DNA of 56,731 bases, the filler included, from Jimgerdemannia flammicorona (taxonomy: Eukaryota): assembly GCA_003990765.1 (NCBI GenBank). It is 3 parts of 3 records of this genome, joined end to end, with 100 filler letters (N's around TTAATTAATTAA, not from the genome) between each part and the next. Parts side by side here need not be neighbours in the genome. Positions count along the whole stretch, not along the records: positions 18,946 to 37,790 come from RBNJ01002093.1; 2 more parts are not named here. The stretch is one strand, 5' to 3'. The translations under genes and the position numbers were made by a program. The notes under the pieces were generated by a model. That model did not search any database and was not told the origin of the DNA. It worked only from the letters and a program-made list of their open reading frames with translations. Shown piece by piece: positions 1 through 56,731 of this stretch. Each line of letters begins with the position of its first letter. Within the stretch, counting starts at the first letter, position 1.

Positions 1-1167
1 TTTTTTTTAATGGACTCATGTCTCACGGAATTTTATTGGAAGGGAACCTAGACTATATAGGCCAAAACCCTCCCCCACCACCCACCAAGCACTGCCACCC
101 CATTAACTTAGGCTAGCTATTGTCCAGCAGCTCGACCATACCAGATGCAGCAGGGCCAATTAGGTCCATACCTCATTCTGTACACCATGCTCTCCCTACC
201 ACCAGGGGAAACCCAACCATATGCCAACGACCAAAAGCACATGCCTGAGAACCCAACGTATGTACAAGGCCATGCCCGAGCCAAATAGAATAGCCCCTGC
301 CACCCCAAAGAGAATGACAGGTAAAGAAAAAACCCTCATCAAAGTACAACACAGTTGATAGCTCCCAGTTGAGGTGAGTAAAGAACTTATATATGAGGTG
401 GGAGGGAACCCCCAATACTCCACTACTCAAGCCTGTGGGCCTTGATCACATTGCTGTGTCAGCTCCTGATTCCAGTTGAGTGTAGCCAAGACACCTGAAA
501 TGGGTAGCCTCGGGCCTCCTGACCCCCTCTGATGACTGGGGCCCAACCCTGCTGACCACCAAAAGAAGCCGATAGTGACACCTACTACCTAACCATACCG
601 CACCAATCAAAAGGCCACACCGAAGCAGCACCTACCCCAGTCCCAATAACTGCCCCCAGCCTAGCACCCTACTGGTTCACTATTATTGCCCTTCCTCCTA
701 TCTATGATAGCCATCTCCCCTCCCATCGCGACAATACCCAAAAAGCAGTCATCTATGCCAGAACCGCGCTCACCAGGAAGCTTGCCAAAGCCAGAGGACT
801 CCATTACAGGCACTGAAGACCTGCAGGTAACCTATACTGAGCACTTGATACCCAAGGTCGGCTGACTCCCTACATAGCCCGAGACACACCAAGACAACAC
901 CTTGTTGGTGATAGCAAAGGGAAGAAGATGCCACACCAAAACAGATATACCCCAGATGCAGCCGAAGGCACCAGAATCCGCGAAAAAGTGGAGGAAGCAC
1001 CAATCTGACACTGATAAAGGGGCAACTCATCACCATTGCCCTCCTCCCACTATGCCCCTGCAGGTACAGCAAACCAACCTGAGGTAGAGAGGGTAATAAT
1101 AGGAGAAAGGGGACTCGGAAGGTCACCTACCAAATCTTGTAACCAGTAAGATAGTGGAGAAAGGAGC
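1..1167 (-). mobile_element. Non-coding poly(A)-tailed retroposon, copy 1 (~1.15 kb)
   Basis: Colinear with 38595-39740. The minus strand ends AATAAA...GAGTCCATT-poly(A) at the window start. No credible ORF. Confidence 0.75.
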
Positions 1168-1678
1168 ATGCCCTTTTAGAATCTAAATTCAAGCAATGTA
1201 CTCAAGAAATGGGTATTTCTATCAATATATCAGTATCCAGCTAAGCAACCTTTAAGTATTATATTACAATTATTCACTAGTCCATATCTCATTTCTTCCT
1301 TTATATTTGAATTTTTCTGCCAATGAGACCTACCAATATCCTACATTTTCACTATATTTTAAGCATGTGTAGATTTCCTCTTTTTAGCTCATTTACAGTC
1401 AATTAGCAGTTATTGCTTGGTTTATTGTATTTCTTACATTCTTACATTCATACATATTATCTCATTGAGCGGGAGTGTTGATTATTTGCATCTCAATAAT
1501 TTGTGGCTTATATGTGATTATGTCACCCTTGATTACATCACTGATTCCAATGACTTATCTGGAGTAATAAACAGTGCTCCTCCTCTTTGCTGCTCTCTCT
1601 CCACTTATTCACAACAGAAGTCTTAAGAACTCAGAGAGGCTGGAGCTGCGAACAGAAGTTCACACCTTTCAAGCATAC

Positions 1679-2241
1679 TTTGTAGATTCAATGTAGTCAC
1701 GGTCGCATTCTACTTCAGGTACTCGGCCAGTGCGCGTTCCCCATCGTCACCGATTTCGTTGTCTCAAGATGAGCAGAGGATAAGTGAGCAAACACGCATG
1801 GGCGGTGAGTTGGTACCCATCACACGGTTGCAAATAGCAGTTCTCACAGTTCAACATACATTGGAGTTGCAGCGTGGTGGCGGTCTTGTTCTGCTTCAGA
1901 GACTCAGTCAGTGCGCGTGCTCCCTCGTCGCCGATTCTTTATCAAAAGACGAAGAGAGGATGGAAGAACAAAGACGCTCTGGTACTCACCCACACATGCA
2001 TAAAATGGCTCCTATTTTCATACCATTGAGATTCGGTTTAGCCAAAGTCTTGCTCTACTTCAAAGCTTTGTCTATTGCAATTAGCATTTCGGCGCCCTGA
2101 CATTTAAAACTTCAGCTGGGCAACAGAGGCTCGGCCAGAGCACGGGCACACTCACCCACACATCGACTTCCGGCATACCAGAGAGATTCAGCTGCATAAG
2201 GGTCGTGTATTGCTTCAGAGATCCCTCTCCAATTTTGTGAC
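1679..2241 (-). pseudogene. RNI-like/NLRC3-type leucine-rich-repeat gene remnant, one LRR per exon
   Basis: Minus-strand exons ~2179-2241 (HKIGEG..SLKQYTTLMQLNLS), ~2024-2114 (AIDKALK*SKTLAKPNLN), ~1860-1943 (RIGDEGARALTESLKQNKTATTLQLQ) and 1679-1762 (NEIGDDGERALAEYLK*NATVTTLNLQ). Each ends at a phase-1 GTATG donor. Two exons have in-frame TAG stops. Confidence 0.8.
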
Positions 2242-3362
2242 CTATAATGAAATGTATATACGATCGATTCAAACAGTCACACAGATTTCTTTAGAGATGT
2301 GCACGTAACTGGTAAATTCGCAAAAAGCATCTTTACTCCTTACAAGCCGACAAATTCAACGGTTTTACACATAAAAATGTATCAGCAAATAGAAAAAAGT
2401 AAAGCATAGACAAGTTCTATATCCAAACTTTTTTTTCCTTCTCACTATATTTGTTGGTGAAAAATGTGAGCCCTTCAAAGTGGACCGAAAATGCGGCTTA
2501 GCCATTTAATGGCATCATTAATGAATCCGCAGTCAAGCACGATAGTAAACGACCCGCAGTCAAGATCGATAGTAAAAACCACAAAACAACCCTGTCCAAG
2601 GCGACGTGTCACCAGGCAATAAGTAGGACTCGCACGGTAGAGATAAGGCACATTTCCTCGAAAATTCCCTCGACGAGTGACATCAATTATAACGAGAAGG
2701 AGGAATATTCCTGATCAATGACGCGGACAAGTTCCCTCGGTTTCTAATGTTACATGTGGCTTCTTGCCCCACAAAATTGCTGTCCCGATCGGGATGCCGG
2801 CACCGACCTCGTCAAGTTTGAAATATTTCGAAGCCAAGGTGATGAATCGTCAAAGCCCAATTCTTGCAGGTTTTTCTTTTTTTTTTTACTCTTTTCACCC
2901 CCTCTGTCGTCCTACCACTTCGCCAACGTTCTTTTTGTCAGCTTTCCTTCTTATCCTTCACCGAAACCACGCTGCTATTTAGGCGAACGTTTATTAGTAA
3001 TATTCCGTTGATTTTCTACCCAAGAACGTTGAGAAAAAGGAAATTCAGGGTCATGGGTGTTCTTGTCATGCGATCTCCGTCATGCCTCGAGGAGTCATAC
3101 TTTATAATTATTTTCCCGATTCCTGCGCCCCCGTATTTTTATAACGTGCCAAGATTTCCCTAATGCAGCTGCGGCTGTGGCGCTCGCCACACCTGTATAA
3201 ATCACACGAACTCTCAACAGGAGCCCTCCTTTCTTTTCGCTAAACCAGACAAGCTGCACACAAAAAAAAAAAATATACATACAAAAAAAATACAAAAAAA
3301 TACCCTTACACTAAACAAGAAATAAACATTTACCGCCCTCCATCCAGCAAAAGTCGTTCAAT

Positions 3363-4192
3363 ATGGCGACGCTTGTTGGCTATCGTATCCCCTCGCAGAC
3401 CGTAAGTGCGCCATGCCTTTGGCAAACCCACGACACCATCAACACAATCGCTACTACTCGTTACCTGAACCTGTGAAGGCCGCTGATATACTCTCCATCC
3501 AACTGCGCATCACAGGAGATCTTTAGCAACTTGAATGTCGACGAAGCCGTGCGATGCGCCAACAGTACTGTACTATTGTCCGAAACGATCTTCATTTCCG
3601 ATCCTGAGAATGAAGAGCGCAGCACCAACGACGTCGTCCAGGTACGATTTTGGTGATGGTGACATGCACAGGAAGTGGGAACCATGTAGCTCTGGCATGA
3701 CGTTTTTTGTAATGATAAACCGCTCACCCAAATGTGTTGCTCCCGTTCCACAGGAGCTCTATCGAAAAGGTGTAAATATCCACGACTTCATCTACGAGCA
3801 ATCGTCAACAGTGTCAGATCTCCTACAGATTGGTATGTATTGGAAATGTTTATATTTCATTTTTTATATTAATTCCTTTTTTACGTTGCACGCATTCACA
3901 CTCGGCACCCCAATCCACTCGCACGTTCTCACCCATGTTACCACCTAACCGCCATTATTTAGGCACTCTCCTCTCCGCCCCCGAAGAAGTCACAAGCGCC
4001 CTAACCCAATACCGCAAATTGACAGAACGTGAGAAACTCGTCGCTGTTGGGCGTGAGTTCGAGCGCCTGAAGCTGCACAAGGATGCTTGCGGTGCGGTGT
4101 TGCGTCCGGCGCAGGGCCAAGAGGACGAGGAGCTGGAGAGCAACGATCTGGAGGAGGTCATCCTGGCAAACAAAAAGAAGCCGCTGACGTGA
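3363..4192 (+). CDS. Spliced GAT-domain (GGA/TOM1-like three-helix) protein; the 3' end may continue beyond 4188
   Basis: Exons 3363-3401, 3516-3641, 3754-3832 and 3963-4192 have GT..AG introns with consistent phases. Product includes NSTVLLSETIFISDPENEERSTNDVVQELYRKG...IGTLLSAPEEVTSALTQYRKL, which fits the GAT consensus. A GTGAGT donor at 4189 overlaps the stop. Confidence 0.65.
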
Positions 4193-5777
4193 GTTTGGGG
4201 TGTCTACCCCTTTTTTTCAGATTTCTCGTAGGGAGTGCGATAATCGTTGTTGCATGAAATGGGAGTCATATGTATGACAAATCTAAGACTTACGCTTCCC
4301 ATGCGCCTCACAACTCGGACAGTGATTCCAAGTCCAATGCACCAGCCGAAGATTCTCAGGCGCAGGCCGAGGCCAAGTGCTTCTCGTTCCATATCGGACG
4401 TAGAAGACGTTGTCAATTTTGGGTAAGCACCACTATCAAACTATAAAAACACAATAGTTCGCACGGATCACCTTTATGCCGATTTCTTACCCCATCTTCC
4501 GGCGTCTCTTCAAAACCGTAGCCATCACGACTAACCATTCTAGTGGTGGGAGGTCCCCACTTACGACAAACCCCGATCACATCAATGTCGAGTTCAAGAG
4601 TTGAGACATATCCGCCAGAGATCCAACCGCCATCGCTCTTTTGGCCAATGCCGTTAAGAATAAGCAAGTCGAACTCAACGAATTAAGAAATCGACGAGGC
4701 AAACACAATGGTCATCTTGGAGAATTCGCCCTCCATCTTCAACGAGAAGAAGACGAACGCGCCCTGCCTGCCGCCAACACGCCTAAAAGGGAAACGACGT
4801 CGCAGAAACCAAAAGAAAGGGGCAGAAAAAGCGAGCCCACATCGTTGTCATTGGTGATAAGGCCACTACAGAGGAAATAATATCAACCGTAAAAGGGCCG
4901 CTGCCGCGTCATCCTCCGCCACGCCGTCCCGAAAAGTACGGGCAAGAAAGCGGTATCGTCGGAACCTCTTCGCAAATTTCTGCGCAGAACCGTTTGGTAC
5001 ATGGTCAGGAAGAAAAGGACGTCGTCTCAAAGAAAGCTAAATAAACAATGTTGAAAGATTAAAGAAAAGGAGTGCTTTGAATTTGGAGGAAGCCAACCGC
5101 CGTCGCCGAGTCGTTTTCAGTCTCTGCCAACCTGTGGCAAGATTTCGAACAAATCTGTTATCAGAAGAAAGGCAACTATACACTTGAAGAAGCGGTCGCA
5201 TGCAAAAGAGTGACTGTAAGATCCATTGTCCTTTGGGCTCGCGCGATCTAAATTTGGACAAAAGCACGACAGTACGGACCCCTCAAGATAGAAGATCGCA
5301 AATCGTCAAGCGTTCCTGAAGTCGCGGATACAAGAAGAATTCTCCGAATGTAATAAAACTCCAGTCGGTTGATATATTCCGCCGGCTGAAGTGTTCCGTG
5401 ACATCCCCAACGAACTATTGATGCAACTTGAAGGAATTTCGATGACGGCAATGACGGAAGCACGAAACGATTGCGGTCAGTCAGACCCGATTGAAGCCGA
5501 AGGTGAAACATGTTAGTAATAAGGCTAGGAGAATGACCTAAACCACCAAATATTGTATGGCCATCACCACCTCGTAAATTGTAGTAATATATTTTTTTCT
5601 CATGTATTCCGGGATGGGATTAAGTTCTCTAAATACTAGTTTCTGAAATATACCAACCGCCACAGTTATGGTCAATTCCATATCCACTACATTCATATAA
5701 ACCTACAAATATTCCACACTCATACACAACCACTATGTTAATTGCTAACAAAATAATATCAGACCCATACAATATAT

Positions 5778-5779
<2 letters not shown>

Positions 5780-5849
<70 letters not shown>
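5780..5849 (+). repeat. Poly(A) tract (~70 nt)
   Basis: Directly visible A-run with one C interruption. Confidence 0.95.
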
Positions 5850-5854
<5 letters not shown>

Positions 5855-6052
5855 CCAAAATGGGCTCGCTATCTGTCTATTCTTCCGCAACCTGGTTGCA
5901 ACATCACGAAAAAATAATGCAATGGGATAACGGACCTGTGCAACTACAAAGATCCGATTTTGTTTCAAATTCAATTTGATGCAGGTAGCGAAATCCGTCC
6001 CAGTCCAGGCGAACGACCGCTGTAAAAGGCGACCCTGTACAAACGTATATAC

Positions 6053-7407
6053 TGTGACAAACCAAAACGTACCACCAGAATTATTACTTAGCCAGATGAC
6101 ATGAACACATAGCATAGTAACCAGCAATCATTGCTGCGGAAAGCTGTATAAATAGCCAGACTACCAGATAAGGTATACCTGTGCAAGACCTGCACACCTG
6201 TGCAAGACCTGCACACCTGTGCAAGACCTGCACACTTGCCATAGATAGTAATCTATAATTAGCAACATAGTAACCAGATAGCAACCACAACTGTATAAAT
6301 TACCCAAGAGACAAGAGTGAATAAACCTCAGTCCAAATTGAATCCAAAGCAAAAGTCAAGTCTGCCTACCATACTTCAAGAGGAACTCTACAGCCACTAC
6401 TAGGAGATTGTGAGCAAAGCATTCCTTTCCACTCCAGTCCACTTTCTGATATAAAGAGTTTGTTATGTTTTTGGTTCACTTACCAGATAAGCCTGAAGTT
6501 TGCCACCAAGTTCAAGGAAGAACTTTGCTGTATTTCCAAGTTATTTGCTGTATTCTCAGAAAGTCTAAGAGAAAGCCACCTTGCTCAAGCCAGTTTCTGA
6601 TGCAACTTTGCAGTGATCCATTCATGCAAACAAAGCCAGTCTTTGATGTAACTTTGCCAAGAGACCCTTTCCCAAAGCCACCAGTTAATTCCTAGTTGAA
6701 GCTGCCATCTTCAAGAAGAAGCCCACCAATTCAAGAAGAATCTGTGCCATTCAAGCTATTTCTCAGAGAGCCACCAATTCAGGAGAATCTGCATCATCTG
6801 CCATTTTCAAGTTATCTGCATTCCCAGTTGAAGTCCGCCCATTCAGAAAGAATCCATGCCACCTGAGTTATTATTTCCAGAAGAACCTGATTTATGCTAT
6901 CCAAGTTTCCACATCATCTGAGTTATCTATGCCATCTGAGTTATTTATTGTTCCCATTGAGCCCAAGTTATAGAGTTATCCACCACCAGCATTATTCCCA
7001 GTAAGAAGATCATCACACTACATAGAGATCACTGTGCAATACAGAGATCATCACACTATTACTGTCACCCAGAAATCACATACTTTTGGAGATTGCCATC
7101 ACTCAAGAAGAAAAACTATTAAATTGCCAGATCATCACACATAAGGAACCTGTTGTACTATATATGAAATTCCACCAATTTCCAGTTGACTCAAGAAGAA
7201 AAGACATACAAATTGCTGCTACATCCAGAGAATCATCTCAATTAGGAAATTGATATATAAATTACTTACAGATATCCAGCTTTTGACTATTATACCACTA
7301 AACATCAAGAACATTTTGTTGCTTTTAACAAAGTAACTGGGGGGTTAAGCCAAACTACATCAATCCCCAACCTTGTAATTCACCTCTATTGAGCTAGGCA
7401 TATTACA
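6053..7407 (+). repeat. Putative 5' LTR of family A
   Basis: Starts TGTGA where CpG depletion begins and ends TTACA just before the PBS. No second copy is present, so the left boundary is inferred. Confidence 0.55.
6177..6233 (+). repeat. 19-bp tandem repeat x3 (ACCTGTGCAAGACCTGCAC) in LTR A
   Basis: Three perfect units visible. Confidence 0.9.
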
Positions 7408-7409
7408 TT

Positions 7410-7427
7410 TGGGGGCTCAACTGGGAA
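7410..7427 (+). promoter_or_regulatory. Primer-binding site, tRNA-Pro-like
   Basis: TGGGGGCTCAACTGGGAA lies 2 nt after LTR end CA. It resembles the classic Pro PBS TGGGGGCTCGTCCGGGAT. Confidence 0.6.
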
Positions 7428-7965
7428 GATTTCAAAATCAATATGACTTTTTAGCTTATAAGAACCCACAGTCAAACTGGATACATTTGATACAATACCA
7501 ATCTCTGCCACCACAGAAGAACCAGTTATCACTATCATCTGGACAGGAAGAGAAGTAATCACCTCAAGACTTACTAATTACCCAGCATCAGAAGAATCCC
7601 AACCAGAACCAGAAGCCAATATAGCCCGAAATCTCCAATCAGATTAATCAGAAAACACCAGTGGCCCTGTTGAAAATTTTGAAAAACTTGTACAAGAACT
7701 AGAAGATCTTATTATACAAGCCCAAGATCTTACAGCCAGATACCCCATATTAGTACCATCAATCTTGCTAATAGAACCTTTACCACAATCCCTTGCAGAG
7801 TTAGAAGTAGCTCCTACAAGAATACCTAGGCTCATTCTACTTTATCCAAGGTCCAGAACACTATCCTCAGGATACCCAAGCGCCTCTATCTCTAGTGACA
7901 GCTCAGAAAGTGAATTAGAATCAGAATCCAGATCAGAATCAAAATCAGAAGAAAGTGACAATAAA

Positions 7966-9030
7966 ATGGCCACCTCATTACCAACCTTTGCAGGATATCT
8001 AGAGGAAGACCCCAGAGAATTTCTTGATGAAATTTAAGGAATTGCAGCTATGAGAAATCTCTTAGATGAAAGAAAAATCACCATCTACAAAGCTCAGCTC
8101 AGAGAGCCAGCCAGAGGAATTTTCCACCAAACAGCAAATGACTCAAATTCAGAACTGGCAAAACAGATATAGGCAGTAATGTCTTATGAGCTAGAATATG
8201 TGGCCATGGTCTACTGGCTCATTGAAAAGTATGCAGGAAATGAAACCCACTACAAGGCTTAAGAATCCATCATGAGAATGAAGATGAATCTTAGAGAGTT
8301 ACCTAGAGCCTTCTTCATAAATATCCAGAATAGAATGCATGTTGCCAGGTTCAATATCACTAATCAGAACATTATAGGTCCAATGACCTTCATGAATGAA
8401 ATTTCCCTGAACATTTCCCAATATATCTGCACCCTAGGCATCAGAAGGTCTGAAGAGCAAGTAGATATAGTCCAAGAATTCTTTGATATCAGGCAAGAAA
8501 CTACCTGGAGTGATCATGACAAGAAAGAAGATAAAGAAAATATCCTGGTCAAAGCCCTACAAGGACTCCTTTAAGGACAAGAAAGATCTGAAGAAAGAAG
8601 CCCAGCTAAAGAAGAAAAGTAGAACAGAAGTGAAATCCAAGACCTCAGCTCCAAGTTGGACTGATTGGTTGGACAGATTGAAAAACTTGCAATATGTGAA
8701 AATCAGAGCTATCAAGACAACAGAGAATACCCACCACAGAGGAGCCAAGGTTATCCACCAAGAGATAACAGGAATTACCAGCAAGAAGAAAGAAGATACT
8801 CTGTCCAAGACAGAGCCCAAGTTCAATGCTTCCACTGTAGACAATTTGGACACTATACTACTGAATGTGACAACAAAAGAAGTGACCAAAGGGACTCAGA
8901 ACCACCAAACCAAAGGAATGACACTCAGTTTAAGAAGACTGAAGTCCATCCCATTGAAGATTTTGAGAAAGTAAGCAACAGTAAAGACTACAGTGACCTA
9001 GACTTATACCCTACTAAGGTTATCACCTGA
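7966..9030 (+). pseudogene. gag: Gag of family A with CCHC zinc knuckle
   Basis: MATSLPTFAGYLEEDPREFLDEI... in one frame with scattered stops. CFHCRQFGHYTTEC at 8827-8868. Confidence 0.8.
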
Positions 9031-9419
9031 AAAACAGTTTACTCAGCAGAGAAGAGGAAGAGACCTGTAGAAAGGTCATCCAGGAATATTAGCAGAAGAA
9101 TTATCCAAGAAGAAGATAAAGAACTTGAAGAGGAGCAGGTAGAAACATCTCCCCAAACTCCCTCACCTTTTGTCCCCAAGACAAATGAGTTACCACTAGA
9201 AGATGAAGAAATAAAACCATGCTCAGAGATATCTACAATGAAGCCTGGCAGAAGATTCAAGAAGCTAAGATAGAGGTCCCCCTTCTGCAGTTTCTACAAC
9301 TGATACTAGCTGGAGTTCAAAATAAATTACTAAGAACCACTAGGTCTAGCACTGGCTGAGTTCCCATTCTGCAGCAAAAGCTAGCCCTGACACCTATCCA
9401 GGCTGCAGAGAGACATATC

Positions 9420-9780
9420 AGCACCTACTTACATAGAGATATTGAAGAACAAAAAGTGAAAATTCTTATAGATACAGGAGCAAGTATCTGTATTATTGCC
9501 AAATGATTTCTGGATACCCTCCAATGGCCCATTGAGGACCATCCAACCTCAGCATCATAGTAGCAGATAGAGCCTGAACTCGACCCCTTGGAGAAGTATG
9601 GAATATCACTATCTCCCTTGGACACATTCAGTTCTCCATCCTGAAAGCTGCTATTACTGAAGCTATCACCTATGACATGATTCTTGGTACCAACTAGATG
9701 AAGGAAATGAATGCAGTTGTTGACATCAGTCAACAGGTACTCAGGTTTGACTACTAAGGCAAGAAGTATAGAGTTAAGGT
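9420..9780 (+). pseudogene. Retropepsin aspartic protease of family A
   Basis: VKILIDTGASICII at ~9456-9497, with a downstream YDMILGTN-type motif in a shifted frame. Confidence 0.8.
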
Positions 9781-11081
9781 GACCAGCTATAAGCAATCAA
9801 AGAAGAAGAAGAAGGTCACTATTTAGGAGGAATATACTAGTAGTGAAAAATCTACCATAGAAGAGAAGGAAGAATTTGAAGATAGAAATGACCCCAGACT
9901 CAATCTCTGAATTAACCTAGTGGATGATAGACCAGAAGACAATATATGGGTCAAGAACACTGTCCCTATTACCTTTGGAGCCATTGTAGGAGAAATCAAA
10001 GGATGTTCCATCTGCCTCAAGAGACACAAGTGCCCCAAGCACTCCTCCAAGATTATTGGGAAAAGGAATTCGCCTTGTACAGCCTGCTCTAAGTGCAGAA
10101 AGAAGAAGAAGAAATGCAGACATACTCCAGAAATACCTGCAGCCAAAGCTGCAGAAGTGTAAGCAATTTGGGGACAAGAATCATCTGAGAAAAAAGAAGT
10201 TCCTGACCAAAAAGTTCCTGAACAAGAAGTACTGAAAGAGGAAGAAGTCCCTGAACTCATTCCCTGGAATGACCCTTGCTGAACACCATCTGAAGACAAT
10301 GACCCTTGGAATATAGAAGAAGGACCCAGCATAATCACCATTATCTCCAAAAAAGAAACTCACAAATAAAAGACTTTTTGGCTAGAAAGATGTGGTCTTC
10401 CACTCTCTCTGAGAACTATGCTATCAGTGCCATCTACTAGACCAACAGGAGAGACAGAGACCCCAGAGACCAGAACTCCCAAATATAGTTGCACAGTCAA
10501 CTACTTTCCAAGAAGTTACTACCAAGTTGCAAAGCTGATTCAGAGGACAAGGCCTCTTCACCTGGACAGAAGTATACCTCTTTTCTACTCTCTCACCAAC
10601 TTATGACCAAGATGGGTACTGATTTCCAAGATAATAAGAGATCAATAACTGAAAACATTATTTCTGAGCAATGGAATATTGCAACCATGGAAGACACCCA
10701 GACTGCTGAGACTGCAGGCATCAGAAGATCCTTCTCAGCCATGATGTTGTAATTCACACTTTGAAGAGAGGAGATAACTGAAGCCAGATCTGAAAAAGTC
10801 AGACCAAAAAGCCAGGAAGAAGGACTCTTAAGATCTATGATTAAGGAGAAGACATCCTAGCTCTCATCAGACATGCAACCTACCAAGGATGGGTAGAAGA
10901 TACCACCAACTTCATGGAAGCCCTAGACCCTACAGGAAGAAGAGAAATCAACTATCTCTGAGACCCCTCTACTGGAGCCAGATGGCCACACCTCAACCTA
11001 AGAGCTTGGAGGCTTTCTGCTAGTAGATGTTCAGCCTTAGGTCAGCCCAAACTCAGCAAGGATATTGCCCAGTATGCCCTG

Positions 11082-11472
11082 CTGCATTCCAAGGCCAAAC
11101 CCCTGACCAAAGCCCACCCAGAGGATATAGGATATGATCTCCACAGTCTGGAGGACAAATCTATCAAGTCTGGAAAAATCTTCATAATCAGAGCTGGATT
11201 AGCTATGCAGTCATCCTGAGGAGCTTACATTCAATTGACCTCAAGGTCTGGACTTACCAGACAAGGAATAACTGTAGAAGGAGAAACCATTGACTCAGGA
11301 TATATAGGCGAAATCAAGGTCATTCTATACAATAATAGTACAGAATAGCACTGAATTATTAGAGGACAGAAGATTGCCCAAGCAGTCTTCATGAAGGTCA
11401 AGATCTCACAACTATAAGAAGTTTCTAAACTGACTGAAGGAACAAGACAAGCCAAAGGATTTGGAAGCTCAG
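11082..11472 (+). pseudogene. dut: Trimeric dUTPase of family A
   Basis: All five motifs: IGYDL, SRSGL, GETIDSGYIGEI, KIAQ, RQAKGFGSS. In-frame stops present. Confidence 0.9.
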
Positions 11473-11594
11473 ACAAGAAGAAGATATATCTCCTTCAAGT
11501 CAATCAAAAAAAGTTATTATTAGATTTTTGACCATCTAAATAATATAACAACACTGGACCAAATTGGAAGAATATGATGGGAATTTTAAAAACT

Positions 11595-11607
11595 AAGAAG
11601 GGGAGAG
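11595..11607 (+). promoter_or_regulatory. Polypurine tract (family B type)
   Basis: AAGAAGGGGAGAG just before TGTAAG, identical to the PPT at 48736-48748 (minus). Confidence 0.85.
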
Positions 11608-11608
11608 T

Positions 11609-13288
11609 TGTAAGTACATAACCTCTAAGCCATCAAAATCACTTGTCACCCTCAGAACAAATTTAGAAATCACATACAAGATCATAAAGCTAAGTCAACT
11701 TGAAGTCATGGAATATAAGATATATGAAAACAGAACCTTATCAATTAAGATCAAAAGCATATATATATACCAGATACTTGGTATACCAAACAGAGAACTA
11801 TAATAAATTAAATAATAACTATAACTCTCAAACATATACTCAGTCATAATTACTGAAATCTATAACTATATCCATACTAATATTTGGAATATCATTATCA
11901 ACTCAGCCACATCACTCTTACTTCTTATGAATATTCATAGTCTAGCACTCCTCTATTTTATGACAGCTTGATGAAGTATTCTAAATATGTTTTGTGAGAC
12001 CTACCAAATTAAACAAATCTCAAGCTAATATCAAATTAGTTATCTCCTGAAAGTTATAGTTAACTACTACTATGATACAGATATTATCAAAATGTCTCAA
12101 TATTAGAAACTCATTACTTACAAATACTGAGAACTCTTCTATAAGTACAGTATCTTAATACCCTATCTCTGAGTTACTACTGCTGAAATAGTTACTACTC
12201 TAACCTATAGTCAAATTAATAATATAGTATAAGAACTTAACCAGAAATATATCAAGTATATTCAAACCTCTGATAGATACTTTCTGCACTCTGATGACCA
12301 TATCTTACAAATGCTCTAAGTTAGATATATTATAAAAGATATCTATAATATAATCTAGTTTAATAATGATAAAGTAGAAGATAATGATCTCTCTGATATC
12401 AATATGCTCTTTAGCTAAGAATCTCTACCAATCTTGATCACTCTACCAACTTTACTAATAGATTTATAATAGTTTATAACTATCTATAAGATCTATTAGA
12501 ATAATGACTACTGGTATAAGTACTAATCTATATTTGTATCTAACTATTTCAACTATAATGAAGAAATAGGAGAACATAATCTATACCTTCAGATTACTCT
12601 CAAGATAGAACTAATGACTCCACCTCCTGAGTATAAGCAACATGAAGAACAATATTAGTATATAATAACTCTGTAATATAAAGCTCTATAACTTACTGAA
12701 GATATGCTGACAGTGAATCTAATAATAGCAAAGATGATATATCTTTTCTCTGCCTATCAATACCATACTCAGCATATGAGACAGATAATGACATCCTATG
12801 GGATGATCACTTTATTCCAATATACTACTATATTAATAAACAAAGAGATATAATCCAAGAACCACTTTTTCTAGATAACTACTTCATCAGATATAATATC
12901 ATTGATAATAATCTCATCAAAGAATACCCAGATAGTGTCTAAATCTATAAATAGCTTAGCAGTTATTAGTATAGTTAGATTAGCTTAGTACTATATAACT
13001 ATATTCTAACTCATCAATCAGTAGATCTCTTGATATATCTGTTTACACTTTGTACTATATAACTACATTCTGACTCATTAAGTACTAAAGTACTGTACTC
13101 ATATTTAGCCTAGTCTAGAATAAGTCTAAGAAAGAGATGTCAACCTAATCTTAAAATAAATAAGCATAGAGAGTACTCTATATAAAATTGATCTTAATCT
13201 TAAGAAAATAGTCTTTCAGAATATTCAAACCTTTCAGAAACTCCTTCTAGAACTATATAATAGTACTCTAATAAAGTACCCTATTATA
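11609..13288 (+). repeat. LTR family B, U3 variant 1, heavily mutated
   Basis: Reverse-complement homolog of 25235-27313 including both termini. Contains a decayed copy of the U3 ORF at 11846-12942. Confidence 0.85.
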
Positions 13289-15650
13289 TCATTTAGAAAA
13301 ATATCCTTAAATTTTTGAACCAGAGGTTGAACTACCTTTGGAAGATTCTTTTCTATTTCTGACTTAAAGGATTATATAATTGCTAAGAATTCTTGTACTT
13401 TTTGAAAAGCTTCTTAAATTAGATCACAGATAAGATTTCTATTAGTGCTTTGGTGGACTTCTTTACTTCCAGTGTGACCTTCTTTTCTTTTTTATTTAGT
13501 GTAAGCTTATTTTCTCTCCAATCAATATCAGAATTATATAGTATTAACCAGGGGTTTTTCAGAATAATATGGTGTCCTTGTAAAGATTTAATATAGAGAT
13601 TCAACTTTTTAAAGTATTCTTGTATCATACAAAGTAATTAGCTACCATTCTATTAACTTGATATTCTTTTCTATTAGTTGTAGAAATCTTGAACTCTACT
13701 TATCATAATAGACTAATAGAGATAAACTTTAGTTCCTTTACTAGCTCTTTACTGATGAAGTTATCAGATGAGTAACTATTGATTGATAAGAATATTTATT
13801 TCTTATTCTTTGAATTTTCCTTTGAATAGTAGTAGGCTAGTGTTGATAGTACTGATATTCTCCTTATGACTTATACTTTCAATACTTCTAAATTCTTCAG
13901 TACTCCAAGTAGTTTCTCCTAAATTTATACCTTTCTTAATTATTAGTATCTTGGCTTGTTCTAAGATTAGTTGTGCAATCTGGTCTTGCTTCTTGATTTC
14001 AAAGAGTTGTATATTATTATTAATCAGAAGTGCTTTGATTTCTTTATGAAAATCTAGATCAATTACTGCATCTAGGTCAATATAGTATTTAGTACTAAGA
14101 TCTGATTGTAGTGCAATTCTTCTATAATACCCTTCAGATATCTATATGACTAGCCTAATGGCTATAAGTTGTCACTGTCCTATTGAGATTGTTATTTCTT
14201 GAATGGTCATTAGGTCTAACTCAATTGCTCTTAAGGTTTTTACTTCAGATATAATAGTATTAGAATGTAATTTTTGAACTATCAGATATACTTCTTCAGT
14301 TTGAGTAATGGGTATTACTATTTTCTTTTTAGTAATAGCTTTAGTCTTCTTTATTTCTATCTCATCTTTAGTTTTCTTTGGATATTTGATAGTGATATAT
14401 CCTTTTCAGTAATAGAAACAGACTTTGCTCTTATACAATTTTTCCTTTTTCTTTAGTCTAAGTCTTAATTTAGTAATAATGTCTAAATCTATTGAAGAAG
14501 GTCCTACAATCTTTCTGAGTTGTCTATTTCCTTGTTGGGGCTTCTTGGTTTGTTTGGAGAAATGGTTTCTTTTAAAAGAGATTATATTAAAGCAGTCAGC
14601 AATTAATATTACTTCTTTAATAGTATTTGGATCTCATAGTTCCACTTCTTGTCTGGTGCAATCCTTGAGTTCTTATATATATCTGTCAAGCTTTTTAGCT
14701 TTGCTGATGTCATTGATCTCTAAGGCTATACTTATAAAGATACATAGCAGTATAGGTCTTAATTAATTCTATTTATTATAGAAATTCCAATCTGTCTCTG
14801 GCTATCTTTTTTGAGTTGATAGACTTGAACTACTATATAAGTTAATCTTGAAACTCATTCTAATTTGAGAGATCTTTGTTCTTATCTCTGGTTATTTGGA
14901 ATTTTTTTTTTTCCAAATAATTATATCTTCTCATAGTAGTGCTCCTATATAAGTAACTGACTTATTATTTGATGCATTCATTACTACTAAGTACTGATTT
15001 ATATTGAAGAGCTACTTTTCAACATTACTACTTCTTCTATTGTAGAGTTTGAGTGGTAATAACTTGGTGAGTCTTCTTGTCTATAGTAGAGATAGTATTC
15101 TCAATGAATTAAATTAAATTAAATTTGACCAAAATTGAATTCAATTCAAGATTTGATTTGAACTCCATATTTTGAAATGTAATAACTTGATGAATATATG
15201 TCTAAATTTAATGATCTATAGCTTGTTAGATACTTCTATATAAGAGAAATCTATTAAGCTAAAAAGAATTAAATTTGGACATGTTTTCATTGAGTTATTA
15301 TATTTTGAAAAATAGTTTTTGAATTGGACTCTCAATTAAATTCAAATTTAATTTAATTCAAACTTTATTTTAATTGAAAAATCACCAATTCAATTCAATT
15401 CAAATGACTCTCAATTTAATTTGATTCAAATTAATTCAATTTGTTTAAAAGTACTAAATAAAGAGTCCTGCTATTAGTCTTTTATCTTTAGAATTTGATG
15501 TCTCTTCTATTACTTATATCCTTACTTGTGCCTCTCAATAGATCTATATCAGCTATACTACTTGTTCTTAGAGCTATTATATATCTTCTACAGAGGTCAT
15601 GAAATCAAAAATAGTTTGTACTAATAAGGGAGTGAGATTTAACTTTTTCA
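13289..15650 (-). mobile_element. Degenerate Ty3/gypsy family C: Gag-dUTPase-protease-RT start
   Basis: Minus-strand Gag-like AKKLDRYI*ELKDCTRQEVEL. dUTPase remnant ~13880-14280 (EGYYRRIALQSDL, VIDLDFHKEIK, DQIAQLIL). Protease remnant ~13500-13830 (NILINSYSSDNFIS..PWL..IDW). Truncated at LTR B. Confidence 0.7.
15093..15456. mobile_element. hAT-like MITE inserted in family C gag
   Basis: Imperfect TIRs (TAGTATTCTCAATGAATTAAATTAA / TTAATTCAATTTGTTTAAAAGTACTA) and internal AATTC repeats. The 8-bp flanks AGTAGAGA and AATAAAGA differ only by G>A changes. Confidence 0.5.
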
Positions 15651-16149
15651 CTACTACTAATTATAATAAATATATATGTATATTATAGAGAAAAAATGTA
15701 CTTATTTAAGTATAGAAGTACTTTAATATATATAGTTAAGTCAGATGAAATCTGAGATTTAGACTATATATTATCAAATTTCTAAATAAAAATAAATAAT
15801 TAGATTTAAGAAATAGAACTTGAGAAGTTTAATTACCTTTAGGAGATTCAAGTAAATATATAATAACTAACTAGACTGAGCTTTATTGAAGTATTCAGAG
15901 AGAATATTTATATAAGAAGAATAGCAAAAAAAGAAACAGATAGATCATTACTAAGCTAGATATCAAGCAATGAGTCATACTTGGTAGAACTTGGTAGAAT
16001 ATTATAGAGAGTTACTAAGCATTAATTAGTAATTGATGAAATCTTGGTAGAATTATTTAGAAAACAGTTTCTTGGTAAATGATATACTATTCTAAGTTAT
16101 TCTGAAATATTCTACTGAGTAATATGACTCTTTGTAATATATATTCTTC

Positions 16150-17760
16150 TATGATCTTCTTGCATTAGTTCTCTTTTTACTAATCCATTCAATCTTCTTT
16201 TTCTTTTTCTGAGGAGTTACCATATAAGCTTTTTCTTGCTCACTTTTTTCTTCCTCCATTTTGGATAGGACTTCTTAATTGATATTCATAGATATTTACA
16301 TCTTTTGTTCATAATAAATATTCTATATCTTCTGAACATTTAGGTCAATTATTTTTCTGGCTTTATGAAGCTATTGATTATCAATAAGAATATCATAGTT
16401 TGTAGCATTATTGATAATCACATCTACTGAAATAATTGTTCCTTTAAACTTAATGAGAATATCTCAGATTTTTCTCAGAAGTATAGCTCTTATACTATCT
16501 GCTATAATAAATATTAACTTAGTTACTTCTTCAATATTCCAATCTCAGCAGTCTACTGTTTTCTTACTGAGAAGACATCTTTCTGCTCTTGTATCAATAA
16601 TGGCTTTGTAGACTCTATCTTTAATCTGATAGATTACATAGATAGAGAACTTGTAATTGTCTTCACTTTTTTCTCCAATCTTTTTAAACATTATTAGCCT
16701 CAGTTATCTTTTAGTCTTGATTCTTAGTTATCTTAATTAGTTCAAATCTTATTTACTATCTAAATGTGGAAATTTCTACCAGCTAGCCAAAGGTTGAATT
16801 GACCTTTTATTGACTGAAATACTTAAAGATATCATACTTAAAGATCTTGATCTTATAAAGCTTTTTCTTCTTTTTTCACTAGCTGAAGTAGTTTTTTGAA
16901 TAATATCTTGAATAGTCTTTTTCAACTCTATATCTTGATCTTTTTCTTTAGCTTAACTTTCTATAATAGTCTCTATTTGTTTTTTCACTAGATTTTACTT
17001 ATATCTCTTTAATAATCTCTTATAGGATTTCTTATAAATATCCTTCTTAGTGATCTGAGTAAGATAGGCCTTCCATTTTTCTTTATCAGACTCTCTGATC
17101 TCTTCAAAGGTAATAGTGTTGGCCTATTTCTGATTTTGAGTTATATTGCTTAGCCTGGCCTTATATTTGGTCTTACTTATATATTTATATTAATAGTGGC
17201 CTTCTTCTCTACAGATATAGTAAGTATGTACCTCTCTTCTTATCTGAGATAATAACAAACTTCTATACTAGGTAATGATCTCTTTCTCTGATTTTCTTTA
17301 CTATATCTTCTAGATGAGTAGTTATTTTAGTGAATCTCTTAGTAAGTTTCTCTATGAAGTTACTATTTGATTATTATTCTATAGTTTTTAGCTCTAGTGT
17401 ATTTTGATTAACTATTGTAATAGAGATTATATTAGTTATCTTAAGTGCTTCAATCTTAGCTCTAATGACTCTTTTTATTATATAGTCTTATAGATGTCTG
17501 GCTATCTAATATTATTGAGTAAAGATGATCTTTTATAGAAAGTCTTAGACTATTAGTAATAAGTGAATAGCCATGGCTATTTCTGAGTAACTTTCTTTTA
17601 TAATGATTACTTCAACTACTTGGTCTTAGATAGTATTAGTATAATTTGTAAGAATTATCTAATATCAGATTCTGGTATAAAATATGTTCAGATTCTCACT
17701 CATTCTTTAGTATATTGTATTGAGCTAATCCTTAAGAGCTTGCTTGATCTCATTTATATA
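16150..17760 (-). mobile_element. Highly decayed LTR-retroelement Gag-protease fragment (family D)
   Basis: Protease AIIDTRAERCLLS...YDILID at ~16370-16610. Decayed knuckle YYICREEGHY at ~17195-17225. Confidence 0.6.
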
Positions 17761-18132
17761 ATAAGTAGTTTAGAGCTAAACTTTTTATAATACTAGTATA
17801 GTATCATCATCTACTCCTATATAGATTACAGCTGTGAATACTACTCTTGCTGAACCTTAGAGACTGAAGGGCATGAGAGCTACTTATTATCTTATTATTA
17901 GAGTTTTTATAATAGCATATTTCTTGAAATTATCAATAAAGATATATAATAATTGACTCATCTGAAGTATATTTAAGGAATACTAGTAATCTCATATCTA
18001 TCTTATCTAGATATCTTAATTTGATTTGTATAATTATTCTTTAGATAGTAGTTATTTATTATTTAGCTTAAAATTGAGGAATTCATCTTAAATTACCAGT
18101 TAATAAATACTAAGTTATAATATAGTAGATAT

Positions 18133-18845
18133 TGTGGCGTTTGTTATGTATGATGAACTTCGACTTCACAGCTCAATGTATGCTACTTGGTGAAGCATGC
18201 GATGTATAACTGAGTGCGTTGGTGACGTTCGCGACGGTTATGGGTCGTTGGTCACATGATCGGCTCATTCGATTCGTGCGGCAATTGATAATAGGATAGC
18301 GGGACTTCGATTGTTCATTGGCTCAGGGGACGTTTGGTTGTTCAACGGCTCAGGACGTCGATGGTTGCTCAATTGTTTAGTGGATAAGGGCGGCGAACTT
18401 GAATTTATGTGGTCAATTAAAGCGGGCGACAGTCTTTAAGCAGTTCGTGGCGCAGGTAGGTCGGGAAAACGGTCGATGGCTCGCTCGTCCATCTTGTTTA
18501 GCTTGAGAGGGCGGGATAACTTGGGTCTTTGGCGGTCGTTCGAGTATCTTGGCGGGTGTCTTGTATCCTTTGGCTGGGTATTCTTGGGTTTCCGGGTCTT
18601 GAATCTCGAATGGCGGTCTGGTCTTGAATCCTTTTCGTGGCGGCAAAACTTGAAATTCGGGCGGTCCGTGGTCTTGAATCCTTGGCTGGGTAACTTGGGT
18701 CTCGAATGGCGGCGGTCGGGTAACGTTTTCTTTCTTTCCGTGGCAAGAGAAAATTCTTTAACTCAAACTTCCGAGCGATCCGTTGCTCTAGGTTGTTGTC
18801 TTGTTCTCAGAATTTATCCGGTCCCTTGGAGGCAGTGTGTTTTCT
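18133..18845. repeat. Young CpG-rich repeat, probable LTR, cut by the contig end
   Basis: Abrupt switch from AT-rich debris to CpG-rich DNA at TGTGGCG. Internal repeated motifs (GGTCTTGAATC, TCTCGAATGGCGG, TGGCTGGGTA). Confidence 0.45.
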
Positions 18846-18945
18846 NNNNNNNNNNNNNNNNNNNNNNNNNNNNNNNNNNNNNNNNNNNNTTAATTAATTA
18901 ANNNNNNNNNNNNNNNNNNNNNNNNNNNNNNNNNNNNNNNNNNNN
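18846..18945. other. Artificial contig spacer
   Basis: 44 N + TTAATTAATTAA (stops in all six frames) + 44 N. Confidence 0.97.
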
Positions 18946-19014
18946 TTTTTTCACTTGGACTTCTTCCTTTATTAATATACTATTCTATCTCATATAAATA
19001 CATTGAGCCCACTT

Positions 19015-22000
19015 CTATCTAATCCCCCTAGAGGGCCCTCCTCCTTCTACTCCTTCACAATTAAAGATCACAAGATTATTAATCATCACAACCCACCTAC
19101 TGCTCAGTTTATATACTCCTTCTATCAGACAGTAATAATGCCCACCCTGGGGACCCCAGCCCACCCACCACTCTGTCAATAAATCACCCATCAACTCCTC
19201 CTATCTTAGCAACTTCTTTTGTAGACTTAACTATCTCCTTTCCTTAAACATGAAGAGCCAGTCAGCCAGCCCTACCCAAATAGCTAACACCCACCCTATA
19301 GTAAGCTATTCATTTTCCACACCCCCTACTAGCTGAGATTTCAAATCCTCCCAGCATCCATGCTCTCTATCTGGTCTCTTCCTCATACCCAGCCAATTTC
19401 CACTGCTATCCAAAAGTCCCCCAGAACCTCATATTCTTCTAGCCAATATTCTGATATCTGCACAAAACCCCCAACTTATCACATATTATAACACTCCTTA
19501 CAGTCTAACTGGCCACCCTCCACCAGATGACCAGCATGGAAATTCAACATTATATTCCTTCATAGTATCTGCCATCATATCACCCAGAACTTGGGAGGAA
19601 GCCATCTCTATACCTCAGCACTCTACAATCAGACTCCTGCCCAGTCCCACTCCTTACCAATCCTCACTGTCTGCCAACTACTTGGCCAAATATCCTGTCC
19701 AAGACCCTGCTGACACTCTACTCTATCACTAATATTAAACTCAGTAAGTGGAATACCCCCCAGAAGCAGCCTGTCCCATCTCTATATATTTGGTCTCCAC
19801 AGCATCTCTCCCTCATTACTCTTCCACTGCAGACTAATGCAGTGTACTCCATCCACCACCTGCCCTTATACTGCAATCATCAGCTATCATCCAGGCCCAC
19901 TAGAGATAGCAAATCTCCCAATAACTCCCAAGAGGAGAATCTCATCTCTCACACCTTCTGTATTAGTAGTACCCAACCCCCCTCTTGTAGTTCAGCAGCC
20001 CTTTTCAGCCACCAAGCTTGTAGGCAGTGCAGCCTCTTAGGAAAGTCCACAAGGCCTAGACCTCCCCAAGTCACCAGTGCCGCAAGTGTATTCCAACTGA
20101 TCTGGGACCTCCTCCCTGCCCAAATCCAGTCTATAGCCAGTTTCATCAGTCTCTTCACTACCTAAGCTGGAAAGTCCAAGTGATAAGCAATATACCATAG
20201 CTTGGGGAACCAGTAGACATTCAGAATTGACACTCAGCCTGCTAGTGAGATATAGCAACCTCCTCAATCTCTAAGAGTCTTCTCTCAAATAGCCACTCTT
20301 CTCTCCCACCACACTCATAACAAGACAGATTCATATATAGAAAAAAAGATACCCAGATACCACACTGCTTCTCTTGTAGGGACAATTATTCCAATGACAT
20401 TTCCTCCCACCAGCCCATTCTCCAGCACTATTATCTCACACTTATGCCAGTTGAGTTTCACTCTAGAGTGTGCCTTATACTATTTCACCATCTCCTTAAG
20501 TATCTCAACATCTACTACAGAGCTAAGTTCAACTACCATATCATTGGCAAAGGCCCCACCTTCTACACCACACTATATATAGAGAGCCCTGCAACCTTCT
20601 GTTGAATCCTATCCATCAAAGGTTCTAATGAAAGGGCATAAAGAATAGGAGACAGTAGATCTCTCTGAGGAACTCCTCTTCTTAAGAGAAATATTAGACT
20701 CTGGTGACCATTACATATCAGTGCTACCCTACTGCCCTCCAACAGATTCAATATAATAGCTCAAAATCATGGGGGAACACTGATTCTATCCAGCACCTTC
20801 CTCAGCCATATCTGCTGAACATGGTCATAGATCTTCTCCTGGTCCAAAAAGACCAGTCTTCCATTCAATCCACAAGCCTGTGCCTCTTCAATGATGCCAT
20901 GCACCCAGGCAGTTCTATTCCTGATAAGTCTACCTCCAATAAAGCCCTGCTGCTTCTCATCCAGCACCTGTTGGACAACCTTCTATAGTCTGGCAACAAT
21001 CACCTTAGTCACCATCTTCCTGTCTATATCCAGAAGCATGATCAGCCTCTAGTTCTTCTAGTCCTCTCTTCTCTCCTTATCTTTGTACAATAAGGCTACT
21101 AGCTCTAAGTCCTGCTCTCTAACTCACTTGCCATTTAAAAGGACATGGTCACAGAGGGCAGTCATCTCTCCTAACACTCCAGAGACCATTGCTATCTTCT
21201 TCCAGAAGTCCCAAGGTAACCCATTCTCTCCTGGTGCTATCCTAATCTTTGTTGTCACAAGGACTCTCTGGATCTCCTCCTCCTGGACTAGTATGATCAG
21301 GTTACCCAGTCTCTCTACTTGCGATAGTTCCCACTCCTCCAGCATATCGCCAATCACTTCTTCATCTGCACCCCCTTCCTCCTCACTCCACAGACCCCTC
21401 CATCTCTCCTTCAGTATCCTCAAGATCTGTTGCATGCCATGCACCATTTCCCCCTCAGCATCAAAGACTCCATCCCATTGATATTGCACCCTCCTAGCTT
21501 GAAAGAGCCTAGACAGGTACCTAGTAGGCTGCTCTCCCTCCTCAAGCCCCTGCTACTATAGTCTAGTAGCCATTCCTTTCATTCAAATCTCCTCCTCCTC
21601 TCTCAATATCTGTTGCAGCTCTACTATCTCTAATTTTGCCTGCTCCAACCTCTAATTCTCCACCTCTTTAGAAGAAAGCAAATCAGCCCATTTCATCTGC
21701 AATCTAATCAGCCTATTAGAAGCATACCTTACTTGCTTCCTTCTCTACTTCCCAGTCTCCCTACCAGCTCCTCCCCAATAAACCCTCACAGCCTCCTTCA
21801 ACCTCATCCAACAGATACCCACAGAAGAACCCTCATGTATCCAGTTATTAATCTTCACTTGAATATCCTCTATCCATGGGTCCCACAACACCTTCTCAGC
21901 TAGCAGGGAGGAGTTAAGATGTCAATGTCTGGGTCCATCTCCACTCCCCCCAAACTGCCCCTACCCTAATAGCCTAGTGATCAGACCATGGGTACTATAT

Positions 22001-22650
22001 TACCTCCAAAGTCTTCCAAACATCAATACCCCAATATTCAGCTGTCAGAATCCAGTCAATTCTCATCCCCAATCCATTCATCTAATGTGTGTAGACCCTC
22101 ATATCACCCCACTATGTTCTGCCCATATCTTCTAAGAAGTTAAGATTCTCTACCTCCTTCCATACATCCAGACCACCACTCCTTCTATCAGTATATCTCT
22201 CTCTATCAGTTCTATCCAACTGCAGATCCCACACCATATTAAAATCACCACTCAGAACATCTACTCCTTCCTCCAAGAGAACACCCCCCTCCAGCAGATC
22301 CCTAATCCATGCAATCCTCTCACCCCTAACTACAGGGCAATAGCAGAAGCCAACCCTTACTAATTCCCACCCAGACCAATGCCATTCTCCCCAGACCAAA
22401 TGGTCACCCCAGCTCCTGATGCCCTCTAAATCTTCTCTACTCTTCCTCACCAGAATCACTACTTTACCAATCCAAGCAGTAGCTCTATCCCATTCTCTAG
22501 TCCACTCCATCCAATCCTCCTCACCCTTATACTGTACATTCTGTAGTAAAAAGAGATCAGCCTCCAATCTCTTAAGCCAAGTAAAAATGTTCTTACACTA
22601 CTCAGATTCCTGTAACCTATTTATATTCAAAGAGAAAATGTTAGTTGTAC
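19015..22650 (-). pseudogene. LINE ORF2 (APE endonuclease + reverse transcriptase)
   Basis: FSLNINRL..DLFLLQ, SGDFN, SDH, QQGFIGGR, VFLDQEKIYDHV, RGVPQRDLLSPILY, AFANDMV (decayed FADD). Confidence 0.9.
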
Positions 22651-22688
22651 TATTTATAAGGAATAATGTTAATTATCAATTGTATCCT

Positions 22689-24624
22689 CTACAAATCCAC
22701 ATTCAACTTCTCCTGTACTAAGTCTAAGTCATATTCTGCAGCCAGTGCCCTCTCTTCAACTATCTGTACCTCCAACTCTACCAGAAGTTCAGCCATCTCC
22801 CCATCCTCTTTTTCCTCAAAGTCCTTATGATATTCCAGACATACCTCCTGCCAGAGCTGTAGCCCACAATACTCTGCCCAATAGTAAGCAGCTTGCTCAC
22901 CAGCAATGACTGCCAGCTCAGCCTCCCTCACCTTATCAATCTCATAACCCTCCTTCTCTAGGAAAATTGTAAGTATCTTTGTCTTTAGTACCTCCACTAC
23001 TCCATCTCTATGCAGAATCTATACCCAGTTCTTCTCAGACATCACATATAGGTCCACTTCCCCTAACTCCTCAGCCATGAAGTTATTCATCATCTTGCTC
23101 ATCCACAACAGGTTTCCCACCTCCTTCCCTCTTGGCATCCCTGGCCTTCCTGTATCAAGTATTGTGGTATCAGCCTCTATACTGGCTGTCTCATTCCATC
23201 TCTCCTCTGGGACATCTACCAGCTCATCCTTGCCAACTGCTACTACCTGCCTACCTTTTGTCACATCAGAAACCCTAAAGTGTACCCACTGAGTACCTTT
23301 CATCAACACATTCTCTGCTGCCTGACCTCTTGTAGCCAGACCCCACTGGACCAAAGGGGGAGTATCATCCAAGGTTGGTTTCCAGACTTCCAATGTACCA
23401 TCAGTATATGAGTCTATGCACAGCATCTTCCCAGCCCACTCTAGGCCTTCCTTCACATCTCCTTCTCCCTGACTAGCCTAGATACTCACCTTTGTACCCT
23501 CAGACTTCTCAGTGCTCCCAGCCTTCATCTTCACCCCTCCTTCTATGCTTGTCAGCAGCTCCCTCTGTCTCCTACATCCTTGAGCCCTCTCTCACTATCT
23601 CCTGTCTGTGTGAATATATTTCCCACCTACAATCTCCAGATGTGTCAACTCCACATATAACTTCCAGGCTTTCACCCTCCTCTCGACAGCATCACTCAAC
23701 TCCTCCAGAGCCTCTAACAAGTCCTCCTCCTCCTCTTTACTCCCTTTTACCCTCAATACCTTACAGACAAATGCCCCCCACAACAACACTGAGAGCCAGT
23801 CACTCATCTTCTCTATAGCCTCTCTCTCAGCCAGTCAAATCCTGATATCTACATCTTCCATCCTAAAGGTGGTCCCCTCTCACATCTGGAAGCTGATATC
23901 CACCACATCACTATACTCTATCATCACCTCCTTCACCCTCCTCCTAGTCTCATCCTTCATCACTGAAGGCACCCCCTTCACCAGTAACTGCACCACTCTG
24001 GGGTCCCACCTCAAGCACTACACTATGGGGACCACTATCTCCCCAACTACCACTCTAGTCTTCAGAGCCTCACCCAGTAGGCCCACCTTCTCAAAGCCCA
24101 CCTCAACCCCCTCCAGACCCTTCAGGAACTTCACTGAGGCTGCCCCAGCCACCTGCTTCGAGATATGTAAGCCCCAGGACCATCTTTACTATTACTGCCA
24201 AGTCCCAGAAGCATAATATAGCCACAAACTCCAAAATTGACTTCTTGAGCAATAGTGCCACTGCCAGCCCCATCACACCATCTGCCAGATCTCCCTTCCA
24301 CATCAGGAACCCCTGCCCCACCTTGCTATCAACTGTCACATCTCTTTTTTTTTCCTAATTTCCCATCACACTCTCATCAACAGTCACTCTCCCAGCCATA
24401 GCAACTCCAGTATCTACACTCACCTCCCCTACCTGAGTATTACTTCCCCTCCCAATGTTAGCCTTGCCCTTTCCCTCAGCAGCACCAGCCCTAGTTCCAG
24501 CTGTCCATCCACTCACCTTTATCTTATCTGCAAAGCTAGAGGGGCCAGGTCTTCTCCCATTTTCACCTAATACCAGTCCTCCTCCTGAGCCCTCTCCACT
24601 CTTTGACCCTCCAAAGGCCCCCAT
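22689..24624 (-). pseudogene. LINE ORF1
   Basis: MGAFGGSKSGEG...EKLNVDL*, fragmented. Homologous to 33730-35654. Confidence 0.75.
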
Positions 24625-25234
24625 CTCCAGTCCATAACCTCTCCCCACCTGCTGCCTGCTGAATTCCCTGGGTCTACCCAACCTAGCATATCTGTCAGAA
24701 CTCTTGCTCAATGATATTTTTATAGTACCTTTTCTCTGAGTTGTATCAAAAACCATTGCTTGAAGTTGGTATAATATGAATAGTATAGGGGAAAGGGTTG
24801 ATACCAGAAGTGCTTGTCAATATTGTCACTACTTAGGATTTCTCAGAGTGCTTGGGCTTCTTTATCATCAGTATATACTATAATAATTTATTCTATAATA
24901 AAGTTGGTAACCAAGATGAGGGTTTGGATAATCTCTTTGATTAGTAGTCTAGAAATTGCATCAGTAATAATATTTTCCTTACCAGGGCAATACCAAATTT
25001 TATAGTCAAAATTGGCAAGGACTTTCATCCATCTGGCTTACTTTCAAGAAAGGATAGTCTGGGTCTTAATATTGACTAATGATTTGTAGTCTGTTAAAAT
25101 GGTAAAGTATACTTTTTTGAGATATGATTGCCATTTGATCAGAGTATCTACAATGGCTAGTATTCCCTTCTTATGGGTTATATAGTTGATTTTGATATCA
25201 TTGAACTTGCAAGAAAGATAGACCACAGAATGTC

Positions 25235-27313
25235 TGTAAGAGGGTTACTTTTTAGGGTGACTGTTACATAGTTCTGGAAGGGTTTTCTGGAAGTTCTGGA
25301 TATTCTGGAAGACTGTTTTCTTATGGTCAGGATCAATTTCATATGGAGTATGTCCTCTATGCTTATTGATTTCAAGATTGGATTGACGTCTCAACCAAAG
25401 TCCTTTTCTGGACTAGTTCTGGATGTTCAGAATTTTCCATATTTCAGGAGGTTCAAGAAACTAAGACCAGCTTAGTTGAATTGGCGTATCGCTGCAGACA
25501 ACACCCAATTAGGAAATTTCGTGACGGGGTTAGGAGTAGGACCTAACAGGGAGCGGATTTACTTAAGAGTGGTTTGTGGGTTATGGAATAGGTTTATTTG
25601 CTATTCATGATATTGCTATACTAGGAGTATTTGTATGAAGAAATATTGTGGGGAAGTGCTCAGGAGTTGTGTTTGGATTGTTCAAGTCTGTTCAAGTCTG
25701 AGATTCTGAGGTCTGGGGGAGGGGGTATTTATACTAGTGAGGGGCTATCTGGACTATGCTAGATATGGATGTAGCACTAAGTGCCTTGCAGAGTCGGAAT
25801 GTAGTCACGTAGTACAAGTGTGATCTGACATGTCAAGAGATTGTCTGACTGCTGAGTCAGTTCACAGTCATGTCGTACAAGGCTAATCTATCTATACTAT
25901 GACTGCTAGGCTATTTATAGATTTAGGCACTATCTGGGTAGTCTTCGATGATATCACCATCGATTGCATCATCTCTGATAAAGTAGTTGTCTAGGAATAA
26001 TGGTTCACGGATTACTTCTCCTTGTTCGCTGAGGTAATAATACATTGGAACTTCATTTCCATCCCACAGGATAGCATCATCTGTTTTGTATGCTGGATAA
26101 GGTGTTGGTGGGCGAAGGATGGGTATATTGTCTTCGCTTTCATCAGATTCACTGTCTGCATACCTTCTATAGGTTACGGCACTATGAGTTGTAGGGTTAT
26201 AGTATGCTGGCGGCTGTGGTTCATGTTGCTCGTACTCAGATGGTGGAGTTGTTGGTTCGATCTCGAGAGTTGTCTGGAGGTACAGGTTGTGTTCTCCGGT
26301 CTCTTCATTATAATTGAAGTAATTGGGGGTGAATGTAGGTTGGTATTCGTGCCAGTGGTCATTGTCCTAATAAGTTTCATAGGTGGTTATGAACTGTTGT
26401 AGGTTCATTGGCAAGGTTGGCAGAGTGATCAGGGTTGGCAGAGATCCTTGGCTAGAGGTCATGTTGGCATCAGAGGGATTATTGTCTTCTGCTTCATCTT
26501 TGTCGAAGTGGATTATATCGTAGATGTCCTTTATGGCGTATCCAACTTGAGGCATTTGCAGGATATGGTCATCAGGGTGCGGGAAGGTTCTGTCTGTGGT
26601 TTTGACATACTCGAGGTACTTGTGGTTGAGTTCTTGTATCATGTCATCGATTTGACCATAGGACAGGGTAGCAACCATTTCGCTGGTAGTAACTCAGAGG
26701 CGGGGAATAAAGGTGTTGTACTCATAAAAGAGTTCTCGATGTTTGCGGGCGATGAGCTTCTGGTGTTGAGACATCTGGGTAATATCTGTATTATGGTGGT
26801 GTTCGACCATGTCTTCTAGGAGGCAGCTGATCTGGTAGTAGCTTGAGATTTGTCCGATTCGGTGAGCCTTGCTAAGCATGTTCAGGGCATTCCATCAGGC
26901 TTCCACGAAGTAGAGGGGTGCCAGGCTATGGATATTCATGAGGGGCAGAGGGGGTGTGGCTCGGTTGACAATGGCATTCCAAATGTCAGTGCGGATGTGG
27001 TTGTAGATCTCAGTGGTCATCTTTGTGTGTTTGGAAGTTGTGGTTGTTGTTTGTTTTGGTTCTCTGTTTCGACGCATCTCAGTGCTTAGTATATGTATAT
27101 GCATTTGGTCCTGATTGGTAAGGTTCTGTTTGTGTAGATCTTGTGTTCCGTGACTTTGTATTGACTCAGCTTTGTATGCTGTGACTTCGGTTTGACTCAG
27201 CTTCGTGATTAAGCAGGTAATTTCCAGATTTGTTTGGAGGTCACGTGTGATTTCAGTAGCTTTGTTCAGAGGGTGACGTGTAATTTTGGTGGCTTGGAGG
27301 TTGTGCGCTTACA
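25235..27313 (-). repeat. Solo LTR, family B, U3 variant 1 (2079 bp)
   Basis: TGTAAG...CTTACA termini and perfect 5-bp TSD ATGTC (25230-25234 / 27314-27318). Minus-strand TATAAATA at 25726-25733 and AATAAA at 25594-25599. Confidence 0.95.
25923..27020 (-). pseudogene. 365-codon ORF of unknown function inside LTR U3
   Basis: Single frame MTTEIYNHIRTDIWNAIV...GDIIEDYPDSA* with only 3 internal stops (TGA 26895, TGA 26694, TAG 26367). It joins three separately listed ORFs. Confidence 0.8.
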
Positions 27314-29649
27314 ATGTCTGTCTTGTATAAGTACTGCTCCAAGAGCTAGATCAGAGACATCAGTGGTAACTTTGTATAGAAGAGCAGAGTTTGCTACTTG
27401 AAGTACTGAAGTAGTTATCAAGGTATCCTTTAGATCTTAAAAGACTGTATCTTGTTCAGGTCCCCAATTTACAAGATTGTTGAAGTCTTTTTCTTGCATT
27501 ATAGTCCAAGGCTGTTCTTCTTTTTTACTATACTTGGTCATTTGAGTGAGGATAGTAGTGATCTTAGTGAAGTTTACAACAAATTGTTGATAATAGTTTG
27601 CTAGTCTCAGGAATGACTAAAGGTCTTTTAGCTTCTTGGGTCTGGGCTAATTCTTGATTACAGAGATTTTGCTAGAGTCTACTTTTATTCTATTAGGAGT
27701 GACAATGTGTTTAAGAAATTGAATTTCCTTCAGAAGAAATTCACATTTGCTGAGTTTTGCAAAGAGTCAGTTTCTCAAAGCTTCAGTAGTATTAGTTCAA
27801 GATGTTTGAGATATTCTTCTAGAGTTTTGCTGAAGACTAGGATATCATCAATATAGACAACAACAAATTTGTCTAGGTATAGGTATAGAATAGTATTCAT
27901 CAGTGTCTGGAAGATTGCAGAAGCATTAGTTAAGCCAAAAGACATAATCAGAAACTTAAAATATCTATAGCAGGTTTTGAAGGTAGTTTTATAGATATCT
28001 TCTCCCTTTATAGTAATTTGCCAATAGCTATTTTATAGGTCAAAAGAGCTCATAAATTGTGGGTTAGTAAGTCTATCAAATATTTTATCAATTTGAGATA
28101 GTGAACAATAGTTCTTGATGGTCTATTCATTGAGGTCTTGGTAGTCAATATATATTTACAGGTCTTCTCCTTTCTTGACAACAAAGAGGACTGATACACC
28201 ATATGATATATTAGATCTAATGAATCCTTATTTTAGGAGTTCATTGATTTCTTTCTTGAGTGCAGGATTAGTATCTGGGATAGTCTTGATAGTATAGTCT
28301 ACTACTCCTTTAGATGGTAGGCCTTTTGGAGAATATGTCTCAGAATTTCTAGAGTAATGGTCTGTCAACTTTGGAAAAGTCTTCTTTGAGGTTTTCAGGT
28401 TCTCCTTTTGATGGGTAGATAGAGATAGCAAAGAGAGGCATTTCTTGGCCAATTTCTTGAGTTATAGCTTATTGATATGGGTGATCTTTGGACCAGGGTC
28501 ACTAGAACTGAGTGGGTCTTTTTCATCTTACAGTTTGAAATTGTGACATTCTTTCTTAATGATCAGAGAATGGTTTACCCAGTCAGTCATAGAGTTCTCT
28601 TATTTTAACTATAGAGTCTCCAGGATAATTTCATTATCAGGAAGTAGTATAATCTGGAGTATAATATATACTTAGTAGTTACCAATTCAGAAGAGTAGAT
28701 TATAGACTTCCTTGCTAATGATATGGGAGGTTCTATTAGCTATAATAATTGCTTGAGTCTGTTATATCAGAGAGGTCAGGACTTTGAGTCTGTTGGCTAT
28801 TTTTTCATTGATGAAGTTGTCTGAGATACTACTGTCTTAATAGATACTTAGTTGATAAAAGCTTAGAGTATAAGCAGTTTGTCTGATCCAATAGTGGTAA
28901 TTTTGATTATAGGAGTTTTCCTTCTGTTGGTTCTCCTTTGGGTCAGTTCATTGATATAAAAGAAGTAATTTTTGATTATTCAGGAAGAGTACATTTAAAT
29001 GTCATAGGGGTATTAGCTACTTGGTATAAATCCATCTTCAATTTTTTATAAAATTGTTCTTCCTTATTTATAGTAAGTTGGACTGGGGCCTTGTTTGATA
29101 AGTCAAATCCTCTGAATCCTTAGATGGTAGATAGTAGTTCAGGGACTTCCTTGACTATCAGAGTTGATTCAATTTTCTTGAATAGGATCTGAGTGATATA
29201 GAAACTGATGGGGATCTTAAAGGGTATCTAACTATGATTTTAAATAAGGACAATGATTTTGTCTATATAATTCTCATCAATGACTCCTCTTTTTACTAAG
29301 AGTCCTTTCAATGCTAGGCTGCTGCAACAGTATATTCTTAGATACTAATCCCTATATAGACTTACTTAACTTCTCAGTTGGAGACTATCTTCTGCTCTAT
29401 TTGCCAATAATGTCTCTCAATGGTCTACTTATCAGACATATAATAGTATTCTATTCAATAGATTACCTATAAAGGATCCTGGGTACAATAGAAAAGATTA
29501 CTCTTATATACATGTCTGCTCCCATTACAGTAGTAATTATCTATATTATTGATACTCCTATAACCCATCACCTTGCCCCTAGAAACATATCCCTACATAT
29601 TCTATATATATACCCCTAGCTGCTCCAAATACTCTACTCCATCACCTAT

Positions 29650-31311
29650 TTACTACCTCTCTTAATGATGCTACTCAAGACATTCTACATTAGTTTCCTC
29701 TCTCCTCTTCTGCTCTTTGTCCTCTCACATAGACATATGAGCTCTAGTTGTATCCTGATCTGTTGGTAGCTCAGACTGCCATCACTGCCATTACTCAAGA
29801 TACTCTTCTCAGCTTTGATAGGCCTCATTGGTGCTTGCTGTCCTATAATCATTACTCTACTCTTGACCATCTAGAGGTAATCATATCTGATATCAAGCAG
29901 GAGATAGCTGCTGGCAGGATTTGTGGTCTGTTTTCATCTCCTCTATTTGAGTGCTTCTACTTATCTCCTCTTGGCATCATTGCAAAAAAGAATTTAAGTA
30001 GTGCATGGTATCATATTTATGACCTCTCTTGGCCTCATTACAGTAATTCCATTAATTTCAGTATTGATATTGATATCTTTTGGCTTTCTTATATTAAGTT
30101 CAATAAGACTTTGGACTTGGTTTACTACTTTAGCTGAAGCTGTCTTTTATTGAAAGTTGATCTTGCTGATACATATCATCATATTTTTATCTATCCTACA
30201 GATTGGGAATTACTGGGCTTTGAATGGTCCAGTTAGTTTTGCTTTGATTGGTTTGCACCTTTTGATACATTTTCATCACCATTCCTTTTCAACCAACCTT
30301 TTTGTAGAACTTCTCATATAGATTGCCCATCATTATGACATAAGCATGCTCATTCACTATATTAATGACTTTCTCCTCATCTCACCACCATCTCTTTCAT
30401 CCACCCTTACTAATTTACATTTGCTTCTTACCATCTGATGCTATCTTAATTAGTCAATTTAGAAGCATAAGATCAAGGGCCCAATAACCTTACTCATTTT
30501 CTTGGACATTAAACTAGATACAATGGCTATAGAAGTCCATCTTCCTCTAAGCAAGCTTGACATACTGCTTGCAATTCTTTAGCAGTGGTTATTATGTATA
30601 CTATACATACACCCTCAACTGCAATCTCTTATCAGCTCCTTGATATTTGCTTGTAAAATTATTCCACCTGGCTGCTCATTTCTCTGGTAGTTTATTAACC
30701 TCCTTTCTGGCAATATCTTATTCTACATCCTACTTAATGAGGAGTTCTATACAGAAATTCAATGGTGGCTTGAATTTCTACTCTACTGGAATGATATTTT
30801 CATTATATATTCAGTTGTATAGTTCTATGAACCTGATGCACATTTGTAGATAGATGCTAGTAATGCCTAAGGCTTTGGTGTACATTTTAATAGTAAATGG
30901 TTTTCTGCTTCTTGGTCTTCTGATATAGCCTTGCATAATATTCAGTTTAAGAAACTCTATGTTATAGTTGCTGCTACTGCTACTTGGGGCATTTAATGGA
31001 ATTTTTACCATATATTGCTTCATACTAATAACCAGGCAGTCATCACTATTATTAACTCAGGCTCTTCATGCTACCCTCTTCTGCTTGAACTCCTCTGCCA
31101 GCTCTATTTTCTGATAGCACACTACACTTTTCAACTTCATACTATATTTATCTCAATATCTGATAATGGTATCACTGATACTTTATTCTATGCTGATCTT
31201 TCTCATTTCTATCATCTTACCCTCTATGCTCAGATATACCCAAGTATGATTGGTATCATTTGTATTCTGCACTTCCACCCATCATTGCTTTCTTTTTGTA
31301 TTTCAGACTGA
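29650..31311 (+). pseudogene. DIRS/Ngaro RT-RNase H
   Basis: EIAAGRICG..SPLGIIAKK..IYDLSWP..NSIN, KVDLADTY, HYINDF (decayed YLDD), DAS..GFG, HTNNQAV..INSGSS. Confidence 0.85.
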
Positions 31312-31319
31312 TAAAAACA

Positions 31320-32265
31320 ATACAATGCCCATATTCTTTGGAATAATGTAGTTTTCTCTAATTCTGTACTCTCTATTATAGTAATCACACCTCTGGTGGT
31401 CCCCTGCCCACATCCAAACTAGTATTAATGTAGGGGGTCTGTAGCTTGGCATTGTGATGGCTTCAACCAACTACAATCAAATATTACCTCTTGGCCATTC
31501 AGTCTCTTCATATCAACTCTGGCTTTGCTGATCTATTCATCAGTCTTTACTAACTTCTCTAAGTAATATGTTGTGTAAAGCAGTGGCTAAGTATTTACTC
31601 AGCTTGACCTTAGCTTTCTATCATGCTTGATATACTTTGCCAACTTAGCAGTTTGCTTTGGTTATCCAATTATAATAATCTGCATCTCATGACCACAATG
31701 TTACTTATATATGTTGAGTTTCTTTGGTCTGACAAATTTATGTAAGATGGTTTCTTTAATCTTGTCTCTCAGTTGTCCTGTAGTAATGTGGTCTTTCAAC
31801 CTAACATTGTAGACCTCATCCATATTATGCTCACTCTACTGGCCTCTAAAACAGATCTGTTCTGCTAAGATATATTGCTTTTTATTGCCAAAATGGACCC
31901 TGCTGCACTATATATCATATCTTTACTCTATCTTCTCTATCTAGCATACTCAGCCTCACCCAACATCCCTCTGTTCTGGTATTCCATGAATTGATTATTC
32001 TCTTGAGTCTATCTCATTAGTTACCTTCATGTATTGCTTCCATAGATTGATTTGAATCCATGACTTTATGCCACACATAGCTTTCAGATTAGTGTAAAAT
32101 CTGATATTACTGTAGCTGGTTTATCTAACTACAAGATTCAGATATTGGGTCAGTGAGATAGCATATTATTTAAAGACTATATTCATATACTCATCTCTCA
32201 TATTCTACATCTCCAGGCTTTGTTAACTCATAATGTTTATCTTGCTACTTATATTACTAGTGTTT
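31320..32265 (+). pseudogene. Tyrosine recombinase of the Ngaro element
   Basis: TIKYYL, SKTD and HSFQIS..AG....IQILGQ*DS..FKDYI, a decayed form of HSFRIG...GRW.S..Y..YI. Confidence 0.8.
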
Positions 32266-32289
32266 AACATTATTCTCCCCTCTCTTCTC

Positions 32290-32715
32290 CCATATAATCT
32301 GTGACACTAGCTTACTTCAGATCCTGCATAGTGTGTAATACCAGCTTTTACTTTCCCTCATTCATCTTACATCACTATATGGTTCACATCACCAGCCCTT
32401 CATTCACTATATTAGCTTTTTTGCCACTATATAGCTCATGATACCAGCCTCCTTTCTATCACTGTGTGGCTCACAACACCACCCTCTTTTCTATTATCAC
32501 ATGGCTTACAACACCAGCCCACTTGGACCTCTATACAGCTTATAACATCAGCCTACTCATACTTTGTATAACTCACAACATTAATTTTTTCTTTATTGCT
32601 TCACTTGCCAGGCCTTCTTGGGCTTTTGCATAGCTTGCAACACCTGTCTTTGGTCCTAACTATATGGCCCATGATACCAGCCATATTCTGACTTTAGGTA
32701 TGGCTTATTTTATTA
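32290..32715 (+). repeat. Degenerate array of ~10 units of a ~25-nt motif, spacing mostly 33-35 nt
   Basis: Units such as CACTATATAGCTCATGATACCAGCC (32425), CACTGTGTGGCTCACAACACCACCC (32460), TATCACATGGCTTACAACACCAGCC (32495) and AACTATATGGCCCATGATACCAGCC (32658). Confidence 0.75.
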
Positions 32716-33670
32716 ATCTATTAGTACCTCCCACCTCCTACTCTGCTTATATTACATACCCATAACCCTCTTTACCTTATTTGGACTGAAATTCATTACT
32801 CTACCAACCATCTTACTGTTATGTATCATTATTCTGCACATTACTACACTTATCATTTAAGCTGGTTTTTCTTTTTATATCATGTATTTTACCCAAATAT
32901 AAAACAATGATCATTTATTTAATGTTTCTCAGATTCCAGGCTTGTTATATAGTCATTTATGGGTTGGTAATAAGGTTATCAGTATATCTTTTTCTTGTCA
33001 CATAGCTTGACATTACATGGGTATAGTATAGTTAATATTACATAGCTATTACTCTACCTTTGTAGTATAGATTGTCATTACAGCAAAATATTAAATAAGT
33101 GGGCTTATTCAAGACCACAGATCAATAAATACAGGAATATCTTGGGCATCTAATGCCCAGAAATGTTTTAATGCTGATGTTTTATTTAAGAAATATATAA
33201 ATCAGACATAGGTTATCTTTTATAGTATTAGTATAGTGTATACATTAATTCTACATATAATCCATCATTTATTCCACTCAATACTTCATATATACTTTAT
33301 ACTTCATACATATATACTTTATATTTATATAATGTGCTTCCATATATTCATACTTATATTCTACACTTCTATATATTTATATATATTTTCATTATTACCC
33401 ACCTCTCTCTACATATATATACACTTAGTGGCTGGACCAGTTTTTCTTTTTATACTGTAAATTTCACCCAAATACAAAACAATAATTATTTATTTGATAT
33501 TTCTCAGATTTCAGACTTGTTATATAGTAATTTATAGGTTGACAATGAGGTTATTGGTATATCCATCATCTCTCTCTACTATCAATCACATAATACAAAC
33601 TTTGAAACACACTTTTGAACTATTTATTCTAAGGTTATGGCAATTAATAAGTAAGCTGATATGTATCTTA

Positions 33671-36600
33671 GATTGAGTGAACCTAGAGCCTTTGACTGGC
33701 AACATATTAGATAAGAGTATAGACTAGAGATGGGGTCTTTCAGTAGTCCAAGTGGGTATGACAGTTCAGGCAGTGGTAGTAGTACTAGAGGAGGGGTGGG
33801 AGAGCAGAGAGAGAGGAGCTTTGCTGATATGCTGAAGACTGGAAAATGGCCTGTCAGAGCTTGTGGCAGGTAGATAAAGGAGAAGGAAAAACAGAGGAAA
33901 GGGGAGGCAGGAGGTGCAGCTCCTCTACTGGTGGGGAGAAGGGCTGGTGGAGTAAATACTAGAAGTAAGAGAGAGACTGCTGATGGTGGCATAATTGGAA
34001 ATCTGGAAAAAAATCCAGATGTGATTGCTGATAGCAGAGCTGAGCTGTTGGAACCAAAGAGGAAGGGAGACCTGGCTGATGGTGTGATAGGGCTGACAGT
34101 AGTACTATTGCTTAAGAAGTTGATCTTAGAGTTTATTGTAACTTTGTGTTTCCAGGACTTGGTGGTGACAGTGAGAATAGTTCTGGACCTTATCTCTAAG
34201 TAGGTGGCTGGGGCTGTCTCAGTAAAGTTCCTGAAGGATCTAGAGGGGGTTGAGATAGGCTTTGAGAAGGCAGGCCTAATAGAAGAAGTGCTGAAGACAG
34301 AAGTAGCTATAGGGGAAGTAGTGGTCCCTATAGTATACTTTCTGAGGTAGGACTCCAGAGTGGTTCAGCTAGGGTGCCTACTATAACAAAGGTTGAAACT
34401 AGGAGGAAGGTTGAGGAGGTGATGGCAGAGTATGGTGATGTGGTTAATATCAGGTTCCAGATATAGGAGGGGACCACCTACAGGATAGGGGATATTGATG
34501 TTAGGATTAGACTAGCTGGAAGAGAGGCCACTGAGAAGATAAGTGACTGATCTTCAATACTGATGTGGGGGGCCTTCATCTGTAAGATGTTGAGGGTAAA
34601 GGAGAGTGAGAAGGAGGAGGATCTGTTGGAGGCTCTGGAAGAGATAAGTGGAGTAGTTGAGCAGAGGGCAAAGGCCTGGAAGATGTATATAGAGTTGATA
34701 TATTTGGAGATTGTAGATGGGAAACATCTCTGTACTGACAAGAGGCAGTGGGAGAGGGCTCAGGAGTATAAGAGGCAGAGAGAGTTATTGATAAGCCTGG
34801 AAGGAAGGGCAAAAAAGAATGTGGGTAATGTTGAAGAGTCTGGGGGTACCAAAGTGAGTATCTGGGCCAGTAAGAGGAGAGGGGATGTCAAGGAGGGTTA
34901 GGATAGAGCTGGAAAGCCACTGTACAATGACCCATATGCAGATGGTATATTTGAAGTCTGGGAACAGGACTTGGATAGTACTTTCTCTCTTGTCAGACAA
35001 GGTCCTGCTGTGAGGAGCTAGGTGGTGGAGGATGTGCTGATGCATAGCACCTAGTGGATATATTTTGGAGTTCGGAATATAGCAAAAGCAGGTCAGATGG
35101 TGGCAGTTGATGAGGATGAGCTGGTGGATGTGATGGAGGAGAAGAGGGATAAGACTGTGAGTATAGGAGCAGATATCATGATATTGAGTACAGGAAGACC
35201 AGCATCTTCAGGAGGGAAGGAGGTGGGAAACCTACTATGGATGAGCCAGATAATGAACAATTTCGCAGCTGAAGAGTTGAGAGAAGTAGACCTGAGGGTA
35301 ATGAGTGAGAAGCATTGAGCATGGATTCTACATAGTGATGGGGTGGTAGAGGCACTGAAGGCAGAGGTACTTGCAATTTTCCTAAAGAAGGAGGAATATG
35401 AGATTGATAAGGAGAGAGAGGCCAAGCTGGTGATTATTGCTAGTGAGCAGGCTGTATACTGTTGGGCAGAGTATCATAGATTGCAACTCTGATAGGAGAC
35501 CTGTCTGAAGTATCAAGAGGAGTTCAAGGAGAAGGAGGATAGAGAGATAGCTGAACTTCTGATTGGATTGGAGGTGAAGATGGCTGCAGAGGGGGAAGTG
35601 GCTGCTGTATATAACTTGGATATGGCAAGGGAGGGGATGAATATGGATTTATAGAGAATGAGCAGTACTTCTAAAAATTATTCCCAATAAACAGTACAAC
35701 TAACATTTTTTCTCTGAATGTAAATGGGTTATGGGGCTCTGGGCAGTATAAGATCATTTTCACTTGGCTTAAGGGATTGGAGGCTGATCTCTTTCTACTG
35801 CAGGATGTATGTTGCAAGGATGATATAGATCAAGTGGAGTAGACTAGAGAATGGGGAGGAGCTATAGCTTGAATGGGCAAAGTAGTGGTTTTGATACAGA
35901 GTGGTAAGGAGATTTGAGTGGAATCAGAAGCTTGGGAGACCATTTGGTATGGGGGGAATGGCATTGACCAGAGTGAGAACTGAGAGTTGGTACTTGCTAC
36001 TACCCTGCAGCTAGGGGTGAGCAGATTGTATGGATTAAGGATCTCTTAGAGGAGGGTACATTCTTGGAGAAGGGGGTGGATATTCTGAGGAGTGACTTCA
36101 ATATAGTGTAGGATCTTCAGTTAGATAGAACTGATGGAGGGAGGAGTACTGGTGGAAGAAGTGGTGGTCTGGATGCTTGGGAGGAGATGGAGAACCTTAG
36201 CTCCTTGAGAGATATGAGCAGAATATAGTGGAGAGAAAAGAGGATTTACATATACTGGGTGAATAGACTAGGTACAATAATTGACTGGATACTGATGGCC
36301 GAATGCTGGGGCTTAGATGTTTGGAGAACTCTGAAGGTAGAGTAGTGCCCATGGTCAGATCACTGGGGATTATTAGGGTAGGGGCAGTTTGGAGGAAGTG
36401 GAGATAGATCTGGACATTAGTGCCTTAACTTCTCTCTGTAGGCTGAGAAGGTATTGTGGGACCCTTGGGCAGAGGACATTCAGGGGAAGATCACTAGCTA
36501 AATACATGAGGGTTTGCCAGTGGATGTCTGGTGGATGAAGTTGAAAGAGGTTGTGAGAGTTTACTGGAGAGAAGCTGGTAGGGTTGCTGGGTAGCAGAGA

Positions 36601-37500
36601 AGAAAGCAAGTGAGGTGTGCTTTCAATAAGTTGGTCAGATTGCAGATGGAATAGGCTGATTTGATAAATTCTAGAGAGATAGATGATTAGAGGTTAGTGC
36701 AGGCTAAGCTGGAAGTAGTAGAGTTACAACAGGTATTGAGAGGAGGAGGAGATGCAGATGAAAGGAATAATAGCTAGAGGCTTGAGGAGGGAGAGAGGCC
36801 CACTAGATATTTGTCAAGGTTCCTCCAGGCTAGAAGGGTGTGACATCAATGAGATAGAGTTCTTAATATAGAGGGGGAAATAGTTCATAGTACACAACAG
36901 ATCTTGGGGTTACTAAAGGAGCAGTGGAGGAGTCTGTAGAGTAAGGAGTACTGATGTAGAGACAATTGGAGATACTCTGGAGACTTGGGAGCCACTGCAA
37001 GTGGAGGACCTGGGGAACTTGATTCTATCAGTTTAAGAGAAGGAGATCCAGAGAGTCCTTGTGGTAACTAAGCTTGGAATAGTACTAGGAGAGGATGGAC
37101 TATCTTGGAACTTTTGAAAGAAGATAGCAAGAGTCCTGAAAGTATTAGGAGAGATGGCAGCCCTCTGTAATATTGTTCTTCTGAATGGCCAGTGAGTGGG
37201 AGGGCAGGACCTAGGGCTGGTGACCCTGTTGTATAAGGATAAGAAGAGGAGAGAGGATTGGAAGAACTGGAGACTGATCATGCTTCTGAATATAGACAGG
37301 AAGATAGTTACTAAAGTGATTGTAGCAAGATTATAGAAGGTTGCCCAACAGGTATTGAGTGAGGAGCAGCAGGGTTTTATTAGAGATAGACTTATCAAAG
37401 ATAGGATGGCCTGGGTCCATGGTGTCATTGAAGGGGCACAGACTAGTAGATTGGATGGGAGACTGGTCTTTTTGGACCAAGAGAAGGCCTACAACTAGAT
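33671..37500 (+). mobile_element. Degenerate L1/Tx1-type LINE copy 2 (ORF1 33730-35654; ORF2 from 35658, broken within RT)
   Basis: Colinear with copy 1. FSLNVNGL..DLFLLQD, SDH, WRLIMLLNIDRK, FLDQEKAY. Confidence 0.9.
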
Positions 37501-37790
37501 CTGGTAAGTATGATTGAGCAATGACTGATATGATGAGAAGGATTGATAGAGGATACTTTGATGGATTGGTAGCATGAGTGGGGTCTGCAGAGTGGTCAGC
37601 AGTATTACTTGGTGAAAAGGATATGTAGACAGAGTAGAGAGAGAGTTGGGGTCATAAGAGATAGGGTGATTTTCAAGCATAAAGAGGTGGAGAGGTGGGG
37701 AGTCTCCCTATGGAGATTGGGTAGTGGGAGGAGATATTGTATACTTATTCATAGACTGGTAATAAAGACGGAGTCCAAGGGACTATAAAA
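37501..37790 (+). mobile_element. 3' end of another LINE-type element abutting copy 2
   Basis: Not colinear with copy 1 RT. Ends AATAAAGACGGAGTCCAAGGGACTATAAAA at the contig edge. Confidence 0.55.
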
Positions 37791-37890
37791 NNNNNNNNNN
37801 NNNNNNNNNNNNNNNNNNNNNNNNNNNNNNNNNNTTAATTAATTAANNNNNNNNNNNNNNNNNNNNNNNNNNNNNNNNNNNNNNNNNNNN
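37791..37890. other. Artificial contig spacer
   Basis: 44 N + TTAATTAATTAA + 44 N. Confidence 0.97.
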
Positions 37891-38274
37891 CTGATTTCAA
37901 TTTGATTTTTGATTTATAACTATATTTCTGTTTATTTATTCTAAATATTTTAAATATAATATTTTATTGAGTCAGGTTGTATATTAGATCAGATTGTATT
38001 TCAGGTTAGGTTTTTAAATTAGATTTGAGATTTAGAAATAGATTATATTTTTTCTCAAGTTAGATTAAAGATAGATTGTATTTTTTTTAAAAAAAAATTA
38101 GATTAAAGATAAATTATGTTTTTTCTCAAATTAGGTTAAAGATAGTTTATGTTTTTTTTTTTTTTTTTTTTTTTTTTAAGTTAGTATAATGGTTCATTAC
38201 ATATAAATCTGCAAATCTGCCTCATTATACTAAACCAGGCCTAATTAGAAAATCACCAAAATTGTCTGTTATAT

Positions 38275-38337
38275 TTATTTATTTTTATTTTTATTTTTTT
38301 ATTTTTTTTTTTATAGTCCCTTAGACTTTATTCTCCA
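38275..38337 (-). mobile_element. Minimal retroposed insertion: LINE 3' motif plus A-rich tail
   Basis: Minus strand reads GGAGAATAAAGTCTAAGGGACTAT + A-rich tail. Flanked by TGTTATAT at 38267-38274 and 38338-38345. Confidence 0.6.
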
Positions 38338-38594
38338 TGTTATATGAGAACTTCTATTTGAATGAATATTTTAGCCACTGGAAATTTCAACAGAAATTCC
38401 AACTAGTAGTCATTATAGTATAGCATATCATATTTAGTCATAGCCTTAAATATGTATAAATATTCTCTATGCTGAGTATGTTATAACCTCAGTCTGAAAG
38501 CTAAAGAAAAGCTTAAAGCTTTGCTTTCCCTAAACACAAGAATAAAGCAGTATTCTTATCACAAAAAACCCTCAGATCTGACTTGTTAATGATT

Positions 38595-39740
38595 TTTTAT
38601 TTTTTTTATTTTACAGACTCAAAGTTCTGTAGATTTTTATTAGAAGAGAACCTAGACTATATAGATCAAAACTCTCCCTTATTACCCACTGAGCACTATC
38701 CCCTCATTAAACCTAGGCTAGCTATTGTCCAGTGACTCAACCATACCAGATGTAGTAAGACTTACCTATTATTAGAGAGAACTTAGCCATATACTAATAA
38801 CTGAAAACATATGTCTGAAACCATAATATATATATAAGGCTATATCTGAGCTAAATAGAATAGTCTCTATCACCTCAAGTAAAAATAACAGATAAAGAAA
38901 AAATCCTCCTCAAGATACAAAACAGTAAGTAGGACCTAGTTCTTCTAAGCAAGATGAGTAGAGAACTTATATATAAGGTAAGAGAAAACTCCTAATATGT
39001 ATCTCACTACTCAAGCCTGTAGATCTCAATCATATTGCTATATTAGCTCTTAGTTCTAGTTAAGTATAGCCAAGACATCTGATATAGATAGTCTCAAGTC
39101 TCTCAACTATTCTTAATGACTAGAACCTAATCCCACAAATCACCAAAAGTAGCTAAGAGTGATACCTACCACCTAACCACTCTGCACCAATCAAAAGGCT
39201 CTACCAAAGCAGTACCTGCCTCAGCTCTGATGACTACTCCCAGTCTAGTACCCTACTGTCCACTATTATCACCCTTCCTCCTATCTGTGACAGCCATTTC
39301 TCCTTCCATCCTGACAACACTTGGAAAATAGTCACCTATGCCAGAACTGTACTTACTGAGAAGCTTGCTAAAGTCAGAGAGCCTGACCACAAGTACTGAG
39401 AATCTATAGGTAATCTATACTGAGCACTTAATGTTCAAAATCAGCTGACTCTCTATATAACTTATGATATATTGAGATAACATCTTGTTGATAATAGCAA
39501 AAGGAAGAAGGCACTATACTAAAATGAGTACACTCCAGATGCAGCTGAAGATATTAGAAACTATGAAAAAGTAAAGAAGATACTGATAAAGAGACAACTC
39601 ATCTCTATTGCCTCCCTTCCACTGCCCTACAATAGATATAGCAAATTAATCTGAGGTAGAGGGGGTATTAGTTGTGGAAAGTGGACTTGGAAGATTGTCT
39701 ACCAAACTATTATAATCAGTAAGATAGTAGAGAAAGGAAC
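38595..39740 (-). mobile_element. Non-coding poly(A)-tailed retroposon, copy 2
   Basis: Homologous to 1-1167. TSD CTGACTTGTTAAT(G/A)ATT at 38578-38594 and 39740-39756. Confidence 0.85.
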
Positions 39741-40207
39741 TGACTTGTTAATAATTCTAAATCTGATCAACTTGAAATACAAGCATAGTCTTCTTATCAG
39801 TATAAGAACCTAAAAGTAATATCTAAACTCTGCCACAATAGGCAATTGGAACTCAGTACTTCCTCAGGAACTTAGAACTTAGGACCAAAAGTCATCTTTA
39901 ACTCTCCATAATGTATTAATTTTATTAGCATATAGTTTTATTACAGTTAGATTATAGATGAAATATATATATATTTAAGTTAGGTTATATTTTTTCTTAA
40001 GTTAGAATAATAATAGATAATGTATAATTCTGAATTAGTTGTTTTCTGAGTTAGGTTTCAGATTAGATTGACTACTTGATAGATAGAAAGATATATCTGC
40101 AATACAAGAAATAGAGTACAGAATTGCTCTGAAACATAAGAGACAGAGTACAGGATTACATATCTAACAGAACTTAGTTTGCTTGACAGCTCCTATATTC
40201 TGTTATA

Positions 40208-40285
40208 TGGTCTTCTTGCATGATCTTCTTATATAGCCTCCTTGCATGGTCTCCTTGCGTGGCCTTCTTGCGTGACCTCCTCACG
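40208..40285 (+). repeat. 13-bp tandem repeat x6 (consensus TGGCCTYCTTGCG)
   Basis: Units start at 40208, 40221, 40234, 40247, 40260 and 40273. Confidence 0.85.
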
Positions 40286-40451
40286 TATACGTTAGCCATT
40301 ACTAGCCAGGAGACACCGGTCCATTGTCTAGGTACCGCCACGGTTCCATTGGCTAGCTGCCGTCACAGGGTAATTGGGACAAATGTAGTCACATGGGATA
40401 CAAGATTTAAAGACTGTCAAGATTCTCACCTTCTTACACCATCAATCAACA

Positions 40452-41606
40452 ATGACCAGATCTGCTACAGTCGACCTCGCTGTCTTTGGTATGTATTATT
40501 TGTATTACTGCATTTCAACACCCACCGTCGAGTCATTCTCCAATTAATGAAAACTACCAGCCGTCAAGTCTACCTTTGTCCTCGGCGTCGCCACCGGCCT
40601 CCTTGGCATGGTCAACACCGTCACCGAGACATTTTGCGCGATACCAGGTGCCTCCTCCCTGATCGCCCCAAAGCTCTGTGCCTTCTCCACCACTCTCAAC
40701 AACTACGGCAGCCACCACTCGCACTCCACTGTCGACAACAACCCTCTCTTCCGCCCAGACACTGCTCAGCTCGCCACCCAGTCTGCGCAGTGGGTCGAGA
40801 CCCACCTTCTCGCTGCAAACTATCCGGCCACCTTCGTTCTCGCAAAGTCAACCGTCGCCCTCCAGGAGCTCGGCGCCATTGTTCGCTACAACTCCCGGCT
40901 CCACTCACGCGAGAGCATGGCCACGCAGATTGACACCTTCGCTCTCCACACTCAGGACGTCGGGCGCGAGCTCTCTCGGCTCCGCGTCGGCGCGCTCGGC
41001 GCCGTCGGCCGACTCGGCGTCTACATCTCGCACCTCCTCCAAACGCTCGAGGGCGAGCGTTCCAACCGGTTCGCCGACCCCCTGCTCGCGCTCCAGCGTG
41101 CACATGACTACGCCATCACCCAGATTGATCGCGAACTTGGCACCCTCCACACCCGCTGTGAGGCCGTACTCGAGTCGCTTCGCGTTGCAGACCAGCACCT
41201 CTTAACCATCACCGCGTCCGTCCAGTCCGAATGGTCGCTCCAGTCCGCCGACGCGGACGACATGCGCCGCGCCGATGGCGCCCTGTCCGCCTTATGGTCC
41301 TGGCTTGGCAGTAATGTGGTCGAGAAGGAGAAGCTCGACGCAAATTTTAAGCTACTCGGCAAGCTGCAGCAGGAGGTATCGGGTGCAAGCCTGGACGTCA
41401 AGTCCACCATGCACGGCCTCGAGATGTTCCAGGAGCAGTTGGCGCAGCTGAAGGTGACCGCCGGCGTGTCGGCGTATGGAGATTTGTCATTGGAGACACA
41501 CATCATGGCTGTGCAGGATAGCTTGAAGAGGTTGCAGGGGAGTGAAAAGAAGTTAGCAGGGAAGATGAGGGAATTGGAAGGGGAGGCCATCGGAATAGAG
41601 GCGTAA
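40452..41606 (+). CDS. Intact 360-aa hypothetical helical/coiled-coil protein with N-terminal hydrophobic segment
   Basis: Exon 1 40452-40488, phase-1 intron 40489-40560 (GTATGT..CAG), exon 2 40561-41606 in frame with the 332-aa ORF. GC3-rich codon usage and CpG retained. Confidence 0.85.
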
Positions 41607-42249
41607 TCGTACAATATTTTTTATTTTATTTTATTTATTTTGGGAGAGGGGAAAGGGAGCAATTATAAATGTTGGATACAAGGTCCTCGAGACGTGAGTT
41701 TATTATTTATTTATCTCGTTATATAGATCTAAAACATTTTAAAGCAAAACACTATTTTATTTGAACACTATTCCCCCAATGAACATTAATCCCTGTAGCA
41801 ATATTGTTTTAATGACTGAGCTGTCAGATCTGTTAAACCCTATACTCTTGAAGTGCTCAGCAAATGATCTTTCGTGCACGGGCCACTCTTGCCAGCCAGT
41901 TTCGGCCCTGGCAGTTTTGGTGCAAGCTGGCGAACGATATTTCGAAAAGACGTGCGGATTCTTGATTGATCAAGCCCTTGAATCCAAGATAGATGTTCAT
42001 TGTTAAAAGGCATTGGATATCTACGTTGAGGATGAAGATGGGGTACGATAAATTGGCTGATTTCTTTGGATTATGCCAGCACGAATCGAGCATGCGAGCG
42101 TTCTTATTTAATTTTTCGGATATGTCGTCGTATTTTCCAACTAAGTAAAATGAGCCTTAGTCAGTCGATTTCACGTTAGATCTCCGACGTGCAAACGCGA
42201 TCATATATGGGGCGTGCTGTAACAAAACCAGACAAAGTGAGCATGTGAG

Positions 42250-43180
42250 ATGAAAAGTCAAGAAAATAAAAAATTTAATTTCCTTCCTCACCTTCATATT
42301 CATTCATCTCGCGGGGAACCCATTCTGGTGTCACAACTGAAAAGAGTTCTTTTACAAGGTTGTACCTTGTGTGATTGGTATTGCGGCGAAATGGAGGAAG
42401 CGCTAGCCAACACCATTGCCACTATCGCTGGCTTTCCTTCGCTCGTTCGAAAATTGTCAATCACTTCACAGCAAGACTCCAGTGCACTGCACCTCACCAA
42501 TGCTGGCATATATGACACATTTCATGGACAGTGGGATATCTTGGTTGATAATAGGTACTGGATCACCAATTCCTACCAAGCTGGGAAAAGCAAAGCTATC
42601 ACCTTTGGAGCATTCTTCAATATGAATCAGATAGAGTTGTTGATGGACTCTTATAGACTTCAATTTATATGGAGACTAATCTTTGTCAATAAGTGGATCA
42701 TGTATTTATTAGAAAAGGCTAGACCTGATAAAGCATTTATCAAATCAAATTATGAAGTAAGGAAGAAAGGCAAGGTTAACATCACCAAGTCTATGCTGAC
42801 CACAGAGATGCTAACTTTAAATCATTCAAAAATAGAAGCACCGGCTGAAATATACATATTACAGATTAAAGATTTTGACCAGCATACTGAAGTCTCTACA
42901 TAAAGAGCTTTCACAACTAGAGTTAAATTAGATGAATATTGGTTAGAAGGTCAGGAGATCACAGTGGGATCCAGGTTCTAATAACTACTGTAAGCTAAAG
43001 AAAATCAGATAGAAGATAACAGTTACATAAATAGCTTGAAGCTATCAAATCAGAGAAGGTACTTATAAAGACCAAAAGTTTATTGAATACTTTAAACAAG
43101 GCCTTATAGATAAAATTAACTACTAGTGCCATTACTACTATTACTTACATTACTTCAGAAACTAAAATTAAAGAGAATAA
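42250..43180 (+). pseudogene. Unidentified ORF (217 aa open) continuing as a stop-riddled frame
   Basis: Open 42250-42903. The same frame continues RAFTTRVKLDEYWLEGQEITVGSRF with increasing stops and AT content. Confidence 0.4.
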
Positions 43181-44568
43181 TATAGAATTAATAATTATTT
43201 ATTATGGTTTCCTATTTTTATTTATTTTTATCTTAGTTCTTATTATTTATTTTTAATATAAATAGATCTATTTCCTACAATCATCAAATATTATTCATTA
43301 GGAAGAAAAATTGTCTTCACTAGACCTGATTCATAGACTATTATTATATATCTCTATAATAATATCAAGAACTTTAGAGGAAATATTTAGTGATATTAAC
43401 TGCTTTCAAGTAATTTCAACTGAGAATTATTCTACTATAGAGACTATATCATATTTATTCAATATTTAACAGCTTCTTAAGTCTAATAAAATTACTACTA
43501 ATCTGATTAACAATATTATCTTCTTTAAGTAATACTAAAAGAAGTACTAATAATGACAAATGAATAATATAGGCAGAAAGATCCAGCAAAAGAAGTTGAC
43601 TAAAAAAAGATGAAAGAGAGAGATTAGAACTAAGTATATAGTAAGCTTATTTTTTTTTTTTATTATTTTTTTTATAGTATATGATAAACTTACGGCTTAA
43701 GAATAGATACATATATATTTATACTTATATACTATATTACTAGTAGGTACTAGTAATTAGCAAGAAGATACTGAGTCCAGAGTACTCTAATATAGTAAAG
43801 TCTCAGCTTTTTCCCAGAAAGTAGACACTAGTAATAATATTGAAGAGGAATAAAAACTTAGAAGTAATATTATATCTATAGATATATTAATATCACAAAT
43901 AAGTATAATATCTCTAAAATATATTTGTTCTATTTCTCTTAAATTATTCTATACTGGACTCATTAGAATATTAATAGAAGAAAGCTAGTTATTTACTTAA
44001 ATAGTATTATTAAATATGTTTATCTCTAGTACTCAATAAGGAGGATCAAGTATATAATATAAAGAAGAGATGTGAATGTAGTTACAAACATCACTCTATC
44101 TGGAGCATCAATTATTCTAGCTACTGATCATTAATCCCTATTAGTAGTATGTATCAAAATATAGGATTCTGGAAACTAATTATCATTTATATATTACTGG
44201 ACAAGAGGCTGAAGAAAATTAATAATCTTTACTATTACTATCTTTTTTTTTTCTATGAAAGTTATTCTCTTGAATATAGTATATTAGATATTATTACTTA
44301 TAATAACTTATTAAATCTTTTTTAACTTAGTAAGTATTCTTATAATAGATAAAAGAGTCTAGACAGTTTTTGTAGATAATTCTTAATTTGATCCTTTTAT
44401 TTCTCTTCTTTCTTCTTTTTCTTCTCTTTCTTCTCTTTCTTCTCTTTCTCTTCTTTCTTCTTTTTCTCTTTTATATTCTTAATATCTAAAGATACTGTGT
44501 TGACAGCTCTATCTTACTCACTCTGCTCATCTTCACACTATATATCTCTGATAAATAGTTATAATAAT

Positions 44569-45629
44569 GAGAGAGATAGGTGAAGGTATGGGAGATGAGA
44601 TTCTCTCCAAGAGGATCCTTAGGGAATTTGTTATCTCTGGTGGGTCTGGGTGGAAACCATTGGCTAAGATATAAAGACTTCTGGTAGAGAGTAGTAGATG
44701 GAGTATACTGTATAGGTTTACACTGATATAGTAATAAAGGAGAGATGCTGTAGAGACCAGCTATGTGGAGATGAGATAGACTACTTTTGAGAGATACTCT
44801 ACTTATTGAGTTTGATATTGAGAATAGAGTAGAGTGTCAGTAAGAACTCAGTCAGGATCTTTGGCCTAGAAGTTATCAAACAGTGAGAATTGATGAGGAG
44901 TGGGATTGGATAAGAGTCTGGGCATAGAGTGCTTAAGTGCAAAGGTGACTTCCTCCCAAGTTCTAGATAGTATAGTGGTGGATACTATGGAGGAATGTTA
45001 TGTTGAATTTCCATACTAGATATCTAGTATATAGTAGACTACTGGAATGTAAAGAGTACTACAATGTAAGATAAGTTGGGGGATTTGTACAGACTCTAGA
45101 ACATTAGCTGAGAGAGTGCGAGATTCTGAGAAACTTTTAGATAGTAGTAGGGGACTGGCTAGATGTGAAGAAGAGACTAGATAGAGAGAAAAGTCACTGG
45201 GAGAATTTGAGAACTAGGTTGGTGGGAGGTATGAGCAATGAATAGCTTACTATAGGGTGGGTTTTAGCTATATGGATAGGACTGACTGGATATTGGCTCT
45301 TTGTTTTTAAGGAGAGATAATAGCTAAGGTTATAGGAGAGGTTGTTGAGATGGGAGGAATTGATGGGAGATTTGCTGACAGGGTAGTGGGTTGGATAGGG
45401 TCTCCAGAGTGAACATCACTACCATCTAGTAGAAGAAATTTGTAAATAGAGTAGTAGATAGGTGAAGGTGATTAATGACCTAGTGATCTTTAATAGAGAG
45501 AGTGTAGGAGAAAGAAAGGAGCCCTAGGGGGATTAGATAGGGGTGGGCTCAGTATATTATATATTGAATAGATGGATATATTAATAAAGGAAGGAGTCTA
45601 AGAGAAAAAAAAAAAAAAAAAAAAAAAAA
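44569..45629 (+). mobile_element. 5'-truncated LINE (same family as copy 1) with poly(A)
   Basis: Matches the 3' part of 18946-20000. Poly(A) 45605-45629. TSD AAATAGTTATAATAAT at 44553-44568 and 45627-45642. Confidence 0.9.
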
Positions 45630-47245
45630 TAGTTATAATAATTATTATAGCTTTTTTCTAATCTTTTGCACTATAGATATCAGTTAGTTATTGATAATAG
45701 CTATTTTAAATTTATCTATAAGATATAATATCTAGTACTTTCTGAATCATCAATCTAGACCCCACTGCTTCTTTTCTATCTACTTTTTCTCAGCTTTCCT
45801 TTATTGAGTATCTTAATACCATACTATCCTAATTAGTGCAAGGTAAATCTAAAGGAGAATTTAGATAATATTATAAACTCTTGTTATAAATATTACCAAT
45901 TTAGATATTTGTAACAGATATATATATTTCTTTCAATGAAGCTTAGTAGATTGTATAGTTATTTATTACACTAGTAATTATTAAAGATATTTTCTTTTTT
46001 AAATTAATCTCCTTTCTAATCTATATAAAAAGCCTGAGAAAATAAAAAAAAATGAGATCAATACTACAAACCTGTAACAATTATTGTATCAATATATTAC
46101 AAATCTTGAGAATAAATTTATATAATATTTCTCTACTTACTCAGCCTCTTTTTGCATTATATTTCTAATATAACTATAGAATAGGTTTTCAAAGTAAATA
46201 AAAGAGAAAAATCCAGCCTTAATCAAGGCTAATATACATATTCTCTAGAATTGAGGCTATATTGACTAAGAATTTATACTCTCTAAAATTATGACTCTGA
46301 GGAAAACTCTTTTATAAGATTAAGACATCTAGTATCTGAATTATCTATAAGAGAAAATACTTTTTCTGAAATAATCTAATATTTGGTAAAGTTAGTATAA
46401 TAATAAAATACCATAATATTCTAAAGTAATATTAATCTTACTATATTTATAGTCTCTTAAATAATATTATAGAAAGCTTTAAATATTTAATAGTTGATCT
46501 TTTGTTAGAAACTAATTGATATTCTATATTAGCTAGACTATACTTGCTTTGAACAATCTACTGTAGAGTAGTTATAATAATATAGTAGTCTTTATTTATC
46601 TCTTCTTTATTATTTTGTTCAGTTGAGATCATTCTAAAACTAGAATTCTGCAAAGTAGTAGAAGTACTAATATTGAAAATAGTGATTAGATTTATTGAAA
46701 TAGCTATTATATATTCTTTTGTAATCTTTTTTTATATTTATATTATACTAGGGTCTTTAATTCTCTAAGATAGCTAAAAAAAACTAAGTACATTTATATT
46801 ACTTATATCTATTATTTCACTAAGTCTCTCAAGTATACTTTTGAGATAGCAAAGTCTAGTTAATATTTTTTTTCTAAAAATTGACCAGTTCTTCAGTATA
46901 GGATTCTATCTTACTTCTTTCTCATAGTTGTTTTAAAGATACTCTTTCCTATAAAGTAAAAAAGAAAGTAAATAAATTATCTAAAAATAAAAATAAAAAT
47001 AAATAATAATTTTTTATATTTATATTACTAATTACAGTAAATATCTTAGTATATTATTACTAATTAATATGTAATTTGCAAACACTTTCTACTTAGGAGC
47101 TACTCTTTGAGATCTTTGAACTATAGCTAGAGAGACTATTAGTAAGATGAAGGTTATATATATACTATAGCTATTTACTTAATCTAATTTTTTTACTAGT
47201 TTAAGTAGACACCATCTCTCTACTAATATATAATATTAAGTCCTG

Positions 47246-48734
47246 TGTAAGAGGGTTACTTTTTAGGGTGACCATTACGTAGTTCTAGAAGGGTTTTCTG
47301 GATATTCTAGATGTTCTGGAAGACTGTTTTCTTATGATCAAGATCAATTTTGTATGGAGTACATCCTCTATGCTTATTGATTTCAAGATTGGGTTGACGT
47401 CTCAACCAAAGTCCTTTTCCGGACTAGTTCTGGATATTCAGGATTTTCCATATTTCAGGAAGTTCAAGAAACTAAGACCAGCTTAGTTGAATTGGCATAT
47501 CGCTGCAGACAATACCCAATTAGGAAATTTCGTGACGGGGTTAGGAGTAGGACCTAACAGAGAGTGGATTTACTTAAGAGTGGTTTATGGGTTATGGAAT
47601 AGGTTTATTTGCTATTCATGATATTGCTATACTAGGAGTATTGTGTGAGGGATATTGTGGGGAAGTGCTCAGGAGTTGTGTTCAGATTGTTCAAGTCTTC
47701 AAGTCTGAGATTCTGAGGTCTGGGGGAGGGGGTATTTATACTAGTGAGGGGCTATCTGGACTATGCTAGATGTGGATGTAGCACTAAGTGCCTTGCTGAG
47801 TCGGAATGCAGTCACATAGTACAAGTGTGATCTGATATGTCAAAAGATCGTCTGACTACTGAGTCAGTTCACAGTCACGTCGTACAAGGCTAATCTATCT
47901 ATACTATGACTGCTAGGCTATTTATAGGTTTAGGCGCTGTCTGGGTAGTCTTTGATGACATCACCATTGATGACATCATTGCTGGCAAAGTCTGAGTAGT
48001 TTTCTGACTTCTGATGTCACCAGTTTCAAAGATGTCATCACTTCTATCTCTTGCAAGAATAAGGCTGTTCTTGGTGGTGGTGGTTGTATAAGGATAACAG
48101 GTCTTGGTTCTCTTTTTTTTTGGTCTGCTGGCGCATTTGCGAGGACTGGCCATTCTCGTCTAGGGCGAGGGCTCCCAATGTCGCAGCTGGGGGTTTGAAC
48201 CTCTCGGAAATGATATTTTCTGTAATCCGAGACAATTTCTAGTAGTAATATCTGTCACATGGATGGCTTGAGATTGGTTTCGACGTTGTCGGCTTTCTTG
48301 AGTTCAGATGAAGTGTCTGTCACTCTCCAACGGAGGTGATACAGATAAAGCGAACAGAGTTATTCAAATGCATTTTGCTTCTGCTAAGTAATGAGGTCTT
48401 GTATAGTTACGGTATATCTTGGTCTTCAGTTGATAAGTGCAGTTCATGAACCTTTTGATGGGTGAGATAGGGTTCTTCTTGTCTTGATTTGAGTTTGGTA
48501 CTTTTGGTTTCTTTTGTAATAGTATGGTACACCAAACTAGCTATAGCGGTTCAGAGTCAGTCTTATGGTTGTAGTACTTCTTCTAGTATTCTTGTATCTT
48601 GGCAGTGGGTTCTCGTGCTTGCTGGCGTATTTGTGTAACCAGATGATCTCTTGTTTTGTAGTCTCGCATGTGGTTTCTGAATTAGTTCTAAGGATGCCAT
48701 GTGATTTTGGTGGCTTGGAGGTTGTATGCTTACA
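47246..48734 (-). repeat. 3' LTR, family B, U3 variant 2 (1489 bp)
   Basis: TGTAAG..CTTACA termini. TATAAATA at 47733-47740 (minus). Near-identical to 52128-53620. Confidence 0.95.
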
Positions 48735-51165
48735 ACTCTCCCCTTCTTAGCTTTCGACGTCCTCGTCGGGGCCTTCTAATTTGTTCTGGTGTTGTTGTAC
48801 CATTTGGATGGTTCTTATGGCTATATTTGTTGAGGATTTGTTCAACCTTGTATTCTTCTTGGTCATTAATAATGACAGGTGCAGGTGGTTCTGTGGTTTG
48901 GTTTGGAAATGTGTCTCAGAATTTCTGGAGTAGTGGTCTGATACAGCTGTCAACTTTGGAAAAATCTTCTTCAGAGTTCTCAGGTTCTCCTTTGGATAGT
49001 CAGATGGAGATGGCAAAGAGAGGGTATTTCTTGGCCAATTTCTTGAGTTGTAGTTTGTTGATGTGGGTGATCTTTGGTCCAGGGTCACTAGAGTTAAGTG
49101 GGTCCTTTTCGCCTTATAGTTTGAAGTTGTGGCATCCTTTCTTGATGGTCAGAGAATGGTTTACCCAATCAATCATAGGGTTCTCTTGTTTTAACCATGG
49201 AGTCCCAAGGATGATTTCATTGTTAGGAAGTGGTACGATTTGGAGGGTAACATGTACTTGGTAGTCACCAATTCAGAAGGGTAGGTTGCGGACTTCTTTG
49301 CTAATAACATGTGAGGTTCCATCAGCTGTAGCAACTGCTTGAGTTTGCTGTACTGGGGAGGTGAAGACCTTGAGTCTGTTGGCTGTCTCCTCATTGATGA
49401 AGTTGCCTGAGGCACTACTGTCTATTATAATCTTGACAGGTGCTCCGTTGACAAAAGCCTTAAGGGTGAGCAGTTTGTCTGATCCAATGCTGGTGATTTC
49501 AGTTGTAAGAGCCTTTCTTCTATTGGTTCTTCTTTGAGCCAGTTTGTTGACACAAGAGAAGCAATCATCAATCATTCGGGAAGAGTACATTCCAATGCCA
49601 TGGGGACATCAGCCACTTGGTACATATCCATCTTCTATTTTCTTGTAGAATTGTTCTTCTTTGCTCATGGTAGGTTGGGCTGGGGCCTTGTTTGATGAGC
49701 CAAATCCTTTGGATTCTCGGATGGTGGGTAGTAGTTCAGGGACTTCCTTGACTATCAAAGTTGACTCGATTTTTTCAAACAAGATCTGGGCAATGCAGAA
49801 GCCAAGAGGGATCTTGAAGGGTGTCCAACTATGGTTTCGAATGAGGACAATGATTTCACCTGTGTAATCCTCGTCAATGACTCCTCCTTCTACTGAGAGT
49901 CCTTTCAATGCTAGGCTGCTGCGACAGCATATTCTTCCAACATGTCCTTCAGGGATTTGGATACTGATTCCTGTATAGACTTGTTTGACTTCTCGGTTGG
50001 AAACTGTAGCTTCTTCGGCTACATACAGGTCATATCCAGCTACTTTTTGACTTCCTTTGGTTGGGGCCTTAGCAGTTTGTCTTAGCTTGACAAAGTCTAG
50101 TGTTCTGGTGGTCAGGTTGTTGAGGTGGTGCAGAGTGGTAACAGTTGCTCATATTGCTGTTCGGGTTTTTCAGTTGGGGCAGGTACTCGCCATGTGTCCT
50201 GTCTTTCGGCAATAGAAGCATGCTCCACTTCTTCGAAGTTCATTCCTTTCGCCTTCAGTAAGTTTCTTGAAGGTACTGGGCTGGGTGGGTTCAGGATTTC
50301 TGGGTGTCCAAGAGGTGGATGTGGAGGGAGCTCGGGATGCTTCATGCTTGGGTTCTTCTTTCTTGGTCCAAGTCTTTTCCTTGTTGTTGAATTGCCTTCA
50401 GGGCAGAATTGGTCTGGCTGTTAGGATTCGCTTGACCATGGTCTTGATTCTTGCCAGGCACCATTGTTGGTGATCACAACCAACTGGGTGGCCTTGTTCT
50501 CGGATTTTTCTAGTAAGCCATTCAGGCAGGGCATTGAATAAATGGTCTGCTCTTGTACCATTTCGTGCTTCATCATTGGCAATGTATCCTAGGCCAACAG
50601 TGTTCAGGAGTGACTCGAGTTTTGTACAGAAGGTTTCAAATTCTTCTTTGCCATGTACATCAAATTTGAGGTTGTGGAGTTTTACTCGGGATTCGGCAAT
50701 CATGGTTTCACTGCGATATTGAGCAATCATGAGTTGTTTGAGTCCAGGGGCTGCAGGATGGGCTCCATATCCTGGCGCATTGTTTGCTGCATTCTGAGCA
50801 ACTACTGCAGGTCGGGTATCCCATGTGAGGGGTTTTTCAGAAAGGGTTCACCACCATTCTTTGGCAGGTCCTCGGAAGAATGTAACAACTCGGCGGACAT
50901 AGGCTGTAGTGGTAGCAAAGAGTTGTTCCAGGGTGTGGTCTTGATTGTTTGTCAGAACGCGGTCAGCAACTCGCTCATTTGTCTATTGATTGGCTTCAAA
51001 GTTGGTGTCAACTATACTAATGAAGCTTTGGACTTCTTGTGCAGTACCATTGAAGGTAGGTAGGCTCAGATTTTTGGTAGGTCAGGTCTGTTCGGCTAAG
51101 GCAGTAATGGTTGCTGCCATTATAGCTACTTGGGCTATAAGATCCAGAATCTGTTGGTTTGCCAT
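48730..51165 (-). pseudogene. Gag-dUTPase-protease-truncated chromodomain polyprotein
   Basis: One frame: LPTFNG, CFYCRKTGHMASTC; AGYDL, RSSL, GGVIDEDYTGEI, IAQ, RESKGFGSS (~49690-50100); IIDSSASGNF, ILGTPWL; PPAPVIINDQEEYKVEQIL. Internal stops are TGA/TAG/TAA. Confidence 0.9.
48736..48748 (-). promoter_or_regulatory. Polypurine tract
   Basis: Minus strand AAGAAGGGGAGAG next to the 3' LTR. Confidence 0.9.
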
Positions 51166-52114
51166 ATTGATTGCTGGAGGCAGTTGGACTGCTGGTAGTG
51201 GTGTTACTGGTACTACTTGAGGTACTGGTGCAGAGTGTGATGGGGTTCTTTGGGTCTGTGTAAGTTGCTGGAGTAGTAGTTGTAGATCTGGAGTGAGGGC
51301 TTGATAGATAGCTGTTTGTTGCTGTGTAGGTGTATTCTGTCCTGATGGATGTGTGTCTCCTTCGGTGGTGTATCTGGGATTGAATTCGGTGAGATACTCC
51401 TCCTCTTCTTCGGTTTGGTCCCCATGTAATTGGGTTTGCTCAGCGTCAAAGTAGACAGAATCAGTTGTATATCTGATTTCAGATGAACTTAATTCAAAGT
51501 CAAGTTCAGGTTCGGTATTGATTTCAGATTCGGGTAGGGCTGTAGCAGGGCCTGCTTCAGGTTCAGGGTCAGGTAGTTGATGAAGGGTTTCTCTTGCTTC
51601 TTCTTTAAGAATATGGTGGGCCTTGCTGTTCTGAAATCAGTAGTATAAGACAGTTTTGGTCCTGGTATGGTGAAAGTCGGTAGAGTTGAGCCACTTGGCT
51701 ACAGAGGCTTGGGCTTCGTGAGGAACTAAGGCTAGAAAGACTGCTGCTGGTTGTCCTAGGTCGCTCGGATTTGTGGAGCTGACAAAACTCTTGTTGAGAA
51801 GAGTAAAGAAGGCTTCAATAAGACCTTCTTCATCTTGACTTACTGGGTGTAGTGCAAGAAGTTCAGTGAATAGGGTTTCGCCTATTTGCTGGTTTAATCG
51901 GAGTACTTCTTTCTTTGAATGAAGTTTGTCCCACTTGTTGCAGGTATGGAGGTCAAATTGTCCTTGTACGTCAGGTTCAATTCTCTCTAGATTGTCAGAT
52001 GGTTCAGGATAAATTCCAGTTCAGAGGTTGGGCTTTATACCAACTTGTAGGAATTTGCAAAGGGGTTTGTAGTGGGGTGAGGAAGCGTCTTGAAGTGGAA
52101 TTGGATTGTAAACT

Positions 52115-52124
52115 GCTGCTACCA
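52115..52124 (-). promoter_or_regulatory. Primer-binding site, initiator tRNA-Met-like
   Basis: TGGTAGCAGC 3 nt inside the 5' LTR end. Complementary to the ...GCUACCA end typical of eukaryotic tRNA-iMet. Confidence 0.7.
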
Positions 52125-52127
52125 AGT

Positions 52128-53620
52128 TGTAAGAGGGTTACTTTTTAGAGTGACCATTACATAGTTCTAGAAGGGTTTTCTGGATATTCTGGATGTTCTG
52201 GAAGACCGTTTTCTTATGGTCAAGATCAATTTCATATGGAGTACATCCTCTATGCTTATTGATTTCAAGATTGGGTTGACGTCTCAACCAAAGTCCTTTT
52301 CCGGACTAGTTCTGGATGTTCAGGATTTTCCGTATTTCAGGAAGTTCAAGAAACTAAGACCAGCTTAGTTGAATTGGCATATCGCTGCAGACAATACCCA
52401 ATTAGGAAATTTCGTGACAGGGTTAGGAGTAGGACCTAACAGAGAGCGGATTTACTTAAGAGTGGTTTATGGGTTATGGAATAGGTTTATTTGCTATTCA
52501 TGATATTGCTATACTAGGAGTATTGTGTGAGAGATATTGTGGGGAAGTGCTCAGGAGTTGTGTTCAGATTGTTCAAGTCTTCAAGTCTGAGATTCTGAGG
52601 TCTGGGGGAGGGGGTATTTATACTAGTGAGGGGCTATCTGGACTATGCTAGATGTGGATGTAGCACTAAGTGCCTTGCTGAGTCGGAATGCAGTCACGTA
52701 GTACAAGTGTGATCTGATATGTCAAAAGATCGTCTGACTGCTGAGTCAGTTCACAGTTACGTCGTACAAGGCTAATCTATCTATACTATGACTGCTAGGC
52801 TATTTATAGGTTTAGGCACTGTCTGGGTAGTCTTTGATAACATCACCATTGATGACATCATTGCTGGCAAAGTCTGAGTAGTTTTCTGACTTCTGATGTC
52901 ACCAGTTTCAAAGGTGTCGTCACTTCTATCTCTTGCAAGAATAAGGCTGTTCTTGGTGGTGGTGGTTGTACAAGGATAACAGGTCTTGGTTCTCTTTTTT
53001 TTTGGTCTGCTGGCGCATTTGCGAGGACTGGCCATTCTTGTCTAGGGCGAGGGCTCCCAATGTTGTGGCTGGGGGTTTGAACCTCTCGGAAATGATATTT
53101 TCTATAATCTGAGGCAATTTCTAGTAGTAATATCTGTCACATGGATGGCTTGAGATTGGTTTCGACGTTGTCGGCTTTCTTGAGTTCAGATGAAGTGTCC
53201 ATCACTCTCCAACAGAGGTGACACAGATAAAGCGAACAGAGTTGTTCAAATGCGTTTTGCTTCTGCTAAGTAATGAGGTCTTGTACATATAGTCACAGTA
53301 TATCTTGGTCTTCAGTTGATAAGTGCAGTTCGTGAACCTTTTGATGGGTAAGATAGGGTTCTTCTTGTCTTGATTTGAGTTTGGTACTTTTGGTTTCTTT
53401 TGTAATAGTACAGTACACCAAACTAGCTATAGCAGTTCAGAGTCAGTCTTATGGTTGTAGTACTTCTTCTAGTATTTTTGTATCTTGGCGGTGGGTTCTC
53501 ATGCTTGCTGGCGTATTTGTGTAATCAGATGATCTCTTGTTTTGTAGTCTCGCATGTGGTTTCCGAATTAGTTCTAAGGATGCCATGCGATTTTGGTGGC
53601 TTAGAGGTTGTATGCTTACA
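52128..53620 (-). repeat. 5' LTR, family B, U3 variant 2 (1493 bp)
   Basis: Paired with 47246-48734. Confidence 0.95.
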
Positions 53621-54318
53621 TCTTGAGTATAACTGTATAATATTCTCTACCTGTGTGTCTAGAAGATTTTAACTAGTTTTCTATATATAAAGAAAATCAT
53701 AATTCTGATTATATAAAAATAAGCAATAGTAATGAACAGAAGTAATCTCTTTAGAATGATAATATTTCTATCAGATAAGTAGAGATAAAATCCATAAAGG
53801 ACTTCATTTTTAAGATATTATATAATTTACTATACCAAGATAGACTTACTTTCTATAATGAGTTTAGATATGATCAAGTTTTGAAAATACAGCCATCTTG
53901 TCACTTATCAAAAGTTTTCCTTAGTAAGTAGTTTGTTGAAGATTAAATTGAATACTTTATTTATCCTTACTATGAATCTATTATCAAAAGCTTGTAAAAG
54001 ATAAGACTTAGACCACTCTCTTTATAAAAACCTAGAGCTTTCTGTATCAAGACTAATAGAGTTTAGTTGAGTGTTAGCAAATTTGATATATCTTCAAAAT
54101 GAAGTATTTTCAGATATTTTACATACTATATATCAAAGGTATAGAGCAAGAGTTAATTACTTAACAGCAAGACAAAAACTTATATTTAAGATCATTAGTA
54201 TAGTAATAAACCTATATAATCATAGATAGAAGTTCTTTATTATTTGGTATCTTTTTTTGTTCTTCTTTACTCAGTATAGTAATAGACTAAGCTAACACTA
54301 AAGAAGTCTTGATTATAG

Positions 54319-54322
<4 letters not shown>

Positions 54323-54365
<43 letters not shown>

Positions 54366-56694
54366 CTTTTATAGTCACTTGGACTCCTTTATTACGAACT
54401 ATCTAATACAATACCAACTAACCACAAACTATAACGAACATCACATAACATATATAAGTAGAGCCCTTTAACTAACTTTAACCAACTTCTTCCTTCCATC
54501 TCACCCCTCAATTATCTAAAACCAGAAACCCTCGACTCCTCTGTACAATGTTCTGCACCTTCTTTAAGGCCCCTGGTTGAAGTTGCTTCCCCTGATACCA
54601 CCATCCCTGAACCACCTTCTGGAGAAGCCACCTCTACTGCTCCACCATCTCACTAATCCCCATCCATGGGTTCTGTTCAAAAATCCACTACCAATGTACT
54701 GCCAACAAGACCCAGACCCCCAAAACTTGACCAAGGCCACTCCATATATCACCAATTTCCCCTACCAGCCAGTGCTTAACCACCAGACTGATCAGATTCT
54801 CTGCCCTATACCTCTCAGAGCCCCAGTAACCTTCCAAACTCTGCCAAAATCCTTCCACACCTGGGCAGGCCTCCAGAACATATTCAGGCATCTGAACCAC
54901 TCTACCATCTATCTCATCACACCACTTGCAATCCCAACAGCCATCTACCTCCATCCAGCCAGTCCGATAGTTCAGCATTACATTATGCCTTAAAAATTGC
55001 CACCAAACCACCCAGTATTTGGATGGCACTATCTTGTGTACTGAGGCTCCCCAATTCCAAATTCTAGCCCACTCTCAGTCTTCACTGATACCAGCTCTCT
55101 GCCACCCAGGTGGCCATCTCTCCAGAGGGCCAGATCTGATCCACTCCATTGCCTCAATCAGAGAGTACTCCTTCAGACTGTGGCCACCAACATGAAGGTC
55201 TCCCAGTCACCACCACCTCTGCTCAGGGTTCATACCCACCTCTATCTCTGGGCCTGCCAACCCCATGGCCAGCCAGGCCTCTACAATACCCCACCAGAAC
55301 CCCTTAAACCGCAGTCGGCCTACACTCTTAACTTGAAGCAAGCCCCTCATATCCTTCCAAACCTCACTATGAGGGCAGAACTGGACCCCCCAATTGTCCA
55401 TGGCCAGCCTGCCCCAACCTCCTTCACCTAGTTCCATCATTCGGCACTCCCACCAGCCCCAAAGCACCTTCAGCCAGCATCTGAAATCCACCAACCCCAG
55501 GCCTCCATCTGAAGTCCTCATCACTAAAGTCTTCCATCCAATCTGCAGATGCCTCCCCTACCATAACCACCCTTTGACAATCTTCTTCAACTGCTGCACC
55601 ACCCACCCTGGGAAATCCAGATGATAACCCAGATATGTACCACAGTTTGGGCAGCCAGTACACATTCAAGACCACTATCCTGCCAACCAAGGAGAAGCTC
55701 CTCTCTGACCAATCTGTCAGAGCACCTTCCAGCCTCTGAATTAAACCACACCACCACTCCTTTGGCAGGACTGTCCCATATACCAAGAACCAGATAACCA
55801 GATATCGAACCACACTCCCTGTGGCTACCAATTGTCCAAATTATCTATGACCCCCCAGGCCAGCACCAAGTTCTATTGTCTCGTACTTGCCCCAATTCAA
55901 CTTCACCCCTGCCAGCCTCTCATACTGTCCAACCCCTGCTTGCAGGGCTTCAGCATCCTCCTGACTACCCAGTCCTACCACTATATCATCCACAAAGGCA
56001 CTCAGCTGTCAGACCACATCTCCCATCTTCAGTCCTGAGAGCCACCCCTTCAGCCATGCCAGCAGAGGCTCTAGAGAAAGCACATAAAGAAGGGGAGAGA
56101 GAGGATCCCTCTGTAGTACCCCTCACCCCAAGGCAAACTCTGGTCTACACCAACCATTCATCATGACCACTGCCCGGCATTCCCATACCAAACCCATCAA
56201 ATGCCCTGCCTCTACTACACCAAACCCGACCCTCCTCAGAACAGCCTCCAGATAACTCTACCGCACTCTGTCATAGGCCTTCTCTTGATCCAGAAAGACC
56301 ATCTGACCATCCACCTGCCGGCTCCTACAGCTCTATAAAACATTCTGCACTCAGGCAGTACTATCTCTGATCTGCCTCCCCTTGATAAAGCTATGCTGCT
56401 CCTCCCCAACTAGTGCACCAATGTACTGCTGCATCCTCCCTGCTAGAATCTTTGACACTAACTTTCTATCCACATTCAGCAGCATGATAGGCCACCAGTT
56501 ATGCCACACCCATCAATTCCCCTTTTCCTTATATAGAAGAGAAACTAGCCCCAAGGAGCCATTATCTATCCAGCAGCCCTCCTTCAGAACAGCATTAGCC
56601 ATCTCCACCAGCCAGTCACCAAACTCAGCCTTGAACTCCTTCCAGAATTCCCAGAGCAACCCATCCTCCCCTGGGGATAAACTCGTCTGTGTCT

Positions 56695-56700
<6 letters not shown>
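54323..56700 (-). mobile_element. 3' part of a second L1/Tx1-type LINE family (RT and Cys-rich end) with poly(A)
   Basis: WWPIMLLNVDRK, FLDQEKAYDRV, AFVDDIV, RYLVIW, GGLGL, CKWC. Poly(T) 54323-54365 on the plus strand. Another T-run follows at the window end. Confidence 0.9.

Positions 56701-56731
<31 letters not shown>

Follow-up and report, generated by a model that had tools for sequence, protein, structure and literature searches.

A solo long terminal repeat (LTR) of a long-LTR Ty3/gypsy family in Jimgerdemannia flammicorona probably carries a complete, lineage-restricted and selected gene of 365 codons in its U3 region that would act as an accessory gene, an explanation to which we assign a probability of roughly 0.6. 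The LTR lies in a window of 56,731 nucleotides, the whole stretch of DNA analyzed here, in which three parts of the assembly GCA_003990765.1 are joined end to end and along which all positions are counted. Judged by the comparisons laid out below, the U3 frame is a genuine protein-coding gene, and both copies in the window are dead, interrupted by stop codons of the C>T/G>A type.

A solo LTR and its family

The solo LTR, a version-1 copy, spans 25235–27313 on the minus strand (2079 bp). Its ends, read directly as TGTAAG...CTTACA, give it TG...CA termini, and it is flanked by a directly read target-site duplication, GACAT (upstream copy 27314–27318, downstream copy 25230–25234, both minus strand), whose 5 bp fall within the 4–6 bp sought for such insertions. 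The insertion point lies in the RNase H region of a different Ty3/gypsy element, inside its RT/RNase H reading frame, and the empty site, with the flanks joined and the solo LTR absent, is represented by three contigs of run X1 and one contig of run X3.

Four LTRs of this family are found in the window, at 25235–27313 (minus strand), 11609–13288 (plus), 47246–48734 (minus) and 52128–53620 (minus). The second version-1 copy, at 11609–13288, is a 3′ LTR that is heavily C>T/G>A mutated (GC 0.28); the polypurine tract AAGAAGGGGAGAG directly precedes it, as it does the LTR at 48734. As the original prediction proposed, the four LTRs have in common a 3′ part of about 750 bp with the TATA box, AATAAA and U5, which is partly deleted in the 11609 copy, where 345 bp of R/U5 are missing. 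In the solo LTR this block occupies 25235–25984 (minus strand; 750 bp, 93% identical to version-2 LTRs) and contains the end of the gene (its final ~20 codons), TATAAA (25728–25733), AATAAA (25593–25598) and the presumed R and U5; both signals are kept in the three well-preserved LTRs. A common 5′ part exists as well, but it measures ~84 bp (27230–27313, minus strand) at 74–79% identity rather than the ~35 bp first proposed. Between these blocks lie two unrelated U3 versions, again as predicted, whose central blocks measure ~1245 bp (version 1) and ~660 bp (version 2) and have no similarity by blastn (E ≤ 1e-5).

The version-1-specific U3 sequence before the ATG of the gene (27021–27229, minus strand) is non-coding, and copies differ in it by frame-breaking indels: between the window copies these measure 2, 61, 2, 5 and 4 nt. 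Contigs of other copies have 4-nt and 1-nt indels at 27047, 27092 and 27261 among the differences listed. An A/T-rich ATATACATATA at ~27090–27100 and two TGAGTCA motifs (27162–27168 and 27193–27199), of the AP-1/Gcn4 type, also lie in this region; TGAGTCA shows no enrichment across the window (13 occurrences versus 11.3 expected), and we did not count it as promoter evidence.

A 365-codon frame within U3

The gene, 365 codons plus TAA, runs from 27020 to 25923 on the minus strand. It is a sense frame contained wholly in U3, start codon included, beginning 293 nt into the LTR and ending 190 nt upstream of TATAAA. Three stops break it, TGA at 26895–26897, TGA at 26694–26696 and TAG at 26367–26369; position, stop count and distance to the TATA box all agree with the original prediction. 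The other two sense frames contain 14 and 31 stops, and none of 2000 dinucleotide-preserving shuffles had four or fewer stops in any sense frame (minimum 7). The base composition of the sense strand is A 363, C 322, T 233 and G 180 of 1098, and one antisense frame over the gene has only five stops. Since the whole frame lies inside U3, every duplication of the LTR also copies the gene, and a solo LTR retains it.

The 11609 LTR retains a remnant of the gene at 11846–12942 (plus strand) with 17 stops and one 1-nt deletion, and 37–53% of the C/G sites of the solo copy read T/A there. Both window copies have the same three stops. By our own arithmetic, the sharing of all three would arise by coincidence with a probability of ~0.07–0.1, which makes common ancestry of the stops likely, not certain. 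The caveat raised earlier, that the gene may have died before the copies diverged, is answered in part: relatives and contigs jointly read sense codons at all three places. Unbroken stretches elsewhere jointly span the gene, with no single full-length unbroken copy seen among them.

Relatives and signs of selection

Word-based searches of 5.8 billion proteins returned only two relatives, P0002 and P0003, both encoded on short contigs. They are known here as protein sequences alone and are partial, P0003 ending within the alignment and P0002 beginning at residue 115. P0003 (128 aa) is 90% identical to residues 1–128, has the same start Met and carries Arg at both TGA places; P0002 (247 aa) is 67% identical (82% similar) to residues 115–364, with two gaps, both in frame, and Trp at the TAG place. 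A profile search of 1.84 billion cluster representatives recovered P0002 only, with a profile that covered the C-terminal 247 positions and left the N-terminal 114 residues outside it. At position 26368, in the TAG, all 36 covering contigs of runs X1 and X3 have a Trp codon, which accounts for the full depth in each run (624.6 of 624.6 across 25 contigs in X1; 59.4 of 59.4 across 11 in X3). When metagenome contigs were scanned with the protein alignment, a single peptide pattern matched 74 stretches, of which not one could be confirmed; an exact 33-nt pattern spanning the region of the TATA box had no match.

The window copy differs from P0003 at 13 amino acids, and for ten of these a single C>T/G>A change in the window copy accounts for the difference. 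Transversions between the two window copies are distributed 18/8/26 over codon positions 1/2/3 (p = 0.009), sites with T/A in the solo copy and C/G in the 11609 copy 12/2/22 (p = 0.0005). The signal is in part confounded by C>T/G>A mutation, which is tied to the base content of each codon position; the C/G-to-T/A class likewise differs by codon position (0.42/0.37/0.53). Indels between the window copies number one (1 nt) in 1097 aligned nt of the frame versus 11 in 568 aligned nt outside it, and the five indels of other copies among the best-supported differences listed all fall outside 25923–27020. These patterns suggest past purifying selection on the U3 gene within its family, which is tiny and offers few sequences; the probability stated at the outset covers this point jointly with the whole explanation.

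The predicted protein

The U3 protein is acidic (pI 4.49), with one Cys and a maximum 19-residue Kyte–Doolittle value of 0.86, and we detected no signal peptide, hydrophobic N-terminus or hydrophobic segment in it. The gene product is predicted to be soluble and is probably intracellular. The original prediction had listed a host-manipulating protein among the candidate functions; a secreted one is unlikely, since hydrophobic stretches are missing both at the N-terminus and elsewhere, Cys occurs at most once and the pI is 4.5. The description of a helical N-terminal half followed by an acidic, Pro/Tyr-rich C-terminal half was borne out for the latter, which has a high content of Tyr, Pro, Asp and Glu, while helix in the N-terminal half is a prediction of very low model confidence.

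Pfam returned no family for the protein at E ≤ 1, and thus no transposase, RT or other domain, and the best match of a PDB profile/sequence search had E = 0.33, which is chance level. Neither Pfam nor the PDB profile search revealed homology to Sag, Nef or Bet. AlphaFold2, run on the three-sequence alignment, produced a model with a mean pLDDT of 31.9, a pTM of 0.20 and every residue below 50. In the ESM Atlas, P0002 had no usable match (its own model has a pLDDT of 0.39, and all TM scores were ≤0.30), and P0003 obtained just feature scores of 0.90–0.93 to unrelated small proteins, a recognition below the bar of the tool.

Version-2 LTRs lack the gene

The version-2 LTRs are the 3′ LTR (47246–48734, minus strand) and the 5′ LTR (52128–53620, minus strand) of a non-autonomous element and are 96.5% identical to each other. 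Its interior (48735–52127, minus strand) comprises gag-like frames, a dUTPase (49609–50148; E 4.9e-34), an aspartyl protease (49273–49608; E 2.8e-08) and, at its end, the polypurine tract; the primer-binding site TGGTAGCAGCAG lies 3 nt after the 5′ LTR (52128). This element (47246–53620), the only complete one of the family, is internally deleted, with RT, RNase H and most of the integrase missing, and over ~1 kb its interior shares 79.5% identity with the neighbouring element, in which RT (27775–28032) comes before RNase H (25044–25244). Its target duplication reads CAAGA/CAGGA, a match at 4 of 5 positions. Given that LTRs without the gene flank an inserted element with a target duplication, the gene is probably not needed in cis for transposition.

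By tblastn, only the last 19 codons of the frame are present in version 2; about the last 22 codons and the stop codon are kept, at ~47930–48000 and ~52812–52882, with stops directly upstream of this retained tail in both LTRs. The relic places the right-hand breakpoint inside the gene, and version 2 has the look of a derivative that arose by replacement or deletion, or of a recombinant. In both LTR versions R/U5 is conserved and divergence is confined to U3 upstream of the TATA box. The notion of U3 as an exchangeable cassette is supported only in part and not in the form proposed: only two versions were seen, and version 2 is geneless and keeps the tail of the gene. We also considered the version-2 U3 as an alternative gene and rejected it: the longest sense frames are 64–92 aa and have no family match, and stops lie immediately before the retained tail.

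Alternative explanations

The competitor that survives best, which we nonetheless regard as unlikely, is that U3 holds captured cargo, a host gene or gene fragment taken up by template switching or recombination and since then passive, decaying and without a role. That LTR elements take up extra ORFs is well established, as the accessible parts of PMC6431247 and PMC5408684 show, and a passenger would be dispensable, as the geneless version-2 LTRs around an inserted element indicate, and could decay to the three stops common to both window copies; the last ~20 codons even lie in sequence shared with version 2, as if a fragment read into an older LTR. That same tail, however, is conserved as protein in the 67%-identical P0002, and the codon-position and indel patterns indicate constraint while the sequence evolved as a repeat. 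Protein, family and structure searches also yielded no cellular homologue, although the host genome itself was outside them and a parent gene there is possible.

It is very improbable that the version-1-specific 1245 bp is a separate transposable element nested in the LTR, with the frame as its gene. Version-2 LTRs lack the block, whose borders near 27229 and 25985 are sharp, but the corresponding place in version 2 is occupied by a different block of ~660 bp, which points to replacement and not to an empty site. Reading the block junctions by eye revealed neither terminal repeats nor a target duplication, the feature by which the original prediction would have recognized a nested insertion. 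The frame, moreover, runs ~60 nt beyond the right-hand limit into sequence common to both versions and ends there, and Pfam assigns the protein neither a transposase nor an RT nor any other domain.

Slightly less probable still is a C-terminal extension of Pol produced by read-through of the TAA in the first five bases of the LTR (TGTAA). In the solo LTR this TAA (27309–27311) is in phase with the U3 frame, which is open from there to the first TGA, with 96 codons before the ATG, and the pol frame of the version-2 element ends at the same TAA. Copies nevertheless differ by indels of 1, 2, 4, 5 and 61 nt upstream of the ATG, so the frame link to pol is not conserved; P0003 starts at the ATG, and no fused protein of 640–2000 aa matched the U3 protein, which the search tool itself rates as weak evidence. 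Least probable of all is that there is no gene and the open frame is a by-product of an A/C-rich LTR strand, a composition that makes stops rarer. The antisense frame with only five stops also speaks for this reading, against which stand the 0 of 2000 shuffles with four or fewer stops, the two relatives (90% and 67% identical), each free of breaks along its aligned part and with in-frame gaps only, and the concentration of differences at third codon positions.

Comparison with known elements

MMTV sag is a superantigen gene in the U3 of the LTR, and HIV/SIV nef and foamy-virus bel2/bet overlap U3. (Foamy-virus bel2/bet are treated in the accessible part of PMC11362648.) Like these, the frame described here is a putative accessory frame in sense orientation, in or overlapping U3, that is copied to both LTRs at reverse transcription, and it lies upstream of the LTR promoter, where by analogy the poly(A) signal of the LTR would serve it. 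It differs in having no sequence or family match to these genes, and its host is a fungal Ty3/gypsy-type element in which no env was seen; it also differs from retroviral U3 genes in that the whole frame, start codon included, is inside U3. Cassandra TRIM elements of plants carry a 5S rRNA gene in each LTR. As in Cassandra, a gene unit is embedded in the LTR and multiplied with it, although here the unit is a protein-coding gene in a fungus and not a Pol III RNA gene in plants.

A close parallel for the two LTR versions is crapaud, a chromodomain-bearing gypsy-type element found in the Podospora anserina complex, in an Ascomycete host with repeat-induced point mutation. According to the accessible part of PMC10787394, crapaud has conserved R/U5, subfamilies set apart by the part of U3 that precedes the TATA box, and recombinant LTRs explained by template switching or gene conversion; its variable part is <200 bp in LTRs of 339–443 bp, with no ORF reported there in that part of the source. 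The family described here is similar in its conserved R/U5 and its variable U3 upstream of the TATA box, but its blocks measure 0.66 and 1.25 kb, one has a 365-codon gene, and two versions only were seen.

The original prediction had recognized no accessory ORF for fungal Ty3/gypsy elements, which is too strong: Botrytis BcGypsy1/Boty carries an extra gene, brtn, for which the accessible part of PMC8365987 reports no U3 location and which is called antisense in the title of reference 69 there. ORF0 of rice Retrosat2/RIRE3/RIRE8 lies upstream of gag-pol (PMC3485330, accessible part), and further extra ORFs of LTR retrotransposons lie downstream of pol (PMC6431247 and PMC5408684, likewise). The U3 gene resembles brtn, ORF0 and the post-pol ORFs in being a lineage-restricted, fast-evolving ORF of unknown function, often an orphan, beside gag-pol in Ty3/gypsy. 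Those ORFs belong to the internal region in the portions of these sources at hand, whereas the ORF described here is inside the LTR, present twice per element and retained when only a solo LTR is left.

Most known extra ORFs of LTR retrotransposons lie in the internal region. Accessory genes distinguish "complex" from simple retroviruses, and if our explanation is correct, fungal retrotransposons can independently evolve the compact U3-gene layout of retroviruses. On the more tentative reading given below, the sag-like arrangement would have no precedent outside retroviruses, and it would give rise to LTR-borne genes dispersed through the genome of a fungus. Solo LTRs, usually seen as non-coding relics or promoters, could then scatter gene copies. 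A repeat-borne gene is under unusual pressure in a fungus with C>T/G>A repeat mutation, which makes the persistence of unbroken copies a question. For annotation, long fungal LTRs deserve a check of coding capacity before they are masked.

Proposed function and expression

The host element would be a long-LTR Ty3/gypsy-type retrotransposon in a filamentous fungus that has C>T/G>A mutations in its repeats, and each version-1 LTR, solo LTRs included, would represent one copy of the U3 gene. Expression might proceed from the element transcript, with the gene as a 3′-terminal cistron ending at the poly(A) signal of the LTR, as for MMTV sag and HIV nef, or it might start at a separate promoter within the 5′ portion of U3. 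The product would be an accessory factor that serves the element in trans, and the gene would be dispensable in cis. The three stops common to both window copies imply that a master copy with a dead gene may have kept transposing, and, together with the geneless version 2, they argue for a gene of little or no benefit to the element.

More tentatively, and at somewhat less than even odds, we entertain by analogy a retrovirus-like accessory gene entirely in U3 that would make each LTR a self-contained gene copy, composed of candidate upstream motifs, the ORF and then the LTR's own poly(A) signal. Its acidic orphan product would act in trans, on the life cycle of the element or on the repeat defences of the host.

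None of the runs recorded as RNA contains the stretch. Runs X13 and X14, labelled RNA only by guess and of uncertain kind, have contigs that pile up on R/U5 at 25287–25666. Their depth over the U3 gene is 0–12, and we read neither expression nor a transcript start from contigs of such uncertain kind. An Illumina adapter follows directly after positions 25669 and 25671, in one contig each of X13 and X14, perhaps the trace of a 5′ end that lies ~60 nt downstream of TATAAA.

The U3 gene lies in a solo LTR nested within another retroelement

A repeat nest of fungal type fills the window, with GC content from 0.22 to 0.53, and C>T and G>A changes make up the bulk of the differences between its repeat copies. 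Within this nest, the segment at 25235-27313 (- strand) starts with TGTAAG, ends with CTTACA and has GACAT on both flanks, read directly on the same strand (27314-27318 and 25230-25234). Pfam domains on either side, a reverse transcriptase (RT; 27775-28032, E 3.7e-14) and an RT-type RNase H (25044-25244, E 2.6e-12), reveal that it breaks the reading frame of its host repeat. We also found the empty site, with the host flanks joined without the 2.08 kb, in four contigs from two public runs. Based on these flanks, the interrupted RT/RNase H frame and the empty site, we assign 25235-27313 as a solo LTR within another Ty3/gypsy-type element.

The solo LTR contains a frame of 365 codons (27020-25923, - strand) interrupted three times, by TGA, TGA and TAG; the remaining two sense frames over this interval have 14 and 31 stops. 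The best-frame stop count never fell below 7 in 2000 dinucleotide-preserving shuffles. We translated the frame with its stops entered as X (P0001) and searched it, using a word-based method and near, shorter and longer length ranges, against 5.8 billion proteins, which returned exactly two matches. P0003 (128 aa) shares the start Met, matches residues 1-128 at 90% identity and has Arg at the places of both window TGA codons, for which it is the only source of a sense reading. P0002 (247 aa) spans residues 115-364 with 67% identity, 82% similarity and only two short in-frame gaps, and it has Trp at the place of the window TAG.

Logan contigs of four public runs were compared with the solo LTR. 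Short LTR-like pieces at least 85% alike numbered thousands in a soil metagenome (X1) and hundreds in a coded organism (X3). Every contig carried a Trp codon at 26368 (25/25 in X1, 11/11 in X3), and the window copy's private G>A changes at 26480 and 26792 were missing from almost all contigs. P0003 and the window copy differ at 13 amino acids, and in ten of these cases a single C>T/G>A change in the window copy accounts for the difference. Through the Arg residues of P0003, the Trp of P0002 and the contig Trp codons, each of the three stop places thus has a sense codon in some other copy; P0002, P0003 and the contigs included no single copy that was both full-length and unbroken. The window copy of the gene is a mutated corpse. 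The original prediction had proposed a real protein gene inside U3, and this core interpretation is supported, at the level of sequence, by the shuffles, the two relatives, the Trp contigs and the codon-position pattern described below. On the + strand over 25923-27020, one antisense frame contains just 5 stops across the 1098 nt, with no relative found; open frames are common on the strand opposite a real gene.

Signs of constraint on the frame, and its limits

The second LTR carrying the gene (11609-13288, + strand) follows a polypurine tract, has a GC content of 0.28 and is missing 345 bp of R/U5. Transversions between the two copies are distributed 18/8/26 over codon positions 1/2/3 (p=0.009), and sites with T/A in the solo copy and C/G in the 11609 copy are distributed 12/2/22 (p=0.0005). 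The frame contains one 1-nt indel in 1097 aligned nt, versus 11 outside it in 568 aligned nt; the five indels listed for contigs all fall outside the frame, three of them just upstream of the ATG. A third of the P0002 residues have diverged, yet it shows no stop or frameshift over 247 codons. These codon-position, indel and P0002 patterns point the same way, as apparent signs of constraint.

In the solo LTR the frame is open from directly after a TAA in the LTR's first five bases (TGTAA; TAA at 27309-27311, - strand). The pol frame of an element flanked by two related LTRs ends at the equivalent place in the 48734 LTR; pol there ends inside the 3' LTR, with the TAA of TGTAA as its stop. We rejected an extension of Pol by read-through into the U3 frame, since indels of 1, 2, 4, 5 and 61 nt separate the copies upstream of the ATG, P0003 starts at the ATG, and no longer fused protein was found in the search over the longer length range. 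The gene stops 190 nt short of the TATA box.

Two U3 versions share LTR ends

The two gene-bearing LTRs (version 1) and two others (version 2; 47246-48734 and 52128-53620, - strand, 96.5% mutual identity) agree over about 84 bp of 5' sequence (74-79% identity) and over 750 bp at the 3' end (93%). The 3' block of the solo LTR includes TATAAA (25728-25733) and AATAAA (25593-25598), both on the - strand. The central U3 block measures about 1245 bp in version 1 versus about 660 bp in version 2, with no similarity detectable between the two by sequence comparison. Two U3 versions between common ends had been described correctly, except that the 5' common block is about 84 bp rather than about 35 bp.

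The further proposal that U3 is an exchangeable cassette is not supported as stated. The gene's last ~60 nt lie within the common block, and version 2 has retained roughly the final 22 codons with their stop (a tail ending in NYSDFASNDVINGDVIKDYPDSA*, with several in-frame stops directly upstream), which places the right-hand breakpoint of the exchanged block inside the gene. Version 2 itself lacks the gene, and we discarded its U3 as a gene carrier: its longest sense frames are 64-92 aa and have no family match. On the simplest reading, version 2 would derive from a gene-bearing LTR through replacement or deletion, or would be a recombinant. The reverse, in which a captured coding segment would have fused to older LTR sequence, is a possible alternative with the present number of copies. 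For crapaud of Podospora, U3-variable subfamilies with conserved R/U5 are ascribed to template switching or gene conversion; the variable part there is <200 bp with no ORF reported, in contrast to the 365-codon gene of version 1 (PMC10787394).

The gene is probably dispensable in cis

The version-2 element (47241-53625, - strand) has a target duplication (CAAGA/CAGGA), a primer-binding site (TGGTAGCAGCAG) and a 3.4-kb interior with gag-like frames, a dUTPase (49609-50148, - strand; Pfam PF00692, E 4.9e-34) and an aspartyl protease, the dUTPase lying between the other two. RT, RNase H and integrase were not found in this interior, and the element is thus a complete but non-autonomous derivative. 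A 1-kb part of the interior (48902-49936) matches 28325-29339 of the solo LTR's host element at 79.5% identity. Upstream of the 11609 LTR, a mutated frame (10962-11219, + strand) with a GYDLHS-like motif and no Pfam match may represent the same dUTPase domain.

Judging from the version-2 element, the gene is dispensable in cis for transposition. All three stops are common to both version-1 copies, so LTRs with a dead gene may have continued to move. In the 11609 copy, mutation has hit about 40-50% of C/G sites, and the chance of coincidentally shared stops is roughly 0.07-0.1.

The gene lies upstream of the LTR TATA box, and its stop precedes the AATAAA by about 330 nt. In a full element the gene would be transcribed only from the 3' LTR copy, at the end of the genomic RNA, and its expression by this route would need a subgenomic (spliced) mRNA; sag and nef are expressed from such messages. 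Alternatively, the gene could have a promoter of its own, somewhere within the ~290 nt of U3 that precede its start codon. In this stretch an A/T-rich ATATACATATA precedes the ATG by about 70-80 nt, and a short tandem duplication, which falls within the 61 nt missing from the 11609 copy, carries two TGAGTCA motifs (27162-27168 and 27193-27199). All four LTRs have TGAGTCA about 120 nt upstream of the TATA box (25853-25859, 13071-13077, 47860-47866 and 52742-52748); with 13 occurrences versus 11.3 expected, the window as a whole shows no enrichment of the motif. In two small runs whose RNA label is only guessed (X13 and X14), contig depth was very high over R/U5 (25287-25671), and one contig in each had Illumina adapter directly after 25669 and 25671. 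These junctions, located some 60 nt downstream of the TATA box, may mark the ends of fragments in libraries of uncertain kind.

Protein properties and known systems

The U3 protein has no Pfam family, no PDB relative and no usable neighbor of its relatives in the ESM Atlas. Its AlphaFold model is useless (pLDDT 31.9), although it points to several helices across the first ~215 residues; E, P and Y each account for 11% of the C-terminal 150 residues. The protein is acidic (pI 4.49; 58 D+E versus 20 K+R), with one Cys and no hydrophobic segment, features that make a secreted effector unlikely. The functions suggested in the original prediction, an anti-silencing factor or a host-manipulating protein, are not supported; an intracellular protein-binding or adaptor role is a guess, not a result.

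A gene in U3 is the layout of MMTV sag and, in part, of HIV nef and foamy-virus bel2. The window gene resembles these in layout and is not a member of those families: it showed no homology to them, and no env was seen. The extra ORFs of LTR retrotransposons in the cited literature are internal rather than in U3: ORF0 of Retrosat2 lies upstream of gag-pol (PMC3485330), others lie downstream of pol (PMC6431247), and an antisense orientation is given for brtn of Botrytis Boty (PMC8365987). Within a literature of incomplete coverage, we found no report of an ORF inside the LTR/U3 of a fungal retrotransposon.

Other features of the window

Two identical N runs (18846-18949 and 37787-37890), each with TTAATTAATTAA at its centre, resemble assembly linkers or masked stretches and flank an inverted repeat pair (~19000-24200 and 34200-37500) that is 72-79% complementary with strong GC skew. 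By eye, a frame at 22112-22597 (- strand) looks like a LINE-type element endonuclease. Another repeat family has direct copies at 28-974 and 38632-39557 (72-80% identical), the latter with transition-type decay. A GC-rich segment at 40551-41606 (+ strand) holds an open frame of 351 aa, and a long poly(A) tract, about 80 nt and broken by single Cs, lies at 5771-5858 in repeat-rich surroundings.
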